Part shown: in pieces, positions 1 through 64,000 of the stretch
Numbering within the stretch: position 1 is the first letter of the stretch
Layout of the letters: every line of letters begins with the position of its first letter
DNA from: an uncultured Sphaerobacteraceae bacterium
Lineage (GTDB): Bacteria > Chloroflexota > Chloroflexia > Thermomicrobiales > UBA6265
Length of the DNA: 64,000 nt
NCBI GenBank assembly: GCA_964371945.1
Contig: CAYJPA010000023.1
Span: 37 to 64,036 of the forward strand
Reading direction: 5' to 3'
Notes under the pieces: model-generated
The model's database searches: none
What the model saw: the letters and a program-made list of their open reading frames with translations, nothing else
Told to the model about the DNA's origin: nothing
Program-made: the position numbers and the translations under genes

Positions 1-28
1 AGCGCGGACACGCAGTTGATACCGTCTC

Positions 29-123
29 GTAGGGGTGTATGGCATACACCCTGTTCGAGTTCACCGAGCCTCACCTAGAGAATGTGGTGGTAATGAGCGC
101 GGGCGTATGCCATACGCCCCTAC
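29..123. repeat. REP-like inverted doublet (REPIN/BIME-like): two GTAG-footed hairpins
   Basis: 29-51 GTAG-GGGTGTAT-GGC-ATACACCC and 101-123 GGGCGTAT-GCC-ATACGCCC-CTAC are near-exact reverse complements, each an 8-bp hairpin with GTAG at its foot. Confidence 0.75.
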
Positions 124-210
124 GCAATGAAAACGACCTTTCTTGCTTACGTGATCGGACTCTAGCGGAACGAAAAAGGCTGATATTAGAGCGCCAACAT
201 TGGGGAAGGT

Positions 211-444
211 TCAGACAGGTCGTTTCATGTCCCGCAACTCGTTAGCAAGGAGCTTGGTTCCCTCCGCACGCCCTACATCGATTCCACGCATCAGCTCCTC
301 GAGCGCAACGCGCTGCTCTTCGGGCGATTCCGAGTCATCCTCAAGCCATGAATCGAGGAGCGCGATGAGTGGCTTGTTTCGCTCGATCTGGAGTCGCCTC
401 TGTTCCTCGTCCAAATCATTGGAGTTAGGCTTTCTCAAAACCAT
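211..444 (-). CDS. Small acidic protein, probable orphan type II antitoxin
   Basis: ORF 211..555 trimmed to ATG at 444 (MVLRKPNS...). The segment NKPLIALLDSWLEDDSESPEEQ...LEELMRGID...KL resembles antitoxins that precede PIN toxins in Chloroflexi/cyanobacteria. No intact toxin downstream. Confidence 0.45.
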   Translation of the reverse strand: MVLRKPNSNDLDEEQRRLQIERNKPLIALLDSWLEDDSESPEEQRVALEELMRGIDVGRAEGTKLLANELRDMKRPV

Positions 445-553
445 TATTGGGCACCTCTCAATTCCAAAACTGCGATTAGCCTTCGGGAGTATAGGATTCC
501 CGTCTGACCGTTCAAGAATAAGGCTACTCGAACACCAAAAGGAAGTACTGGTC

Positions 554-1421
554 ATGAAGCGGATAACATTCGGAATTCAGACGGTGCCGAACAAGCCGTG
601 GCCGGAGATGGTCGCGACCTGGCAACGGGTCGAGGCGCTGGGGTTCGATTCGGTGTGGGTGCCCGATCTCTTCGTGCCGACGTATCACCGCGATCTGCCC
701 TTTATGGAGGCGTGGACGCTGCTCGCGGGCTTGGCGACCGTGACCTCGCGCATTCGAGTCGGCGTGCTGGTCAGTTGCAATACGTTTCGGCATCCGGCGC
801 TGCTGGCGAAGGAGGCGGTGACCGTCGATCACATCTCGAACGGCCGGCTCGAGCTCGGGATCGGAACCGGTTGGGTCGAGTTCGAACACGAGATGTTCGG
901 TATCCGCTATCCGGATGCGCCGGAGCGGGTCGCGATGTACGGCGAGGCGGTGCAGATCGTCGATGCGCTCCTCCGTAACGATGCGACGACCTTCGCTGGA
1001 GCGCATTACCAGCTCAACGAGGCGCCGTTCCGGCCGGGTCCGGTGCAGAAGCCACGGCCCCCGCTCACGCTCGCGGCGCATAGCCCGCGGATGTTGCGTT
1101 TGATTGCGCCGTTCGCCGACCGCTGGAACTCGATGGGGTCGCCGGCCGAGATGCAGGAACGTGGCGCGGCTTGATGAAGCGTGTCGAGCGATCGGTCGCG
1201 ATCCGGGCGAGATCGCCAGATCGCTGCTCTATGTTCCGGCGCTTGCGCCGGATGAGAAGCCCTGGGATTCCGTCGACGCGTTCGCGGATTTTGCCGGGAG
1301 ATACCGGGAAGCGGGCGTTGGCGAGCTCATTTTGCAGCCACCACCGGATGGGAACTGGGCGATTGTCGAGCGAATCGCGACCGATCTCCTGCCGAGCCTG
1401 AGGACGGCAAAGGTCGGGTAG
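554..1421 (+). pseudogene. LLM-class (luciferase-like, F420-dependent type) oxidoreductase, frameshifted near 1165
   Basis: MKRITFGIQT...GFDSVWVPD...EAWTLLAGLA...RHPALLAKEAVTVDHISNGRLELGIGTGW stops at 1174. The C-terminus (RLDEACRAIGRDP...YREAGVGELIL) continues in another frame to 1421. A sequencing error is not excluded. Confidence 0.75.
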
Positions 1422-1506
1422 TCCTCGATTTCGTTATACTCGTTGCACAGAACACAATGCCCGGGCTGGGGTATGAGCTCCGCCGGTGTGTCCGGAGACC
1501 CTTTGG

Positions 1507-1767
1507 ATGTCCAGCGATATCGCTAGTTTGCTCGATTTTTTCTTCACTGTGCTCACGTTCGCGATCATCGGGCGGGCGTTACTCTCCTGGTTCGATCCGG
1601 GATTCAAAACAGCCATTGGACAGATTATCTACAGCATCACCGAACCAATCGTTGGACCGATCCGGCGAGTACTGCCGTCGCTAGGGATGTTCGACATCTC
1701 ACCAATCATTGCAATACTCGTGATTCAAGTGATCTCCAGGCTGATCCAAGATGCTCTTCTGTCGTGA
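1507..1767 (+). CDS. YggT family membrane protein
   Basis: IIGRALLSWF...IYSITEPIVGPIRRVLP..GMFDISPIIA is the YggT signature. Confidence 0.9.
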   Translation: MSSDIASLLDFFFTVLTFAIIGRALLSWFDPGFKTAIGQIIYSITEPIVGPIRRVLPSLGMFDISPIIAILVIQVISRLIQDALLS

Positions 1768-1885
1768 ATCAGGCAGCGAGTCACTAACCACCAGATAACA
1801 TGGACTGGACGAGGCTCGCATGATGGCCTAAAGTCATGCCGTCATCGATATGCGGATCAGTGAAACATCACATGAGGGCGGAACG

Positions 1886-2008
1886 ATGGGCCGAGTAATC
1901 CAACTGGTCTCCATGGCGGGGGTATTGGTCCTGATCGTACTTGTGGTCATGGCGATCCTGGCGCTGACCGGCCAGTACGAACCGTCGTTCACAAATCCCC
2001 CGAGCTAA
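1886..2008 (+). CDS. 40-aa single-TM small protein (weakly Flp-pilin-like)
   Basis: Below the ORF-track cutoff: MGRVIQLVSMAGVLVLIVLVVMAILALTGQYEPSFTNPPS*, with purine-rich GAGGGCGG upstream. Confidence 0.4.
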   Translation: MGRVIQLVSMAGVLVLIVLVVMAILALTGQYEPSFTNPPS

Positions 2009-2166
2009 GACAAGCAGCCTTCTCGCGAACTGAAGCACACGTCGCCTTGGCGATGTGTGCATTCTTTGTGTTCGGTGCAGTCGGGAACAAATCAGAACGT
2101 CTCGTCGTCTCACTCTCAGGAACCGGGAAGATGCTCCGGTAGGTTTTCAGAGTAAGAGGTGTTCAG

Positions 2167-3087
2167 ATGCATTCAGTTCTTTCGCGACGACGTTTCTTGG
2201 GCGTGCTCGGCGGAGCGGTTTTCGTTTCCGCGGCCACGCTATCCGCAACTCGACCTGGAGTCGATTCCGTAGCGGCGTTGACCTTCATTTCCGGGACGCC
2301 GGGGCCGGTCGATCCAGGCGATCAGGTCCTGCTTCGCATCCACAACGAGGGTGGATTCGTACCGGTCGAGTATCCGCTGACCGCCATTCCAACCTTCTCT
2401 CTCTATGCCGGCGGCCGGGCGATCACGACAGGACCGATGATCGAAATCTTCCCGCAACCAGCGCTGCCAAATCTACGTGAACTGAAACTTTCCGGGGCCG
2501 GCATTGCGCGGGTGCTCGCGGAAGCGAAGGCAGCCGACTTGACCGACGGTCCAAACTATTACGGCAGCACCAAGATTACCGATGTCCAGACGACGTACTT
2601 CACGTACAACGACGGCGCGATCTCGAATACAGTGTCGGCCTATGCGCTCGGTTTCGACGAACAGTTGATCGCGAACCCGGAGGATCTTGAAGCGAGGGCG
2701 AAGCTGATCGAGCTCCAGTCGTTTCTGATGGACCTTACGACGAACCTCGCCCCGGAGGAGGTCGCGGAACCAGACAAATCCTACGAGATCGAGCAGATTA
2801 GGATCTACGCTCAGGTTTACGATCCATCCACCGTCGACGATGAGCTCGAGCAGCCGCCGATGCCATGGCCGCTGGAGACCGCACTCTCAGTGTTTGGGAA
2901 TCCTCTTCGAGAGGGGCCGCTGTCCTTGAACACCCGGTGCGGAGCACTCACAGGCGATGAAGCGACGGTCGTTGTCGAGGCGCTGACGAAGGCGAATCAG
3001 TTGACGCCGTGGGAAAGCAAGGGCGAACAGTACCGGCTTTGGGTACGACCGCTGTTGCCGGAGGAGAGCGGTTGCCCGGATCAGTGA
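2167..3087 (+). CDS. Tat-exported hypothetical protein
   Basis: SRRRFLGVLGG twin-arginine signal followed by a 306-aa acidic ORF; two C-terminal Cys. Confidence 0.75.
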   Translation: MHSVLSRRRFLGVLGGAVFVSAATLSATRPGVDSVAALTFISGTPGPVDPGDQVLLRIHNEGGFVPVEYPLTAIPTFSLYAGGRAITTGPMIEIFPQPALPNLRELKLSGAGIARVLAEAKAADLTDGPNYYGSTKITDVQTTYFTYNDGAISNTVSAYALGFDEQLIANPEDLEARAKLIELQSFLMDLTTNLAPEEVAEPDKSYEIEQIRIYAQVYDPSTVDDELEQPPMPWPLETALSVFGNPLREGPLSLNTRCGALTGDEATVVVEALTKANQLTPWESKGEQYRLWVRPLLPEESGCPDQ

Positions 3088-3309
3088 CGGATTGTGGATG
3101 GTTTCGGGCCAAAGGGGTGTCGATAAGCGCCGTCCAATCATCGGCCTTGGTTGGTTTGAATCGGGGGCGGACACGGCGGTTCGCCCCCGCAGAATTGTCC
3201 CATTTTGACCTGGTTCCGCCAGTACAGTTGCGACAACCGTAAGGGGCCGACCGCCGTGTCTGCTCTTACTCACACCAAGCAGTGCCTGCAGGCATATCTC
3301 GGGCTTTGG

Positions 3310-5220
3310 TCAGTCAGACGCGATGCCAGCCGTGGTTGGTTGCGATCCGAAGACGATGTCCATCAGGCGGAGGGCGTTGGTCGAGTTCGCGATCCCCGGC
3401 CGCAGTTTGTAGTCGAAGCTCATGCCATTTGCGATCATCGTGTCTCTCAAATGCACCGCGTGAGCGATCGTCGAAAGCTCAGGCCCCTCGGCCAGCGTCA
3501 GGTCGTGCGTCGAGACCGCGCCGAGGGCGCCGGCATCGGCCAGATGCCGGATAACGCGTCTGGCAGCAATCTGGCGCTCGGCGGTGTTCGTGCCCTGAAG
3601 AATTTCGTCGAGGAGATAGAGGAGTGGTCGACCGTCGGGATCGGATTCGTTCGCGGCATCGACCACGGCCTTAAGTCGCTGCAGCTCCGCCATGAAGAAC
3701 GAGACGCCGCGCTCGAGCGAATCCTCGACTCGAACGCTCGTCCAGAGCCTAACCGGCGGCGTGATCATCCGCGCGGCGCACACTGGACCCCCAGCGCCGG
3801 CGAGCACGGTATTGACGCCGATCGCGCGCAACAAGGTGCTCTTGCCGGACATATTCGAGCCAGTGACCAGCAGGAACGATCCCGCCGGTCCGATCACGAC
3901 ATCATTTGTCACTCGTTCGGTGTCGGGAAGGAGCGGATGTCCGATTCCTTCCGCGCTTACCGTTGGCGCGTCCGGGAGAACGTCCGGCATCGTCCAGGTT
4001 GGTTGATCGTGCGCCAGTCCCGCCAGTGCGGTCAGCGCTTCGGTATCCCCAATCGTGCCGAGCCAATCGCGGACGTGATGACCCGCGAGGCGTTGCCACG
4101 CTTCGAGCCGTCCCAGCACATTGACGTCCCAGGCGAAGACCGACTGCAGCGGGAGATACAGCAAGGTTCCAGGCGGGACCGCAAAACCGGCATGCTTGCC
4201 AAGCGTGGACAGGAGCGTCGACGCCGAATGCCCGTCTGATTTCAAGCGACCCCGGTTTGTCTCGAGCAGGCTCGATTGCCCCGGCATTGCCTCGATGTGC
4301 GACAGCAATTGTGCAAACTGGCTGATCGACGGATAGTGCTCGGCCACAAGCGCGATCCGTACGCGGGCCTCCGACGCAATGACCTGAGTAAGCACGATGT
4401 TCGCGGCCGCGACGACGATGCAGACGATCGCAGGCAGCCAACCGATGCCAGCGGCGATCGCCGAAGCGAAGAAGAGCACGGGGCCAGCGATGCTAAGTGC
4501 CTGGATGAGTGGTTTGCCGCGCAACCATGGTTCGCGCTCACACCACTCGAGCAATGGTTCGGGATTCGGGCGGATTTCGCCAATTAGGCGTCCTCGAACA
4601 GCCAGCTCCTGGCGCCACTCGAGCTCCGGCGCCAACTCGGTGACCGCGAGCTGACGATTGCGAATCTCGGCCGGCCGGGCTGGAACCAACAACCAATCCT
4701 GCAGCCGCGTCGCGCCCATTGGGGTCTCGACAGATTCGAGTAGGTGAAACAGCGACGCGTGGCCGAACAGGTCGAGATCGTTGGCGAAGGCGTGACCAGT
4801 CGCTGCTTTGAAGTCGTGGCGGAGAGGCAGCTCATTCCAATCGCGATCGCCACGCAGGATTGATTCACGATTGATGTCATGAAACGCCACGGCTTGTTTC
4901 AGTTCCCGCCCGATTCGCCGGTGCTGCCCGATCAGCAGGAGAAAAGCAAGCGCCAACACAGCGGAGGCAATGTAAATCCAGAGCGAGCCAAACTGAAGCC
5001 CGAGGAGCAGGAGCGCGAGTGTCGCGAAGAATGCGGCCAGACGGATGTTGCCAAGGAGATTCCAGCGTCGTCGCAGCTCGTCACGTTCGGCGCCGTATCT
5101 GTTTCGGCGGACATCGTATGCGAGACGCCGTTGGGCGGTCTCCTCATCGAGTTCGATAACTGAGCCGATGCGTTCGATCAAGTTTTCAATCCTAAGCGTT
5201 GGGTGATTCACGGCCGCCAC
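3310..5220 (-). CDS. Membrane-anchored MutS-family ATPase (domain V, no mismatch-binding domain)
   Basis: Walker A TGSNMSGKSTLLR, SFFMAEL signature, Walker B LLDEILQGTNTAER, STHD; hydrophobic helices near residues 58-95 and 240-280. Confidence 0.9.
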   Translation of the reverse strand: MAAVNHPTLRIENLIERIGSVIELDEETAQRRLAYDVRRNRYGAERDELRRRWNLLGNIRLAAFFATLALLLLGLQFGSLWIYIASAVLALAFLLLIGQHRRIGRELKQAVAFHDINRESILRGDRDWNELPLRHDFKAATGHAFANDLDLFGHASLFHLLESVETPMGATRLQDWLLVPARPAEIRNRQLAVTELAPELEWRQELAVRGRLIGEIRPNPEPLLEWCEREPWLRGKPLIQALSIAGPVLFFASAIAAGIGWLPAIVCIVVAAANIVLTQVIASEARVRIALVAEHYPSISQFAQLLSHIEAMPGQSSLLETNRGRLKSDGHSASTLLSTLGKHAGFAVPPGTLLYLPLQSVFAWDVNVLGRLEAWQRLAGHHVRDWLGTIGDTEALTALAGLAHDQPTWTMPDVLPDAPTVSAEGIGHPLLPDTERVTNDVVIGPAGSFLLVTGSNMSGKSTLLRAIGVNTVLAGAGGPVCAARMITPPVRLWTSVRVEDSLERGVSFFMAELQRLKAVVDAANESDPDGRPLLYLLDEILQGTNTAERQIAARRVIRHLADAGALGAVSTHDLTLAEGPELSTIAHAVHLRDTMIANGMSFDYKLRPGIANSTNALRLMDIVFGSQPTTAGIASD

Positions 5221-5379
5221 TCAACACCGTCCGTGGCTTCCGCGGTTGAGGTGACGCCGCGTGGCGCGGTGGTCCTGTTCCTTATCGCTTCGACCACCAA
5301 GCGGGGACGATAGCCGCCGAGGCATGTTGTATCACCGGTCAACCAGGTTGCTCAGTTAGGTGGGAGTCAGAAATGAACG

Positions 5380-6363
5380 CTAGCGAGTCTCGACGGGGAG
5401 GTATTGGCCGTCTTCGACGCCTTCGGTCACTTCTTCGCCGGCAAATTCCTCACCGTCCTCGTATTCGTCATATTCGTCCGCGTATTCGCCGTACTCGTCA
5501 TCGTCAACCGGCAGGCCGTCGAAGCCGCCGGCGTACCCTGGGAGCGATTGCTGTACAAGTGGGTGTTGCGGATTCAACTCGGTGGTCACGAGCTCCTGAT
5601 TCTGGCCATTCACGGTTTGACGCTTGGTGAGGATTCCCTTGCGCAGGAATTCCATCACCTTGGCCTCGATATGCTCCGATGGCAGCAGCGTTCGATCGAG
5701 GAAGCGCCAAAGCGTCCGGCTCATGTGGCTCTGTGTCGGTACGAAGCCTGGGTGGAGTTGCCTAACGTAGGCGTCGATTGCTTTGATGACCGCGAGATCG
5801 ACATCGATCGATTGCGACATATGCAGCGGATCTTCCTCGCCGGCCGCGGCCACGAGATCTGGACTGACCGAACCCGGAACGCCCGAAATGATGACCCTCT
5901 TGCCAAGGCGGTTGCGAAGTGTGGTGACGACCCGGATGAAATCCTTGTCGCCGGTGAAGAGCAGGAAGGTCTTAATGTCAGGGCGGGCAAGGGCGGTATT
6001 GATGATATCGATCGCGAAGTTCAGGTCGGAGCGGGAGACGATTTTTTCGCGGCCCTGGTTATCGGTTGCTCGCTTGGCGGGATAGTGCTGAGCTTCGAAT
6101 CCAGCGACATCCAAGCGGTTTCGCACCGGCAGCGGGTGTTGATCAAAATCGGCATATGCTCTGGCGACGGCCATCAGGCCATATTTGAGCGCCTTGTCGC
6201 GCCAGGTGATCGGATCGGGCTCTCTGCCGAAGGAGTTGATGGTCGAATAGCGGATATTTTCAAAGTCGACGAATACAGCTACTTCCGGTTCAGTTGCATT
6301 GCTCCCACTTTGCCGTCCGCCTGATGGATTCGCGACGGTCCCGCCAAAAACATCGTCACTCAT
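5380..6363 (-). CDS. NYN (LabA/DUF88) domain protein with acidic C-terminal tail
   Basis: VFVDFENI, SRSDLNFAID, LFTGDKDF acidic PIN-fold motifs. Confidence 0.85.
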   Translation of the reverse strand: MSDDVFGGTVANPSGGRQSGSNATEPEVAVFVDFENIRYSTINSFGREPDPITWRDKALKYGLMAVARAYADFDQHPLPVRNRLDVAGFEAQHYPAKRATDNQGREKIVSRSDLNFAIDIINTALARPDIKTFLLFTGDKDFIRVVTTLRNRLGKRVIISGVPGSVSPDLVAAAGEEDPLHMSQSIDVDLAVIKAIDAYVRQLHPGFVPTQSHMSRTLWRFLDRTLLPSEHIEAKVMEFLRKGILTKRQTVNGQNQELVTTELNPQHPLVQQSLPGYAGGFDGLPVDDDEYGEYADEYDEYEDGEEFAGEEVTEGVEDGQYLPVETR

Positions 6364-6609
6364 GACTCACGCCTCCAAGACATATTGATTTCATGATGCC
6401 TTCAACTAGTCCGTGCTCTAGGATCGGAGCGGAGTCAGTGCGAGGATGGTCGCTATGAACGAGGCGCAATTCAATCCCTTTGCACCGGCGTTCGTTTTCA
6501 GCTTAGTGATCAACGCCCGCGACCCGGTCGCTCAGCGCAATCAAACCTACCTGACCAACCAGAGATGATGCGAACTCCATCAACCGATACAAACTTATGA
6601 CGCTTTAAT

Positions 6610-6646
6610 CTGACCCGTGCTTCGCTGAACGAGCGCACGCGGTCAG
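6610..6646 (-). terminator. Hairpin downstream of ROK gene
   Basis: CTGACC-CGTGC...GCACG-C-GGTCAG inverted repeat about 40 bp past the ROK stop; weak U-tract. Confidence 0.35.
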
Positions 6647-6687
6647 TCTATCACGATGGGATTATGTCGTTGGGTTGGCAACGTTCA

Positions 6688-7689
6688 CTACGCCGCGCCG
6701 GCCGCTTCCGCGCCGAGGATCGCGGCGCCAACGACACCGGAATCGTCGCCCAGTCCCGCTTTGACGATGGCGACATTTCGCGCGGCGGCCGGCAGTGCTT
6801 CCCGAAGTGCCCGAAACTCCGCAACATGAAAGAGGATATCCACGGCTTCGATGACACCGCCGCCCAGAATGACCCGGCTGGGATTGAGCAAATTGATCGC
6901 GGAAGCGATCCCGTATCCGAGATATCGGCCGGCATCCTCGATCGCCTCGACCACAAGCTCGTCGCCGTCCCTGACGGCCTGCGCAAGGATCCCGGAGCGG
7001 AGTGCGGTTCCGCCTGGCTCGTCGTCTTTGAGGTCGGGTGCGATCTTTAGCAAACTAGAGGGTCGGCCCCTCCGCAAATCCCCGATTATCGATCTGGTAA
7101 TGGCGGTACGCGAGGCATATGCTTCGAGATGCCCGCGGCCGCCGCAACCGCAGAGTCGCCCGTTTGCATGAATGACCAGATGGCCAATCTCGCCTGCCGA
7201 GCCCGACGAGCCCTTGACCAACTTGCCGTTGCGAACGATCGCGCCACCGACACCAGTTCCGACAAAGATGCAGAGGAAGTCGGAAATGTCTCGGCCAGCG
7301 CCAAAACGGGCCTCGCCCATCGCGGCAATTTGAACATCGTTGCGCAATGCCGCGGGCACGCCGTACCGCTCACGCAGCCGTTTCGCCATCGGCAGATTGA
7401 CGGTCGCCTGGCTCAAATTTGGCGCGCCGAGCAGCACCCCCTCGGCGGAATCAACCTGACCGGCAATTCCGACTCCCACACCGACGAGATCGCCTTTCTT
7501 GATCGTCTTCACCGCGCGCAAAGCCCCGTCGGCGACATGGTAGATGCGAGCCATGAGCTCATCCGGTCCGTCACCGGAATTGCTCCGTGTTTTGTCCGAT
7601 CCGACTACTTTGCCATTGGACAGATCGACGACCGCCGCGAGCACTTTTGTTCCACCAAAATCGATTCCAAGGGCGTATGGTCCAGCCAT
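6688..7689 (-). CDS. ROK family kinase (glucokinase-like)
   Basis: LGIDFGGTK, NDVQIAAMGE, VGTGVGG, GEIGH, CGCGGRGHLEAYAS; start taken at MAGPY (7689). Confidence 0.92.
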   Translation of the reverse strand: MAGPYALGIDFGGTKVLAAVVDLSNGKVVGSDKTRSNSGDGPDELMARIYHVADGALRAVKTIKKGDLVGVGVGIAGQVDSAEGVLLGAPNLSQATVNLPMAKRLRERYGVPAALRNDVQIAAMGEARFGAGRDISDFLCIFVGTGVGGAIVRNGKLVKGSSGSAGEIGHLVIHANGRLCGCGGRGHLEAYASRTAITRSIIGDLRRGRPSSLLKIAPDLKDDEPGGTALRSGILAQAVRDGDELVVEAIEDAGRYLGYGIASAINLLNPSRVILGGGVIEAVDILFHVAEFRALREALPAAARNVAIVKAGLGDDSGVVGAAILGAEAAGAA

Positions 7690-7810
7690 ATTGGATTCAC
7701 CTCCCGTCGTCAACGGGTTTCCGCCAGTTTCGTGCCACGTCGATACGTGGACACCGTTACAGTACGGCAATCGAATTCATCACACATGTTCGCAATGAAA
7801 GTACGACGAG

Positions 7811-8668
7811 ATGACGATCAATCGAATTGTTCCATTCTGGAAGATGAGTGGAAGTGGGAACGATTTCGTTGTAATCGATAACCGAGGCGGCATCGTGTCA
7901 GGCGATCAGGCCGCCGAATTCACACGAGCGGTCTGTAAACACCGGGTCTCGGTGGGGGCGGACGGAGTCGTGTTGATCGACGCCAGCAGCGAACCTGGAG
8001 TGCATTTTCGCTGGCGCTACATTAATGCAGATGGAAGCGATGGCGAGATGTGTGGCAACGGAGCCATGTGCGGCGCTCGGTTCGCCGTGTTGCACGCGAT
8101 TGCTCCACCGGACTGCGTTTTTCGAACCGAAAGCGGATTGGTGCATGCGATGGTGGATGTCGGATCGCCTCGCGTTCGAATCGAGGTCAACGATCCCGGA
8201 CAAATATGCCGGGACCTCGCGGTCGATGCCGGCGGGCGCGATCTGGTGCTTCACTCGTTGAAGGTCGGGGTGCCACATGCCGTCCTGATCGTGGAGGATG
8301 TCGACGCGTTCGCGCCCGGGTCGACGCTCATTCCCATTGGACATGCAGTTCGTCACCACGAGGTATTTGCGCCCGTGGGCACGAATTTGAATGTGATTGC
8401 CGTGCTGGATCGGGGAACGGTACGCATGCGCACGTATGAACGGGGAGTCGAAGACGAAACGCTCGCCTGCGGAACCGGCTCGATTGCAAGTGCAATCGTG
8501 GCGACCGTGTTAGGACTCGCCGAGCCACCAATCGACGTGATTACGACGAGCGGGCGTATCCTTGAAGTTGACTTCTCGTGGGATGATGGACGGGTAAGCA
8601 ATGTCACGCTCAGGGGCGAAGCGCGGATCGTCGTTCGAGGAGAGATCGATCCGGAAGCGCTAAGGTAG
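7811..8668 (+). CDS. dapF: Diaminopimelate epimerase
   Basis: KMSGSGNDF, GADG, NADGSDGEMCGNGAMC, VGVPH, GTN, TYERGVEDETLACGTG. Confidence 0.96.
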   Translation: MTINRIVPFWKMSGSGNDFVVIDNRGGIVSGDQAAEFTRAVCKHRVSVGADGVVLIDASSEPGVHFRWRYINADGSDGEMCGNGAMCGARFAVLHAIAPPDCVFRTESGLVHAMVDVGSPRVRIEVNDPGQICRDLAVDAGGRDLVLHSLKVGVPHAVLIVEDVDAFAPGSTLIPIGHAVRHHEVFAPVGTNLNVIAVLDRGTVRMRTYERGVEDETLACGTGSIASAIVATVLGLAEPPIDVITTSGRILEVDFSWDDGRVSNVTLRGEARIVVRGEIDPEALR

Positions 8669-8711
8669 CGTCTAGCGAAACTCATACGAACGCCGAGGCA
8701 TCACACAACCG

Positions 8712-10832
8712 GTGGCCACGCGCCATGGGGGCGGATACCGGAAGGGAACATCGAGCATGATTCGACGACGACAAACGAGGTCGATGCGGCGGTGGGTATC
8801 GACGCTGGTCGCAGCATCAACACTCATCGCTTTGTTTACCGCGCAATCCGGAGTGCTTGCGCGCCTGCAAGCGACTCTAGACTCGCTGTCCCCTGCCACT
8901 GGTCACGGTTCAGTCATCGCGCAAGGTGTCGCCGAAATGCCGGTCGACCCGATCGCGTGGCGCGTCGTGCTTGACAGCGCGGAGCCACTCGAAACGGCGC
9001 AGCCGGTTGAGCGCGCACTTGGCTTTGTGGTGGCGGAACCGGATGGAGTCCATGTTGTGGATGTCTCGGCCGGCACGCAGGAGCGATTGGCACCGGGAGA
9101 AGCCTCATATGTCAGCGAAGGCGACGTGCAAACGCGCGCCAGCCTGACCGATGCGACCACATCGTATCTCCGCGTCGCGCTCGTTGGAGAAGACGAGGCT
9201 CAGGACCCAGGAAGCGATGAGCTCGCCTTTGGCGGCGAGCCATTTGCGGCGCCAAGTGGGCAACACGACATCGATCTCGTTCGGGATGTGCTTGCCGCGG
9301 ACGAGGAATCGCAGGTGGCCGGAGGCGACTATCCGGTGCTCGTGATCGCAACTGGAGGAGAGATCCGGTTACGTGCCGGAGGTGAACCGGTCACGCTCCT
9401 CGATGGAGAAGCAGCCCAGTTCACAGGTGATCTCACGATCACTGGAGTACGGGCCGATTCCTCATATGTGGCCGCCGTGATCGGTCCCGAGGTTCCAGTT
9501 CCGCCTCGAGCCTCTGGAACCATCACGATGGGTGTCTACGTTTGCCCCGCGGGAGTCGCCCCTGGCGATCTCGGCAACCCACTCGACACTGATGCAGTCG
9601 TCAACTGTGAAGCTGTGCCGGCTGGCGTGCCGACCACGTTGACCACGCCGGATGGCGATTCGTTGACGCTGGCTGACGCTGAAGAGGTCAGATCGGGCGT
9701 CTTTGCCTGGACTGCGCTTCCATTTGGCGAATATGTCTTCGAGGAAACGACAGATCTGCCGGCTGGAACCGGGAATCCCACCATCTACGACAGCGAGGGA
9801 ACACTCTGGATAAATGGAGATGCCCCGATCGACGAATCCGTCCCCGATCTGCACGTTGATCTTTTTCTCTTCCAGACCGGCACCGGTTCGATCACTGTCA
9901 CGTTCTACAACTGCCCCAGCGGTTGGTCACCCGATGGACTCGATCCGAGCGGTTGCGATGTCGTCACGGATGGAGTTGACGTCACGCTTACGAGCGGCGG
10001 CAACGGAGATCAGATGACCCTTGCGGATGCTCAATACGATGGTGATGCGTCATTTGTCTGGTCTGGTCTCGGAGTCAGCGAGAACTCGGACACGTTCTCC
10101 TCGGGTTACTACATCATCGAGGAAACAACGATGCCCGGGGGATTTAACGCGGTTGCGATGTCGGGCACGTACGTCTCCGATGGCGGCCAGGGGCTCGCCT
10201 ACGTCAATCTCAATCCAGACGAACCCGATGCGCGGATCGCGATCATGAATTGGATCACCGCGAATCCAGTGGGAACGATCACGCTCGACACCATCGTATG
10301 CCCGTCCGCGGAGAGCAACATGGAGTTTTGCACGCGCCAATTCGGACCAACCGGTGTTTCCGGTGTCTACATTCAGGACGACGGTGGCGAGAATGCTCCC
10401 TTGACCGAAGGAAATGCCCTGCAGGAGGGTGACGGTCCTTATGTTTGGGTAAATCTCCCGCTGGCTAGTTATTTCATGGACACCAGCGGTCTGACGCCGC
10501 CGGACGGCTATCAGATCATCGGCGCGGTGCTCACCCCAGACGGCGTCGGTGTCAGTTCAGGGATTGTGATCGACGAGAACATCTCAATCGCGAACATCGT
10601 GATTTTGCTCGCACCGATCGAAGAAGAGACCACGCCTGTTTCGGGAGCGGATACGGACGAAGATGGACTCGACGATGACGGCGAGGTCCAATTCGGAACG
10701 GATTCCACGAACCCGGATTCAGACAATGATTGCCATTTGGACGGAAATGAGATCGTCGCCGGGACAGACCCGCTGGATGCGGCTTCGTTCCCCGAAGGCG
10801 ACTGCGACATGATTGCCGATTCGGAGGGGTAA
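8712..10832 (+). CDS. Large secreted/surface protein: cupin-like N-region, three Cys-paired beta-sandwich repeats, C-terminal Ca-binding DxDxDG repeats
   Basis: Signal-like N-terminus; repeats GTITMGVYVCP, GSITVTFYNCP, GTITLDTIVCP each followed by a second Cys; tail DTDEDGLDD...GTD...DSDNDCHLDGNE...GTDP. Exact start uncertain (8712 or 8758). Confidence 0.75.
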   Translation: MATRHGGGYRKGTSSMIRRRQTRSMRRWVSTLVAASTLIALFTAQSGVLARLQATLDSLSPATGHGSVIAQGVAEMPVDPIAWRVVLDSAEPLETAQPVERALGFVVAEPDGVHVVDVSAGTQERLAPGEASYVSEGDVQTRASLTDATTSYLRVALVGEDEAQDPGSDELAFGGEPFAAPSGQHDIDLVRDVLAADEESQVAGGDYPVLVIATGGEIRLRAGGEPVTLLDGEAAQFTGDLTITGVRADSSYVAAVIGPEVPVPPRASGTITMGVYVCPAGVAPGDLGNPLDTDAVVNCEAVPAGVPTTLTTPDGDSLTLADAEEVRSGVFAWTALPFGEYVFEETTDLPAGTGNPTIYDSEGTLWINGDAPIDESVPDLHVDLFLFQTGTGSITVTFYNCPSGWSPDGLDPSGCDVVTDGVDVTLTSGGNGDQMTLADAQYDGDASFVWSGLGVSENSDTFSSGYYIIEETTMPGGFNAVAMSGTYVSDGGQGLAYVNLNPDEPDARIAIMNWITANPVGTITLDTIVCPSAESNMEFCTRQFGPTGVSGVYIQDDGGENAPLTEGNALQEGDGPYVWVNLPLASYFMDTSGLTPPDGYQIIGAVLTPDGVGVSSGIVIDENISIANIVILLAPIEEETTPVSGADTDEDGLDDDGEVQFGTDSTNPDSDNDCHLDGNEIVAGTDPLDAASFPEGDCDMIADSEG

Positions 10833-10910
10833 GGGCGTCAGCGGCACGCACACGTTTGCGTCGACATTTGGCGACAGGTATGCGTGCGCGTCGGCCAAAG
10901 CCTCTACCAC

Positions 10911-10935
10911 GGGAGCCCGCGGGTGGCTCCCCTAC
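10911..10935 (-). repeat. Single REP-like hairpin
   Basis: On the minus strand GTAG-GGGAGCC-ACCCGCG-GGCTCCC, lying between convergent genes. Confidence 0.6.
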
Positions 10936-10983
10936 GGTAATGTTCGCTTCCCTTCGTTTCTGAATTGGACCAATGGGCGTCGG

Positions 10984-11391
10984 TTAGGCTTCGTCCCAGA
11001 AAACGCGACGGAATTCGGCGGTGTCGTAATAACCGACGATGCTGATGATTTTGTTCTCGGCGACGCGGAAGACCGCCAATTGCTCCGAGATCAAATCCCG
11101 GCCAAGACGCTGGGAGAATTCGCGAACGACGAACTGAACCGCCGCCCGATCTTCGGTCGCGATGACGTCGCTGACTTCCCAACGGGCCTGTGGATATGAT
11201 GAAACGACCGAACCGAAATAGGCGACGATCTCTTCAGCCGGCCGGACCGGGGCGGAGTGCGGCAACGCACGGAATGCAGCGTACTCGGCCAGCGTCGCAT
11301 GAAGACGCCTGGGATCGCGCTCATCGATCGCGGCGAAAAATTCGCGAGCAAGCGTTTCCGCCAGGAACGGGCCCCGGAAGTGGTCGGTCAT
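10984..11391 (-). CDS. NTF2/SnoaL-like protein
   Basis: LAREFFAAID..D, short alpha/beta pattern, AVFRVAENKIISIVGYYDT. Confidence 0.8.
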   Translation of the reverse strand: MTDHFRGPFLAETLAREFFAAIDERDPRRLHATLAEYAAFRALPHSAPVRPAEEIVAYFGSVVSSYPQARWEVSDVIATEDRAAVQFVVREFSQRLGRDLISEQLAVFRVAENKIISIVGYYDTAEFRRVFWDEA

Positions 11392-11420
11392 GATCGCTGG
11401 TCAATCGTGCGCATGGGCGC

Positions 11421-12026
11421 CTACGATTTTCGAAGCGAAACTGGCACAAGGCGGAGCAACTCATCGAGATGCACTTGAGAAGCGGCGCTTACGCCGTCCC
11501 GTGCGCCGACTCGATCAAGTGTCAGATCGATCTCATACAACACATCGACATCGTGACTTGCCAGATACTCTGCCAGACCTCGAATCTGCCAATCATGCTC
11601 GCGCCGGCTCGTTCCGACCCGGCTCCAAGCACTATCGGGCAGGCTGCGTAAGAGCGAGCACGTGCTCTGACGCAATCTCCGGAACTCCGCCATGATCGAA
11701 AGCGAGCTGAGCGCATTCTGCTCCGGCGATGCGGCCGCGGGCAGGCGATCAAGATCGGGATTGGTCTCCATCGCGATCAGATGCAGCTTCGGAAAGATTC
11801 GTAACTCCTCGTCACGGAGACGAACCAACAATTCGCGAACGCTTGGTTCGCCTCGCCGAAGAGAACGTTCCAAGCGCGTGCGATCGTGAATCGGGGTGAT
11901 CCAGCGCGACAGATGATTGATCGTAAAGTGCAGGCGGATGATCAGTGAATCGTTACTCAAATCGGATATTTTCACATCCGCGGCCGTCGAGTTGCTGAGG
12001 ATTGGTTCGTGGGTCGCCGTTTGCAT
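11421..12026 (-). CDS. DinB family protein (divergent)
   Basis: GEPSVRELLVRLRDEE...EFRRLRQSTCSLLRSLPDSAWSRVG...LAEYLASHD helical-bundle pattern; His ligands incomplete. Confidence 0.7.
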   Translation of the reverse strand: MQTATHEPILSNSTAADVKISDLSNDSLIIRLHFTINHLSRWITPIHDRTRLERSLRRGEPSVRELLVRLRDEELRIFPKLHLIAMETNPDLDRLPAAASPEQNALSSLSIMAEFRRLRQSTCSLLRSLPDSAWSRVGTSRREHDWQIRGLAEYLASHDVDVLYEIDLTLDRVGARDGVSAASQVHLDELLRLVPVSLRKS

Positions 12027-12101
12027 GTTTGCTGCACCCCACCGCGACGAGCCGCGGCGTTCACATCTGTTGCCGGGAAATCCGGCGCCGTTACTACCGG
12101 A

Positions 12102-12584
12102 TTATGCCGCCAATGCGTCTCGCACTTGCTGCAGGTGTTCCTGATCGTGATCGCAAATATGATCGGCGAGCCATTGCAATGTGACCTCGCCGTAGTATCC
12201 GTGCTCGCCCGCTCGAGTCCATGATTCCGGCGGCAAGGATCGCAAGAGGTCGACTGTATCCGTACGAAGCCCTGAAAAACGCTCGAACGAATCGCTGGTA
12301 TCTTGCCCGCGGTAATCGCGTTCGATCGACCAGAGCGAATCGTCAAAACCGGCAAGATAGGGATGCTCTTCGGTGGAGGTCTTTCGAAGGCGCTCGATGA
12401 AGATCTCTTCCCAGTCGGCAAGGTGGGGGAGAATCTCCACGACACCCCAACCACCGTCGGATGCAGGACGGCTCAGCGCCTCGGGGCTATTATCGCCAAA
12501 TATCGCGCGGCCCAGTTCCTCCGGGAAGACCTCAAGTGCAGAAATGATCGTCTCGGGTGACCGCATTGGGTTCGCCACAAGCAC
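12102..12584 (-). CDS. DinB family protein
   Basis: GWGVVEILPHLADWEE...LLRSLPPESWTRAGEH...LADHICDHDQEHL. Confidence 0.85.
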   Translation of the reverse strand: MLVANPMRSPETIISALEVFPEELGRAIFGDNSPEALSRPASDGGWGVVEILPHLADWEEIFIERLRKTSTEEHPYLAGFDDSLWSIERDYRGQDTSDSFERFSGLRTDTVDLLRSLPPESWTRAGEHGYYGEVTLQWLADHICDHDQEHLQQVRDALAA

Positions 12585-12729
12585 TCCACCGTTGTCAGGT
12601 ACAAAAGAGATCGAAGCAAACTTACGTGCTCCCAGTCCGGCAGTAGCGCTTCGACTGGATCACAAGCATACAGGATAGGTGAACGGGCAGCGTCACACCG
12701 CTGAGCACGCTTCGCTTCCCAAATTGGAA

Positions 12730-13142
12730 CACCCGTCAAAGCGACCTCGACCGAGATTATGACCTCTGGCGATTCGACCTGCCAAACACGAATCACCGGC
12801 TCCAGTCGTTCAAACGACACAATCGCTATCCAGACCCGTGGGTAGAAGCTTCTCGAAGATCAGTGCTCGATGTCATCGCCGGCCATTTTGGATGACTGTG
12901 AACGATCGCGCCGAGCTGCCAGCCGCATCGTTCAAATTTGTGCAATGCAGCAACAACCTGAAGCGGATCCAAGGCGAATCTGGTAGTTGAGTGATCAACA
13001 TTGTCGCCAGGGAAGAGCGACTTAACTAGAGACGCCCGCTTGGGTCCGAAGCGAGCAGACCGCAAGATTTGTACGGATGACCGCTTCGGAGGTACCGAAT
13101 CGCCTGAACGAGGGTGGGTTTATCGATCGAGAGCAGATTCAC
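12730..13142 (-). pseudogene. JAB/MPN (Mov34, M67) metallopeptidase pseudogene
   Basis: Three frames join to give VNLLSIDK...HPYKSCGLLA / SLFPGDNV...FALDPLQ...AIVHSHPKWPAMTSSTDLREA / YPRVWIAIVS...VIRVW. HSHP...SxxD is retained, the usual EACG Glu is Lys, and there are two frameshifts. End approximate. Confidence 0.7.
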
Positions 13143-13254
13143 TTCACCGCGCACTACGTGTGCTCCCCATGCCCAGGAACGGCCAGGACCGAGGATCGCC
13201 TACTGTACAATCAAGCTCCGGAGATCCGCTGAATTCGTATTCTGGAGTAGACCA

Positions 13255-14859
13255 TTGTTCAACGTTCGCTTCAGTTCGCGATTCAGGCTCATCCTTTGTT
13301 TGATCGTCGTCTCCGCCGCCGTGAGTATCTCAGGCAATGGAAATGCCGCGACTCCCGGCCCGGGGGATGCCAATCCCGAGCTCTATGCACCGGTCCTCGC
13401 AGCGCAACGAGATGCTATCTACGCGCAAACGGAGGGCGATTTTTCGCGCTTCCAAATCGATGCCACCTTCTTCCCAGCGACAGAGCTCGAGCTTGCAATG
13501 ATCGAAGGCGGGGTGGATTTGCGGTTCGTCAACCAAACTCCAGATGAACTCGACGAGCTTTATCTTCGGCTGTACGCCAATGTCGACGAGTACGATACAG
13601 GCGCCATGTCGATCGACTCGGCTACCGCCGCGGGCGAGGAGCTCGAGACTGAGCTCTCGGTGGCCGGCACTCTTGTGACGATCGCGCTCCCCGAAGCGGT
13701 CGGTCCAGGCGAAGCCGTCGATCTCGAGTACACCTTTACGACGATCATTCCAACCGATCCGCTCGGCAGCTATGGCATGTTCAGTTACGACGCGGCGAGC
13801 GGAACCTATGCGCTGGCGCACTGGCAGCCGCTACTTGCGGGTTACGACCGCGAGATTGGATGGTTGCTCGATCCGCCGAGCAATTTCGGCGACCCTGTTT
13901 TCACGAACACCGCGCTGTTCGACGTCACGCTGACGGCGCCATCGGAATTCACATTCGTCACCACCGGCAGCGCCGCGGGGTCGGACCCGACGAACAATGA
14001 CACGACGACGCACCGCTTTGTCACGGGTCCGGTTCGCGATTTCGTGATGGCCGCCGATACCGATTTTGAAGTCGAGAGCGTGAAAATCGGGGACACAACG
14101 GTGAGTTCGTACTTCGAGCCGGGAAGCGTGGATGGCGGACTGGAGGTGTTGACCGCGGCCGCGCAGTCGCTCGAGGTCTATAACCGGCTGATTGGAGCGT
14201 ATCCATTTGAGGAGATGGACCTTGTCCAAATCGATCTTGGGAATGGTGCGGGAGGGGTCGAGTTTCCGCAGCTTATGTTCATTGGCTCCGACTACTACGT
14301 GAGCGACGGGGGCAGCGTCATTCCCCATTTTCTCGAGTATATCGTTGCCCACGAAGTAGGGCACCAATGGTGGTACGCGCTCGTCGGCAATAACCAGTAT
14401 CTCCATGCGTTCACGGACGAGGGAATCACGAACTATCTGACGACGGTCTATTTTGGAGAGGTCTACGGCGCGGCGGCGATGGACGAGCAAGTCAATTTCA
14501 ACCTCAAGGCGTCATATTTTTCATTGCTCTTCAATGATGGTGACCAGATCATCGATCAGCCGACAGACGATTTCCCGTCGCAGCGCTCGTACGGCACGAT
14601 CATCTACGGAAAGGCCGCGCTCGGTTTTGGCGCGATTCATGAGACGATTGGCGACGACGCATTTTTTGACGCTTTGCGATCCTACGCGAAGGAGTTCCGT
14701 TTCGATGTCGCACTACCTGAAGATCTGAAGGCCGCGTTTGAGGAATCGTCCGGTCAGAATCTGGACGAATTCTGGCGCCATTGGTTCGAGGCCGCCGAGG
14801 GCAGGGAAGAGTTCGATGCAGCGGACATGGCGAATCTCCTGAAGGAGATCGGGCGATAA
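13255..14859 (+). CDS. Secreted M1 family metallo-aminopeptidase
   Basis: GGVEFP, HEVGHQWW (HExxH), DEG, YGKAA; TTG start at 13255 after GGAG, signal peptide follows. Confidence 0.9.
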   Translation: MFNVRFSSRFRLILCLIVVSAAVSISGNGNAATPGPGDANPELYAPVLAAQRDAIYAQTEGDFSRFQIDATFFPATELELAMIEGGVDLRFVNQTPDELDELYLRLYANVDEYDTGAMSIDSATAAGEELETELSVAGTLVTIALPEAVGPGEAVDLEYTFTTIIPTDPLGSYGMFSYDAASGTYALAHWQPLLAGYDREIGWLLDPPSNFGDPVFTNTALFDVTLTAPSEFTFVTTGSAAGSDPTNNDTTTHRFVTGPVRDFVMAADTDFEVESVKIGDTTVSSYFEPGSVDGGLEVLTAAAQSLEVYNRLIGAYPFEEMDLVQIDLGNGAGGVEFPQLMFIGSDYYVSDGGSVIPHFLEYIVAHEVGHQWWYALVGNNQYLHAFTDEGITNYLTTVYFGEVYGAAAMDEQVNFNLKASYFSLLFNDGDQIIDQPTDDFPSQRSYGTIIYGKAALGFGAIHETIGDDAFFDALRSYAKEFRFDVALPEDLKAAFEESSGQNLDEFWRHWFEAAEGREEFDAADMANLLKEIGR

Positions 14860-14876
14860 CGGGACGGGAAGCGGCG

Positions 14877-16070
14877 ATGAAAGCGCGTTCCCGGCGTGCC
14901 GCCGGAACGGCCACGAATGCGCCAGGATCGATTATCTGGCAAGCACTCCTGATCGCGGGCGCGACCCGCTTGGTGCTCTTCCTTGTCACCTGGTTGTCGC
15001 TTCGCGCTTTTCCCAGATTCGCCTCATATCCCGAACAGTTGCCTGACAGCTTTTTGCCCGAGCATCCGTTCCTCGATGGTTGGGCGCGGTGGGATGCCGC
15101 GCATTATGTCGCCGTCGCTCAGCTTGGTTACGGTGATCCGGCGAGCCCAAGTCCACACGGGGGTCTCGGGTTCTTTCCACTCTATCCGTTGCTCATGCGC
15201 GCATTCGTCACGGCGACCGGGTTCGACAAAACGGCCGGCGCGTACGCGGCTGCCGGTATTGTGATTTCCAATGTCTGTTTTTTTGCGGCGATTGCGCTGC
15301 TGGCGAAGATCGCGTTGGAAGTCGCGGGCGAGCGAGCGGCGCTGAACGCGGTGCTGCTCTTTTGCGTCGCGCCGTTTGGTTTCTTCTTCAACGCGGCCTA
15401 CTCGGAATCACTATTCCTCCTGATCGTGCTGTCGGCGCTCTGGTTTGGACGGAAGGGGCAATGGTGGGCCGCGGGCGCGATGGCCGCGCTTGGATCCGCG
15501 ACGCGGCTGGTCGGATTAGCGATCGGACCAGCGTTGCTCTTCCTCGCCTACAAGCGAGGAGCGAAGCCCCGCGATCTGCTCGCTATCATGTTGCTGTCAC
15601 CGTCTGGATTGGTTGCGTTCTTCATTTACTGTGCGGTCAAGTTCGACGATCTTTTCGCCTACTTCGATGCTCAATCGGAATGGGGCGGTTGGAGAGAGCA
15701 TGTTTGGGATTATGTCGAATTGTTCGTGATTCACCCAAAGGACGCGATCGGCGCCGATAGTCGCCATTTGATCATCTTGCTCAACGTTGCGTTGCTGGCG
15801 CTCTTCCTCGCGTTTCTGCCGACGGTTTGGAAGAGGCTCGATCCGGGTACCGCGATGCTGACGACTTTGCTCGTCATCGGTCAAGGCGCGATCACTTGGG
15901 TATCGCTCGGCCGCTACCTGATGCCGGCGGTCGGCGTTTTCATCGCCGGTGGCATATTGCTGGTCCATCCTAAGCTGGCCGGCTGGCCGCGAGACACGAT
16001 CGTGGCCGGCAGCGCGATTTTGTTGAGCGCGTTGACCGTGCTCTACGCCCATGGATTCTGGGTCGTGTGA
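14877..16070 (+). CDS. GT-C membrane mannosyltransferase (PIG-V-like)
   Basis: RWDAAHY, GFFPLYPLL, AAYSESLF, about 10 TM segments. Confidence 0.85.
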   Translation: MKARSRRAAGTATNAPGSIIWQALLIAGATRLVLFLVTWLSLRAFPRFASYPEQLPDSFLPEHPFLDGWARWDAAHYVAVAQLGYGDPASPSPHGGLGFFPLYPLLMRAFVTATGFDKTAGAYAAAGIVISNVCFFAAIALLAKIALEVAGERAALNAVLLFCVAPFGFFFNAAYSESLFLLIVLSALWFGRKGQWWAAGAMAALGSATRLVGLAIGPALLFLAYKRGAKPRDLLAIMLLSPSGLVAFFIYCAVKFDDLFAYFDAQSEWGGWREHVWDYVELFVIHPKDAIGADSRHLIILLNVALLALFLAFLPTVWKRLDPGTAMLTTLLVIGQGAITWVSLGRYLMPAVGVFIAGGILLVHPKLAGWPRDTIVAGSAILLSALTVLYAHGFWVV

Positions 16071-16074
16071 GCGC

Positions 16075-17319
16075 TCACCCGCCTTCTTCAGGCGGCTTGA
16101 CGTTCCGGAACATCTTGAGAAGCAGAAGATCGTAGGTCGCTTTCAGGGCGCCGCCGATCAGTAGGGGCCAGCCAAACGGGGTCAAGCTCAACATCCATCC
16201 GGCGATCGATGGTCCCGCGGCCGCCGCGAGGGATCGCGGCACATTGGTGACGCTGGCGGCCGCCGGGCGCTCCTCGGGAGTCACCACCGCCATGACGTAC
16301 GACGTACGAGCCGGGACATCCATCGAGGAGAAGAGACCGCGGAGCAGCAGCGTGGCGATCGCAAACGGCAGTGACGGCATGAACGGGGTCAGCATCAAGA
16401 AGACGTTGGCCGGGATGTGGGTGTAGACCATGGTCCGAACCAAACCGATCTTGTTCGCGACTCGCGGCGCGGCGAGCTGCGAAAAGGCAGAGAGGAGCCC
16501 GGTCCAGAAGAAGATTGTGCCGGTGGTCGCGACAGAGAGATCGAAGCGCTGGAAGAGCCAGAGCGCGAGCATCGATTGCACGACGAACCCACCGGCAAAC
16601 GAGTCGAGACTGAAGAGCGCGGCGAGTTTGTAAACGATGGGTTTTGACGGACCGAGCGGAGCAGAAGCGTCTTTGCGCGCGGGCTCGATTGCGGGCGAGA
16701 GGGATTTGTAGAGCCAAAGCGTGACCAATCCCAATGCGGCATAAAGCAGGAACATCAAATCGAGCGCCCGCGGGAGCGAAATGGACGAGATTCGCGCCAG
16801 GTACTCAGGAAGACCTGAAATGAGTGATCCGAAGGCGGCGAGCAGCGACCCCACCAGGCTGTAGCGAGCGTAGAGCGCGGTTCGGGAAGACGCCGCAATA
16901 GTCCGCGGCAGCAACGCCTGCTCGGTTGGCAGGAAGATGCTGACATGGCCGGCCGAGGGATTGAGCGTTCCGATGAAGGCAACCACGAGCAGCGGCCAAA
17001 AATCGGACGCGACCGCAAATCCAATTCCCGTGGCTGCCATCAACACAGACGCTCGCAGCAGCAGCGCCCGCCGTCCCATGCGGTAGGCGACCAAACCAAC
17101 GAGCATTGTCAGCGCGGCTGAACCGACCAGCGTCGCGGTTACGACCAACCCAATTCTGGCTGTGCTCAATCCGAGCGTGGTGAGATGAAGCGGCAGGAGA
17201 ACGCTGACAAACCCGTCGCCGAAGGCGCGAACCGCTCGAGTACGCAACAAAACCGCGGCGTCGCCGGAAGCTCCCTCTGGCAACCACCGCCAGCGCTGGG
17301 TCGCAGAATGATCGGTCAT
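16075..17319 (-). CDS. MFS transporter
   Basis: RAVRAFGDG, about 12 TM helices, MDVPARTSYVMAVV; start taken at MTDHSA (17319). Confidence 0.9.
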   Translation of the reverse strand: MTDHSATQRWRWLPEGASGDAAVLLRTRAVRAFGDGFVSVLLPLHLTTLGLSTARIGLVVTATLVGSAALTMLVGLVAYRMGRRALLLRASVLMAATGIGFAVASDFWPLLVVAFIGTLNPSAGHVSIFLPTEQALLPRTIAASSRTALYARYSLVGSLLAAFGSLISGLPEYLARISSISLPRALDLMFLLYAALGLVTLWLYKSLSPAIEPARKDASAPLGPSKPIVYKLAALFSLDSFAGGFVVQSMLALWLFQRFDLSVATTGTIFFWTGLLSAFSQLAAPRVANKIGLVRTMVYTHIPANVFLMLTPFMPSLPFAIATLLLRGLFSSMDVPARTSYVMAVVTPEERPAAASVTNVPRSLAAAAGPSIAGWMLSLTPFGWPLLIGGALKATYDLLLLKMFRNVKPPEEGG

Positions 17320-17329
17320 CGGGGCATGG

Positions 17330-17868
17330 TATCCGAGATCGGAACGCTGCTCGCCGATGCCCTTCAACGAGACGGAAAGGATGAGGGTCGTGGTGAATTC
17401 GCCCGGCCGGCTGACCTGAATTTCGGTTCGCCAGCGGCAGCCCATCCCCATCCCGACTTTGACGCCGAGATAGCGGCCGTCTCGATCATGAACAGGTTTG
17501 CGCGCGAAGCCACCGTGGTCCATCTCGAGGTGGCGATTGATCAGCGTGACCGTTGCGTCGTCTACTGTACGGCCGTGTTCGCCAACAATCTGAACCACGA
17601 TGTTTTGTGGGGCGGCGCGATCCGAACTCAGCATGAGCGTGACGGTCAGCCCATTTCCGGCGGCCGGCGTTCAGATTCCTATCGATTGGCGCTCCACCGT
17701 GCCGGTATCAACCCCGCCCGGCTCAGGTGTTCCGGTCAGGAAACACCGCGGTGTGGGGGTTCCGGGAGCAAACGCGCCAAACGAGATCCCGCTCAGCGCG
17801 ACCCAACCAGCGATGATCGCCACCGCCGCCAGCGCCTATGTCAAGCGGTTTTGGCAGAACTGACGCAT
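17330..17868 (-). pseudogene. Secreted YtkA/FixH-like protein with two in-frame stops
   Basis: One frame from ATG 17868: MRQFCQNRLT*ALAAVAIIAGW...SIGI*TPAA...VDDATVTL...LEMDHG...DGRY...MGMGCRWRTEIQV; it runs on in frame into the MFS. Confidence 0.6.
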
Positions 17869-17951
17869 AGATCGTCTCCAGCAAGGGAATCAGGAGTCGT
17901 CCTCCTGCTTCCGCTAACCTGGAGACGCCGGTTTGGATCAATCGGGCTGGA

Positions 17952-18812
17952 CTACGGCTGGCCGATGGTCACACCGTGTTTAGCCGCGTAGGCGTCGATT
18001 AGGCCGCGGGCGATGCTCATCTTCATCGGGACTTTCGGCAGTGCATGCGCTGAGAACCAACGGGCATCCGCGAGCTCCAATCCGTCCGCCAGGACATTGC
18101 CGCCGGCGTATTGGGCGGTGAAACCGATCATCAGTGAATGCGGAAACGGCCAGGGTTGGCTCGCAACGTAGGTAATTCGATCGACTTTGATGCCGACCTC
18201 TTCTCTGATCTCTCGTTGAACCGCCTCTTCCATCGACTCGCCAGGCTCTACGAACCCCGCAAGGAGCGCAAAGGTGCCGTCAGTCGTTCGGGTCTGCCGC
18301 GCGAGCAGGACCTCGTCCCCGCGTTCAACCAGGGTGATGACCGCGGGCGACAATCCAGGGAAGCTCATCAAACCGCAATTCGGACAGCGCTTGGCTCGCT
18401 CGGTACCGGAGAACTCGGTCGGCGATCCGCAGCAACCGCAGAATTGATGCGTGCGATCCCATTCCAGTATTTGCGATGCGCGACCGGCCAAATCAAAGAT
18501 CCGATCGTCGACCTGTCCAAAGAGTTGGCGCAACCCTTGAAAGATGAGGCCCTCGGGCGGCTGGGTCGATTCGTGGAGCTCGACCGCGTAGACGTGAGAA
18601 CCATCGAGCTCTCCCAGGAAGTTGGTGCGGTTCGGGATCAGCGAGAGCTCGGCGAGATCGCCCAATCGGGGAATCGGGGTCTCGAAGGTACCACTGAGGC
18701 GGAGAAGAATCTCGCCACCGCGAAACGCGAACCACCACGAGTCGCCCGGCGGCCTCTCCGAGTCCCGTGGCTCGACGGCAGGATAAAAGACGCGGTCAAA
18801 TAGCGGCGGCAT
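17952..18812 (-). CDS. nudC: NAD(+) diphosphatase
   Basis: Zn finger CGCCG...CPNC, Nudix box AGFVEPGESMEEAVQREIREEVG, SQPWPFPHS. Confidence 0.95.
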   Translation of the reverse strand: MPPLFDRVFYPAVEPRDSERPPGDSWWFAFRGGEILLRLSGTFETPIPRLGDLAELSLIPNRTNFLGELDGSHVYAVELHESTQPPEGLIFQGLRQLFGQVDDRIFDLAGRASQILEWDRTHQFCGCCGSPTEFSGTERAKRCPNCGLMSFPGLSPAVITLVERGDEVLLARQTRTTDGTFALLAGFVEPGESMEEAVQREIREEVGIKVDRITYVASQPWPFPHSLMIGFTAQYAGGNVLADGLELADARWFSAHALPKVPMKMSIARGLIDAYAAKHGVTIGQP

Positions 18813-18874
18813 TCACGAGATCCTGTCGAACAAGCTCGGAGCGGCCAGACTGTTGTGATTGTACCCGCAGGCGA

Positions 18875-19363
18875 CTATTCCTCTTCCGATAGCCCTGCAT
18901 CTAACGAGCGCCAAACGTTGAATCCCTCGATTACGCAGATCGCGGCCGTCAAAATCGCCGATACGACACACCACTGGCAGATGGCGTCGATGACGAAGAG
19001 CTCAACGTAGGTGAGGTATACAGCGTACACGACGCCGGTGAGCGCGATCGCGAACGCCGCCATCGTTGCACGATCGTAAACCACTGGGCGCTTGAGCCTG
19101 ACGACTACAAGCGCCAACATCGAGACGTACATCAAGACGCCCAGAATCGCGACCGGGATGCCTACCAGTTCGGAGTACGAACTGGTTTGGACGGTTTTGC
19201 AACCGCTTGTGATTCCGCAGACCAGCAAGTCTTCCCGGTAGTGGACGATCGTCAGATATCCCGCGACCCCGATTCCGAGGATCGACAGCACCGCCGATGC
19301 GATGAGCAGGCGGATCCGATCAGGCTGCAAGTGCGGCCTCGATCTCTGCCTGGAGATCCTCAT
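18875..19363 (-). CDS. Vitamin K epoxide reductase (VKOR) family protein
   Basis: Loop Cys pair CGITSGC, active-site CQWC, four TM helices; alternative TTG start at 19330. Confidence 0.92.
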   Translation of the reverse strand: MRISRQRSRPHLQPDRIRLLIASAVLSILGIGVAGYLTIVHYREDLLVCGITSGCKTVQTSSYSELVGIPVAILGVLMYVSMLALVVVRLKRPVVYDRATMAAFAIALTGVVYAVYLTYVELFVIDAICQWCVVSAILTAAICVIEGFNVWRSLDAGLSEEE

Positions 19364-20093
19364 ACTTGCCGGTGAAATCGATCCTGACGCCGTTGAGGAA
19401 GAGCGTTGGGGTCGAGTTCACGCCGGCCCGCACGGCTTCCGCTTGTAAGGTCTGGACGTCAGCTTTGTAGGTGCCTTTGTCGAAGCAACTGTTGAACTGC
19501 TCCATGTCCAATCCAGCGAGCTCGGCCATGGTCTTGAGCCGCGATTTTGAGAACGCACCTTCGTTCTCGCCGGATTGATTGGCGAAGATCGTTTCCTGCA
19601 TTAGCCAATACTTGCCTTGATCCCCGGCACACGCGGCGGCCTCGGCCGGCATGTCAGACTCGCCCGAGCGGGATTGATCGTCGATGAAGGACATCGGGTG
19701 GTACTCGAGTTTCACCTTTCCCGTTTTCACATAGTCGGCGATGATGCGCGGCACGAAGTTATCATTGAATGCCTTGCAGAAGGGACATTGGTAATCCGAA
19801 TACTCGAGCAGAGTCACGGGTGCGTTCGGATCGCCCAGGACGCGACCATTGCTCGGGATTGAGGCATCCACCGAATTCGCGGCCACGATCGCCGGCAGGT
19901 TCGCCGATTCGTCGTCGCCGTCATCTTGATTCAAGAGAATCAAACCAATCGCCACCACAAGCGCAATGACCAATGCGCCCCCGAAAAAGAGCATTTTTCG
20001 CGTTCGGGCCTTCTGCGACTCCTTGAGCCGGCGTTCGGCACGGCCTGAAACAGGTTGCGATTTGACTCTCGCTTTTCTCTTTGGTGCACTCAT
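19320..20093 (-). CDS. Membrane-anchored DsbA/BdbD-like thioredoxin-fold oxidoreductase
   Basis: N-terminal TM, GDPNAPVTLLEYSDYQCPFC, GVNSTPT cis-Pro motif. Confidence 0.92.
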   Translation of the reverse strand: MSAPKRKARVKSQPVSGRAERRLKESQKARTRKMLFFGGALVIALVVAIGLILLNQDDGDDESANLPAIVAANSVDASIPSNGRVLGDPNAPVTLLEYSDYQCPFCKAFNDNFVPRIIADYVKTGKVKLEYHPMSFIDDQSRSGESDMPAEAAACAGDQGKYWLMQETIFANQSGENEGAFSKSRLKTMAELAGLDMEQFNSCFDKGTYKADVQTLQAEAVRAGVNSTPTLFLNGVRIDFTGKYEDLQAEIEAALAA

Positions 20094-20228
20094 TGTGAAA
20101 GAAGCTCCATCACGCCACTCGCCGCTCGCCGCTCGACACGGGCAGGCATACGCCATTTTCCGGGGAATCGTGTCGCAAATCGGTCGATAACAACCGCTGC
20201 GCCGTTGCAAATGCGTGTACAGCGGAGA

Positions 20229-22541
20229 CTAAGTCGTGGGTGTAGATATCGGACTTCCCGTGGGTAATGGTTCCAATTCGACTTGGATGAATCGAAGGTA
20301 GTTGATGACATCCCAGATTTGCTCATCCGACAGCTGATTGCCAAAGGCCGGCATCGATGTCGTCGGTTTGCCGTCTTTGATCCAATTGAAAAACTCGGCA
20401 TCCCAGTGAGCCTTTGCATGAGCGGTTGTGAAATCGGCGGCAGGGGGTGAGAAGGTGTTCGCGAGTGGCCCATCGCCCTTGCCGGCCACACCGTGGCAAG
20501 AAATGCACATCGCCCGGAACGTGGACGCCCCGCGCTCGATCGAGGCGGAATCCGCGACGATTGGATTCACGGTGTTGAGCGGCATCCCAGGCGTCGCGAT
20601 CGTGATTCTGGCTTCTAATAGCAGCAGTGCGCCAAGCGCGATCGCGACGGCTCCAATTCCCAGGCTCTCCTTGCGCAGCGGTTTCTTGGCTGTCCACCAA
20701 GCGAGGGCGAACGCGGCGAAACCGGCCGTGATCATCAGCAAACCGACGATTCCCGTGGGTCGAAACGCCCACGCGACGCCCGGCTGACCACCGCTGCCTA
20801 CCGCCCTTATCGGCAGCGTGATCGTGGACGTCCATTGGAATCCGCCAATTTCGCGAACGATGACTTCGATACCCCAATCACCAGCGATGCTAACCTCGGA
20901 CCCGTGCGCTTCAAAGCCGTTTCCGGCCGCTCGCTCGAGCTTGACCTCCTTCTCACCGGCGTTCAGGTTCGGGATGGTCAGGCGGAGGACCGCTTCAGTG
21001 TCGACAGGAAGCGGATCGCCGCCTACATCGAGCCGGAAGTGGTTCGGGCCGACCTTGCCTGGAGCAAGCGAGAGCGTCGCGTTGTGGCCCTGCAGATCGA
21101 ATGCGACATCCATTTGATTCGCTTCCTGCGCCAACGATTCTCGTGCCGGAGCCTGACTCGTCAGGCGACCAACCACCAGCAGAATCGCGATCACAACGAC
21201 CACCTCTGATGTGACCGTCAGCGCAAATCGGCGACTCCATCGAATCGTCGATCGGTCATCGGACGCGCGCTTGATATGCCTAGAAACGACGAGCAGATTG
21301 ACTGCCGCAATCGCCAACACCGGAATGATCAGCAGCAGTTTGATCGTCAGTGAAGTGCCGTAGGCGGTTTCGCGCAACGCGCTCCAGTTACCAATTTGTA
21401 GCCAGCCGGCATACAGACCAGTGAAGAGGATCACGGCCCATGAGGTGAGTGAAACCGCGGAGAAGCGAGGAAGGGATCGAGCAAGCACGACACGCCGGCC
21501 AGCGGGTGTCAGGTCACGCAAAGTCGGGATCAGCGCCCCGACCAACACGATCAGCCCGCCGATCCAGACCGAGACCGCGAGGAGATGCGCCATATCGAAT
21601 GCAATGGCCACGGTGCGCCCGTTCGTTTGCGCGGATGCGTGCGAGACCAGCGCGAATGGCAACGCGGGCGACGCACAAACGCACAGCGTCAACAGCGTGA
21701 GAACTCGTTGGCGTCGGGGCCACCACCAGGCCGCACTCATGAGGACAACGGCCGAGGCAAGCAGAAGCACGACACGCAACAACCAGATGCGGCCGAGGCG
21801 TGTATCGGTCAGCGTCGTCGAAACAGCGGAGAAGAAACCCGAATCATCATTCGCGCCGTCAACCTGGACGTAAAGCGCAAGCAGCGAGCCGGCAAGCGCG
21901 ACTGCTACGCCCACATAGCCAATACCTCGCACGCGCCGGGTCAAGCGCGGACCTGCTTGCCAAGCAGGCGAGATCGCGGGACGCAACACGAGCAGCCAAA
22001 TCGAAAAGACCCCGACGACGACAGTGAGACCGATGTAGGAGACCCAACGCGCCAGGGCTTGCAGCCAGGCAGGCGGACCGGCGTTGCCTTCGAGCACCGG
22101 CGGGACAACGCTCGTGACATCGTCAACTGTGCCTACCGTGAACGGGATGTATCCCTGTGCGCGGTGGCCGTCCGCCGACGAGAGTGTTTGCCAAACAACT
22201 GAGAAGGTTCCGTTTGGCAGTCGATCGGGCAGCACCAAGCTCATCGTATTGCGATCTGACAGATCGAATTCGAGCTTCGTCGATTCAACTTGAACGCCAT
22301 CTTGATCGAACAACGCGGCCTTGGTGCTGGCGACCCTTTCCAAGGGCTCGGTGAAATGCATCGTCACCCGGATTGGAGTATCCGCCAGTACGGAATTTGC
22401 AGCCGGATCGCTCGAAGCCAGGAAGGCGTGTGCCTTGACCTGCGCCGGCGTCATCGCGGCCGAGGCGAGAAGCACAATGATCACAAGGTACGGCTGGGGG
22501 CCGAACCGTGGACGCTTCGCTTGATTCATGAAGATTCCCAT
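20229..22541 (-). CDS. CopC-CopD-YtkA-like-cytochrome c fusion protein
   Basis: AHAFLASSDP and SADGH (CopC), SHASA...HLLAVSVWIGGL (CopD), beta-domain FEAHGSEVSIAGDWGIEV (YtkA-like), C-terminal CISCHG with distal MPAF. Confidence 0.9.
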   Translation of the reverse strand: MGIFMNQAKRPRFGPQPYLVIIVLLASAAMTPAQVKAHAFLASSDPAANSVLADTPIRVTMHFTEPLERVASTKAALFDQDGVQVESTKLEFDLSDRNTMSLVLPDRLPNGTFSVVWQTLSSADGHRAQGYIPFTVGTVDDVTSVVPPVLEGNAGPPAWLQALARWVSYIGLTVVVGVFSIWLLVLRPAISPAWQAGPRLTRRVRGIGYVGVAVALAGSLLALYVQVDGANDDSGFFSAVSTTLTDTRLGRIWLLRVVLLLASAVVLMSAAWWWPRRQRVLTLLTLCVCASPALPFALVSHASAQTNGRTVAIAFDMAHLLAVSVWIGGLIVLVGALIPTLRDLTPAGRRVVLARSLPRFSAVSLTSWAVILFTGLYAGWLQIGNWSALRETAYGTSLTIKLLLIIPVLAIAAVNLLVVSRHIKRASDDRSTIRWSRRFALTVTSEVVVVIAILLVVGRLTSQAPARESLAQEANQMDVAFDLQGHNATLSLAPGKVGPNHFRLDVGGDPLPVDTEAVLRLTIPNLNAGEKEVKLERAAGNGFEAHGSEVSIAGDWGIEVIVREIGGFQWTSTITLPIRAVGSGGQPGVAWAFRPTGIVGLLMITAGFAAFALAWWTAKKPLRKESLGIGAVAIALGALLLLEARITIATPGMPLNTVNPIVADSASIERGASTFRAMCISCHGVAGKGDGPLANTFSPPAADFTTAHAKAHWDAEFFNWIKDGKPTTSMPAFGNQLSDEQIWDVINYLRFIQVELEPLPTGSPISTPTT

Positions 22542-22600
22542 CGGTGACCACCGTTCGCGCCGGAGTGACTTGCCGCACGCACTTCGATGGTCAGTTAGCA

Positions 22601-23290
22601 CTAACCACGGAATTTCGGATTCTTCGGCCGTACCGCACGCCAGAAAAAGTAAATCACCACTGCCGCGATCAAACCGGCGCCAACGCTCAGTCCGAATGCC
22701 TGGGAATCGAAGTTGCTCTCCTCCGCTGCAGGAGCGGTTGTAGGCGAACCGACGATCTCGACCGTAGCCAGTGGGTCACTCCCCGTGGTCGGGGCTTCAT
22801 TTGCAGTCGTTTCCGTATTCGCGGGAGAAACACCCGGAGTCGCGACCGGCGTGCCGTTGCCGACAGTGAAGAGGTAGCCACCTTGAGCTTCATCGCCATC
22901 TTCGGTAGAGACTGAATGCCATTGCACCGTGTAGGCACCGGGACCCAAGCCCGCACGCAATGAGACGGTCACGTGCTTTCGCTCCGGGTCGTTGAGATCG
23001 ACCTTCGCATCGCCGAGGTCGACCTGGATACCGCCTGGACCGATGACGAGGATCGTCGTGCCCTCGGTCTTGGCTTCCTCGCTGAACCAGATTTCGACGA
23101 TCGCTGGGGCGGTGGCGACCACTCCATTGATCGGCGGCGAGGTCCGTTCCGGTTCGGCGTGTGCAAGCCCGGGGGAGGGCGTGCCAAACAACGCCATCGT
23201 CGCGACAACGATTCCCAACCATAGATAGAGGGGAGGGCGTTGCCGCCCTCCCGATATCACTGATTTTGAGCCTTCGTTAGTCACCCGCAC
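22601..23290 (-). CDS. CopC family protein with C-terminal TM anchor
   Basis: AHAEPERTSP...IWFSE...GAYTVQWHSVSTEDGD; Thr/Pro linker and C-terminal TM. Confidence 0.88.
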   Translation of the reverse strand: MRVTNEGSKSVISGGRQRPPLYLWLGIVVATMALFGTPSPGLAHAEPERTSPPINGVVATAPAIVEIWFSEEAKTEGTTILVIGPGGIQVDLGDAKVDLNDPERKHVTVSLRAGLGPGAYTVQWHSVSTEDGDEAQGGYLFTVGNGTPVATPGVSPANTETTANEAPTTGSDPLATVEIVGSPTTAPAAEESNFDSQAFGLSVGAGLIAAVVIYFFWRAVRPKNPKFRG

Positions 23291-23951
23291 CTACTCGCGT
23301 TACTGCCAATCGTGGCGTCGCGCTCTGACGATTCCGTCGCTGAATCAAGAATAGACCGGCTCCGCCGGCGGCGATCGCCGCGAAAATGCCGCCGGCCGAG
23401 GTCCAATTGAAACCGCTTTCGCCGGAGACTGTCCCGAACACGGGCGCGGAATTCGCGGCCGTTGCTTGCGGGAACTGAATTATCGCCTGGTCCACGACCG
23501 AACTGAAGCCTTCCGGAGACGACGTAAATGTTTCATCAATCGCCGTTTCGCCGATTGTGCCCCAAATGTGGAAGGTGTAGTCGCCCGCCGCGGTCGGAAC
23601 GACCCAGGCATCATACGCGCCCGGCGATCGCCAGCGTGGCTCCAAGGTCAGGGTCATCTTTTGATCGCCATAGATGATCTCTGCCTGAAGGGTTTCCTCG
23701 AGACCCTCAACAGGGGCGCCGACCGGTTCACCGCCATCCGCGGACGGCGTTGCAATTGAGTTGTCGCTGATGCGCAAATCGAGACCATTCAGGAATCCGG
23801 TGTAGGCCGGTTCCGAGCTGAATCCTACGACGACCGAATAGCGCCCATCCGCCAATTCTCGATGCTCGTGCGCAGATGCAATCATGGGCATCAGCAGCGC
23901 GATTGCCGCCACAGCCAGTGAAACCCAAAGAATCCGGTTGAATTGAGTCAT
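23277..23951 (-). CDS. Secreted membrane-anchored protein with N-terminal HEH, probable Cu binder
   Basis: Signal peptide ending ASA then HEH; beta-rich body; C-terminal TM followed by RRNR; stop overlaps the CopC start. Confidence 0.75.
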   Translation of the reverse strand: MTQFNRILWVSLAVAAIALLMPMIASAHEHRELADGRYSVVVGFSSEPAYTGFLNGLDLRISDNSIATPSADGGEPVGAPVEGLEETLQAEIIYGDQKMTLTLEPRWRSPGAYDAWVVPTAAGDYTFHIWGTIGETAIDETFTSSPEGFSSVVDQAIIQFPQATAANSAPVFGTVSGESGFNWTSAGGIFAAIAAGGAGLFLIQRRNRQSATPRLAVTRVGAGD

Positions 23952-23963
23952 CCGTCAAACCTC

Positions 23964-24521
23964 CTATGCCGGAACTGATCGCAGCCCGGCACTCCAATTG
24001 CCTGATTCGTGCCTGTCAAACCTGGACAAGACTTCTGGTGGAGGAGGTTCCGGGGCGAACAGACAGCTCGCAAACGAAGGCCTCCAGATCGAATATCTCC
24101 ACGAAGCAATGTAGGGAGAGGCCATGGTGGCCGCGATCAAACCGACAACGATCAGCATACTCACAATCCCGCCGGGAGCCGTAGCGGGCGTGACTGTCGG
24201 GACGTCCGGATATCGCTCTGTCGCGGGCAACGCCGCATCAACTGATCCGATTGATGGAGCATGACTCAATTGGGAATGCTGAGCGCTCGAGTGTTCGTGC
24301 GCACGTTCCGACGCTGCTCCAGTCTCTTCGTGGTGATGGCCGAAAGCCGATTCGGGACCGCTCAGCCAGAACTGAAAGAAACTATGGGGGTGAGCGAGCT
24401 CTCCGCCGCCCTTGAAGATCGATGGCATGAGCGCGACGCATAAGGCGGCCAGAAGCAGGATTGGTCGATCGAATCCACGCCTTCGGAACGAACCGCTCGA
24501 ATTGGTTGCAGCTCGCGTCAT
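23964..24521 (-). CDS. His-rich membrane hypothetical protein
   Basis: N-terminal TM, HPH...GHHHEE...HEH...H, second TM, PEPPPP; first gene of the Cu cluster. Confidence 0.55.
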   Translation of the reverse strand: MTRAATNSSGSFRRRGFDRPILLLAALCVALMPSIFKGGGELAHPHSFFQFWLSGPESAFGHHHEETGAASERAHEHSSAQHSQLSHAPSIGSVDAALPATERYPDVPTVTPATAPGGIVSMLIVVGLIAATMASPYIASWRYSIWRPSFASCLFAPEPPPPEVLSRFDRHESGNWSAGLRSVPA

Positions 24522-24693
24522 CGCCGTCCCGGCATGTTGACAATTACGATCCCGTCATTTCGAGATGGTACCACGCAGCCCTGACGCCTCTGCTTCCGAT
24601 CAAGGCACGATTACCTGAATGGAATTGCCGGTTAACCGGGGAAGGCCCCGGCGAATCGCCAGGGCCCTCCTCGGTTCGTTCGGTTGTAGTTCG

Positions 24694-25887
24694 CTAGTAG
24701 TGAATGACCACCCGTGTGCCGATCGACGACCATGAGTAGATCCATTCGGCCACGTCCATCGGGAGATTGATACAGCCATGGCTCATCGGGGTGCCGAAAT
24801 TATTGTGCCAGTACGTACCGTGGATCGCGTGGCCGCGATCGGTGAAGTACATCACCCAGGGAACGTCCGGAACGTTGTACGACTCGCCGCCGAGCACTCC
24901 GGACATGGTCTGGCTTTCAAGCTTGGAGTTGATGTAGAAAGTACCTTCAGGTGTGTCGAACAGGCCTGTGCGCCCGGTGCTCACGTAGCCTTCGTAGACC
25001 ACTACGTCACCTTCCCAAGCCCACATGTATTGGCTGCCGATACTGATTTCGATCCAATGCTCGCCGCCGGTGCTCGCAGGGCCAAGGAAGAGATCTTCTG
25101 AGTAGAGCGGGAGATTTCCCTGTGGGGTCGGGGCGGTGCTGATTGCATACTTCTTGGCGAGTACCGGTCCCAAAGCGACGAGCCACGGATCCTTGTTCTT
25201 CTTCCAGGCGAGCTGCCCGCGCTCGAAGACTTGGTACGTGACCCCGTTGAGCTTGTACTCCTCCGTCAGCGGATTGCCAAGATATGCGGTTTCGCCGGTG
25301 GCTTCCCAAAAGGCTTTGAAGCCGTTATGGACACTGTGTCCGGTCTCCGGAACGTAGCGCCATTTTCCAGTTTCGGCCGCTTTGGCCGCGTCCTTGCCGA
25401 GCGGCACCCAGGCCTGGGCGAAGGCGGCCATGTCGCGATTGACATTTGTTTTCGACCCGCTGACACCGACGCCGGCGAACGTTGAGCGGACAACGAGTTT
25501 TGGACGTAACTCTTGGCCAATGCTCCCGAGCTTGACTACACCATCCGCGCTTTCGGGCCAATACTCGAAGCGGGCATAGGTGAAGTACTGGACGATGCGG
25601 CCGTTCTCCTGGACTTCAGGGGTGATCGGATATCCGTAGTTCGCGATTCCGTTGTTGGCGCGCCAGAAGTCTAGGAAGACGCCATCGAGCGACTGCCCGG
25701 TTTCCGGAATGTAGACCGTTCGTGGTGCTCGCCACGGGGCAGGCACATCACTGGACGGGCTCATCGACGATTGTTGTTGAGGAGATGCATTCGCGCTAAG
25801 CGGAGTCAGCAGTGCGAGCACAAACGCCGCTGCCGCAAACCACGCCGCAATGCGTAACCGCCCCGTTCGGGTCACGCGAGCCTTCAT
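24694..25887 (-). CDS. L,D-transpeptidase (YkuD) with YxPETGH-type repeats
   Basis: HGTYWHNNFGTPMSHGCINL catalytic motif; YIPETGQ and YVPETGH repeats; signal peptide. Confidence 0.93.
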   Translation of the reverse strand: MKARVTRTGRLRIAAWFAAAAFVLALLTPLSANASPQQQSSMSPSSDVPAPWRAPRTVYIPETGQSLDGVFLDFWRANNGIANYGYPITPEVQENGRIVQYFTYARFEYWPESADGVVKLGSIGQELRPKLVVRSTFAGVGVSGSKTNVNRDMAAFAQAWVPLGKDAAKAAETGKWRYVPETGHSVHNGFKAFWEATGETAYLGNPLTEEYKLNGVTYQVFERGQLAWKKNKDPWLVALGPVLAKKYAISTAPTPQGNLPLYSEDLFLGPASTGGEHWIEISIGSQYMWAWEGDVVVYEGYVSTGRTGLFDTPEGTFYINSKLESQTMSGVLGGESYNVPDVPWVMYFTDRGHAIHGTYWHNNFGTPMSHGCINLPMDVAEWIYSWSSIGTRVVIHY

Positions 25888-26358
25888 TGTTCCGGCCCTT
25901 CCCTAGCTTTGAGCACTCGTAACCAGCGACAGGGCTAATGCCGCCGGTCTTCACCACGGGTCGTCTACCGCACGTTGACCCAACCCCACGCGCGGGGACG
26001 CGCCCACCCCGGCACGTCCGATTGATCCATCACCTATTCATACGCGCGACCGGCCAATTTGGTTATGGCCGATGGCGGTCATCGCCGGCGCGGGGGCTTG
26101 CCAAAAGTGGAACAAACGGGGCGTTCACACCTTTCTGATCCGGAAGCAGTCCGGTACGCTACATGCTACCACGAGTACGTTCACCCAAATGGCAGTCTTT
26201 GATACGACGATCAAGCGATATCAGCAGGGTTTTGCACTCAACTGAGCCGTTATTCGCTGGAAAATCAGAAGTTTGGGCTTTCAGTGCTCATATTGTTTTG
26301 TAGCGTAGCAGACACTGCATTTCTGCACTAATTTTCGTCTCCATGGCAGAAATTCGAT

Positions 26359-26910
26359 TCACTCCGGTGGTTCAACACCGAACCGATCCGCCAGGTCGCT
26401 CTGACAGGTCTCGAACGATGCCAAGTCCTGCCCGCTAAGGGTGTCGAGGGTTGATTCCCAGTCGCCGTTGCCCAGGTGCACCGCGAGCACGCTCACGGAC
26501 CCGCCGGCTGGGAGTGCTGAGTCTTCAAATTCCGAACGCTGCGGCAGGTAGTAGAACTGACATTGATCGAGATCAGTCAGTAATTCCTGAACGCCTTCCG
26601 TCGTGATCACGTCAGTTCGAATCAGTGGCTCCGCTTCACCTTGGAGCTCGGTGATCGTTACGACCCCGCTGACGTCGATGTCGATTTCGTAACCATCCTG
26701 GTATTCGGGCGAGAGCGGCCCGTTGTTGACGACGGATCGAATCACCACTCCAGCATCAGGAAGCACGTACCGACCATCGACGATCTCCGGACCGCAGCGA
26801 TCCACACCCGTGGTCGACGTCACGCACGCTTGCTCGGAACTGCTGCCGTTTGAAGTGGTCCCAGTGAACAGAAACCAGATAAGCGCGAGAACGATGAAGA
26901 TCAATGCCAT
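26359..26910 (-). CDS. Hypothetical membrane-anchored protein
   Basis: N-terminal TM, acidic body, four Cys. Confidence 0.6.
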   Translation of the reverse strand: MALIFIVLALIWFLFTGTTSNGSSSEQACVTSTTGVDRCGPEIVDGRYVLPDAGVVIRSVVNNGPLSPEYQDGYEIDIDVSGVVTITELQGEAEPLIRTDVITTEGVQELLTDLDQCQFYYLPQRSEFEDSALPAGGSVSVLAVHLGNGDWESTLDTLSGQDLASFETCQSDLADRFGVEPPE

Positions 26911-26960
26911 TCTTCAACCCTCCTGGTTCAGGAGAACCTCTTGAGTCGCACCTACATTCG

Positions 26961-27821
26961 TCACTGTAAGTCGAAACTGAGGCTTATGTCGAGTGCCGGC
27001 GCGGAATGGGTCAATGCTCCGACCGAAATGAGATCGACGCCTGTTTCCGCGATTGACCGCACGGTTTCCAAGGTAACACCGCCCGATGCCTCGAGCAGCG
27101 CGCGTCCCGCGACGACACGGACAGCCTCGCGCATCGTTGCGAGATCCATGTTGTCCAGCATAATGATCTCAGCGCGCGCGGCAAGCGCTTCGCGGACTTC
27201 CGCCAGCGTCGTGACTTCGACTTCGATCTTGATCGTGTGCGGCGCGAATTCGCGCGCCGCCTCGATTGCCTTTGCCACCCGACCCGGGCCACCGACAACC
27301 GCCAGGTGATTGTCCTTGATCAACACGCCGTCGGAGAGTCCGACCCGGTGGTTGTGACCGCCTCCATGACGAACCGCGGCCTTTTCAAGCATGCGCAGTC
27401 CGGGTGTCGTCTTCCGGGTGTCGACGACTTTGGTGTTGGTGCCCGCGACTTCGGCCACAAAGCGGCTTGTCAGGGTCGCGACGCCTGAGAGTCGTTGCAG
27501 CAGGTTGAGCGCAACACGTTCGGCACTTAAGAGCGAGCGGGCGGGACCTTCCAGATCTGCAATGACCGTGCCGGATTCGACTTTTGTGCCGTCGGAAACG
27601 AGCGCGGAGAACTCAATCGCGGGATCGACCCGCCAAAACGTGTAGGCGGCTGCTTCCAGACCGGAGATGACGCCGGCGGATTTGACCAGCATCGAGCCGT
27701 GTGCACGAGTTTCCGCGGAAACGGTCGCAAGCGTCGTCACATCGCCCGTACCGATGTCTTCAGCGAGCGCGAGATCGACGATCGCCTCCCAGCCGCGACG
27801 AGCCCCATCCCACCCGCTCAA
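26961..27821 (-). CDS. nadC: Nicotinate-nucleotide diphosphorylase (carboxylating)
   Basis: ALAEDIGTGDVTT, DTRKTTPG, HRVGLSDGVLIKDNH, IMLDNM, EASGG; TTG start overlaps the upstream TGA. Confidence 0.96.
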   Translation of the reverse strand: MSGWDGARRGWEAIVDLALAEDIGTGDVTTLATVSAETRAHGSMLVKSAGVISGLEAAAYTFWRVDPAIEFSALVSDGTKVESGTVIADLEGPARSLLSAERVALNLLQRLSGVATLTSRFVAEVAGTNTKVVDTRKTTPGLRMLEKAAVRHGGGHNHRVGLSDGVLIKDNHLAVVGGPGRVAKAIEAAREFAPHTIKIEVEVTTLAEVREALAARAEIIMLDNMDLATMREAVRVVAGRALLEASGGVTLETVRSIAETGVDLISVGALTHSAPALDISLSFDLQ

Positions 27822-28300
27822 CAGATGACCTTTCCCGGTTCGCCGGGTTTTGGAATTGGCGCGTGCCAGCCCAATCGGTAACGAGGTGAGCCGTCGGCCG
27901 CTTTCCGCTTTCCGATCAGTTTGAACCCACAATGTTTGAAGAAGTCGACATTGCTCCCTTCGGCTTCAGCCACGAGCGGGCGTTTTCCGGACCGGAAGAG
28001 GGCGTCGTAGAGGCACATCTTGCCGAGTCCGCGACGCTCGAACTCCGGTGCAATCGAGATGAATGAAATCTCGTTGGACATTGTGACTTTCCGCAAGAGA
28101 TAGGCGCCGGCAAGGTCGCCATCCTGCATGACCCCGAAGAGCGAGCACGCATCTTCGCTCCTCGCCGTTGCGACGGCATCTAATGCGCGTTCGAGCGTGC
28201 CAAGCGCCGGGCATCGAGCGAGCAGCTCGGCCGCCCGGATATCGAGCGCGGGATCGAGCACGGTTACCGAGGTGGCGATGCCGAGTGCGGTGCCGGTCAT
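27818..28300 (-). CDS. GNAT family N-acetyltransferase
   Basis: ISIAPEFERRGLGK motif A, FFKHCGF. Confidence 0.8.
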   Translation of the reverse strand: MTGTALGIATSVTVLDPALDIRAAELLARCPALGTLERALDAVATARSEDACSLFGVMQDGDLAGAYLLRKVTMSNEISFISIAPEFERRGLGKMCLYDALFRSGKRPLVAEAEGSNVDFFKHCGFKLIGKRKAADGSPRYRLGWHAPIPKPGEPGKVIC

Positions 28301-29577
28301 ACCATTCTCAAGAGTTCGGTGAAGGGCTTGGGGTCGTCATAAGGTCCGATCAGAGCCAGGCTGAGCTTCTCGGGTTGAAAGATTTCGTTCGCGAGCTCCT
28401 GAACCTGTCGTGCGGTGACCTCTTCGATCTTGACCATCACTTCTTCCGGGGTTTTGATCTCACCATACGTGAGCTCCTGGCTGCCGACCCATGACGCCAC
28501 CGATCGGCTGTCTTCCAATCCCATCAGGAGTCGACTCTTGCGCAGGTCTTTGGTCCGCTGCAATTCTTCCGCCGGGACTCCGTCGTCACGCAGTTTGCGC
28601 AGTTCTTCGACGAGCGCACCCACCGTCTCCTCGACGCGCTCGAGATCGGTGCCGGCGTAAATAACGGCCTGTCCGATGTCGGCATACGGCCGGAAGTATC
28701 CGTAAACCGAGTAAACGAGTCCTCGCTTCTCGCGAATCTCCTGGAAGAGCCGGGAGCTCATGCCGGACGAGAGAATCGCCTCGATCGTGCCTTGGACATA
28801 TCGGCGCTCGGTCGAGTATGAGAGCGCCGGCATCGCCAGGCAGAGATGAGCCTGTTCAGTTTCGCGATCGACCAGTCGAACCCGCGACTCGTTCTGGTCG
28901 CTCACGGTCAGGTCGAATGCATCTCCGGGTCCGGTCGCCTGGAGGTCACCGAAGTAGCGCCCCGTCAGTTCGACGACCTGTTCGTGGGTGATGTCGCCGC
29001 CGGCGGCAACAACCAATCGCTCCGGCCGGTAGTTGTTGCGCCAAAAATCCACCATTTGGTCGCGATCGATGTTCGTGACGGTCTCCTCAGTGCCGGCGAT
29101 CGGTCTTCCAATGCCTTGATCGCCCCAAACCACTTCGTCGATCACATCGTGCACAAGATCTTCCGGCGAGTCTTGAACGGAACGGATCTCCTCGATGATG
29201 ACTGAACGCTCTTTGTCGAGCTCAGCAGCATCGATCACCGAATTGCGCAGGATGTCGGCGAGCACCTCGAATGCGAGCGGAAAGTGCGTACTTGGAACCT
29301 TGCACCAGTAATTGGTCGATTCCCGGCCGGTCGCGGCATTCAGCATGCCGCCGACGCCCTCGATCTCCTGGGAGACCATCATCGGGTCAGGTCGCTTTTC
29401 GGTGCCCTTGAAGAGCATATGCTCCAAGAAGTGAGAGACGCCCTGGATCCTCGGCCGCTCGTAGCGGGAGCCGACACCGTAGTAGAAGATGAGGCTGGCT
29501 GAACGGACGCCGGTCATCGGGCCGGTCACGATCCGGACGCCGTTCGGAAGCACCGTTCTGTAATACATCTCGGACAA
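28297..29577 (-). CDS. M16 (pitrilysin) family Zn peptidase
   Basis: GVSHFLEHMLFKGT (HxxEH), SSRLFQEIREKRGLVY. Confidence 0.95.
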   Translation of the reverse strand: MSEMYYRTVLPNGVRIVTGPMTGVRSASLIFYYGVGSRYERPRIQGVSHFLEHMLFKGTEKRPDPMMVSQEIEGVGGMLNAATGRESTNYWCKVPSTHFPLAFEVLADILRNSVIDAAELDKERSVIIEEIRSVQDSPEDLVHDVIDEVVWGDQGIGRPIAGTEETVTNIDRDQMVDFWRNNYRPERLVVAAGGDITHEQVVELTGRYFGDLQATGPGDAFDLTVSDQNESRVRLVDRETEQAHLCLAMPALSYSTERRYVQGTIEAILSSGMSSRLFQEIREKRGLVYSVYGYFRPYADIGQAVIYAGTDLERVEETVGALVEELRKLRDDGVPAEELQRTKDLRKSRLLMGLEDSRSVASWVGSQELTYGEIKTPEEVMVKIEEVTARQVQELANEIFQPEKLSLALIGPYDDPKPFTELLRMV

Positions 29578-29588
29578 CGAAAATCTCC

Positions 29589-30194
29589 TTACGTACGATT
29601 GTCGATTGATGGTGTACCTAGCTGCTCGACAGCGTCGACCAGGAGATGCAATGCGCGATCGACCGCCGCGTTGACCACGGCAGTTCGGTCGCCGGAAAAA
29701 TGATGCTCCTCCACTCTCGTTTGCTGAGAGGTCGCAAGACCAATGAAGACGAGTCCGACCGGCTTCCGGGCGGTCGCGCCGCCGGGACCGGCGATACCAG
29801 TCGTCGAAACGGCGATGCCGGCGTCAAACAGCCCGCGGGCGCCATTGGCCATCGCTTCCGCACATTCGGCACTGACGGCACCGGCAGATTCAAGAAGGGA
29901 ACCGGGGACTCCGAGCAGTTTCGTCTTTGCGGAATTGGAATAGGTAACCGCGCTGCCCTGGAAATAGTCCGAGCTTCCGGCGATCGAGGTGATGCGGTGC
30001 GCGATTTCACCCCCGGTACAAGATTCCGCCGCCGCGAGCTGGAGAGCGGTGCTTCCAGCCAGGAGCTGGTTCAACCGCACTTCCAGCCGTAATTCCGACG
30101 ACGACATTGGCTCGGGGACGATGGAATCAATCATGGCATGCAACACCGGTTTTGGCGGCGGTGTCTGGCCTGGAGCCAATCTGATTGTGGACAA
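29589..30194 (-). CDS. CinA C-terminal domain protein (NMN amidohydrolase, PncC-like)
   Basis: AAAESCTGG, GSSDYF, VSTTGIAGPGG, KPVGLVFI. Confidence 0.9.
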   Translation of the reverse strand: MSTIRLAPGQTPPPKPVLHAMIDSIVPEPMSSSELRLEVRLNQLLAGSTALQLAAAESCTGGEIAHRITSIAGSSDYFQGSAVTYSNSAKTKLLGVPGSLLESAGAVSAECAEAMANGARGLFDAGIAVSTTGIAGPGGATARKPVGLVFIGLATSQQTRVEEHHFSGDRTAVVNAAVDRALHLLVDAVEQLGTPSIDNRT

Positions 30195-30272
30195 TTCGGG
30201 TTACCCATACTGGCCCGCGAGTATACCAGTCCAATTGCCTATCCAATCTTTCCGGGGGCAATCAAGCAACAT

Positions 30273-30818
30273 ATGAACAGCAGCTTCGATCCAGCGCTGA
30301 TTCGATTTCGTGAGATGGTCGAGACCGACCTGTCGCTCATGCATCGCTGGCTCAATCAGGGCGAAGTTCTGCATTGGTATGCGCAGGAACCGCAAACTTG
30401 CGAAGATGTTGAGCGCGCGTACGGTCCTCGACTTGGTGGACAGAGCGATGTGCTCTCCCTGATCGCCGAGTATGACGAGGTGCCTATCGGCTACGTCCAG
30501 CGCTACTTTACGCGGGATCATCCCGACTTCTGGGGCGAGCAGGATCTAGCCGACGACACGGCGGGGATCGATCTCTTCATTGGTGAGGAGCGCTTTCAGC
30601 ATCGCGGACTGGGATCCTTACTGGTGAGGGCAATGCTTCGCGAAGTCGTCTTTGGCGACGAATCGACGGGCCGATGCATCATTGATCCGTTTCCGGACAA
30701 CGCGATCGCTATCAGAGCCTATGAAAAGGCCGGGTTTCGCTATTTGCGCACGTTGCTGCCGCCTGAGCATGTCGATCCCTGCTATTTGATGGTCATCGAA
30801 CGAGAGGACGTGAGATGA
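30273..30818 (+). CDS. GNAT acetyltransferase, AAC(6')-like
   Basis: WLNQGEVLHWY, PIGYVQ, GIDLFIGE...RGLG, IIDP..DNAIAIRAYEKAGF. Confidence 0.85.
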   Translation: MNSSFDPALIRFREMVETDLSLMHRWLNQGEVLHWYAQEPQTCEDVERAYGPRLGGQSDVLSLIAEYDEVPIGYVQRYFTRDHPDFWGEQDLADDTAGIDLFIGEERFQHRGLGSLLVRAMLREVVFGDESTGRCIIDPFPDNAIAIRAYEKAGFRYLRTLLPPEHVDPCYLMVIEREDVR

Positions 30819-31037
30819 CCGGTCGACCGGCTCACGGGAAGTCAACTTTGGGGAAGCGCCGTGAATGTGACTGTTGTTTTGACACGCTACTCTTCAGGCG
30901 CTCCCCGTACATGTCTTTGACACGATTAGCGGCTCGGCTGTTGCTATTGTCGAGAGGGGATAGCAGGGATAATCGAGTCGTCGAACGATGCCGCTTTCGG
31001 GCCGAGAAACGACAACCGTTCGCGAAAGAGGATCGCC

Positions 31038-31370
31038 ATGAATGCCACCCAACACCAACCCGGTCTCTTTTGGCGGCTCGATCAGCCGACGATCGAGCGA
31101 GTGCTTGTCCACGAAGGATGGCAGCCGGCTCTCGTGAACGACCCACCAGGACAGGTCTACCCAATTCATCAACACCCCACGACAAAGTTAATTGCGGTGG
31201 TTCATGGCAGCATGGAGGTCAAAGTCGGAGTGAGCACCTATCGGTGCCTACCGGGAGACAAACTCGTGATCCCCGGTTATCAGGAGCACGCCGCTTTGGT
31301 CGGACCCGAAGGGTGCAGTTTTTTCTGGAGTGAGGCGATGCTCGACGCTCAAATGGCAGCCGCCGAGTAA
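31038..31370 (+). CDS. Cupin domain protein
   Basis: YPIHQHP...VVHGSM...PGD...IP..QEH. Confidence 0.8.
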   Translation: MNATQHQPGLFWRLDQPTIERVLVHEGWQPALVNDPPGQVYPIHQHPTTKLIAVVHGSMEVKVGVSTYRCLPGDKLVIPGYQEHAALVGPEGCSFFWSEAMLDAQMAAAE

Positions 31371-31466
31371 CAGCGATAGGCACAACAACCGCCACTTGCA
31401 AACTGAGATGGATCGACCGATAATTGAGTTGTTGGTCCAGAATTATTTTTCTTGGCGGTTGCACAG

Positions 31467-31928
31467 ATGACTACGCCGGCGAACTTGCCCACCACCCGTC
31501 CTAAGGTCGATCTCACGGCCCTCCGCACGAGCCAGGTGTTGATTATTGCGTTCGTTGTTCTGGCCTATATTCTTGGCGCCGGCAATGGCGGGGCGTTGAT
31601 CGTTGGCGCGGTTGCAATTTCGATGGCGATCGGAGTCGTCCGGCCAGGACATGGTCCATTTCAGTTGCTTTACAAACACGCGGTGATTGCGACCGGGCTG
31701 GTGAAACCGAAGATCCGTCAGAAGGACCCCGCTCCGCATCGGTTCGCGCAGTCGGTCGGCGCCTCGTTTCTTGCAGTCTCGACTGTCTTCCTGATCGCCG
31801 GCGCGACCACAGCCGGCTGGATTCTCGCCTGGATCGTCTTCACGCTGGCGCTGGTCAATCTCGTGTTCGGCTTCTGCGCCGGCTGCTTCATGTTTTATCA
31901 ACTTCACAAATCGGGGCTCGTTTCGTGA
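31467..31928 (+). CDS. DUF4395 family membrane protein
   Basis: PAPHRFAQSVG and LVNLVFGFCAGC motifs. Confidence 0.88.
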   Translation: MTTPANLPTTRPKVDLTALRTSQVLIIAFVVLAYILGAGNGGALIVGAVAISMAIGVVRPGHGPFQLLYKHAVIATGLVKPKIRQKDPAPHRFAQSVGASFLAVSTVFLIAGATTAGWILAWIVFTLALVNLVFGFCAGCFMFYQLHKSGLVS

Positions 31929-32326
31929 TCGAGCGTTTTCTTTTCGCGGGCGCCATTACGATCGCCGCGCTTTTCCTGGGGCTCTTGGTGCGAGCGTATG
32001 TACGACATCGAACAGTTGCTCGATCAGCGTCGGCTATCGTTCCGATTTCGAATGGAGCGTTACCGAGGCTACTCGTCTTTTCGAGCAGGTGGTGCTCGGA
32101 CTGTTTGACTCAACGATCCGTGATCGAGGAGTCGCGGGATTCATGGACGCGCCCGATCGATGTCACCTACCACGACGCAGTCAACGAACGGGAACTCGCC
32201 GGCCGATTCGGAATCTTGATGGTTCCCGCGCTGGTCGTAGCATCCTCGGATGGGCGTGTCCTTGATGTCAGACAAGGACTGGTCGACGAGGATCGGTTAC
32301 GATCTCTGATCGACGCGGCCGCTTAA
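31925..32326 (+). CDS. Membrane-anchored thioredoxin family protein
   Basis: N-terminal TM, FSSRWCSDC, FGILMVP; overlaps the upstream stop. Confidence 0.85.
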   Translation: MIERFLFAGAITIAALFLGLLVRAYVRHRTVARSASAIVPISNGALPRLLVFSSRWCSDCLTQRSVIEESRDSWTRPIDVTYHDAVNERELAGRFGILMVPALVVASSDGRVLDVRQGLVDEDRLRSLIDAAA

Positions 32327-32359
32327 GGCCGCCATTATCAAGATCAGGATTCACCCACG

Positions 32360-32887
32360 ATGACTACCCGCGAGTCTGTCCGCGAGCGCCAGGCACCGCT
32401 CAAAGAGAGCTACAAAATCGACCCTTCAGCCGCCAAGCAGGTCACCCGCGTGTTCAGCACCACGACGGGCTCAGATCCGATGCGGGTTCAGATCGGCACC
32501 GACGCAGGCCAGACTCGGATCGACGCGGTCGCGCACCCATCAGCCGGCGGTTATCACGATGCGGCCTGCTCCGGCGACATCTTGATCGCGTCGTACGCGG
32601 CATGCCAGGAGATCACGTTGCGACTGGTCGCGGTCGCGATGGGGATCGACATTCAGAAGCTCGAGCTGACGGTGAGCGGTGATTGGGATGCCCGTGGAAC
32701 ACTCGGGATCGACCGCGAAACCCCGGTCGGCTACACGAAGATCCACACCGAGATCAAGATCGTTGCGGACGCGCCAGAAGAGAGTGTTCGCAAACTGCTG
32801 GAACGGTATGAACGCTACTGTGTCGTCGGCGCGACCCTGCGCAATCCGCCGGAGATTTCGACGTCCTATTCGATCGAAGTCCCCTAA
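32360..32887 (+). CDS. OsmC family protein
   Basis: ACSGDILIASYAAC, DARGTLG, ERYCVVGATL. Confidence 0.88.
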   Translation: MTTRESVRERQAPLKESYKIDPSAAKQVTRVFSTTTGSDPMRVQIGTDAGQTRIDAVAHPSAGGYHDAACSGDILIASYAACQEITLRLVAVAMGIDIQKLELTVSGDWDARGTLGIDRETPVGYTKIHTEIKIVADAPEESVRKLLERYERYCVVGATLRNPPEISTSYSIEVP

Positions 32888-34282
<1,395 letters not shown>

Positions 34283-34283
34283 C

Positions 34284-34787
34284 ATGACTGATATCGCTGA
34301 TGCTGGAACAACCGTCGCGACCGCCGGCGCGTATGAACGGCTGCGACTGCTGACGACCTACAGCACGATCGCGATGGCCGGGTTGTCAGATGATCCGATG
34401 CGGCCGAGTCATTTCGCGGCGATCTACATGCTTTCGCACGGTTACCACGTGATCCCGGTGAACCCGAAGCTCGCCGGGCAAACGATTCTCGGCCAGAAGG
34501 TGTATGCGTCGCTGGCGGAGATTCCGGAGCCGGTCGAGATCGTCGATGTGTTTCGCAAACCCGAGGCCTGCGTCGAGGTTGCGAAGGAGGCGGTCGTGAT
34601 CGGCGCGAACGTGCTCTGGCTGCAGCTCGGCGTGGTCAATGAGGAGGCGATGCGGATCGCGCGCGAGGCCGGGTTGGAAACGGTGCAGAACCGCTGCGTG
34701 AAGATCGAGCACGCGCGGTTCTTTGGCGGTCTCAACCTGGTTGGGATGAACACCGGGGTGATTACGTCGCGGCGGACGATCGAGTAG
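34284..34787 (+). CDS. CoA-binding protein (YccU-like)
   Basis: IAMAGLS...RPS, VIPVNP, IVDVFR, LWLQLG, NRCVKIEH. Confidence 0.92.
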   Translation: MTDIADAGTTVATAGAYERLRLLTTYSTIAMAGLSDDPMRPSHFAAIYMLSHGYHVIPVNPKLAGQTILGQKVYASLAEIPEPVEIVDVFRKPEACVEVAKEAVVIGANVLWLQLGVVNEEAMRIAREAGLETVQNRCVKIEHARFFGGLNLVGMNTGVITSRRTIE

Positions 34788-34815
34788 TCAAGCCTTCCTG
34801 TTTGACGCAAATGCT

Positions 34816-34841
34816 AATATCCACTGAAAGAGTGGAGTATT
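34816..34841 (+). promoter_or_regulatory. Candidate antitoxin autoregulatory operator
   Basis: TCCACT-N5-AGTGGA inverted repeat (flanked by AATA/TATT) just before the ATG at 34845. Confidence 0.35.
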
Positions 34842-34844
34842 GAG

Positions 34845-35123
34845 ATGACCAGCATAAATACGGACCTCACAGGGGGAATTGTCGTTCGAAGAGGCCAGAC
34901 GCTGATCGCTCTGCCAGAGTTCGAAGATGGAGAGCTTGTTACAAGATATGTTGTCGACGAACGCGGAAGTCCATCATCGACGAATGACGAGGTGCTTCAA
35001 GGTGCACTTGCGGCGATCGGATCGTGGAGCAATTTGGACTGGGACGAAGCTGTGGATGAGTTGGATCGCATCCGTCATGAGAGCACTCCTACGCCACCGA
35101 TTGACCTCGATGATGTTGTGTGA
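34845..35123 (+). CDS. Probable VapB-like antitoxin
   Basis: Acidic 92-aa ORF ending GSWSNLDWDE..DELDRIRHES.PTPPI; GTGA overlap with a PIN-like start. Confidence 0.6.
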   Translation: MTSINTDLTGGIVVRRGQTLIALPEFEDGELVTRYVVDERGSPSSTNDEVLQGALAAIGSWSNLDWDEAVDELDRIRHESTPTPPIDLDDVV

Positions 35124-35209
35124 ATGAGTTTCTGCTTGACACAGGTCCGATGACGGCATTTTTCAATGGGAGACTGCCCGCTGTCGCCTTGGTTGATTGT
35201 TGGCTGTAG
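35120..35209 (+). pseudogene. Truncated VapC/PIN toxin
   Basis: GTG start overlapping the antitoxin TGA gives MNEFLLDTGPMTAFFNGRLPAVALVDCWL*; LLDT is the PIN first-strand motif; the stop is the TAG of a GTAG element. Confidence 0.65.
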
Positions 35210-35259
35210 CAGGTCGGCGCTTCGCGCCTACCGCGGGAGGGCACAGGTCCATCCCCTAC
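35206..35259. repeat. REP-like composite element
   Basis: GTAG...GGCGC-TTC-GCGCC-TAC followed by GGGAGGGCACAGGTCCATCCC-CTAC (imperfect GTAG-footed hairpins). Confidence 0.5.
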
Positions 35260-35365
35260 GGTAACATCGGTATCACTTACCATCATCTTTGTATGAAATC
35301 CATCCACGGGCTCCCGCTCCGAGCGATTTGGCCGAAGCACATTCTGGCAATTCAATACGGAGTTG

Positions 35366-35908
35366 TTATGTCTCGTAGCCGCCGATGTCGAGGAGCCAGG
35401 CGATGGCGGCGCGGGTTTGGGCAATGCGCAGATTGAGCACGGTTCGGGTGAAGGCTCGGTCCGATTCGGAGTTGTCAGAAGCGTCGACGGCGGCGATCTG
35501 TTCGATCAAGGAACCCTCCCAGCCGCGGCATGATTCAAGCTGACCGGCGATCAGCTCCCTGGTGAGACACTCGTCGGAGCGACGGGCGAAATAGAGTTTG
35601 ACCAGAAATTCGAGCCGAATTTCTCGCGTGTGGCGAACCGGTTCGGCCAGCCAGCGCTGCAATTCGGAGCGGCCGGAGTCGGTAAGGTGGTAGACCTGGC
35701 GCGCGGGGCGGGAAGTTTGCTGCTCAACGCTCGATTTGACCCAACCGCTCTTTTCCATCTTTTTCAGGTGGTGGTAGAGCATACCGGGCTCAAGATGGAG
35801 CACACCGGCAAGCGGTTGCCCTTCCATGAAATTGCGGGCAAGGTCGTAGCCGTGCCCAGATCCGTCGTCGAGATCGAGCAGTCCCAATATCGCGTGTTCG
35901 GCCGGCAT
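35366..35908 (-). CDS. PadR family transcriptional regulator
   Basis: HAILGLL...HGYDL...LYHHLKKME..GWV...RQVYHLTDSGRSELQRWL plus Vir_act-like C-terminus. Confidence 0.92.
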   Translation of the reverse strand: MPAEHAILGLLDLDDGSGHGYDLARNFMEGQPLAGVLHLEPGMLYHHLKKMEKSGWVKSSVEQQTSRPARQVYHLTDSGRSELQRWLAEPVRHTREIRLEFLVKLYFARRSDECLTRELIAGQLESCRGWEGSLIEQIAAVDASDNSESDRAFTRTVLNLRIAQTRAAIAWLLDIGGYET

Positions 35909-36057
35909 CACTGATGGGGGCATGGCTCTCCGGAATCGCGACGTCACGATTGCCCATGGTGAGTGTATCCAATTCGGGTTCGAATGCACCGACGATTACA
36001 CTCTTGAGCTGACGACGCCGCGCGGGCCACGCTCAATTCGAATTCAAGAGGAAGACC

Positions 36058-36438
36058 ATGGCGAGCTCCAATCTAGCGCCGATCACGGCAGGCGAGCTAA
36101 TGACACGAGCGGTGATAACCGCGACTCCAACAATGCCGCCGGAGGAGCTCGCACGCCTGTTGCTTGTGAACGCCATCGGCGGGGTACCCGTGGTCGACGA
36201 AACCGGTTCCCTGGTGGGCATGGTTAGTGGATACGATGTAATCAGCAAAACCGGCACGACCACGGGCGAGATCATGAGTCGAGGCGTCGTTTCAGTGACC
36301 GAGACCTCTGGTGTCGAAGAGATCGTCAGTTTGATGGGACTCCACGGCATCCGGCGCGTTCCGGTCTGTAACGACGGACACTTGGTGGGGATCATCAGCC
36401 GTTCTGATCTGCTTCGTCATTACGCTCGCGGACGGTAG
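36058..36438 (+). CDS. CBS domain pair protein
   Basis: IGGVPVVDE..LVGMVS..D and IRRVPV...LVGIISRSD. Confidence 0.92.
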   Translation: MASSNLAPITAGELMTRAVITATPTMPPEELARLLLVNAIGGVPVVDETGSLVGMVSGYDVISKTGTTTGEIMSRGVVSVTETSGVEEIVSLMGLHGIRRVPVCNDGHLVGIISRSDLLRHYARGR

Positions 36439-36556
36439 TACGGACGCTTCGCACGGCAGGTCGAATCATTTGGACCATTGGCGTTGCATAGCTATGATAC
36501 GATGTAGCCGTAAAGCGCTGGCGGGGCGTGTACGTTGACGGTGAACGGGCGGGGCT

Positions 36557-37171
36557 GTGAGCGAAATACTCGCGGAACTCTTTTCCTCGAAGGTTCGTGC
36601 TGCAGTGCTTGGGCAGATGTTGCCACGCGCGCATATCGGTTTTTCATTGACCGAGCTTTCCCGAATCCTGGACCTACCGATCAGCAGCTTGCAGCACGAG
36701 TGCTACAAGCTCGAGCGGGTGGGCGTGATCAAGGGGCGGCGCGAGGGCAACTCGCGACGTTACCGCGTTAATGCAAGTTGCGAGGTGCTGCGGGAGCTGA
36801 CCGCGCTCGTGGTCAAAGGAATCGGCCAGCAGGAAGCGCTTAGCGCCGCGTTGGAAGACATTCCGGGACTGGAGGCCGCCTTCCTGGCGCGCGTGCTTCC
36901 ACTCGATTCCCAGTCCGATACGGATCAGGCCAGCGCGGGACCAATTCCGCTGGTGTTGATCGGTGAAGTTTCACTTGAGGCCATTGATGCCGCTCAGGAA
37001 CGGGTCGCATCCATTCTTGGTCTGCCGATGAATCGGATCGAAGCGGTTTTCTATCTTCCAAGCGACTGGCGGAACCGACTAGATCAGCAGTCTCAGTACG
37101 CGGTCTGGCTCATTTCCGGTCCTCGCAGCAACCTGCTTGGCGACCCACTCGAAGCCGGTCGCAAGGCATAA
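36557..37171 (+). CDS. Winged-HTH fused to a degenerate MNT/nucleotidyltransferase-like domain
   Basis: LFSSKVR...LTELSRIL....LQHECYKLERVGVI...GNSRRYRVN; the C-domain keeps the LVLIGEV strand but lacks FGS and DxD. Confidence 0.7.
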   Translation: MSEILAELFSSKVRAAVLGQMLPRAHIGFSLTELSRILDLPISSLQHECYKLERVGVIKGRREGNSRRYRVNASCEVLRELTALVVKGIGQQEALSAALEDIPGLEAAFLARVLPLDSQSDTDQASAGPIPLVLIGEVSLEAIDAAQERVASILGLPMNRIEAVFYLPSDWRNRLDQQSQYAVWLISGPRSNLLGDPLEAGRKA

Positions 37172-37284
37172 CCACCGTCAACTGCAGATCGCGAATGTCC
37201 GTTCGTCCCGGCCTTTTGCAAGGCGTCTGCATACCTTTTCCTATCGCCCATCTGTCAATCGAGCTTTGAGCCCGCTGGCGACCG

Positions 37285-37503
37285 GTGAATCGAGGTCGTC
37301 TCTTGGACCGCACGGTTGGACAATGGATTTTTGCCATAGGCAAAGAGGTTTTCGGGTCGGAAGGCGACAAGGTCGGGAAGATCGTCGCCGTCCATCCAAC
37401 TTTCATCGTGGTGGAGAAGGACTTTTTCTTTCCGATGGACTATTTCATCCCGATGGAAGCGAGCTCAGCATCCGAACCGCAATTCCCGGTCCACCGTGTT
37501 TGA
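37285..37503 (+). pseudogene. DUF2171/PRC-barrel-like protein, apparently truncated
   Basis: EVFGSEGDKVGKIVAVHPTFIVVEKDFFFPMDYFIP matches this family; similarity is lost afterwards and a stop follows. Confidence 0.5.
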
Positions 37504-37637
37504 TTCCGCGTCGACGATTATGCTTTGTATTGGTTGAGTCGCCCGGCGGAAAGGCCGGTTTCGCCTAACTCACCGTTGACGGCAGGTCGTTGAGTCGACG
37601 AAGAATAAGCGCTCTGCCGGAAGGAGCACACGAGCAC

Positions 37638-39539
37638 ATGGTGCGAGACATCTTCAGATTGCGGCGGCGAGATCGCCGCGACGGCGATGCGATCCTCAAT
37701 CAACAGCAACACGAGCTGTTGACCGAAGAGCTTGCCGTGTTGGAGCGTCTCTCGGCGATCCTCGACGCATACCCGGCGACTGACGAAGACAAGAACGCGA
37801 TCACCGATGCCGCGGAGCAACTGACCTCGCTCTTCTTGCTCGTCATCGTGGGCGAGTTCAACGCCGGCAAGTCGGCGTTCATCAATGCATTGACCGGCGG
37901 CCCGATCATGCCGGAAGGCGTCACGCCGACGACCTCGGTCATCAACTTGCTGCACTATGGCGACACGATTACCGAACAGATGCTGCCGAATGGGATCATC
38001 GAACGGACATTCCCGGCGGCCTTCCTCGACGAAATCACCGTGGTCGATACGCCAGGCACCAACGCGATCATTCGCGAGCACGAAGCGCTCACTCAGAAAT
38101 TCGTGCCGCGCTCGGACCTTGTTCTCTTCGTCACCTCCGCCGATCGCCCGTTCACCGAGAGCGAACGATTGTTCATGGCGTCGATTCGGGAGTGGGGCAA
38201 GAAAATCACGGTCATCATCAACAAAATCGATACCATCAAATCCGAAGAGGATATTCAGAAGATCGCCGAGTTCGTGCAAGAGAACATCGAGCGATTGCTC
38301 GGGTTCCGGCCCGAGATCTTCCCCGTGTCGGCTTTACTGGCACAACAGTCGAAGACCCTGGGCGATCGTAATCCATCCGAGCGCGATCGGCTGTGGGTCC
38401 AGAGCCGGTTCGGGTCCCTGGAAACGTACATTCTGGAAACGCTCGACGAAGAGGGACGAATCAGACTGAAGCTACTCAGTCCATTGGGTATTGGGACTCA
38501 CCTCGCCGATCGCTATCTCAGGGCCACAGCGGACCGGCTAACCATCCTGCAGGACGACGTCACCACGATCCAAAACATCGACCGCCAGCTCCTCCTTTAT
38601 CAAGAGGATATGCGCCGTCAGTTTGCTTATCACCTGACCCGAATCGAGAACATCATCGGGAAGATGAACGCCCGCGGCGACGAGTTCTTCGAAGAGACGA
38701 TCCGGCTCGGACGGATCTTCGATCTCCTCAATTCCGACAAGATCAGACTCGATTTTGAGAAGAAGGTGGTCGGGGACACCGAAAAACAGATCGACACCAC
38801 GATCGACGAATTGATCGACTGGATGGTCGAACAAGATCTCCGCACCTGGGAAGCGGTCAATGATTATATCGACCGTCGACGGCTCTCCAAATACGAGGAG
38901 GAGATGATCGGCGAGGTCGGTGGACAGTTCAGGTACGATCGCAGGGCGTTGCTCGAATCCGTGTCGAATCGCGCGCATGAAGAGGTCGATCGCTACGACC
39001 ATCAGCAAGCGGCGCAGGATCTTTCGCAGTCGGTTCGGAGCGCCGTGGCGCAGGTCGCGGTGGCTGAGGCCGGCGCGGTCGGTCTGGGGGCATTGATCGT
39101 TGCGGCCGCAAGCACCGTGGCAGTCGACATCACCGGAATCCTGGCCGCGAGTCTCGTTGCCGGACTAGGACTATTCATCCTGCCGCGAAAACGGCGGCAG
39201 GCGCGCGCGGAATTCCGCCGCCGTTCTGATGAGCTCGAGCGACGACTGGCCGAAGTGATGAGCGAGCAGTTCGAGCATGAGCTCGCGCGCTCGGTCAGCC
39301 GAATTGAAGACGCGATCGCGCCGTATACACGCTTTGTTCGCGATCAGCAAACGAAGTTCCTGAGCATCGAGGAATCGTTGAAGGCCGTCCAAAGCGATCT
39401 GGGACGATTGCGGCAACGCGTCGGGGATCCAGACACGATGCTCTCCGCGGGCGCGATTCGGGCCGGAATCGAGTCACCGCCGAGACGCGCGGAACTGTCG
39501 CCGGCATCGACCATTTCGGGGAGCAGCAACGGTCAATAA
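37638..39539 (+). CDS. Bacterial dynamin-like GTPase (FZL/BDLP-like)
   Basis: G1 GEFNAGKS, G2 PTT, G3 DTPG, G4 NKID; long helical stalk with a hydrophobic paddle near residues 490-530. Confidence 0.92.
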   Translation: MVRDIFRLRRRDRRDGDAILNQQQHELLTEELAVLERLSAILDAYPATDEDKNAITDAAEQLTSLFLLVIVGEFNAGKSAFINALTGGPIMPEGVTPTTSVINLLHYGDTITEQMLPNGIIERTFPAAFLDEITVVDTPGTNAIIREHEALTQKFVPRSDLVLFVTSADRPFTESERLFMASIREWGKKITVIINKIDTIKSEEDIQKIAEFVQENIERLLGFRPEIFPVSALLAQQSKTLGDRNPSERDRLWVQSRFGSLETYILETLDEEGRIRLKLLSPLGIGTHLADRYLRATADRLTILQDDVTTIQNIDRQLLLYQEDMRRQFAYHLTRIENIIGKMNARGDEFFEETIRLGRIFDLLNSDKIRLDFEKKVVGDTEKQIDTTIDELIDWMVEQDLRTWEAVNDYIDRRRLSKYEEEMIGEVGGQFRYDRRALLESVSNRAHEEVDRYDHQQAAQDLSQSVRSAVAQVAVAEAGAVGLGALIVAAASTVAVDITGILAASLVAGLGLFILPRKRRQARAEFRRRSDELERRLAEVMSEQFEHELARSVSRIEDAIAPYTRFVRDQQTKFLSIEESLKAVQSDLGRLRQRVGDPDTMLSAGAIRAGIESPPRRAELSPASTISGSSNGQ

Positions 39540-40558
39540 ACTGCGAGCTCGCGTCAGACAATACCGCGCCGGCCGCTCCCGAAATCATCGCCGCAATCGA
39601 AGAAGCCAATCGGGGAAACGTGCTCTCGTCCGGGGAGGACCCGTGGACCGATCGCCCGCGTGCGGTCGTAACCGGCCCATTCGAGGTTCCGCATCCGGTC
39701 GGGGTCGTGCCGATTCTCAGCGGCAAGCTGGCGAATCATCTCTCGATGGCATCGATCACCGAGCATGGCGGTCTTATCTTCTGCCACGAGCATGCGCACA
39801 TTTTGATCGACGAAAACGACGGACCAGCCTACATCACTCGCTGCCGGATGGTCGGACTGCCCGGAGACGGCGACCAAATCGCGCCCGAAACGCTTCGAGC
39901 GGCAATCGAACGTGAATCGCCCCTGCCCCCTGGCAGCGCGTTCAGCCTGACGACCGCGACCGAAGCGGGCACGATCTACGGCCTCGAGCAGATGCGCGCG
40001 CCGGCTGCCATCTCGCACGAGGCAAGAACGCTGGTTCGTCTCGGCGGCGCGCGCTTTTCGAATGCCGCGGGGGCGCTTGGATGCAGCCTGGCCGACATCA
40101 CCTGGCGCGCGGGCGTCGACATCTTCTCCCTTGGGGCAACGAAGAATGGCGGGCTGCCGGCTGAAGCGGTCGTGGCGTTCGATCCCGCGGTCACGGAACG
40201 GCCTATCCGAAAGCAGGCGCTGCTGGGTCACCACCCGTCAAAGACGCGGTTTCTTTCCGCGCAGCTGCTGGCCTGGATCGAGAGCGACGGCTGGCGGAAA
40301 CGCGCCGGGCACGCGAACGCGGCCGCACAACGGCTGGCAGCCGGTTTGCGAACGATTCCTGGAGTGAAGATCGTGAAACCGGTCGAAGTCAATCTGATCT
40401 TTGTCGAACTGCCGGATGAGGTGAAGAGAAGGCTTGATAGGGCCGGATACTTCGTCTACCAGTTGCCGATGTTTGGCGAAGGGGTGGTTCGCTTCGCGGC
40501 GAGTTGGGCGACGACGGACGGCTCGATCGACCGGCTCGTGGCGAACCTCCAGGGGTAG
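39536..40558 (+). pseudogene. Low-specificity L-threonine aldolase, start codon apparently lost (ATA)
   Basis: Frame extends upstream of the GTG at 39620: (I)NCELASDNTAPAAPEIIAAIEEAN...GEDPWT; PLP Lys in LGATKNG is kept, but HxDGAR reads RLGGAR. Confidence 0.65.
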
Positions 40559-40562
40559 GCTC

Positions 40563-41255
40563 CTACGCGGGCTCCTCGCCGACGTGGACTGCGGCCGCCA
40601 GCGGCCGGCCAACGATGTGCTCGACGCCGTCGACCTCAATTCGAATCGGTCCCTCGAACGGCAGTCGTTCCAGCACAGCGACGGTGGCGCCCGGGAAGAG
40701 TCCGAGTCCGCCCAGGTAGCGGAGCTGCTCGGGATCGCGATCGGAAACGCGCGTTACCAGTTTGCGGTCCCCGGGCTCGAGATCGAGCAAACGAACCACG
40801 GAGACGTGATCGATCGTGCCTTCGCGGCTCGGAATCGGATCGCCATGGGGATCGTGCGTCGGGAAGCCGAGCGCGGAATCCATCCTTTCCTCCAACTCTT
40901 CGGAGAGATGGTGCTCCAGGCGTTCCGCTTCGTCGTGGACTTGATCCCAGGGCATACCGAGCGTCTCTGACAAGTAGAGCTCGAGCAGGCGATGGTGGCG
41001 CAACACTTCGAGCGCGATCTTGGTTCCGGCTTCGGTTAGCTCAACGCCGCGATACCGGGAATGACGCAAAAGGCGGAGCTCGTGGAGTCGTTTGACCATG
41101 TTTGTGACCGACGGGCCGGTCACTCCCAGTTCATCCGCCAATCGTTGGGTTGTCACCTGCGCGCCGCTATCCCGAAGACGGTAGACCGCTTTCAGATAAT
41201 CCTCCATCGCATGCGTCACCCTCGGTTGATCCGAGGGCTGAGATTCACTTGGCAT
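40563..41255 (-). CDS. DtxR/MntR family metal-dependent repressor with FeoA domain
   Basis: MEDYLKAVY, RHHRLLE, HDEAERLEH, DPHGDPIP, C-terminal FeoA/SH3-like domain. Confidence 0.95.
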   Translation of the reverse strand: MPSESQPSDQPRVTHAMEDYLKAVYRLRDSGAQVTTQRLADELGVTGPSVTNMVKRLHELRLLRHSRYRGVELTEAGTKIALEVLRHHRLLELYLSETLGMPWDQVHDEAERLEHHLSEELEERMDSALGFPTHDPHGDPIPSREGTIDHVSVVRLLDLEPGDRKLVTRVSDRDPEQLRYLGGLGLFPGATVAVLERLPFEGPIRIEVDGVEHIVGRPLAAAVHVGEEPA

Positions 41256-41550
41256 TTGACTGCGTTGCGGCACGATTTCACTGACCTGGGCAATTGCCCG
41301 CTGTTTGCTTCAGCCTCGCTGATTGGCTCGACCGTCGAAATTCGTGGCCGATTGGAGCACGTTGGACGAATCGTCATTGCCAGCGACAAGCCCTGTCAAG
41401 CAACGTCAGGTTCGGTTTTGCCCGATTATGTCTAAACACCTGAGCTTTTGAACGCTTCGCACGTTGAGCTGGATCGCCTGATCCGCGACAATTCAGCGAT
41501 TTTCGATCGCGAAGGCACTGTCTTCGATAGGCTTTGGAGCACCGTACCCG

Positions 41551-42285
41551 ATGTCAGAACAGGAAATACACGTCTCCCCCGGCGCGACGCCAAAGAAAAT
41601 AGCCGTCATGATGGCGCATCCCGACGATCCGGATTTCAGTTGCGCCGGCACGTGCGCGAAGTGGGCGGCGGAGGGTCACCACATTACGTACGTCGTCATC
41701 ACCAACGGAGACAAAGGAAGCGACGACCGCGGTATTCCAAGCGATCAACTGGTTGTGATCCGTGAAGCTGAGCAGCTCGCGGCAGCCAAGATACTCGGCG
41801 TGCAGGATTGCGTGTTCATGCGGCAACCGGACGGAATGCTCGTACCGAATCTCGAGCTCCGGCGCGAGCTGGTTCGCGTGATCCGCCGGATCAAGCCTGA
41901 CATCGTGATTTGTCCGGACCCAACGATCTGGTTTGTCGCCCGCGAGTACATCAACCATCCTGATCACCGGGCGGCTGGGCAGGCGGTACTCGAGGCGGTC
42001 TTCCCGGCGGCGCGAAATCACCGGGTGTTCCCGGAGCTCCTCGACGAGGGGTTGGAGCCGCACCGGGTAGAGGAGATTTACGTCTCGGGATCCCCGGAGT
42101 CGGATGTCTTCGTCGACATTACGCCGTACATGGATCTCAAGATTGAAGCGTTGCGAGCGCATGTCAGCCAGATGGGCGATTGGGATCCGAGCGAGCCGAT
42201 TCGAGAATGGAACAGCGCCGACGGCAAGAAGGCCAATCCTCCGGTGCAGTATGCCGAGGACTTTCGCTATTTCAAGCTGGATTGA
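41551..42285 (+). CDS. PIG-L family deacetylase
   Basis: AHPDDPDF, TNGDKG, REAEQ, NHPDHR. Confidence 0.93.
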   Translation: MSEQEIHVSPGATPKKIAVMMAHPDDPDFSCAGTCAKWAAEGHHITYVVITNGDKGSDDRGIPSDQLVVIREAEQLAAAKILGVQDCVFMRQPDGMLVPNLELRRELVRVIRRIKPDIVICPDPTIWFVAREYINHPDHRAAGQAVLEAVFPAARNHRVFPELLDEGLEPHRVEEIYVSGSPESDVFVDITPYMDLKIEALRAHVSQMGDWDPSEPIREWNSADGKKANPPVQYAEDFRYFKLD

Positions 42286-42475
42286 CGCGATCAGGCGCTC
42301 TACGTCCTGTGTTGAGTCCATTCTCCGGAATGGCTATTGGTTGCGATTTGGCGCTGTGCCATAATCCGGCCGTGATCCTCGCTTGACAGTCATGCGGTTC
42401 CGCGATCGAGCGGACCATGACTCAATCGGTCTGGCCGGTTCAATGGCCGCGACCGTATCGCCAAAGGGAGCCTCC

Positions 42476-43420
42476 ATGAAATCGCCGATGCTCGAGTACG
42501 CGTTCTTCGAAGGCAAGATCGTGCCCTTCTCGGAGGCAAATGTGAGCGTGGGCACGCATGCCCTGCAGTACGGCACGGGCGCCTTTGCGGGCATTCGTGG
42601 CTATCTCGATGCCGACGGCGAGACGATCAACATCTTCCGCTTGAAAGACCATACGGCTCGCATGCTTAACTCTGCCAAGCTGCTGCGGTCAGAGCTGCCA
42701 TATGACCGCGACTCGCTGGCTGATGTGATCGTGTCGTTGATGGAGAAAAACGCGCCCACCGGGGATACCTACATCCGGCCGTTCATCTACAAACCGGCGG
42801 TGCAGTTGACTCCGAGATTGCGAGGGGTTGGGGACGAGCTTGCCGTCTACATGCTGCAACTGGGCGATTACCTCGATCTGCAACGCGGTCAGAATGTAAT
42901 TGTCTCCTCCTGGTTCCGAATTCAAGATAATGCGATCCCAAGCCGGGGCAAACTCTCAGGCTCTTATGTCAACTCCGCGTTCATCAAGGACGAGGCCGAG
43001 GAGAAGGGCGCAGACGAGGCGATCGTGCTGAACAATTCCGGCAAAGTCGCTGAAGGCAGCGCATGCAACTTGTTCATCGTCCGCAACGGCACCCTGATCA
43101 CTCCACCGATCACCGCGGACATCCTTGAAGGAATCACGCGCCGGTCAGTGATGCTGTTCGCGGAAGAGGCCGGCATCCAGGTCGAACAACGCGAGATCGA
43201 CCGCACCGAGCTCTATATCGCGGATGAGGCGTTTTTCTGCGGCACCGGCGTTCAAATTGCCTGGATCGAGAAGATCGACGGCCGCCCGATTGGCAACGCC
43301 ACCTGCGGTCCGATCACGACGATGATCCGCGACATCTTTTTCAACGTGGTTCGCGGCAAAGACGCCCGCTACGCCTCGTTCCTGACGCCGGTTCGACGTC
43401 CGGTGGCGGTAAGCCGGTAA
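42476..43420 (+). CDS. ilvE: Branched-chain amino acid aminotransferase
   Basis: HALQYG, KLSGSYVNS (PLP Lys), EGSACN, ILEGITR, EAFFCGT. Confidence 0.92.
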   Translation: MKSPMLEYAFFEGKIVPFSEANVSVGTHALQYGTGAFAGIRGYLDADGETINIFRLKDHTARMLNSAKLLRSELPYDRDSLADVIVSLMEKNAPTGDTYIRPFIYKPAVQLTPRLRGVGDELAVYMLQLGDYLDLQRGQNVIVSSWFRIQDNAIPSRGKLSGSYVNSAFIKDEAEEKGADEAIVLNNSGKVAEGSACNLFIVRNGTLITPPITADILEGITRRSVMLFAEEAGIQVEQREIDRTELYIADEAFFCGTGVQIAWIEKIDGRPIGNATCGPITTMIRDIFFNVVRGKDARYASFLTPVRRPVAVSR

Positions 43421-43560
43421 GGCGATGTTGATGCCGGTTAAGCGTTCATCATGCTGGAGCCGCGAGCTTAATTCGTGAAGCTTCTCCGAGGCTGATCAAT
43501 CAACCCGAGCTTACTTGAAGTGCCGGCGATTCCACGCCGTCGGGTCGACTCGGCGACTCC

Positions 43561-44211
43561 TCACCCCGCGGCGTGCTTGATTCGTTCTCGGAGCTCTTTT
43601 TCATCGAGTTGGCCGATGCGGACGGTGTCGATTTTGCCGTCGGGGCGAATGAAGATGGTGACTGGATAACTTTCAGGGATGCCGAATGCCTGCTGGATCG
43701 GACCGTGGAGCGGGTCGTCGCCGCCTGCATCCCGGCCGGTGATGTAGGTGATGCCGAGGTCTGCGATGAGCTTGAGTGCGTTCTCTTCGCGATCGCTTTT
43801 GAGATCGACCCCCAGGAAGACGACTGGTTCACCCGTCATCCTGGTCTGTTCATAGACATCCTGAAAAATGGGCATCTCTTCTCTGCACGGCGCGCACCAT
43901 TCCGCCCAGAAATTGACCACCACAACGGAGCCGAGGAGCTCCGGCAGCCGTATCGTGTTGCCGTTGAACGTGGTCAGCGTGACATCCGGAACCGGCTTGC
44001 CGCTAAACCCGCCGGCGATGACCGGGTCGTCCTGCGAGTCGGAACGCCACCACCAGATCGCGGCGACGGCGATAAAAATCACAAGCGCGAGACCCAACGG
44101 GGAATAGCTTGCGTACTTCCCGTAGCCGATCCGCCCTTCTCCGGCGGTTTCCGGTTGAGAAAGCGTTGTGGCGGGACGCTCGGGAACGGCTTCTTCAGAA
44201 TTGTCACTCAC
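43561..44211 (-). CDS. TlpA/ResA-like disulfide reductase
   Basis: TM anchor, VVVNFWAEWCAPCREE, YP.T.FI. Confidence 0.92.
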   Translation of the reverse strand: MSDNSEEAVPERPATTLSQPETAGEGRIGYGKYASYSPLGLALVIFIAVAAIWWWRSDSQDDPVIAGGFSGKPVPDVTLTTFNGNTIRLPELLGSVVVVNFWAEWCAPCREEMPIFQDVYEQTRMTGEPVVFLGVDLKSDREENALKLIADLGITYITGRDAGGDDPLHGPIQQAFGIPESYPVTIFIRPDGKIDTVRIGQLDEKELRERIKHAAG

Positions 44212-44214
44212 GAC

Positions 44215-44715
44215 TTACGGTAACCCTTCGATTGCTTCTTTGACTTTGCTCGATATCTCGTCCGATGTTCCATAGAGCACTCCGACGACGTTGCTACCTA
44301 TGTACGCATCAGGAGGACCGCCGGGCACGGGGGTGCCGCGAGTGTTCATGATTGTCATTGCCGCGAGATCGACGCCCGTTGTTTCTTCCTCGAGCTGCGC
44401 GGTTCCTTGTGGGTAGATGAAGACGTAGAGCTGCTCGCCGTCGACATCGAAGAGCTGCCCGGCAACCGCTAGCTCATCGGAGCGACCACCGCCCGGGGAG
44501 AAGGTCACCTTCAAGCCCTGGGCTTCGAGGGCTAGCTTGACGTGGATCGCTTCGTTCTCGCCCGGCACACTCGTTGGTGGACGCGGTTCTTCCGCTGCCT
44601 CGTCTCTGTCCTGATACCAGATCACCGCGACGGCGATGAATAGCGCCGCCGAAAGCGCAAAGAGAGCCCAAGAGAGGTAAGTACGACCCGATCTGGCCGG
44701 TTTCGCTGCTCGCAT
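44215..44715 (-). CDS. Membrane-anchored hypothetical protein
   Basis: N-terminal TM; ends 3 bp before the TlpA start. Confidence 0.65.
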   Translation of the reverse strand: MRAAKPARSGRTYLSWALFALSAALFIAVAVIWYQDRDEAAEEPRPPTSVPGENEAIHVKLALEAQGLKVTFSPGGGRSDELAVAGQLFDVDGEQLYVFIYPQGTAQLEEETTGVDLAAMTIMNTRGTPVPGGPPDAYIGSNVVGVLYGTSDEISSKVKEAIEGLP

Positions 44716-44875
44716 GTTGTTTCAGACTCCTTGGGACACCGGCCGTGAATGCGAGCCGCGCCGCAATGATGGTACGCGGTCTCTCTTCCGAGTAAAAGGG
44801 CGAGGCGCCGTGTTAAACGAACACCGGGCGACGAGACACTGCCCGCGCCCGATGTTCTACCCCGGGGGGACGGGG

Positions 44876-46060
44876 TCACCAGATGAGGCGGATCACCACA
44901 ACTCCGCCGCAGTCCCTGCACCAACTGCTGGCGCCGGTCCCGCTTACGATAAAGTCATCGAGCAGCGTCGCATTGTGCGTTTCACTGTCGACGGTGGTAA
45001 TGGAGAATGCTGCATATCCGGCCACGTAGAGCTTTTGGCTCGTGCCCGATTCGGATGGCGTATCAATGGCGACCGGGAGGATCATGACGCAGCCGTACGG
45101 GTGACTGACACCGCTGACGCAGCCCGTTACGCCATCGACTTTCGTGATCGTCGATCCGGGCGAGCCGGTGATCGCATAGTTGAACCAGGAGCCAGGATTC
45201 TTACTCGCGTTTTTGGCTTGATCGGCCAGACCCGTGAACTTATCACCCACGGAACTGCAATCGGCATTGCCTTTGGCGCTGAGCCGCGAATCGTGAATCC
45301 GGAACGTTTTGCCGGCCGCGTTCGAACTGACCTTGAACGGCGATGTGCTGGAGAGGATGTTCAAGTTGCTTCCGATCGCCGGCCCCATGCCCGTTGGATT
45401 GCTCGTGACGTCCCAGGCGTTGGTGCCGCAGATCATGAAGGGAGCATCGGACGGCTGCTTCGATGCGTTCTGCACCCTGGCCTTCGCGTAGCCCGCGATC
45501 GACAGATAGTCCGGTGTCGCTGGGAAAATCCGCATGAAGTAGGTTGGAACAGTGATCTTTGTGCGAACCCGCGAGCCGGCAGCGTTCGCGGGGACATTCT
45601 GATCGCAGGTTCCGACAACGCTCCAGTTGTTGCCGATGTACTGGCATGAGTAAACGGACGGCACGAACGACGCGAAGGTGTTCTGTGCCACCACCGCGTT
45701 GACTTCGGCGATCGCCGAGCGAGGCGCCGATTGGGTATACATCGCGATCTGTCTCGCTCCCGCCAGCGCTCCGGCATCGGCCGCGCCCTGAACTGACCGC
45801 TTCGCGGCGAGGGCGTAACCGACATCCGTCGCCAGACCGAGCATCCCCAGCATCGCGACCAAAAAGATCGCGAACATGATCAGCACCTGTCCGCGGCGGG
45901 CGCCATCTGGTTCGACTTCTTCGACGGAGAGTGGCTCGAATTTGCTCGGTGTCGTCGATCCGCCGGGCATCCAGGTGGTACGGAGATCTCGTCGAACCGA
46001 TTCACCAGCGTTTGGAGCGGGTTTCATTGCCATTTCATCGTCTACCCTCATGTCATGCAC
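44876..46060 (-). CDS. TadG-like (Tad domain) pilus-associated protein
   Basis: RRGQVLIMFAI...LATDVG...VQGAADAGALAGA; Cys-rich C-terminal domain. Confidence 0.88.
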   Translation of the reverse strand: MHDMRVDDEMAMKPAPNAGESVRRDLRTTWMPGGSTTPSKFEPLSVEEVEPDGARRGQVLIMFAIFLVAMLGMLGLATDVGYALAAKRSVQGAADAGALAGARQIAMYTQSAPRSAIAEVNAVVAQNTFASFVPSVYSCQYIGNNWSVVGTCDQNVPANAAGSRVRTKITVPTYFMRIFPATPDYLSIAGYAKARVQNASKQPSDAPFMICGTNAWDVTSNPTGMGPAIGSNLNILSSTSPFKVSSNAAGKTFRIHDSRLSAKGNADCSSVGDKFTGLADQAKNASKNPGSWFNYAITGSPGSTITKVDGVTGCVSGVSHPYGCVMILPVAIDTPSESGTSQKLYVAGYAAFSITTVDSETHNATLLDDFIVSGTGASSWCRDCGGVVVIRLIW

Positions 46061-46464
46061 CGCATCGACGATGTCGCCGAAATGGTGAAGCTCCAGGAGA
46101 TCGAGCCGGAGACGGCGTCCAGAGCACCGATGTAAATCGGCGTGAATGTTTTCTGGGCTGAGACGTTGATCGTGCCTTCGCCCCGCGGCGTTCCGCAGTC
46201 GCCAGTCGTCGCGCTCGAGATCGAGGCGTCGCCTGGTAAGCCGTGGTCGGTTACCGCGGTCGATATGCCGGACGCATCAAATGGATGACGGGAGCCATAC
46301 GTGGCGCCTTCAACGACCGCGTTGCGCATCTGGATGTAGTCGAAGAAGACGCGACCAATATCGATCGTGCCGAGCAGGAGGAGCAGCAAGAGCGGCATCG
46401 CAATCGCCATCTCGACTACGCTTTGCCCGCTTTGCGCACGGGAGGGAATGCGTATGGCATTCAT
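46048..46464 (-). CDS. TadE-like minor pilin
   Basis: SGQSVVEMAIAMPLLLLLLLGTIDIGR...NAVVEGA. Confidence 0.9.
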   Translation of the reverse strand: MNAIRIPSRAQSGQSVVEMAIAMPLLLLLLLGTIDIGRVFFDYIQMRNAVVEGATYGSRHPFDASGISTAVTDHGLPGDASISSATTGDCGTPRGEGTINVSAQKTFTPIYIGALDAVSGSISWSFTISATSSMRCMT

Positions 46465-46910
46465 TCGAGCGTCACCGTGGCGCCAGCCTTCAATGAGAAG
46501 GGCGAGATGCCGAGCATTTGTTGGGTAACGGCCTGGAATGGAACAGTCGCGGAGATCGTGATCTTGTCACCCGATGTGCATGAACCAGTACAGGTGATGG
46601 TGACATCGGTGCTGCCGAGCCCTGGTCGAGGGGTTTCGACACTTGTTTCGGGATTTTGAGCCACCCGAACCCGATGCTTCAGCGCGTTGTAATCGAGTCC
46701 CATGCCGTTTGCGACCGAGACCTTGGCCACCCGCGCAGAGTCGCGAACACCGTTATTGAGTTGCGAGTAGACGTAAATCGAGCGTCCGAAATCGATCATG
46801 CCGAGGCTGATGAGCAGAAAGAGCGATCCGGCTATCGCAAACTCGACCGCCGCCTGTCCGGATCGACGCCGGCTAGTTGCGAGCCGGCTGGTCCATGTTT
46901 GCAACATCAT
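46461..46910 (-). CDS. TadE-like minor pilin
   Basis: RSGQAAVEFAI...GMIDFGR...NGVRDSAR; GGGGAG upstream of the ATG at 46910. Confidence 0.9.
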   Translation of the reverse strand: MMLQTWTSRLATSRRRSGQAAVEFAIAGSLFLLISLGMIDFGRSIYVYSQLNNGVRDSARVAKVSVANGMGLDYNALKHRVRVAQNPETSVETPRPGLGSTDVTITCTGSCTSGDKITISATVPFQAVTQQMLGISPFSLKAGATVTLE

Positions 46911-47177
46911 CGTCTCCCCCGACGTGCCTGCCAGCCATCCCCGCGTTGAGTGATTTGGGCAGTTCGATTCCGACTCACCGTGACGTTGGTCTGACGAGTC
47001 GAACCCGGTCGGCATAGCCCGATAGTACGGGTGGCAACCCAAAGGTCCTATGGCCTACGAGGGCCATTGGAGGAAGTACCGATGTCCCGGATGAGGAGGA
47101 CGTATAAGGAGTCGCCATCTTGATCGACGAATTAAGTGATCATCCCGTGAGATCCAGCGAGTGGGAATGGGGAATCG

Positions 47178-48038
47178 ATGAGTTTCGTCGCGATCGCAAT
47201 GGTTATGACCGCGGCGGTGATCCATGCGGTCTGGAATATGCTCGCCAAGCGAAGCGACGATGCGCTGGCGTTTTTTTGGTCGATCACGGCGGCGTCGCTC
47301 GTCATATTCGCGGTCCCGTTTGCCGTTCTGGCTCCACGCGAAACCTGGGAGTGGGACTGGCTTCGGTTCGCGCTCTTCTCAGGCGTGCTCCACACCTTCT
47401 ACTTCGCGCTGCTCGCGCTCGCATATTCCCGATCCGATCTCTCGCTCGCCTATCCGATCGCCCGTGGAACTGGATTGATGCTGGTGCCGATCCTCGCGGT
47501 TCCGATCTTCGGTGACCGCCCGACCGGGATCGCGTGGGGCGGCATCGGATTGGTTGTTGCCGGCATTCTCCTGCTTCACCACCCGGTGTTCGCCGCGATT
47601 GTCAATCGCGGTCAGGTCCGCGATCTCCTTTCCGTACCCGCTCTGCTTACTGGATTGACGATCGCGTCCTATTCGATCAACGACACTGCCGGCGTCCATC
47701 GCGCGAATCCGATCGTCTACCTCTACGTCGTATTCGTCCTGAATTGCGCGATCATGACACCCTACGTGCTGCATACTAGAACGGCTGCTGTGAAATTGAC
47801 GATCGGCCGACCCTGGCCGGTGGTCGTTGGCGGAGCGGGATCGCTGGGCACCTATGTGATCGTAATGGCAGCGACCCGTTTCGCTCCGGTTTCGTACGTG
47901 GTGCCGATGCGTGAGACGAGCATCGTGATCGGAGCGATTCTCGGAGCGCGATTGCTCGGCGAGTCGCTTGGGACGACTCGACTTGGCGCATGTGCGTTGG
48001 TCGTTGCAGGGGTGATCGCGATTGGAATCGGCGGCTAA
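47178..48038 (+). CDS. DMT/EamA family transporter
   Basis: HAVWNMLAK, DLSLAYPIARG, SYVVPMRETS, 10 TM. Confidence 0.92.
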   Translation: MSFVAIAMVMTAAVIHAVWNMLAKRSDDALAFFWSITAASLVIFAVPFAVLAPRETWEWDWLRFALFSGVLHTFYFALLALAYSRSDLSLAYPIARGTGLMLVPILAVPIFGDRPTGIAWGGIGLVVAGILLLHHPVFAAIVNRGQVRDLLSVPALLTGLTIASYSINDTAGVHRANPIVYLYVVFVLNCAIMTPYVLHTRTAAVKLTIGRPWPVVVGGAGSLGTYVIVMAATRFAPVSYVVPMRETSIVIGAILGARLLGESLGTTRLGACALVVAGVIAIGIGG

Positions 48039-48280
48039 TGAAGAATGCGTCATTGATCGGACTATTGTCTGTCGTGCATCGCCCGGCAATAAATTGACCG
48101 GGCTACGCCGCGCCCAGAGGGCACCCGACCCTTCCAGGGTTGAGAACGAAGCCGTCGTACGGCGAGATGCGCTCCCTGATACACCGAACAAGAATGCACG
48201 CGTCATAAGCCGCCTTGCCATGACCGGTACAATCGAGCACAGAACTGATCCTGAAGCTACCGCGAAAGGACGACGATCCA

Positions 48281-49213
48281 ATGCCGGAGATTCCAGTTAT
48301 CGAGGGTTTGTTCCGTTTCGTGGCTTTCGCACCTGATATCGGATCGCGGGCGATCGCGACCATGTCCCAGATAACAAGCTCCCGATTCTGATGCTCCATG
48401 GTGGCCCCGGCGCCTGCCACGACTATCTCGAGAGTCTTCAACCGTTTGCGGCAACGGGCAGGCCGGTGATCTTTACGACCACCTCGTGTGCGGAAATTCG
48501 GATCGGCCAGACGACCCATTGATGTGGACCGTCGATCTCTTTCTCGACGAGCTTCGGGTCGTGCGGCAAACGCTCGGACTGGACCGGATTCACCTGTTGG
48601 GACAGTCCTGGGGCGGCCTGCTGGCGATGGAGTATGCGCTGACCCGGCAGGACGGTGGGGTCAGCTTGACGATCGCGTCGTCACCCGCGAGTATGCTGCT
48701 CTGGGTTGAAGAAGCGAATCGACTTCGCGCCGAACTTCCCCCGATGTGCAGGCGACGTTGCTCAAGCATAAAGCGGACGGCTCAACCGACGATCCCGCAT
48801 ATGAGCAAGCGATGGCGGTTTTTTACGCGCGTCACGTCTGCCGAGTCGTGCCAAATCCTGACTACGTTACGAACTCATTCGCAAAGCTCGGTAAGCAGGT
48901 GTACGAAACCATGAACGGCCCAAGCGAGTTTCATGTGATTGGAGCACTCTAAGCGTGGCACATCCGGTGTCGGCTTGGCGAAATCGAGATTCCGAGCCTG
49001 ACGACCTCCGGGCGGTATGACGAGTGCACGCCAATGCAGGCCGAGATCGTCAAGAATGGCATCCCAGGTTGTGAATGGGTGCTGTTCGACGAGAGCTCAC
49101 ATATGCCGCATGTCGAGGAGCAAGAGCGCTACCTGGATGTCCTTGATGATTTTCTCAATCGAATTGAAGAGCGAGTGAAACATGGGCAACAGTCGCCGGC
49201 TCGGCTTCTCTAG
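48281..49213 (+). pseudogene. Proline iminopeptidase (alpha/beta hydrolase) pseudogene
   Basis: Joined frames give EGFVPFRGFRT*YRI...LHGGPGACHDYL / CGNSD...LGQSWGG / VQATL...NGPSEF..IGAL*AW...GRYDE...SSHMPHVEE; at least three frameshifts and two in-frame stops. Confidence 0.85.
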
Positions 49214-50213
49214 CGTCAGCCGCCGGGAGCTGCTGACCACGGGCGGCTTGCTCGCTGTTGTTGGCTTGGTCGTCGCCGGCGACAGCCGCGGGCGAGTCAA
49301 GAGCGCCGGTGCAGAGTGGAGCATTGGCGTTCCTATACCTCGGGCACGCTCCGAAATGCCGGCAACGGTGATCGACGGCAAGATCTACGTCGTGGGCGGT
49401 TTCTACGACGGTTCCTGGGCCGATTGCTTTGATCCGTTGACGCAGAGCTGGACCCAGCTCCCCAACCTACCCGCCGCGGCTCACCACCCTGGGGTCGCGG
49501 CAATCGACGGCGTCCTGTACGTGGCTGGTGGCTTCTCTCCCGACGGTCACCATGCCCTCGGACACCTTTGGTCTCATGCGCCCGGAACACGCATCTGGCA
49601 CAAATTGGCGTCACTGCCGGAACCGAAGGGCGCGTTAGGACTCGTCGGAATGGATGGCGGGTTGTTTGCCGTTGGCGGCGCTCGAGAGCACCTGGGGGGA
49701 CCCGCCAGCGGCGATCTCCTCCGCTACGATGTCCTGGCGAATTCATGGCAGGAGCTCCGGCCGATGCCCACGGAGCGCGAACATCTTGCGGTGGCCGCCA
49801 ACGGGGGCAAGATTTTCGCGATCGGCGGCCGGGCGAACGGCGATGAAAGCACCACATTCGGCGGGGCCAACGAGCAATACGATCCGGCAACAGATACTTG
49901 GACCACATTGGCTCGGTTGCCGGTCGGCCGGAGTGGTCTGGCCGGGGTCGCGGTTGAACATAGCGTGGTCGTCATAGGAGGCGAACGAGGCCGCAGTCTC
50001 TACAACAATGTCAATCGGTTTAATATCGAAACGGGTGAATGGGACACGCTTTCGCATCTGGGAACTGCTCGGCATGGGCTGGCGGCCGCATATGTCGATG
50101 GAACGATATACGCGATTGCCGGAAGCACATCGCCCGGTGATATCGAGAACGTTGACATCGTTGAAACGCTCACCTTGGACTCCATCACGGCGCCGTCGCC
50201 CGGAGCCGGATAA
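49182..50213 (+). CDS. Tat-exported Kelch-repeat beta-propeller protein
   Basis: SRRELL Tat signal; six GG...W Kelch repeats (IYVVGG, LYVAGG, LFAVGG, IFAIGG, VVVIGG, IYAIAG). Confidence 0.9.
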   Translation: MGNSRRLGFSSVSRRELLTTGGLLAVVGLVVAGDSRGRVKSAGAEWSIGVPIPRARSEMPATVIDGKIYVVGGFYDGSWADCFDPLTQSWTQLPNLPAAAHHPGVAAIDGVLYVAGGFSPDGHHALGHLWSHAPGTRIWHKLASLPEPKGALGLVGMDGGLFAVGGAREHLGGPASGDLLRYDVLANSWQELRPMPTEREHLAVAANGGKIFAIGGRANGDESTTFGGANEQYDPATDTWTTLARLPVGRSGLAGVAVEHSVVVIGGERGRSLYNNVNRFNIETGEWDTLSHLGTARHGLAAAYVDGTIYAIAGSTSPGDIENVDIVETLTLDSITAPSPGAG

Positions 50214-50819
50214 GGCGATCTCGGCGCAAGTCGGATCCAGCAGCAAGACATATCAGGCCGTGACTTTTCTAGCGATCGGAACCCAGTTTGCCGCGCTGAC
50301 GACCCGGATGTGTGAGCGCTGATCACTGGTCCGCGCGGCCGGTTGCGATTGCGTTTGGACGCTGAAGGTGAAAGAGACTACCAAGCTCCCGTCGAATCGC
50401 GACACTATAATGAATATCCTCTTTATGTCTTTCAGTGCCCTTCAGTTGATCGCATTGACCACACTGATGAGACAAGCGCTTCTACGAACAAAGATCGATT
50501 CGCCAGCATGAACTTGGTCAGGCCCACTGCTTCGGTCGATGAGAAAACATGGCGTGATTGAGCCTGTTCCCGCGATCAGACGCGCTTGCCGAACAGATCG
50601 CTCCCGATAGCAGTCAGTCCGTGTCCACCGCAAGAATCGAGGCGGCTCCAGACAGATGGGTTTGGCCAATTCGTCGTCCGCTCATCGGGTAAAGGTCGAC
50701 CCTGTTGCGCTCGCCGCTGTGCTCGGTTTGGGCTTTGTTGGCGATAACTAGGGTTTCGGACTTGTGATTATTGTTGTAGTGGTGTAAAACCTTTGGCGTT
50801 GGCGGTAGAGAACGTCAGC

Positions 50820-50842
50820 TAGCCTAGGTTTGGCTAGGCTAT
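50820..50842 (+). promoter_or_regulatory. Palindromic operator candidate upstream of MarR gene
   Basis: TAGCCTAG-N6-CTAGGCTA perfect inverted repeat about 70 bp before the ATG. Confidence 0.45.
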
Positions 50843-50910
50843 GTAGCCAGTATCGAGCGGGTCCGTTAACTTGTGCGGCTCGTCAGCGTAGTGGCAACCC
50901 GGAGGCCCTC

Positions 50911-51390
50911 ATGACACGTGCAGACTCGGCAAGCGCGGTGCATCGACCGGCAGAACTAACCCTCAGGCTCATTCCGCGGCTCACACGGTGGGCGCAAACG
51001 CGGGTTGTGCATGAGGAATTGGGGGCGGAGCTCAGTCTTCGTCAACTGTCGGCCCTTCAGATGATTGAAGATGAGACGACGACGCTCGGAGACGTTGCGC
51101 GCCGCCTCATGGTGACACCGGCAGTAGTAACTGGTTTGATCGACCGGCTGGAGAAGCGCGGCTATGTTCGCCGCCTCAGCAGCTCGGGAGACCGGCGTCG
51201 CGTCAATCTCACATTGACGCCGGAAGGCCGCGTGGCTGCCGAGAAGGCGGAGCAGCGGCTCATTGACGAAGTCGGCGCCAAGATGGCGAACTTCTCAGCC
51301 GATGAGCTCAAGACGCTCGAAAAGGGCCTCGCCCTGCTCGATCGCGTGCTTCAAGATCTCGAAGGCGAGCGGTCGACCAGTCGTCGCTAG
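50911..51390 (+). CDS. MarR family transcriptional regulator
   Basis: LSLRQLSAL, AVVTGLIDRLEKRGYVRR...DRRRVNLTLTPEG. Confidence 0.93.
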   Translation: MTRADSASAVHRPAELTLRLIPRLTRWAQTRVVHEELGAELSLRQLSALQMIEDETTTLGDVARRLMVTPAVVTGLIDRLEKRGYVRRLSSSGDRRRVNLTLTPEGRVAAEKAEQRLIDEVGAKMANFSADELKTLEKGLALLDRVLQDLEGERSTSRR

Positions 51391-51399
51391 AAACTGTGA

Positions 51400-51431
51400 C
51401 CCGGAGCGCGCATCCCTTTCCGCGCTCCGGG
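51400..51431. terminator. GC-rich hairpin between convergent genes
   Basis: CCCGGAGCGCG-N10-CGCGCTCCGGG 11-bp stem right after the MarR stop. Confidence 0.55.
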
Positions 51432-51507
51432 ATTCCCACTGACACTCCCCGGAATGTCGTCGTCCCGGATTCCAGGGAGTGATCAGTTCACAGGCGGGAC
51501 ACCCCTG

Positions 51508-53676
51508 TCAGCGCTGCTGACTCCGGAGATCCGTGTGTTTTTTCCGCGCGACCGACATCGTCGTTCCGACCGCAAGACCCCGCGGCGTAAATCCCATCTC
51601 ACGAAGCAGCTTCAGGACCGCGGATTCCGCCCGCGTCAATTCGGCCACGTCTTCGATTTCCACCAACAGCGCATCGTTTGCTACGGTCACAACGAGTCCG
51701 CTCTTCTCGAACGCATCCCTCAGCTCGACAAGTTGACCGGCGTCGTCCGGGACGAGCCGTACCATTCGCGACAGGCGCACGCGCCGGACTGATTGCGACC
51801 AACCTCGGATCGAATCGAGCAAAACTCCCGGAATCGCGGATCCTGACTGATTGCTCAGAAACGCTTCGACATGGCGAATTTCGAAGCCGGCCCGCAAAGC
51901 GCGGGTAATCGATCGCTCAGTCACTTGATATCGACTCTCCGAACCGAGCTCGACCAAATCCGAGAATGCACTGACCGACCACACGCGTAGAGGCGACGGC
52001 TGCACGAGGTGAATCTCACCGTTGGGCTCGACACGAATCGCTGGACCGGCGCCAGCCGGTTCCTCCGGCGCGGGTTCCGTGTGCGCCAGGGCCGCGCCGG
52101 CGGGAGTGAGGCGCACGAGCAGCGGCTTGCGGGGAATTCTGATCAACTCGACGAGACCGAACCACGCAAACGCGGTGGCAAGCGCAACGGTCGCAACCTC
52201 AGCGATCTCTGCCCGCCGGTTCGCTTCTTCGCCGGTCGCCAGATCGAGGTTTCGAGCGGTCGCTACTTGCGAGGTTGCGCCGAGCATGTTTGGGTCACGT
52301 TCAGCGAGCCACGTTGCGACTTCCTCGAGCTCGTAAGTCGCGCTCCGTTCCAACACGGCGAGATGCGCAAGCAGCTTGAATCGGAAACCCGGCCAATCCG
52401 CTCCCCAAACCTCAACGTCGTCTCGCGACGATCCCTCGATCCAGGCGGAGCTGCTCAGCCAGGTTGAGCGCAAACGACTGGTTTGCTCGGGGAACGAACG
52501 ATCACGCCAGGTTCGGACTACTGGACTGACCTGAAACGGCTCGTCGACCGCCGGGTCTCCGCCGGTGAGGACGCCTTCGACTCTCGCGAGGTCCACCAGG
52601 AACTCGAGATATCCGCTGGGTGGTGTATCAGCGCCACGATTCCAGAGCATTTGGTTGAGCCATTGCAGCCAGCGGGGCGGCGCTTCATCGAAATCGAGGA
52701 TGCGTTGGTCCTGGGGCGGCGAGAGCGCGCGCAGGAGCGTCAGGAGATCCCAGGCAACGGCATAAGGACTGAAGTTGCTCGTTTGAGTCGATACGGATTC
52801 CACTGGTTTCGGCTTTGGTTTTTCCTCCACCGAGTGAGCACGAGGTGAACTGATTTCTTGGGGCACGAAGAGCCAGCGTGATCCGTCCGCCTTGTATGTG
52901 TGCCAGACAAGCAGCATCGCTTCCAGCTCCGCCAGGGCCTGCCGGAATCGTTGAACCTGTCGAGGCTCATCGGAGTTGAGACCTGCCGCCGATGCCGCTT
53001 CCGAGATGGGGACCGGCTTGCCGTCGCCCGCATCACGAAGGCGTTGCCAAATCTGAGCGGCATCACGTTTCAGGTGGGTTTGAATGTTGCTCAGTCGCTG
53101 AGGATCTCCTATGTTCTGGAGGATTTGCAGGATCAACTCACCTCGAGGCCGGAGGCCGGGGATGACGCGAATGCCCCAGTGCTCGGCCGCTTCCTCTATC
53201 TCGCGATCGTCACGCCGCGCGAGCAATGTCTGCAGCGGCTCTTCGCTAAGGTCACCGAGCGAAATCTCCTCCTGAATTCGGCGAAAGAGCAATGCCAGCT
53301 CTCGTGGGAGAAAGAGCCGTGGAGCCTCGCCGACCGGAAGCGGATCGTCGTCGCCCTCTCGCACGATGATTCCCTTGTGATATAGGCGTGTGGCGATCTC
53401 TCGAACATCCAACGCGGAGAGTCCCAACGCTTCGGCGAGCTCTGCCAGCGGGCGAGCCGCGTCGTCCCCTACCGCCAGCAATCGAATCAGCGTTCGCTCT
53501 TCGTCAGGCAGCCGTGACCAGAGATCGCGCGCTGCCCGCGGATCAGCCAGGGAACGGTAAAGCTGGGCGACCTGTCCCAACTTGTCGCCACCTGAAACAG
53601 GCACCCGCCAGGCGATCGCGATTCGGCTCAGTTCTTCGGGAGAGCGAGCATTGAGGCGGCCAAGAAGATTGCGCAT
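51508..53676 (-). CDS. XPB/Ssl2 helicase-associated domain protein (Helicase_C_3, Tfb2/p52-like), no helicase motifs
   Basis: C-terminal VEPNGEI...SAFSDL...YQVTERSITRALRAG...FL..QSGSAIP..L...IRGW; no Walker A or DEAH box. Confidence 0.8.
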   Translation of the reverse strand: MRNLLGRLNARSPEELSRIAIAWRVPVSGGDKLGQVAQLYRSLADPRAARDLWSRLPDEERTLIRLLAVGDDAARPLAELAEALGLSALDVREIATRLYHKGIIVREGDDDPLPVGEAPRLFLPRELALLFRRIQEEISLGDLSEEPLQTLLARRDDREIEEAAEHWGIRVIPGLRPRGELILQILQNIGDPQRLSNIQTHLKRDAAQIWQRLRDAGDGKPVPISEAASAAGLNSDEPRQVQRFRQALAELEAMLLVWHTYKADGSRWLFVPQEISSPRAHSVEEKPKPKPVESVSTQTSNFSPYAVAWDLLTLLRALSPPQDQRILDFDEAPPRWLQWLNQMLWNRGADTPPSGYLEFLVDLARVEGVLTGGDPAVDEPFQVSPVVRTWRDRSFPEQTSRLRSTWLSSSAWIEGSSRDDVEVWGADWPGFRFKLLAHLAVLERSATYELEEVATWLAERDPNMLGATSQVATARNLDLATGEEANRRAEIAEVATVALATAFAWFGLVELIRIPRKPLLVRLTPAGAALAHTEPAPEEPAGAGPAIRVEPNGEIHLVQPSPLRVWSVSAFSDLVELGSESRYQVTERSITRALRAGFEIRHVEAFLSNQSGSAIPGVLLDSIRGWSQSVRRVRLSRMVRLVPDDAGQLVELRDAFEKSGLVVTVANDALLVEIEDVAELTRAESAVLKLLREMGFTPRGLAVGTTMSVARKKHTDLRSQQR

Positions 53677-53778
53677 GGTTGATGATTATAGCGATTCACT
53701 GCCGGCCGCTTGACCGATCACGTCCGGCGTCGTAGAAGAGCACGATCATTCCGAAGCGACAAACGAGGCGACAACCCC

Positions 53779-55002
53779 ATGGACCGTGTGAGCGAATTGC
53801 CGGAATATTCAGGACGGCGACCAGATGTGATCGTAGTCGGCGGTGGTGTGGTCGGCTGTTCGATCGCCTACCGTTTGTCCCAAGCCGGCAAGCGCGTTTT
53901 GCTGATCGAGCGGCGCGGTTTGGCATCGGGAGCTTCGGGACGCAACGGCGGCATGACCGGGGCCGGTTCCGCGATGTACTCGGACGCGGGCAGAGCGGTC
54001 TACGCGGTCACGTCGGCGAATCTCGAGCTGATGCGGAAGTTGCCCGAGGAATTGGGCGCCGATTTTGAACTTACACTGCCAGGAACGCTCGATGTCGCGA
54101 CGACTGAGGAGCAGTTCAAGCATCTTGTCGAAAGCACCGAGGTCCAGCGTGCAAGCGGACCCGAGGTCGAGATGATGGATCGTCACCAGGCGCAGTCAGT
54201 CATGCCGGCGCTTAGCGATGCAATTCTCGGCGCTCAGTTCGCTCGCGGCCGCGGTCACCTTTGGCCCTTTGGCTTGGTGCACGTCTTCGCAGCCGCGGCG
54301 GGCCGGCTTGGTGTCGAGTTCCGGGTCGGTGAAGCGGTTGAGCGGTTGATTCGCTCCGGAGATCGCGTCACCGGCGTGGTCGTCAATGGTGAATCGATCT
54401 TTGCGGACGATGTTGTGCTCGCGACGAACGCCTACACACCGTCGCTTCTGCCGGAGCTGCCAAAGGGCGCGATCGTGCCCGCTCGCGGTCAGATTCTGGT
54501 CACGCAGCCGGTGCCACCGATTCTGCCGCACCCATTCGGAAACAATTTCGACAAAGAGTATGGCCGCCAGGTACCCGGCGGTCCGATTCTCTGCGGGGGT
54601 TACCGGCGGCTCGATACTGATGAGGGACTGGGGCATTACGAGGAGCGGGTTTCGCGGCCGGTGCTTGCCGGCATTGCTCGATGCCTGACGACGCTCTTTC
54701 CGTCGTTGGCGGATATCAAGGTGGTGCGCTGTTGGGCAGGCATCATGGGGTTCACCGCCGATGGATTGCCATTAATTGGGCGCTCGGAGTCGTCGCCCGG
54801 GTTGACGCTCGCCGCCGGATTCAATGGCGGCGGGTTTTCGTGGGCCGCGGTTACGGGCAAGATCGTCGCGGACCTACTGTCGGGACGCGACCCCGGTTTT
54901 AACTTGTCGCCGTTCGCACCGAATCGGTTCGTCGCGGCCGGCACCAATTGGAACAACCCGTTTACGGCGGGTGAGCGGAGAGCCTTTGTTGTCCCAAACT
55001 GA
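53779..55002 (+). CDS. FAD-dependent oxidoreductase (DAO / sarcosine oxidase beta-like)
   Basis: VIVVGGGVVG, GASGRNGG, PARGQ, WAGIMGFTADGLPLIG, GFNGGGFS. Confidence 0.93.
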   Translation: MDRVSELPEYSGRRPDVIVVGGGVVGCSIAYRLSQAGKRVLLIERRGLASGASGRNGGMTGAGSAMYSDAGRAVYAVTSANLELMRKLPEELGADFELTLPGTLDVATTEEQFKHLVESTEVQRASGPEVEMMDRHQAQSVMPALSDAILGAQFARGRGHLWPFGLVHVFAAAAGRLGVEFRVGEAVERLIRSGDRVTGVVVNGESIFADDVVLATNAYTPSLLPELPKGAIVPARGQILVTQPVPPILPHPFGNNFDKEYGRQVPGGPILCGGYRRLDTDEGLGHYEERVSRPVLAGIARCLTTLFPSLADIKVVRCWAGIMGFTADGLPLIGRSESSPGLTLAAGFNGGGFSWAAVTGKIVADLLSGRDPGFNLSPFAPNRFVAAGTNWNNPFTAGERRAFVVPN

Positions 55003-55062
55003 CCACGTCAACGTGCCACTCATAAGGGATCAAGACTGACACTGTGGTTTGACGAGGGTGAT

Positions 55063-55079
55063 ATCATTTTGGAAATGAT
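55063..55079 (+). promoter_or_regulatory. Candidate TA operator
   Basis: ATCATTT-TGG-AAATGAT inverted repeat 20 bp before the DUF433 ATG. Confidence 0.3.
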
Positions 55080-55099
55080 CGGAATGGATTGTCTAGTCG

Positions 55100-55333
55100 A
55101 TGAAATGCAATGACCCGGAGAACAGAATTACTCGGGATCCGGCCGTACTGGTCGGCAAACCTGTCGTGCGTGGGACGAGGATTCCGGTTTCTCTGATCTT
55201 GAACTACTTGGAGAATGGTTACACTGTCGAGGCGATTCTGTCAGATTTCCCAAATCTTTCTCGAGAGGATATCGATAGCGCTGTTCAATACGCGGAATCG
55301 CGGTCTCGCGAGCAGATTGAACTAGCTTCTTAG
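55100..55333 (+). CDS. DUF433 family antitoxin
   Basis: ITRDPAVLVGKPVVRGTRIPV..IL..L..G....IL.DFP.L..EDI..A..YA. Confidence 0.93.
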   Translation: MKCNDPENRITRDPAVLVGKPVVRGTRIPVSLILNYLENGYTVEAILSDFPNLSREDIDSAVQYAESRSREQIELAS

Positions 55334-55336
55334 TTC

Positions 55337-55705
55337 GTGCTCCGTTTTTTGCTCGACGCCAATTTGTCTCCGAGCATTGTCACAAGACTTCGGCAACAAC
55401 TTGAAATCGATGTCATCTCATTGATCGATGAGGGGCTCGGCTTTCTATCTGACAACGAAGTTGTTTCATACGCGAGAGCAGAGCACCGGATCATCATCAC
55501 CCTCGACGAGGACTTCGGCGAGATCTATTACCGACGTGAGCGCAACGCGATCGGAGTGATATTTCTTCGACTGAAGGATCAGTCGGCCTTGCCGGTCAGC
55601 AAGAGGTTGACAACATTTTTGCGCGACGAAGCCGCAGGAATCGATCTGGAGCGTTCGTTGGTCGTATTGTCGGAAAACAAATGCCGTGTCGTTTCAAGAT
55701 TCTGA
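55337..55705 (+). CDS. DUF5615 PIN-like toxin (VapC45-like)
   Basis: FLLDANL, LSDNEV..YAR.E.RIIITLDEDF; 3 bp after DUF433. Confidence 0.92.
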   Translation: MLRFLLDANLSPSIVTRLRQQLEIDVISLIDEGLGFLSDNEVVSYARAEHRIIITLDEDFGEIYYRRERNAIGVIFLRLKDQSALPVSKRLTTFLRDEAAGIDLERSLVVLSENKCRVVSRF

Positions 55706-55775
55706 ACCGACGTATTGATTCTCACTAGCAGTGTCGGGTAATTAGGCCGATTCTGAGTCTCTTTCCGGAATTACG

Positions 55776-56762
55776 CTAATCCTTCCCAAGGATCGAGGCA
55801 ATCTTCAACTTTGCCGAAATGGGCTGATTGATGCCCCATTTGGGCGGGAAAAAGGGCGTTAGCGGTTCGGGGTTGGGGTTGAATTTGGATTTGATGCGGA
55901 GGCGGTTGTTTGTTAGGTCGGGGAAGGCGACGCGGGCGTACTTGTCCACTTCGCAAAAGAGGTTTTGACGGTCGATGGCGTGCAAGCGGCGGCCCCAGAG
56001 GGTTTGGAACTCAAGACCGAGCCGCTCGAGCTCGGTTTCCTGATGCTCGACCATCCAGTGGATGACATCCTGCATCGACATTGAGCCGGTGCTGACGAAG
56101 CACTTTTCGATACCGCGGCGGGCGCCGGGACCGGGCATCGTGAAATCGTTCTCGCCGAAGTCGGTGAGCTCGCTGTAGTTGATGTCGATCGCGAGCTGAT
56201 AGGCCATGAACGGGCCGATCATCGGGTAATCAATCAGCGCCAGGTAGACCTCCTCGAACGTGCGTGCCGTTGCAATCTCCCGCGCGAGCCCGTTACGCAT
56301 CATCGACTCGACAAGAGCCAGGTGGTTCGTGTGCTTTCGGCGATGGCCGAAGGCATCGCTTGAGGCGAGGATGAATGCACCGGTGTAAATAGCGTCCCCT
56401 CGGGACAATGCCTCCTCGAGTGCTCGATCGTAAGCATCGAAGTCGAACGACCGGACCGTGATCGGACCATGCGCTGACTCGAGCAGCTGCCAGGTCGCCG
56501 GTTTGCTGAAGAACCGGAAGAGCATGATCCAGAGCAGCGTGTCGTCTGCTGAGTAAGCGTCCTGATAAACGACGTGACGGATCAGGAACTGCGAAACGCG
56601 ATCGCTCGCCCGATAGGCATTGCAGAACCTGTAGGTCCGAAGAATGGGTTCATCGGTCCAGGGTGATGGCTCGCCATGCTGGCGGCGGCAGAAGATCGCC
56701 TGACGTTCAGCGGCGAGTTGCCAATAGGTGTCGAGCAGATCATGCCGGGGCTTCAATTCCAT
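55776..56762 (-). CDS. aGPT-PPlase clade 1 / 5-hmdU DNA kinase helical-domain family protein (putative DNA base hypermodification)
   Basis: PWTDEPILRTYRFCNAYRASDRVSQ, LFRFF, HhH-like IGPFMAYQLAIDINYS, GPGARRG, QNLFCEVDKY, FFPPKW; no P-loop. Confidence 0.85.
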   Translation of the reverse strand: MELKPRHDLLDTYWQLAAERQAIFCRRQHGEPSPWTDEPILRTYRFCNAYRASDRVSQFLIRHVVYQDAYSADDTLLWIMLFRFFSKPATWQLLESAHGPITVRSFDFDAYDRALEEALSRGDAIYTGAFILASSDAFGHRRKHTNHLALVESMMRNGLAREIATARTFEEVYLALIDYPMIGPFMAYQLAIDINYSELTDFGENDFTMPGPGARRGIEKCFVSTGSMSMQDVIHWMVEHQETELERLGLEFQTLWGRRLHAIDRQNLFCEVDKYARVAFPDLTNNRLRIKSKFNPNPEPLTPFFPPKWGINQPISAKLKIASILGKD

Positions 56763-56784
56763 CCCGAATCAATCGCACTGAAGG

Positions 56785-56826
56785 CAAAAACGAACGTCCG
56801 CCCCGGACCAGCCGTAGGCGGACGTT
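56785..56826 (-). terminator. Intrinsic terminator of the alpha/beta hydrolase gene
   Basis: Minus strand AACGTCCGCC-N14-GGCGGACGTT followed by CGTTTTT. Confidence 0.65.
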
Positions 56827-56847
56827 GTGGCTCGGGCGCTCGATCGT

Positions 56848-57732
56848 TTATGCGCTCAGGTAATCGAGCACGATTTGGTTGAACTCGGCGGGCTGTTCGA
56901 ACATGGCAAAGTGGCCGGTTCCCGGCATGAGGTTCAGTTCCGCGCCGGGGATAAGCAGCGCCATGAGCTTTGTTTGATTGAGGTCGATGGCTTCTTCCGT
57001 TTCTCCGTCAAGGATGAGGAAGGGCGTCGTGATCGCCTTGAGCTGTTCCTCGGTGTAGTTTGGCAGCGTGGCCCACATCACCGAAATGTTGTTCAGGAAC
57101 TCGTCCCATCGTTCCGGAGCCGGCGAAAGCGCCAGGTAGTCCTCGTATGCGGCATTGATGTAGGCGTTGAAGTATTCGTTCGTGCCGACATCGAGCCGCA
57201 CGCCGGTTGGGTCGAAATTGGCGCCGTAAGCAACGACCTTGTTCAATCGCTCGGGGTTGTTGATCGCGATCTCGAGGCCGATGATCCCGCCGTCGCTCCA
57301 GCCAACAATGCTCGCCTTCTCGATTGCGAGATGATCGAGCAACCCGAGCACATCGGACGCCATCAATGCGTAGGTGATCGGCTTGTCGTCGAACGATGAA
57401 CGGCCGTGACCGCGGCTATCCATTACGATCAACTGGTAGTGCTCGGCCAGCACTGGAATCTGATTGGCGAAGTACTTGCCGTTGCCCAGGCCGCCGTGCA
57501 ACAGGAGCAGCGGCTCTCCGGCGCCATAAATTTCGTAATAAATGCTGGCCCCGTTGATCTCGACCGTTTGGCCCTCGGCTTCCTCCCAGGTTGCAGGCAG
57601 GAGCGATTGCGGAGCGACCATTGCCACCGGGGTGGCGGAGTCTTGAGCGGCCGCGCCCGACGGCCCAAACATTGATGACGCGACAAGCGAAGACAACACC
57701 GCGGCGGCGAGGAGTGCATTGCGCAACTTCAT
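56848..57732 (-). CDS. Secreted alpha/beta hydrolase
   Basis: Signal peptide MKLRNALL, LLHGGLG, DSRGHGRS, nucleophile GWSDGG, GTGHF. Confidence 0.92.
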   Translation of the reverse strand: MKLRNALLAAAVLSSLVASSMFGPSGAAAQDSATPVAMVAPQSLLPATWEEAEGQTVEINGASIYYEIYGAGEPLLLLHGGLGNGKYFANQIPVLAEHYQLIVMDSRGHGRSSFDDKPITYALMASDVLGLLDHLAIEKASIVGWSDGGIIGLEIAINNPERLNKVVAYGANFDPTGVRLDVGTNEYFNAYINAAYEDYLALSPAPERWDEFLNNISVMWATLPNYTEEQLKAITTPFLILDGETEEAIDLNQTKLMALLIPGAELNLMPGTGHFAMFEQPAEFNQIVLDYLSA

Positions 57733-57871
57733 ACTGAGTCCTCCAACGAATGCGCTTGATACGATATCCCCGATTTCATCCATCTTGATGACGAATTGGA
57801 GAACCGTCAAGTCTTCGGACAAATAGCTGTTGAATGGTCCGGCCAAGAGACGAAATAGCAGTGCCATTGGC

Positions 57872-57914
57872 TTGACAGTAGCCGTCAATACTTCGTAGAT
57901 TAGCTGAGGCTAAT
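57872..57914 (+). promoter_or_regulatory. Sigma70-like promoter with overlapping DtxR-like palindrome
   Basis: TTGACA (57872-77), N18, TAGATT (57896-901); ATTAGC-TGAG-GCTAAT (57899-914) overlaps the -10. Confidence 0.6.
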
Positions 57915-57984
57915 ACACGTGGTCGCCGGTTCTGGCGGTCACGGCGCATCAATGTTGCACAAAAACACCGGAGGTATTTCGAAA

Positions 57985-59058
57985 ATGAGGCAATTTGTGC
58001 AATCGTTGGTGACCCGGCGCGGTTTGTTGAAAGCGGGAATCGGCAGCGCAGGTGCGGTCGGGGCAGGCGGGCTTGCGATCGCGGCTGGCGACCTTCAGCT
58101 CGTCGTGCGGGCGCAGGAGGCAACACCGACACCGAGCCACGACATGAATGGCATGGGCTCTGATCCCATGGTAATGCCGGGCGTGGTCGGCGAAGTCGAT
58201 CACGTGTTCAATGGATTCGATCCGAGCGAGATTCTTACCGACTTCGACGCGGGCGAGATCACCGCGTTACCGAGCGGGCAAGTTCAGCACGAGTATTGGA
58301 TTACCGCGGTCAACAAGGAGATCGAGCTCGTTCCGGGGATCAGATATGCCGCCTGGACGTACAACGGCCGGGTACCAGGGCCCACGATCCGGGTAACCGA
58401 GGGCAATCACGTCAAGATCAACTTTACCAATGGCGGCGATCACCACCACAGCATGCACTTTCATGGCATTCACCCGGCATCGATGGACGGGGTGTTCGAT
58501 CCAGCGTCCGGGCAGATTCCTCCCGGCGCGTCCTTTGTGTACGAGTTCGACGCCGAGCCAGTGGGATTGCACCTTTACCATTGCCACACCGCTCCCCTGG
58601 CGACACACATCGCACACGGGCTATACGGCACCTTCATCGTCGATCCGAAAGACGGCTGGCGGGCGGTCGACCGCGAATACATGATGATCATGGCCGGATT
58701 CGATATCGATTTCGACGGCGAAAACGATCTGTACACGGTCAACACGATACCGTTCCACTATGACCACACGAAGCACCCGATCGTTTTCAACGTTGGAGAA
58801 ACGGTTCGCGTCTTTCTAGTCAATGTTCTCGAGTACGACCTCATCAATTCGTTCCACTTGCACGCGAATTTCTTCAACTATTTCCCAACCGGCACGAGCC
58901 GGACTCCAAGCGAGTTCACGGACACGATTGCGTTGATGCAGGGTCAGCGAGGCATTCTCGAATTCACCTACAAGTATCCTGGGCTCTATATGTTCCACGC
59001 TCACAAGACCGAGTTCGCTGAATTGGGCTGGACGGGCGTCTTCGAGGTGAAGGAGTAG
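57985..59058 (+). CDS. Tat-exported two-domain multicopper oxidase (type C, T1 Cu in domain 1)
   Basis: TRRGLL Tat signal; HSMHFHG and HCH...H..GL in domain 1; FHLHAN and FHAH (no Cys) in domain 2. Confidence 0.9.
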   Translation: MRQFVQSLVTRRGLLKAGIGSAGAVGAGGLAIAAGDLQLVVRAQEATPTPSHDMNGMGSDPMVMPGVVGEVDHVFNGFDPSEILTDFDAGEITALPSGQVQHEYWITAVNKEIELVPGIRYAAWTYNGRVPGPTIRVTEGNHVKINFTNGGDHHHSMHFHGIHPASMDGVFDPASGQIPPGASFVYEFDAEPVGLHLYHCHTAPLATHIAHGLYGTFIVDPKDGWRAVDREYMMIMAGFDIDFDGENDLYTVNTIPFHYDHTKHPIVFNVGETVRVFLVNVLEYDLINSFHLHANFFNYFPTGTSRTPSEFTDTIALMQGQRGILEFTYKYPGLYMFHAHKTEFAELGWTGVFEVKE

Positions 59059-59060
59059 CC

Positions 59061-60260
59061 ATGTCAACCACACCCGCTCCGACCACCAAACCCGGCGGCA
59101 TCGGAACTCGGTCGCTGCTGATGTTTGCAATTCCGATCGTGTTGCTCGCCGGAGTGATCGCTCTTTTCGCACTTACCGACGGCGCGGGCCTCAATGTCGA
59201 GCCGGCGGCGCCAATTGAAACAGTCACCTTTCAGCGGACGGTGCTCAATCCGGGCGAGATCGTGCTCCATGTCCGGAACACCAGCCAGGAAGAAGTGACG
59301 ATCGCCCAGCTCAACATCAATGATGCGATCTGGCCGTTCACAATCTCGAAGTCGCCAATTCCTCGTCTTTCGGAAGCGACCGTGAAGTTGAGCTATCCAT
59401 GGGTAGAAGCCGAGGCCTATTCGATCACGCTGTTCTCTTCGAACTCAGTCGGATTCGCGACCGCGATCGATGTCGCCACCGAAACCCCGGGTGTAACGAG
59501 TAGTGCCTTCTGGAAATTCACATTGGTCGGGTTCTACGTCGGGATCATCCCAATCGTGCTGGGCGTGTTGTGGCTGCCGGTGCTGCGGCAGATCGGCTCC
59601 AGGACAATGCTGTTCCTGATGGCGGGCACGGTTGGTCTTTTGCTCTACCTGGGGGTCGACGCGACGGTCGAGGCGCTCGAACAAGCGGGCGAATTGGGCG
59701 GACCGTTCCAGGGAACAGGCATCGTTGCGATCGGGATCGTTGCCACCATTCTGCTGCTCGATGCGATCGGGCGTCGTCCGACCGGCTCCGCCGGCACCGG
59801 GGCAAGCGCGAGGATGTCGTTTGCCTGGTTGATCGCGACCGGTATCGGCTTGCACAACCTGGGTGAGGGATTGGCGATCGGCGCGGCCTACGCGGTCGGC
59901 GCGGCATCATTGGGAACCTTTCTGGTGATCGGCTTCATCATTCAAAACGTGACCGAGGGGTTGGGAATCGTCATCCCGATCGCGAAAGATCGTCCAAGTC
60001 TCCGAAACCTCGCATTGCTGAGTCTTGCCGGCGGCGCGCCGGCCATCTTCGGAGCCTGGATCGGCGGTTTTATCACCGCGCCGGCACTTTCCGTGCTCTT
60101 CTTGGCCATCGGCGCGGGCGCCGTTTTCCAGGTCGCGTATGCGATCGGCAAAAAGCTCGTGTGGGGTACCGAAGGATCGAAAGCAATGCCCTACACGGCG
60201 TTTGCCGGGGTTACCGCGGGTATGCTCGCGCTGTATGTCACCGGCGTGCTCATCAAATAG
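59061..60260 (+). CDS. ZIP family metal transporter with N-terminal extracytoplasmic domain
   Basis: GIGLHNLGEGLAIG (TM4) and QNVTEG (TM5); soluble beta-domain between the first TM and the core. Confidence 0.9.
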   Translation: MSTTPAPTTKPGGIGTRSLLMFAIPIVLLAGVIALFALTDGAGLNVEPAAPIETVTFQRTVLNPGEIVLHVRNTSQEEVTIAQLNINDAIWPFTISKSPIPRLSEATVKLSYPWVEAEAYSITLFSSNSVGFATAIDVATETPGVTSSAFWKFTLVGFYVGIIPIVLGVLWLPVLRQIGSRTMLFLMAGTVGLLLYLGVDATVEALEQAGELGGPFQGTGIVAIGIVATILLLDAIGRRPTGSAGTGASARMSFAWLIATGIGLHNLGEGLAIGAAYAVGAASLGTFLVIGFIIQNVTEGLGIVIPIAKDRPSLRNLALLSLAGGAPAIFGAWIGGFITAPALSVLFLAIGAGAVFQVAYAIGKKLVWGTEGSKAMPYTAFAGVTAGMLALYVTGVLIK

Positions 60261-60338
60261 CAAGTGATCTCACGTGCCTCGTCATCTGACATCGTAGATG
60301 ACGAAGCACTGGTTCTTGGAAAGTCCCCTTTCTCCACT

Positions 60339-60761
60339 ATGGATTCGGAATCGAGATCTGCACTTTGGACGCGGCGCAATGTGCTGAGAGCACTGGGTGG
60401 CCTCGTCACACTTTTGGCAGCTGGAACGTTGACTGCGCGCGGGGGAGCGTCGGCCAAGGGCAAGACCGTCAAGATGGCCAAAGAAATGACGTTCGAGCCA
60501 GCGTTGCTCACGATCAAGGTAGGCGATTCGGTCACCTGGACAAACGACAACGATATGGTTCACACGGCAACCGCGGACCCAAGCAAAGTCCGCGACGCGA
60601 CGCTGATCGAGATTCCGGCGGGTGCGCAACCCTGGGACTCGGGGTACGTCGGCCGCGGGCAATCGTGGAAATACACGTTTATGACCCCAGGAACGTATCG
60701 CTATGTTTGTGTGCCGCATGTGATCGTGGGCATGACCGGGCAAATTACGGTCGAGCCATAA
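60339..60761 (+). CDS. Tat-exported plastocyanin/azurin-like cupredoxin
   Basis: TRRNVL Tat signal; HTAT and YVCVPHVIVGM type-1 Cu ligands. Confidence 0.9.
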   Translation: MDSESRSALWTRRNVLRALGGLVTLLAAGTLTARGGASAKGKTVKMAKEMTFEPALLTIKVGDSVTWTNDNDMVHTATADPSKVRDATLIEIPAGAQPWDSGYVGRGQSWKYTFMTPGTYRYVCVPHVIVGMTGQITVEP

Positions 60762-60769
60762 CAACAGAA

Positions 60770-61714
60770 TCAGGCGAAGGTTTTGCGGTAATCGATCGAT
60801 TCGCTGGTGACCACGAAGCCAAGGCGCTCGTAGAGACGGTTGGCTCCGGTCGGGCTGGCCGCGTCGACCTTGAGCGAAACTTCCGCGCCGCCGTAGTCTC
60901 TGACCTGCGCGATCGTGTGGCGTAGCAGCCATTCCGCGAGCCCACGTTTGCGGTGATCGCGATGCGTTCCGATCAGATCGATATGCCAGTCGACGACTCC
61001 AGTGGAGTCAACTCTCTTGTCGACGATGCTGAATGCGGCGAGTGCTCCGTTCCCCGTTTCGATCACCAGGTCGAATTCGGGCAGATAGTCGTCGGCCGAG
61101 AGCGATTGCACTCGATCCTCGCGCACGATCGGATGAAAGTCGTAGTGATCCTGAAACGCGTTGACGTAGAGATCCAGCCAGGCATCGATCTCCGACTCGC
61201 CTTTGAACTGACGCAACCGATATCCGGCAAGTGGCAGCGGTTTCGACGCTGCTTCTGTGATCGGACGCTTCATCATGTGGAATACGCGATCGATCGTATA
61301 GCCGCGCCGTTCCAACAAGGCAATCCGTCTATCGGATCCTCTCTTCGCTGACGCTTCGATCTGGAACCCGCTGCCGAACCGCTCCGCCGCGGCTCGTTCT
61401 GCCCAGGTGAGCACGTCGCCGGCAAGTTCAGTGGTCTCCTCGTCCGGGTGAATATGCAGGCGCAGATATGCGATCGGGTCTCTTGAATGCTCCTCTGAAA
61501 TGCGACTATCGCCCAGCACTACCAGCCGGCCGTCGCGTTCCCAGAGTTACAGATCCCGGCTCCAACCTGGCCGCGATTGAAGGTAAGCCATGCGAAGCCG
61601 CTCGCGAGATGCTGGAAAGAAGCTCGGTTCGTGGGTTTCGATCGCGAGCCTCAACTCGACGACCGCTTCGATGTCGGACTCACCATTGAAGGAACGGAGT
61701 GTGTACTTGCTCAC
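60770..61714 (-). pseudogene. Tandem-domain GNAT acetyltransferase with internal TAA (61547-61549)
   Basis: GTG 61714 MSKYTLRSF...WSRDL*LWERDGRLVVLG... is continuous in frame with ORF 60770..61519 (HRDHRKRGLA, NRLYERLGF). Confidence 0.7.
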
Positions 61715-61788
61715 TAATGCACATCCAACCGGACACGAAACGGGCGGATTGAAACAGCTCGCCCGTCGTTCACACGAGTGACAATCGG

Positions 61789-62892
61789 TTACCGGGCGAC
61801 CGGCTTCAGCATGATGGTCGGTTTGCGTGGTTTGCGCGCGGCCTCGACGCTCAGCCGTCCGGCAATTCGCTGCGCGGCGCTTTCGAAGGCGAGCGCGGTG
61901 ATTGAGGTCGGGTGCGATGCAACGACTGGAGTGCCCTCGTCGCCTCCGGCGCGGACGACCGCTTCGACCGGAATCTGGCCGAGGAGCTCGACTTCGTTCT
62001 CCTCGGCGATCCGCTGTCCGCCGCCACTCCCGAAGATGTCGTGGATCGTGTTGCAGTTGGGGCAAACGAATCCGCTCATGTTCTCAACGATGCCCAGAAT
62101 CGGCGTCTTCACCTCCTGGAACATCTTGAGACCCTTTTTAGCATCGGCCAGGGCGACGTCCTGCGGCGTGGTCACGATCACAGCGCCGGAGATCGGGATC
62201 TTTTGCACCAGCGTGAGCTGCACATCGCCGGTGCCGGGCGGCAGGTCGAGAACGAGATAGTCGAGGTTGCCCCATTCGACATCGTTTAGAAACTGGTTGA
62301 TGAGCTGGGCAACCAGCGGTCCTCGCCAAATCAGGGCCTTGTCCGGGTCGAGAATGAAGCCGATGCTCATCAGCTTCACGCCGTACGCCTCGAGCGGAAC
62401 GATCTTGTTGTTGCGCATCATTGGCTTGTCGCGCACGCCCATCATCAGCGGAATGCTCGGTCCGTAAACATCGGTGTCGAGCAATCCGACCGACGCGCCG
62501 GCCTTCGCCAGGGCGACCGCAATGTTGACCGCGACGGTCGACTTGCCCACGCCACCCTTGCCCGATGCGACGGCGATCGTGTTCTTGACGCCGGAGATCG
62601 GCTGCGCGTCGGTTCGACCGCCTGAGCTTGCCCGGACGCGCGATGTCCATTTGAAGTCGACCTCACCGAGATCGGGGATGGCTGACACGGCCTCACGTAA
62701 GTCGTCAGCGATCTTCCCGCGCAGCGGGCATGCCGGCGTGGTGAGCTCCACATGGATGGTGATGTTGCGGCCGTCAATGGTGATATTGGGGATCATCTGC
62801 AATTCGACCAAGCTTCGCCCGATCTCAGGATCGTTGACCGGCCGGATGATCTCGATGATCTGGTCTTTGGAGAGCTCTGAAATGGTTTGCAT
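61789..62892 (-). CDS. apbC: Mrp/NBP35 iron-sulfur cluster carrier ATPase with N-terminal DUF59 domain
   Basis: VNDPEI, LTTPACPL, SGKGGVGKST, WRGP, DLPPGTGD, ENMS.F.CP.C. Confidence 0.93.
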   Translation of the reverse strand: MQTISELSKDQIIEIIRPVNDPEIGRSLVELQMIPNITIDGRNITIHVELTTPACPLRGKIADDLREAVSAIPDLGEVDFKWTSRVRASSGGRTDAQPISGVKNTIAVASGKGGVGKSTVAVNIAVALAKAGASVGLLDTDVYGPSIPLMMGVRDKPMMRNNKIVPLEAYGVKLMSIGFILDPDKALIWRGPLVAQLINQFLNDVEWGNLDYLVLDLPPGTGDVQLTLVQKIPISGAVIVTTPQDVALADAKKGLKMFQEVKTPILGIVENMSGFVCPNCNTIHDIFGSGGGQRIAEENEVELLGQIPVEAVVRAGGDEGTPVVASHPTSITALAFESAAQRIAGRLSVEAARKPRKPTIMLKPVAR

Positions 62893-62992
62893 GAAGTGTC
62901 CTCAGATGTAGATAACATAGCGGAACAATCGGTGGCAGCAGCACAAGCTATTGCATGACTTCCGACTCGGAAGTGTACAACCTGAAGTCGAG

Positions 62993-64000
62993 CTACCCGG
63001 TCGGAATAGTCGTTTTCGCGCTCTCTGATTCTGGCGCGGCGGCCGGAGTTTTGCGGGCACGCACGCGCCACGGATGGTCATCCTCGATCCAGATCCGTTC
63101 GATCACCGGGATCGCGGCCGCGATCGGCAAAGCGAGCAGAACACCAGCGATTCCCAGCAGTTCTCCACCAATGAGTACCGCCAAAAGCACCGCGAACGAC
63201 GAAATCTGCAGAGTATTCTTATAGACCCGCGGGACGATGATGTAATTTTCGATCTGTTGATAAATCAAATACGAGACAAAGACGATCAAGGCCGCGGTTG
63301 GGGAGACGCTGAACGCCAGCAGCACCGCGGGCACGGTGGCGATCAGTACACCCGCGATCGGAATCGCATCGGCGAACGCGGCGACAATCGCCAAGAAGAG
63401 GGCCTGAGGTACGTCGAGCGCGGTTAGCACCAAGAACGTGAATCCACCGAACAAAAGGGATGTAAAAAGCTGTCCCGCGACGTAGCCACTAACAACGGTG
63501 CTGACTTCCGGTATCGCGCGATCCATCTTTTCGCGTTGTGGGGCCGGCAGATAGCGAACCAGCCAATCGTAGATGCGCTCGCCATCGACCAGGATGTAGA
63601 TTGCTAGCACGAGGACGATCAGGAAGTTGCTGATCGCCCCGATCAGTCCAGCGCCGACCGAAAGGAACCCGCCGAAAATTGCGGCTGGATCAGCGGAGCC
63701 GCGTTGGGCCGCGCTCTGGAGCCGCTCGTAGATGTCGGGGTTTTTGCTGAGTAGTCGTTGCGCGTCTTCAACGTAGTTGGGTAATTCGGTGGCGAAATCG
63801 CGGCCGTCGTCGATCAGCGGTGGAACCACGATTCCGAGCAAAAGCAAAACCGCGGCAATCAGAGTGAGAAAGACAACGCCGACCGCGACCGGCCGTTTCA
63901 TTCCTCGTTTCTCGAGCCAGCGAACGGGAGGATAGACCGCGGCTGCAACAAGCAGTGCGATGAAGAGCAGGAGAAGAATCGACCAGAGCCTGGTTAGCAG
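62993..64000 (-). CDS. AI-2E family transporter (5' end beyond window)
   Basis: YQQIENYIIVPRV, GGELLGIAGVLLALP; the reading frame is open to the window edge. Confidence 0.92.
   Translation of the reverse strand: MLTRLWSILLLLFIALLVAAAVYPPVRWLEKRGMKRPVAVGVVFLTLIAAVLLLLGIVVPPLIDDGRDFATELPNYVEDAQRLLSKNPDIYERLQSAAQRGSADPAAIFGGFLSVGAGLIGAISNFLIVLVLAIYILVDGERIYDWLVRYLPAPQREKMDRAIPEVSTVVSGYVAGQLFTSLLFGGFTFLVLTALDVPQALFLAIVAAFADAIPIAGVLIATVPAVLLAFSVSPTAALIVFVSYLIYQQIENYIIVPRVYKNTLQISSFAVLLAVLIGGELLGIAGVLLALPIAAAIPVIERIWIEDDHPWRVRARKTPAAAPESESAKTTIPTG

Follow-up and report, generated by a model that had tools for sequence, protein, structure and literature searches.

Introduction

The Pfam family PF18723 (HMUDK_hel), which formerly bore the name aGPT-Pplase clade 1, occurs in phage DNA-hypermodification loci and also in the validated defence system DS-4. 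The phage proteins of clade 1 (M6 gp55, ViI gp160, PhiW-14 gp72 and the C-terminal domain of SP10 gp186) are encoded together with a 5-HMUDK, a dUMP hydroxymethylase and a transferase of clade 2. The in vitro reaction did not require M6 gp55 (PMC8989533). In the clade 2 transferases (PF18724; M6 gp51, ViI gp247 and the PUGT PaMx11 gp46), an essential cysteine attacks C6 of 5-PmdU in DNA (PMC8989533, PMC11472151), and the roles of Cys247 and of the metal ligands E243 and T244 have been assigned (PMC11472151). DS-4 ('NTTI', DefensePredictor) is an anti-phage system of E. coli in which a 340-aa PF18723 protein is accompanied by a thymidylate synthase, a dNMP kinase, a TIR and Nmad2 (PMC13092281). 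At the level of the five-gene operon, DS-4 shows that a PF18723 protein can belong to a working defence system.

Whereas the phage copies of clade 1 sit among these partners, the gene described here stands alone on a bacterial chromosome. It was analysed within a 64-kb window, which is the whole stretch of DNA under study.

Results

The gene occupies an intact reading frame at 55776..56762 on the minus strand and encodes a single-domain PF18723 protein of 328 amino acids plus stop, as indicated by the ORF list, Pfam and the predicted fold. The frame and all four motifs reported in the first-pass annotation were present. That annotation had assigned the protein to aGPT-PPlase clade 1 and proposed an HMM search against PF18723, and the search bore the assignment out: the profile matched end to end (positions 3-279 of 281) with 338.3 bits and E = 4.6e-101 against a gathering cut-off of 25 bits, a score that places the match far beyond chance. 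The protein also matched phrog_2396 (E = 7.8e-61). Pfam returned no match to PF18724 (clade 2), NCBIfam gave no match, PADLOC held no model for the protein, and a sequence search of the PDB found no meaningful chain match. Two annotations were rejected. The NCBI name 'nucleotide kinase domain-containing protein' does not fit an all-helical, HhH-like protein in which no Walker A motif was found, in line with the earlier statement that a P-loop is missing. Because it has no P-loop, the protein is not a kinase, and the NCBI name probably goes back to relatives that carry a fused kinase, for example SP10 gp186 and L088. The match to phrog_800, 'terminase small subunit', was set aside as an annotation artefact; the same label is carried by the record of M6 gp54, the proven 5-hmdU DNA kinase.

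Conserved blocks were read from alignment A1, comprising 23 relatives. The PWTDEPILRTYRFCNAYRASDRVSQ motif spans residues 34-58, and within it the N-terminal signature WTDEPILRTYRFCNAYRASDRVSQ (residues 35-58; 56589..56660, minus strand) aligned with FCNIFRELDTVT of M6 gp55, with W35, F46, C47, N48, R51, A52, S53, D54, R55, S57 and Q58 invariant. The IGPFMAYQLAID block (residues 182-193; 56184..56219, minus strand) forms the helix before the hairpin; G183, F185, Y188, Q189, A191 and D193 were invariant, and a weak hhalign comparison with the clade 2 transferases placed the block on GFGPWIGFKIADM. The hairpin itself, GPGARRG (residues 211-217; 56112..56132, minus strand), is a Gly/Pro hairpin of the helix-hairpin-helix type with G211, P212, G213, R216 and G217 invariant, and appears in the AlphaFold model as a loop followed by a helix at 212-221. 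The last block, QNLFCEVDKY (residues 266-275; 55938..55967, minus strand), contains the putative nucleophile Cys270 (codon 55953-55955). Here Q266, L268, C270, E271, D273, K274 and Y275 were invariant, and the counterparts are LCEFDKY in M6 gp55 and ACEIDK in the DS-4 protein.

The protein thus shares Pfam family, fold and signature motifs with phage clade 1, the common blocks being FCN..R..D, GPF.AY, GPGA.RG and CE.DKY, and it is 28% identical to M6 gp55 (E = 2e-23). The two differ at position -4 from the cysteine, which is Glu in the phage clade 1 copies and Gln266 here. The PF18723 protein of DS-4 is likewise single-domain and carries the CE.DK motif (25% identity, E = 1e-29), whereas only this component of the five-gene DS-4 operon is represented at the present locus.

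The AlphaFold model (mean pLDDT 86.9) is all-helical and HhH-like. In Foldseek searches, the best match in BFVD was the C-terminal domain of the SP10 5-hmdU DNA kinase, F8WQ30 (E = 1.1e-14, TMq 0.78, rmsd 3.8), followed by phage clade 1 proteins and then by clade 2 'amino acid:DNA transferase' proteins (TM 0.46-0.50, probability 0.99). In the PDB, the weak best matches, all with E >= 0.1, were to PaMx11 gp46 PUGT (8z2m, 8z2n), which ranked above OGG1 and MutY; the weak matches to OGG1, MutY and AlkA-like proteins had E = 0.4-3 and TM 0.2-0.36. An ordinary repair glycosylase, which the first-pass annotation had named as the best structural match that would speak against its reading, therefore led in neither database. 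The HhH-like fold that it had proposed is supported, at the level of a predicted model, by the GPGARRG hairpin together with the weak structural matches to PUGT and to glycosylases of the HhH type.

Clade 2 has this HhH-containing fold in common with the 328-aa protein. A weak profile-profile alignment (hhalign, E = 0.017, probability 2.7%) placed C270 on the C-terminal clade 2 cysteine, Cys247, and Q266/N267 on the metal ligands E243/T244, so that the clade 2 Glu and Thr are replaced by Gln266 and Asn267 here. This register was readable, and still weak, only when a clade 2 alignment was used in place of the single M6 gp51 sequence, against which alignment A1 gave nothing in hhalign. Cys270 may thus tentatively be regarded as being in register with the PUGT nucleophile.

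PF18723 is a large family that extends across most bacterial phyla including CPR (4,469 clusters at 50% identity), and its commonest architecture is a single-domain protein of about 320-340 aa. Clade 2 occurs essentially only in phages, with about 1,000 clusters found on contigs of <= 85 kb, whereas the PF18723 branch represented here is cellular and larger, numbering at least 8,000 clusters when grouped at 90% identity and 4,469 at 50%. Identities within this branch, which includes members from Chloroflexota, Actinomycetota, Cyanobacteriota, CPR, Pseudomonadota and Planctomycetota, were 45-70%, whereas those of the 328-aa protein to phage copies were 25-35%. Cellular-branch PF18723 was found on only three of 2.9 million viral contigs, and the description 'phage-type' in the first-pass annotation was consequently misleading. 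Its description as an orphan was accurate in that the gene is solo within 64 kb, but this state is not unusual: in the Chloroflexota clade, seven of eight members are true orphans surrounded by ordinary metabolic genes. The gene was present in only 4 of 41 related genomes, a patchy presence that is typical of accessory genes. A clamp-binding-like C-terminal tail (Q-h-x-h-h) was found in 26 of 119 homologues against 1.0 expected, which suggests a link to DNA in those relatives; the 328-aa protein itself lacks this tail.

Relatives of the gene occur in several kinds of cassette. XRE-ImmA-c2-[Tmk-]PF18723-MazG/MazG_C-ACPS cassettes under XRE/ImmA control were found at 23 loci in 16 taxa, and Nostocales relatives lie in PF18723-small protein-MazG/MazG_C(-DCD) cassettes. 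Most Nostoc copies that seem to be solo are in fact followed immediately by the small protein and MazG/MazG_C, which are masked because fusion proteins draw them into cluster c0. Both types are computationally predicted base-modification or defence clusters, and their PF18723 component belongs to the same cellular branch and is 48-67% identical to the 328-aa protein. The cassette versions differ from it in that their N-terminal motif frequently reads FTN where this protein has FCN, or in that they are fused to a kinase or MazG or bear clamp-binding-like tails. Further contexts include a Conexibacter relative with ThsB_TIR and SLATT, a Gloeothece plasmid encoding a patatin-like 'CBASS phospholipase', PF18723, MazG and a TIR, and L078, a TIR-kinase-FGE-PF18723 fusion.

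In the 64-kb window, all other components of the XRE-ImmA and Nostocales cassettes are absent. Tblastn searches with the partner clusters (the thymidylate-synthase-like clusters c2 and c24, MazG/MazG_C, ACPS, DCD and the ImmA/XRE pair) gave no match at E 1e-3 or better within it. The same window yielded no match to a phage 5-HMUDK (queries M6 gp54 and Tmk-like fusion domains), to a thymidylate-synthase-like hydroxymethylase (c2, c24 and the DS-4 and M6 thymidylate synthases) or to the DS-4 thymidylate synthase and kinase, and 22 clade 2 transferase queries produced one chance-level match of 47 aa (E = 0.003). The earlier statement that the window holds no partner genes thus stands. Of the phage thymidine-hypermodification pathway, neither a 5-HMUDK nor an AADT nor a dUMP hydroxymethylase was found within the 64 kb, and the immediate neighbours of the gene do not point to a phage or prophage location.

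Within about 6 kb, the neighbours are a DUF433/DUF5615 toxin-antitoxin-like pair, an alpha/beta hydrolase, a DAO oxidoreductase, a multicopper oxidase, a ZIP-like transporter, a GNAT acetyltransferase and Mrp/ApbC; over this distance there is no TIR or Nmad2, nor, as the first-pass annotation had also observed, any phage gene. These chromosomal, metabolic neighbours show partial synteny with related genomes, the position downstream of Mrp being common to the gene here and to L015 and L016, and the GC content of the gene resembles that of its surroundings. A chromosomal position of such stability is as compatible with a host function as with a role in defence. The DUF433/DUF5615 pair was considered as a functional partner and found unsupported, since it is convergent, is lower in GC (0.51 vs. 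0.57-0.62) and is not kept beside relatives. L016 bears a different pair, of the CopG type.

Pattern scanning, RNA folding and direct reading located an intrinsic-terminator-like hairpin with a U5 run, belonging to the upstream alpha/beta-hydrolase gene, at 56786..56828 on the minus strand. The RNA fold gave a 13-bp stem at 56828-56793, followed by the U5 run at 56790-56786. From its end to the ATG at 56762 there are 23 nt, in agreement with the first-pass annotation, and these 23 nt contain no recognisable promoter or Shine-Dalgarno sequence.

The gene is intact, well conserved and selectively maintained. The protein keeps 73 of the 76 highly conserved columns (those conserved at >= 95% in 74 relatives from other phyla), with mostly conservative changes, and dN/dS between orphan pairs was 0.12-0.16. 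Since the orphan state is common to seven divergent Chloroflexota genomes, among which dS is saturated, it is long-lasting.

Discussion

We tentatively propose, with a confidence somewhat short of even, that the gene encodes a stand-alone, Cys-dependent base-flipping enzyme whose targets are 5-substituted pyrimidines in DNA that is probably of foreign origin. This cellular-branch PF18723 protein would be a DNA enzyme of the HhH type. The invariant Cys270 of its FCE.DKY motif would act by the mechanism demonstrated for the clade 2 amino-acid:DNA transferases, with attack at C6 of a 5-substituted pyrimidine. Because the window encodes neither MazG nor a kinase for DNA or nucleotides, and lacks a hydroxymethyl-pyrimidine synthase, the protein cannot by itself assemble a hypermodification and has to obtain its substrate from another source, most likely foreign (phage) DNA with 5-hydroxymethyl- or 5-phosphomethyl-pyrimidines. 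With a foreign-DNA substrate, the protein would be related to the PF18723-containing defence cassettes as a minimal form that lacks an effector. We infer DNA as the substrate, Cys270 as the nucleophile and an anti-phage role; among the readings offered in the first-pass annotation, that of a stand-alone reader or processor, possibly anti-phage, appears to be the best. To our knowledge, no stand-alone PF18723 protein has a known activity. The points that weigh against this explanation are the weak alignment between clades 1 and 2, the Gln266/Asn267 pair, the lack of a tail, the dispensability of the phage paralogue M6 gp55 in vitro, the lack of a PADLOC model, neighbours that are ordinary metabolic genes except for the toxin-antitoxin-like pair, the stable chromosomal position, and the short gap after the terminator with no recognisable promoter or Shine-Dalgarno sequence.

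The protein might instead work with unlinked partners (a hydroxymethylase, a kinase, MazG/MazG_C or an effector) located elsewhere in the 5.4-Mb genome, forming a split version of the pathway that is clustered in relatives. The closest clustered relatives (L011/L002 and L009), which are 66-68% identical, adjoin a thymidylate-synthase-like gene and an ImmA/XRE/ACPS set; about 23 of 82 close relatives are held in full cassettes, and fusions to a kinase or to MazG exist, all of which would favour such a system. The genes of defence and modification cassettes normally lie close together, however, and no partner was found in the 64 kb. Moreover, with seven of the eight Chloroflexota copies being orphans in unrelated neighbourhoods, repeated independent unlinking would be needed, and we regard a split system as unlikely.

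It is similarly doubtful that the gene encodes a stand-alone housekeeping or repair enzyme of the HhH type, which would deal with pyrimidines of the cell's DNA that are oxidised or damaged in another way (e.g., 5-hydroxymethyl- or 5-formyl-uracil) and which in some relatives would be recruited by the sliding clamp. The HhH-GPD glycosylases (OGG1, MutY and AlkA) have the Gly/Pro hairpin and an all-helical, two-lobed fold in common with the 328-aa protein, and the weak fold similarity to them is consistent with repair, as are the stable chromosomal position among metabolic genes, the purifying selection and the clamp-binding-like tails of many relatives. In these glycosylases, the catalytic Asp lies about 20 residues after the hairpin, but this position is not conserved in alignment A1, where the 328-aa protein has D231 and its relatives have R, P, A or I. 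The closest folds are a phage transferase and a kinase-helical domain, not glycosylases, and in relatives the gene is accompanied by those for TIR, SLATT, patatin and MazG proteins. The occurrence of the gene in so few of the related genomes (4 of 41) is also unlike that of a core repair function.

It is very improbable that a hypermodification or defence cluster was lost and that the gene survives from it without a function, a reading that the first-pass annotation had also considered. In its favour, the clustered relatives L011 and L009 show that the same bacterial family does include such a cluster, and a terminator lies directly upstream with no obvious promoter. Against it, the frame is intact, the protein retains 73 of the 76 conserved columns, dN/dS is 0.12-0.16 even for a pair of orphans, and the orphan state has long persisted in seven divergent Chloroflexota genomes.

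The proposal of a stand-alone enzyme acting on probably foreign DNA could be taken further, to the view that solo PF18723 proteins are self-sufficient, single-gene anti-phage enzymes that act without a kinase, synthase or effector, although we consider this quite unlikely. In that case, Cys270 would attack 5-hydroxymethyl- or 5-phosphomethyl-pyrimidines exposed during the replication of hypermodifying phages, and either covalent trapping of the enzyme on the phage DNA or diversion of the reactive exocyclic-methylene intermediate would sabotage the protective hypermodification of the phage. If this were true, DS-4 and the cassettes with MazG/MazG_C, TIR or patatin would be elaborations of a minimal core.

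The locus adds no new architecture, and its value lies in representing the solo state. The existence of a long-lived orphan clade under purifying selection suggests that the PF18723 domain is useful by itself. With one gene and one candidate cysteine, the solo copy could provide a simple test case for the chemistry common to the cassettes.

Gene, protein and predicted structure

The PF18723 gene (55776-56762, minus strand) encodes a 328-residue protein and occurred as one copy in its own 5.4-Mb assembly, with a GC content (0.57-0.59) similar to that of its surroundings. The first-pass annotation had placed the product in the right family (HMUDK_hel, formerly aGPT-Pplase clade 1), and all of the motifs that it listed were present in this ORF. 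Its claim that the product has no P-loop was consistent with the lack of a Walker A motif in the protein, and the terminator described about 23 nt before the ATG corresponded to a terminator-like hairpin (56828-56786; 13-bp stem followed by UUUUU) ending 23 nt upstream of the ATG. The protein also matched phrog_2396 (unknown function). A match to phrog_800, "terminase small subunit", was rejected as spurious and probably arose from mislabelled phage records, since this label is carried in public records by gp54 of phage M6 (L090, 5186-5749), a proven 5-hmdU DNA kinase, and likewise by a clade-1 gene of a Klebsiella phage.

The AlphaFold2 model was all-helical (mean pLDDT 86.9, pTM 0.84), and its best BFVD match was the C-terminal domain of the SP10 5-hmdU DNA kinase (637 aa; TMq 0.78, E = 1.1e-14), followed by phage clade-1 proteins and then by clade-2 "amino acid:DNA transferase" proteins (TM 0.46-0.50, probability 0.99). 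A search of the PDB with the model gave no match at E 1e-3 or better; the top-ranked structures were those of PaMx11 gp46 PUGT (8z2m, 8z2n; probability 0.85-0.87), with OGG1, MutY and AlkA-like glycosylases ranking below them.

A widespread cellular branch of the family

A search of 5.8 billion proteins with the window protein returned at least 8,000 candidates, of which at least 7,996 had E <= 1e-5. Among the matches listed, the best were single-domain proteins (316-390 aa, 52-71% identity); their sources were Thermomicrobiales, Conexibacter and a large number of metagenomes, and the contigs that carry them reached 1.87 Mb. NCBI names for the homologues were "nucleotide kinase domain-containing protein" and "putative DNA base hypermodification protein". 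Exhaustive phmmer against 1.84 billion 50%-identity representatives identified 4,469 clusters, and about three-quarters of the best 150 had single-domain length, the remainder carrying N-terminal extensions of ~240-270 aa or C-terminal extensions. When each species was represented by a single genome, relatives of roughly 48-66% identity were encoded at 562 loci or more, in taxa including Chloroflexota, Actinomycetota, Cyanobacteriota, CPR lineages, Bacillota, Pseudomonadota, Planctomycetota, Acidobacteriota and Bacteroidota, and 22 plasmids carried a PF18723 gene. Phage homologues, including M6 ORF055 (gp55) and those of ViI-like phages, were just 25-35% identical to the window protein, and cellular-type motifs were found on only three of 2.9 million viral contigs. 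The protein belongs to a cellular branch, and the earlier description of it as "phage-type" was wrong. Clade 2 (PF18724), unlike this branch, comprised ~1,000 clusters, every one of them on contigs of phage size. The clades themselves were reportedly defined by Iyer et al. in 2013.

Orphan state and conservation

None of the partner families known from relatives had a tblastn match in the 64-kb window, nor did phage 5-hmdU DNA kinases, clade-2 transferases, or the thymidylate synthase and kinase of the defence system DS-4; the gene is thus solo in the window, as had been proposed. Upstream, on the same strand, lies a secreted alpha/beta hydrolase gene, and the farther neighbours encode a DAO oxidoreductase, a multicopper oxidase, a ZIP-like transporter, a cupredoxin, a GNAT acetyltransferase, Mrp/ApbC and a MarR regulator. 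Downstream and convergent is a toxin-antitoxin-like pair (55100-55705, plus strand) of DUF433 (77 aa) and DUF5615 PIN-like (122 aa) genes, the second start lying 4 nt past the end of the first gene. The GC content of this pair (0.51) was below that of its surroundings; the pair probably represents a toxin-antitoxin module that inserted at a variable site, and a related genome (L005/L016) has a different pair, of CopG type, close to its own PF18723 gene. The sole Pfam signal of a 722-aa protein (51508-53676, minus strand) was a sub-threshold Helicase_C_3 match near its C-terminus (31.6 bits vs a cut-off of 34.2); in locus L012, too, a homologue of this protein is found close to the PF18723 gene.

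With hidden MazG neighbours accounted for, true orphans numbered ~17 of 82: all but one of the eight Chloroflexota sequences, the CPR copies and a small number of others. In a maximum-likelihood tree, the window protein fell inside a Chloroflexota clade (support 91/90) with an Actinomycetota clade as its sister (99/95), and orphan and cassette states were interleaved across the tree. Other Chloroflexota orphans adjoined unrelated metabolic genes (hydantoinase B, SDR, ABC ATPase, beta-lactamase-like, luciferase-like and LacI). The upstream Mrp gene is common to the window and to loci L015 and L016, and downstream genes recur in L012; this indicates that the PF18723 gene has long resided at one chromosomal region. 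Its distribution is patchy: 4 of 25 genomes of the same family carried it, against none of 16 from the order's other families. Across 74 relatives of other phyla, 76 columns are >=95% conserved; the window protein matches 73 of them and departs from three (K->R, I->V, R->W). Nei-Gojobori dN/dS, with dS near saturation, was 0.12-0.16 between the window gene and six orphans and 0.14-0.15 between other orphan pairs. This conservation refutes the suggestion that the gene is a remnant.

Gene cassettes of relatives

The ORFs of 81 loci, taken with 10-kb flanks, were all clustered together with those of the window, and representatives were annotated by Pfam. Cassette A (23 loci, 16 taxa) encodes, in order, a ~100-aa protein, an XRE HTH protein, an ImmA/M78 peptidase, "c2", PF18723, MazG+MazG_C (PF18722) and a 4'-phosphopantetheinyl transferase. 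PF18723 sometimes has an N-terminal thymidylate-kinase-like domain (e.g., L088, 591 aa), MazG+MazG_C is sometimes fused (L086, 654 aa), and some loci contain a dCTP-deaminase-like gene. The c2 protein (~270 aa) had no Pfam match; it is the most conserved cassette partner (L011:7290-8219, minus strand; L079:9040-9873, plus strand; 21 other loci), and its "PFPCLQH...YATQ" stretch recalls, by eye, the catalytic PCH region of thymidylate synthases. Cassette B (Nostocales) comprises PF18723 (~395 aa), a ~165-aa protein, MazG/MazG_C and sometimes DCD. In arrangement C (Solirubrobacterales, Conexibacter), the associated genes encode TIR-like/ThsB and SLATT proteins, an unannotated 190-aa protein and a ~700-aa metallophosphatase. 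Arrangement D, seen in some loci, places the PF18723 gene next to a PF00303 thymidylate-synthase-like gene; the clustered relatives most similar to the window protein belong here, namely L011/L002 (66%) and L009 (68%, from the same bacterial family).

Arrangement E, on a 22.6-kb plasmid of Gloeothece citriformis PCC 7424 (pP742404, L094), combines a patatin-like "CBASS phospholipase", PF18723, MazG and TIR. In this apparent operon (114-4660), the phospholipase gene, labelled "CBASS cGAMP-activated", overlaps the next gene, MazG is a MazG-family pyrophosphohydrolase, a hypothetical protein is also encoded, and no CD-NTase is annotated beside the genes. Arrangement F is a 1,191-aa fusion (L078, 7436-11011, plus strand) of an N-terminal TIR-like domain, a Ser/Thr protein kinase, an FGE/sulfatase-modifying-like domain and a C-terminal PF18723, all but the last identified by eye; a 571-aa thymidylate-synthase-like protein is encoded downstream. 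The DefensePredictor study and its supplements (PMC13092281) describe DS-4 ("NTTI"), validated in E. coli MG1655, as a system of thymidylate synthase, dNMP kinase, PF18723 protein (340 aa), TIR and Nmad2. The DS-4 PF18723 protein was 25% identical to the window protein, and both have the CE.DK motif.

Possible substrate and candidate mechanism

A pentapeptide, Q-[LMIVSA]-x-[LMIV]-[LFIVMP], located 0-4 residues from the C-terminus, was found in 26 of 119 close homologues (P0003-P0121). Shuffled tails gave an expectation of 1.0 (maximum 5 of 500), and matches inside the proteins were rare (2 of 2,686 internal windows). Examples are QLVLP, QMALL, QSLLVPA and QIALPI, and the Nostoc proteins have QQLCLFE at their ends; no such tail is present in the window protein (C-terminus encoded at 55779-55830). 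The tails resemble the beta-sliding-clamp-binding motif, a hint that DNA may be the substrate at the family level.

In clade 2, one Cys is essential (Cys247 in PUGT) and has been proposed to attack C6 of 5-PmdU, with Glu243 and Thr244 holding a metal ion (PMC8989533, PMC11472151, PMC13458397). A profile-profile comparison of clade 2 with the alignment of relatives of the window protein was weak (E = 0.017) yet coherent, pairing GPF with GPW, R258-P with R235-P, Q266/N267 with E243/T244 and C270 with C247. Cys270, E271, D273, K274 and Y275 were invariant among the relatives, and the Asp position of HhH-GPD glycosylases was not conserved. Together, these features suggested a working mechanism in which an HhH-type module would flip the base and Cys270 would attack a 5-substituted pyrimidine.

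Overall, the first-pass interpretation stood as to family and solo status and failed as to "phage-type" and "remnant"; its reading as part of a system split across the genome may be an alternative, and its reading of the product as an anti-phage processor is plausible. Stand-alone bacterial homologues have already been noted (PMC5889632) and carry annotations by the thousand; thus, the locus adds one more example to a kind that is known but functionally uncharacterised.

Follow-up and report, generated by a model that had tools for sequence, protein, structure and literature searches.

A predicted metal-repressed operon adds a cupredoxin gene to a widespread bacterial multicopper oxidase–ZIP module

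A pairing of a multicopper oxidase (MCO1) with a ZIP-family permease has been described for ammonia-oxidising archaea (Kerou et al., 2016, as cited in Reyes et al., 2020, PMC7785015). In Nitrososphaera viennensis, MCO1 and the adjacent permease are modestly induced under copper limitation (log2 fold changes of 0.81 and 1.33), the MCO1 lineage is described as confined to Thaumarchaeota, and a model of copper uptake in which the oxidase acts first and the permease second was proposed for the pair (PMC7785015). A related concept, an extracytoplasmic MCO acting with a permease upon metal starvation, is embodied by Fet3p-Ftr1p of yeast and by the bacterial FTR/Fet3-like systems. ZIP transporters, which have been studied from bacteria to humans, carry divalent cations, and those characterised transport metal into the cytoplasm; we are aware of none that has a dedicated redox enzyme as its working partner. 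We searched the literature for the function of a bacterial MCO-ZIP module and for MntR regulons that include an MCO, and found no paper on either.

Here we analyse a bacterial MCO-ZIP locus in a 64-kb stretch of DNA, the whole of which we call the window. Positions 57872–60761 appear to form one three-gene operon, MCO-ZIP-cupredoxin, whose co-transcription is predicted from the arrangement of these features:

57872–57901, + strand: sigma-70-like promoter, TTGACA-18 nt-TAGATT, 10 of 12 hexamer positions matching
57899–57914, no strand assigned: predicted DtxR/MntR-family operator, ATTAGC-TGAG-GCTAAT, with the core TTAG-N6-CTAA (palindrome, conserved pattern)
57985–59058, + strand: MCO gene (ORF, 357 aa)
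59061–60260, + strand: ZIP gene (ORF, 399 aa)
59178–59510, + strand: predicted extracytoplasmic beta-sandwich domain of the ZIP (AF2 pLDDT 91.5, 90-sequence alignment)
60339–60761, + strand: cupredoxin gene (ORF, 140 aa)
40563–41273, − strand: DtxR-family regulator of the MntR type, including an SH3/FeoA domain; putative repressor of the three genes (Pfam Fe_dep_repress, Fe_dep_repr_C, FeoA)

The three genes are co-oriented, as the original prediction had it, and the gaps of 2 bp (MCO-ZIP) and 78 bp (ZIP-cupredoxin) that it named agree with the ORF coordinates, the second given the ATG at 60339 as the cupredoxin start; homologue alignments begin at about the same residue. GGAGG lies ahead of the ATG that starts the MCO, AAGGAG overlaps the MCO stop codon before the ZIP start, and the gene spacing suggests that MCO and ZIP are translationally coupled. 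A sequence scan found no terminator-like sites between the three genes, and an Rfam scan of the whole window, including the leader, found no riboswitch or other known RNA. The two Tat signals that had been claimed are present on the MCO (..VTRRGLLKAG..) and the cupredoxin (..WTRRNVLRAL..).

The MCO carries the Pfam domains Cu-oxidase_3 and Cu-oxidase_2 and no third domain. Its T1 ligands, H155, C200 and H208 with the axial L213, all lie in domain 1 (type C), domain 2 has no conserved Cys, and all eight His of the trinuclear centre are present (H158, H160, H199, H201, H291, H293, H338 and H340). These copper ligands are invariant or nearly so in 89 ZIP-adjacent homologues, with Leu at the axial position in 87. 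The earlier reading of a two-domain enzyme with its T1 Cys only in domain 1 and an axial Leu is correct. The sequence indicates that the MCO is a high-potential (axial Leu) four-copper oxidase, predicted from its Tat signal to be exported. Solved structures exist at about 60% identity: PDB 3GDC (E 2e-108, residues 76–356) and 7RAB (E 4e-101) together with 7RAC align along the entire catalytic core and share its copper ligands. PDB 3GDC, which we take to be a protein of Arthrobacter sp. FB24, was deposited as 'Multicopper oxidase', and a literature search found no functional paper for it or for 7RAB. Identity as NirK was rejected, given a TIGR02376 score of 102.9 bits against a cut-off of 296.3 and the presence of all eight trinuclear-centre His.

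The oxidase resembles archaeal MCO1, likewise a two-domain T1/T2/T3 copper MCO with an axial Leu and an adjacent ZIP-family permease, as far as the published description allows comparison (PMC7785015). The locus differs from the archaeal pair in being bacterial, in its conserved MntR-type operator and in its additional cupredoxin gene. The parallel with Fet3/Ftr1 that had been drawn earlier holds for the functional concept, with metal-starvation induction predicted here, and fails at the level of protein families: this MCO is two-domain and NirK-like whereas Fet3p is three-domain and membrane-anchored, and the permease is a ZIP whereas Ftr1 has REXXE motifs, with no homology in either case.

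In the ZIP, an N-terminal TM helix (residues 16–38) precedes a beta-sandwich (about residues 40–150) and an eight-helix core, the helix count coming from a low-confidence full-length model (16-sequence alignment, pLDDT 55). The extra extracytoplasmic domain that had been noticed is thereby borne out as an all-beta domain of about 100 residues behind the first helix. The protein scores 24.8 for Pfam PF02535, below the gathering cut-off of 35.1; most of its homologues have a precomputed PF02535 match, although the family is divergent. The transport-site motifs HNxxEG (TM4) and (H/Q)(D/N)xxEG (TM5) are present as H265-N266-L-G-E269-G and Q295-N296-V-T-E299-G, invariant in the ZIP homologue alignment and aligned to the motifs of BbZIP. 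BbZIP (PDB 5tsa) matches residues 152–370 (E 3e-10); its eight-helix core aligns and its M1 ligands are kept as H/E/Q/E, whereas the additional TM helix and the beta-sandwich ectodomain distinguish the ZIP studied here. The M2 ligands presumably differ as well, with Asn296 where BbZIP has D208 and no acidic residue in place of E240.

The folds closest to the ectodomain are the Ig-like sandwiches of archaeal FlaG, FlaF and pilins (TM 0.6–0.65). A metal-binding fold was considered and rejected: CopC reached a TM of only 0.34–0.39, and the best matches, the FlaF/FlaG/pilin sandwiches, have no metal sites. A Pfam search with the ectodomain gave no match. A profile search with it returned 1158 cluster representatives, and in most of the best 150 of these 1158 the domain sits at about residues 30–165 of proteins of at most about 430 aa; in the 8 loci, out of 89, that were checked directly, the beta-sandwich protein is the ZIP partnered with this MCO. 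Three apparent fusions of MCO and ZIP N-domain among database proteins were discarded as Rosetta-stone evidence, being frameshifted gene calls with out-of-frame stretches.

With the ZIP protein as the starting point, 80 comparison loci were collected from other species, and in about 77 of them the gene immediately upstream of the ZIP encodes the same two-domain MCO. These loci cover at least eight phyla or major groups, including Chloroflexota, Gemmatimonadota, Acidobacteriota, Bacillota, NC10 and Armatimonadota, and across such distant phyla the order MCO-then-ZIP is near-universal with gaps of 0–150 nt. Relatives of the ZIP are encoded on at least 593 bacterial stretches in a one-genome-per-species collection, so the idea that this might be a rare bacterial counterpart of the archaeal system had to be given up. 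Judged by gene order, the conserved core is a two-gene MCO-ZIP module widespread in bacteria, and what is new here is a cupredoxin-bearing bacterial variant of a known, uncharacterised oxidase-ZIP pairing. The permease of this module represents a dedicated ZIP subfamily, in which the additional N-terminal helix is predicted to anchor the beta-sandwich on the outer side of the membrane. Since at least several hundred bacterial species encode the ZIP beside a four-copper oxidase, cooperation between MCO and ZIP is very likely.

Control of the operon can be read from its upstream region. The promoter hexamers by themselves are at chance level (one such site in the region, against a shuffle mean of 1.4); the promoter is nevertheless credible because it lies 84 nt ahead of the MCO start and is overlapped by a conserved operator. 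The original prediction had placed a palindrome over this promoter, and the palindrome does overlap the −10 hexamer, as well as the presumed start of transcription; it also agrees at 12 of 14 positions with the DtxR/IdeR box TTAGGTTAGGCTAA, as claimed. The inverted repeat extends to 57894–57919, with 11-nt arms of 82% complementarity. Within the window the palindrome is unique even with up to three mismatches (0.08 expected), and TTAGC-N4-GCTAA occurs once in the 5.4-Mb genome.

The pattern TTAG-N6-CTAA, defined from this palindrome and then tested on 74 loci of other species, is about 100-fold enriched ahead of MCO-ZIP operons, with 47 occurrences in 21.5 kb of upstream DNA against 18 in 815 kb elsewhere. 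It is present in exact form upstream of the operon in 42 of the 74 loci, and because of this enrichment we regard the operator as conserved, the outcome of a proposed check of orthologous promoters. The consensus across loci is AATTTAGG-N4-CCTAAATT, positioned 20–150 nt ahead of the start codon. A weight matrix recognised a site in 48 loci, including 20 of the 33 without an adjacent regulator, the group to which the locus at 57985–60761 belongs. A DtxR-family regulator adjoins the module in about half of the 80 loci, nearly always in the same direction.

The regulator at 40563–41273 is the sole DtxR-family gene of the genome, and this fact, together with the conservation of the palindrome type across phyla, supports the earlier suggestion of metal repression through a DtxR-family operator. 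Its winged-helix, dimerisation/metal and SH3/FeoA domains are all present, its best NCBIfam match is the Thermus-type MntR (2e-67; 227 bits, below the 350-bit cut-off), and it shares 63% identity with the regulator encoded after MCO-ZIP-cupredoxin in one relative (G015). Mapped through conserved motifs, D25 stands at DtxR M10 and E117 at the C102 position, and the Met/Cys ligand pair of the iron sensors DtxR and IdeR is absent. Module-adjacent regulators in other loci have Asp at the M10 position in 35 of 35 cases and Glu or Asp at C102 in 33. These Mn-type ligands point to manganese over iron. In domain architecture and Asp/Glu metal ligands the protein is like repressors of the MntR/TroR/ScaR type, whose operators are AT-rich interrupted palindromes such as that at 57899–57914; the 19-bp IdeR/DtxR box contains TTAG-N6-CTAA twice. 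Described MntR regulons, as far as we found, include no MCO-ZIP-cupredoxin operon, here a predicted target. On this sequence evidence, we consider it quite probable that the operon is regulated by the MntR-type repressor at 40563–41273.

Outside the operon, the highest-scoring operator-like site of the genome (C19:24380, score 20.9) lies about 40 bp upstream of an operon for a TroA/MntC-family binding protein and an ABC ATPase, and this importer appears to be a second target of the regulator. Read from the sequence, the binding protein has a TroA/AztC-like three-His-plus-Asp site, so zinc is a possible metal, a point against the explanation favoured below. Other high-scoring genomic sites (C64, C28 and C25) are intragenic or separate convergent genes and were not counted.

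Overall, we favour, with moderate confidence, a metal-repressed operon built on a widespread MCO-ZIP core, with a metal-importing ZIP and an added cupredoxin. When metal is plentiful, the regulator is most probably bound to the palindrome that overlaps the −10 hexamer, a geometry that would block transcription; under metal starvation the operon would be switched on. The ZIP would then take up a divalent metal, for which Mn2+ is the likeliest candidate and Mn2+ together with Fe2+ a possibility; that Mn2+ is its main cargo seems to us an even bet. The MCO would stand beside the ZIP, perhaps docked on the beta-sandwich, and may use O2 to oxidise Fe2+ or Cu+ at the transporter entrance, either to exclude these ions or to condition the substrate. 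We regard each single role of the oxidase as tentative at best. A bolder version, in which MCO and ZIP, with the cupredoxin where there is one, assemble into a physical O2-dependent metal-import machine, with the MCO docked on the beta-sandwich and the cupredoxin shuttling electrons so that entry to the permease is gated or selected, is doubtful. If true, many prokaryotes would possess a counterpart of Fet3-Ftr1, built on a ZIP scaffold and under a manganese sensor.

Several observations count against the favoured explanation. The regulator gene is 17 kb from the operon, the operator at 57899–57914 scores 15.0, below every training site, and in 26 of the 74 loci the weight matrix found no recognisable operator. 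The beta-sandwich has no obvious metal-ligand cluster. A classical manganese regulon would be expected to include Nramp, which we considered as a co-regulated manganese importer and set aside, there being no operator upstream of the genome's Nramp gene. Across 61 relatives, the presence of ZIP and of Nramp showed no association (both in 14, ZIP only in 11, Nramp only in 23, neither in 13), giving no sign of redundancy between the two.

The alternative that survives best is copper acquisition, in which the MCO would oxidise Cu+ to Cu2+ for import by the ZIP; in a variant, the imported copper could load the Tat-exported MCO and cupredoxin before their export. His/Met-rich tails are typical of copper-handling proteins, and the mature MCO begins with such a tail (SHDMNGMGSDPMVMPG), a feature it shares with many homologues (M+H content of 14.6% over the 30 residues ahead of the conserved core). 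This tail, the two copper proteins among the three operon products and the induction of archaeal MCO1-ZIP under copper limitation all point to copper, and Cu2+, being divalent, is compatible with ZIP chemistry. The linked regulator, however, is of the DtxR/MntR type with Mn-type O/N ligands and is no copper sensor, and it is predicted to control a TroA/MntC-type ABC importer as well. The archaeal induction is also weak, and patterns in Nitrosopumilus maritimus conflict (PMC7785015). Given both sides, we consider copper acquisition unlikely.

Less probable again is an iron system, in which the MCO would be a ferroxidase that either partners the ZIP as Fet3 does Ftr1 or lowers periplasmic Fe2+ during manganese starvation. 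The axial Leu at T1 is shared with Fet3p, FeoB genes adjoin the module in 11 of the 80 loci, and some DtxR-family regulators with Asp/Glu ligands answer to both iron and manganese, such as the ScaR/SloR group, which is among the close PDB matches of the regulator. The product of a ferroxidase would be Fe3+, however, and because ZIPs carry divalent ions, handover of an oxidised trivalent product is unlikely. Moreover, three Fur-family regulators are at hand in the genome for iron control, and the DtxR-family regulator does not have the Met/Cys ligands of DtxR and IdeR.

There is also a small chance that the three genes merely share a promoter, with MCO, ZIP and cupredoxin acting independently and the MCO possibly a general laccase-like oxidase. 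Homologues of PDB 3GDC have been handled as laccase-like oxidases in Rhodococcus (PMC13613843), and the apparent MCO-ZIP fusions that would have spoken for a joint function are the frameshifted gene calls noted above. Nonetheless, the near-universal gene order with short gaps is far tighter than shared regulation demands, and the beta-sandwich is N-terminal in proteins of ZIP length or shorter in most of its best 150 matches and belongs to MCO-partnered ZIPs in the 8 loci checked directly. Efflux with an oxidative trap, in which the ZIP would export a reduced metal for periplasmic oxidation by the MCO and the regulator would activate at high metal, can draw on the activation of efflux genes by MntR in Bacillus subtilis and on the detoxifying role of CueO-like MCOs, but is highly improbable given the repressor geometry of the operator both here and in other loci, the importer as the regulator's other predicted target and the inward transport of characterised ZIPs.

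For the metal-repressed MCO-ZIP operon that we favour, the conservation of the operator and the Mn-type regulator single out metal starvation as a concrete condition for examining MCO-ZIP cooperation. The operon would also bear on MCO1-ZIP of the ammonia-oxidising archaea, which has been read as a copper system: a Mn-type regulator suggests that the role is another one or a wider one.

The third gene encodes a plastocyanin-like type-1 blue copper protein with a Tat signal, recognised by PF00127 (60.1 bits against a cut-off of 21.2) and by plastocyanin 1pcs (E 1e-11), with the ligands H75, C124, H127 and M132 in a His ... Cys-x2-His-x4-Met set. It is a candidate electron partner for the MCO and may have been added in this lineage as an electron carrier to the T1 site, by analogy with pseudoazurin, which serves NirK, an enzyme structurally related to the MCO. 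The original prediction of a dedicated blue-copper partner and of three co-conserved genes was right in part: MCO and ZIP do travel together, and the cupredoxin belongs to the operon here and in a subclade, whereas none of the 80 loci from other species contains it, so that the module is not generally three-part. A wider spread of the variant was looked for and rejected; there are seven database homologues at E<=1e-10, and neither of the two that were looked up, at about 50% identity, is ZIP-adjacent. By its distribution, the cupredoxin is a lineage-specific accessory gene outside the conserved core, restricted to a family-level subclade. It follows the ZIP in five relatives (G015, G005, G007, G019 and G049), and in a sixth (G008) it and the MCO gene point away from each other on either side of a shared operator with a score of 24.

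The genes for the multicopper oxidase (MCO), the ZIP metal permease and the small blue-copper protein (cupredoxin) are co-oriented, with a gap of 2 nt between the first two, and two of the products carry twin-arginine motifs (VTRRGLLKAG in the MCO, WTRRNVLRAL in the cupredoxin), all as the original prediction had it. No terminator-like site was found between the three genes. The cupredoxin reading frame could be extended to a GTG at 60264, but alignment to its homologues begins only near the ATG at 60339.

Features of the predicted MCO-ZIP-cupredoxin operon and its borders
Start at 57732 (-), alpha/beta-hydrolase gene, divergent, bounding the operon upstream
57872-57901 (+), promoter-like site TTGACA-18-TAGATT, the sole such site in the region
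57899-57914, palindrome ATTAGC-TGAG-GCTAAT, overlapping the -10 hexamer; its 11-nt arms reach 57894-57919
57985-59058 (+), MCO ORF, ATG start 8 nt downstream of GGAGG
59061-60260 (+), ZIP ORF, ATG 2 nt past the MCO stop; AAGGAG overlaps the end of the MCO gene
60339-60761 (+), cupredoxin ORF, ATG at 60339 as the preferred start
End at 60770, GNAT acetyltransferase gene, convergent, bounding the operon downstream

Relatives of the ZIP number more than 7400 at 90% clustering, and those from different phyla often share 60-70% identity. When one genome was scanned for each prokaryote species, at least 593 stretches proved to encode a ZIP relative, from which we kept the best 80 loci, drawn from Chloroflexota, Gemmatimonadota, Acidobacteriota, NC10/Methylomirabilota, Armatimonadota, Verrucomicrobiota, Latescibacterota, Rubrobacter and others, including the Bacillota Paenibacillus, Cohnella and Fictibacillus. 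In about 77 of these best 80 of at least 593, the gene directly ahead of the ZIP encodes an MCO and runs in the same direction, and the three loci without one are contigs that begin inside or just before the ZIP gene. About half of the 80 also encode a homologue of the DtxR-family protein found in the window at 40563-41273 (-), nearly always co-directional, preceding the MCO or following the ZIP. Other recurrent neighbors belong to metal genes and, named from example sequences rather than by family search, are FeoB (11 loci), an ABC ATPase (10), a CDF exporter (9) and an ArsR-family regulator (9). Within the same family and order, 25 of 61 genomes have the ZIP.

The promoter hexamers that had been proposed are present and are overlapped by the palindrome, but alone they carry no statistical weight, since one such site is what shuffled sequences would be expected to give (mean 1.4). 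The palindrome is unique in the window at up to three mismatches (0.08 expected), and its core, TTAGC-N4-GCTAA, occurs once in the 5.42-Mb genome; the claimed match to the DtxR/IdeR half-box at 12 of 14 positions is correct. Conservation of the palindrome in orthologous promoters had been set beforehand as a test. We searched the other loci with TTAG-N6-CTAA, a pattern taken solely from the window's palindrome, and counted as upstream the DNA ahead of the MCO, or ahead of a co-directional regulator preceding it. The palindrome proved to be conserved, with 47 matches in 21.5 kb of operon-upstream DNA versus 18 in 815 kb elsewhere, an approximately 100-fold enrichment, and an exact match in 42 of the 74 usable loci. 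The consensus across loci is AATTTAGG-N4-CCTAAATT. A weight matrix placed a site in 48 of the 74 loci, including 20 of the 33 that lack an adjacent regulator; this test is partly circular, the matrix having been trained on the same sites, whereas the pattern test is not. The 19-bp IdeR/DtxR box contains TTAG-N6-CTAA twice at a 5-bp offset, which fits the operator being a single-dimer site for a member of this family.

The DtxR-family gene in the window is the only one in the genome (97% complete). Its best curated family is the Thermus-type MntR, at a score under the cut-off, and ScaR and SloR are among its nearest solved relatives. Asp25 and Glu117 occupy the positions of Met10 and Cys102 in iron-sensing DtxR; of the 35 regulators adjoining the module, all carry Asp at the first of these positions and 33 carry Glu or Asp at the second, by a mapping that rests on the conserved motifs. 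The highest-scoring genome site for the operator matrix, C19:24380 (AGATTAGTTGTGACTAAATC), lies approximately 40 bp upstream of a gene for a binding protein of the ZnuA/TroA/MntC family (TroA/AztC/MntC), which is followed by an ABC ATPase gene (C19 ~21500-24400, outside the window). This operon is probably a second member of the predicted regulon and, as a second metal importer, offers an independent check on its coherence. Three observations count against a simple manganese reading. The third ligand of the C19 binding protein is a His (HDAF), like that of TroA and AztC, and this position separates Zn/TroA-type from Mn-type binding proteins; no operator was found upstream of the genome's Nramp gene; and three Fur-family genes in the genome could control iron and zinc. 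For these reasons we consider the case for manganese to be evenly balanced, with Mn/Fe, Zn and Cu sharing the remainder. The predicted regulatory logic itself is well supported: a repressor bound over the -10 hexamer would block the operon, and metal starvation would switch it on.

The MCO consists of Cu-oxidase_3 and Cu-oxidase_2 domains, and matches two solved structures described as "multicopper oxidase", 3GDC (E ~1e-108) and 7RAB (E ~1e-101), for which no functional study was found in the literature. Identity as NirK was rejected, given a score far under the NirK equivalog cut-off. The blue-copper (T1) ligands H155, C200 and H208 and the axial Leu213 all lie in domain 1, in agreement with what had been read from the sequence, and the trinuclear center is made up of eight His. 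Among 89 ZIP-adjoining homologues the copper ligands vary little if at all, and 87 keep the axial Leu. A His/Met-rich stretch, SHDMNGMGSDPMVMPG, links the Tat signal to the catalytic core (window 57985-58200), and such a linker is common to most ZIP-adjoining MCOs (homologues in loci L002-L100); Met plus His make up 14.6% of the 30 residues preceding the conserved core in 49 distinct homologues. This linker resembles the metal-binding tails of copper-handling proteins.

The ZIP scores under the Pfam gathering threshold, with residues 152-370 aligning to BbZIP and the transport-site motifs H265-N-x2-E269 and Q295-N-x2-E299 kept. By the BbZIP numbering, the second metal site (M2) appears degraded, with Asn296 in place of D208 and nothing acidic where BbZIP has E240. 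Ahead of this core are a TM helix (residues 16-38) and a domain of about 100 residues (window 59178-59510). Given Lys and Arg before the helix, an acidic stretch after it, and the outward-facing N-terminus of the ZIP core established for BbZIP, this domain is predicted to lie outside the cytoplasm, which upholds the extra extracytoplasmic domain originally proposed. Modeled alone with 90 homologues, it forms a confident beta-sandwich (pLDDT 91.5) that matched no Pfam family. Among solved structures, those nearest to it in fold are the archaeal FlaG, FlaF and pilin sandwiches (TM 0.6-0.65), its likeness to CopC is weak, and it has few conserved potential metal ligands. We infer that it may serve in docking or gating rather than in metal binding. 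Of 1.84 billion cluster representatives, 1158 match a profile of the domain, and in most of the best 150 of these 1158 the domain occupies approximately residues 30-165 of proteins of at most about 430 residues. One database protein of 6901 aa, P0218, has 17 copies of a domain matching the profile; the fold is thus also found repeated within a protein of great size, presumably a surface one.

ZIP biology and the importer in the same predicted regulon both argue that the ZIP would act in the import direction. We slightly favor a model in which the permease would be promiscuous and the MCO would clear Fe2+ and Cu+ from the permease mouth, allowing Mn2+ to enter. The published archaeal hypothesis has the oxidase convert Cu+ to Cu2+, which the ZIP then carries (PMC7785015). 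A ZIP does not suit the hand-over of an oxidized product as in Fet3, except with Cu+ as the substrate, oxidized to Cu2+.

The cupredoxin could plausibly donate electrons to the oxidase, as pseudoazurin does to NirK, since the T1 site is in domain 1 as in NirK. It is a plastocyanin-like protein in which all the copper ligands are present (H75, C124, H127, M132). A cupredoxin 45-54% identical to it directly follows the ZIP in the related genomes G015, G005, G007, G019 and G049, and in G015 is itself followed by a regulator 63% identical to that of the window. In another relative, G008 (locus L100, contig C74), the cupredoxin gene is divergent from MCO-ZIP, and the intergenic region between them (~5100-5250) contains one shared high-scoring operator, AAATTAGTTATGGCTAAACT; this is another wiring of the same three genes. 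A further relative, G031, has MCO-ZIP without the cupredoxin, none of the 80 other-species loci encodes one (0/80), and linkage to the module was not found among the more distant cupredoxin homologues that were looked up. Based on the 80 loci, the five relatives, G008 and the unlinked distant homologues, the cupredoxin is a subclade-specific addition under the same control. Thus, of the three-gene unit originally proposed, the MCO-ZIP pair is co-conserved, but the cupredoxin is restricted to a subclade.

The closest described system is the MCO1-ZIP pair of ammonia-oxidizing archaea, which has been noted but never characterized; its MCO1 lineage was reported from Thaumarchaeota alone (PMC7785015). 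No literature was found on a bacterial MCO-ZIP module or its operator, nor on any MntR regulon that includes an MCO. The MCO-ZIP linkage, the operator and the regulator type were derived directly here. Features specific to this locus are the distance of 17 kb between regulator and operon, the single operator over the -10 hexamer, and the cupredoxin gene within the operon.

Two other loci in the window drew our attention. Almost the full length of a 328-aa protein encoded at 55776-56762 (-) is covered by a match to the Pfam family "5-hmdU DNA kinase, helical domain" (PF18723; E 5e-101). The family has been described from phage pathways of DNA hypermodification; in the window the gene stands alone among ordinary chromosomal genes, for an FAD oxidoreductase, a helicase-like protein and an alpha/beta hydrolase. 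A bacterial Kelch-repeat beta-propeller protein (343 aa) and a MarR-family regulator are encoded next to each other at 49182-50213 (+) and 50830-51390 (+).
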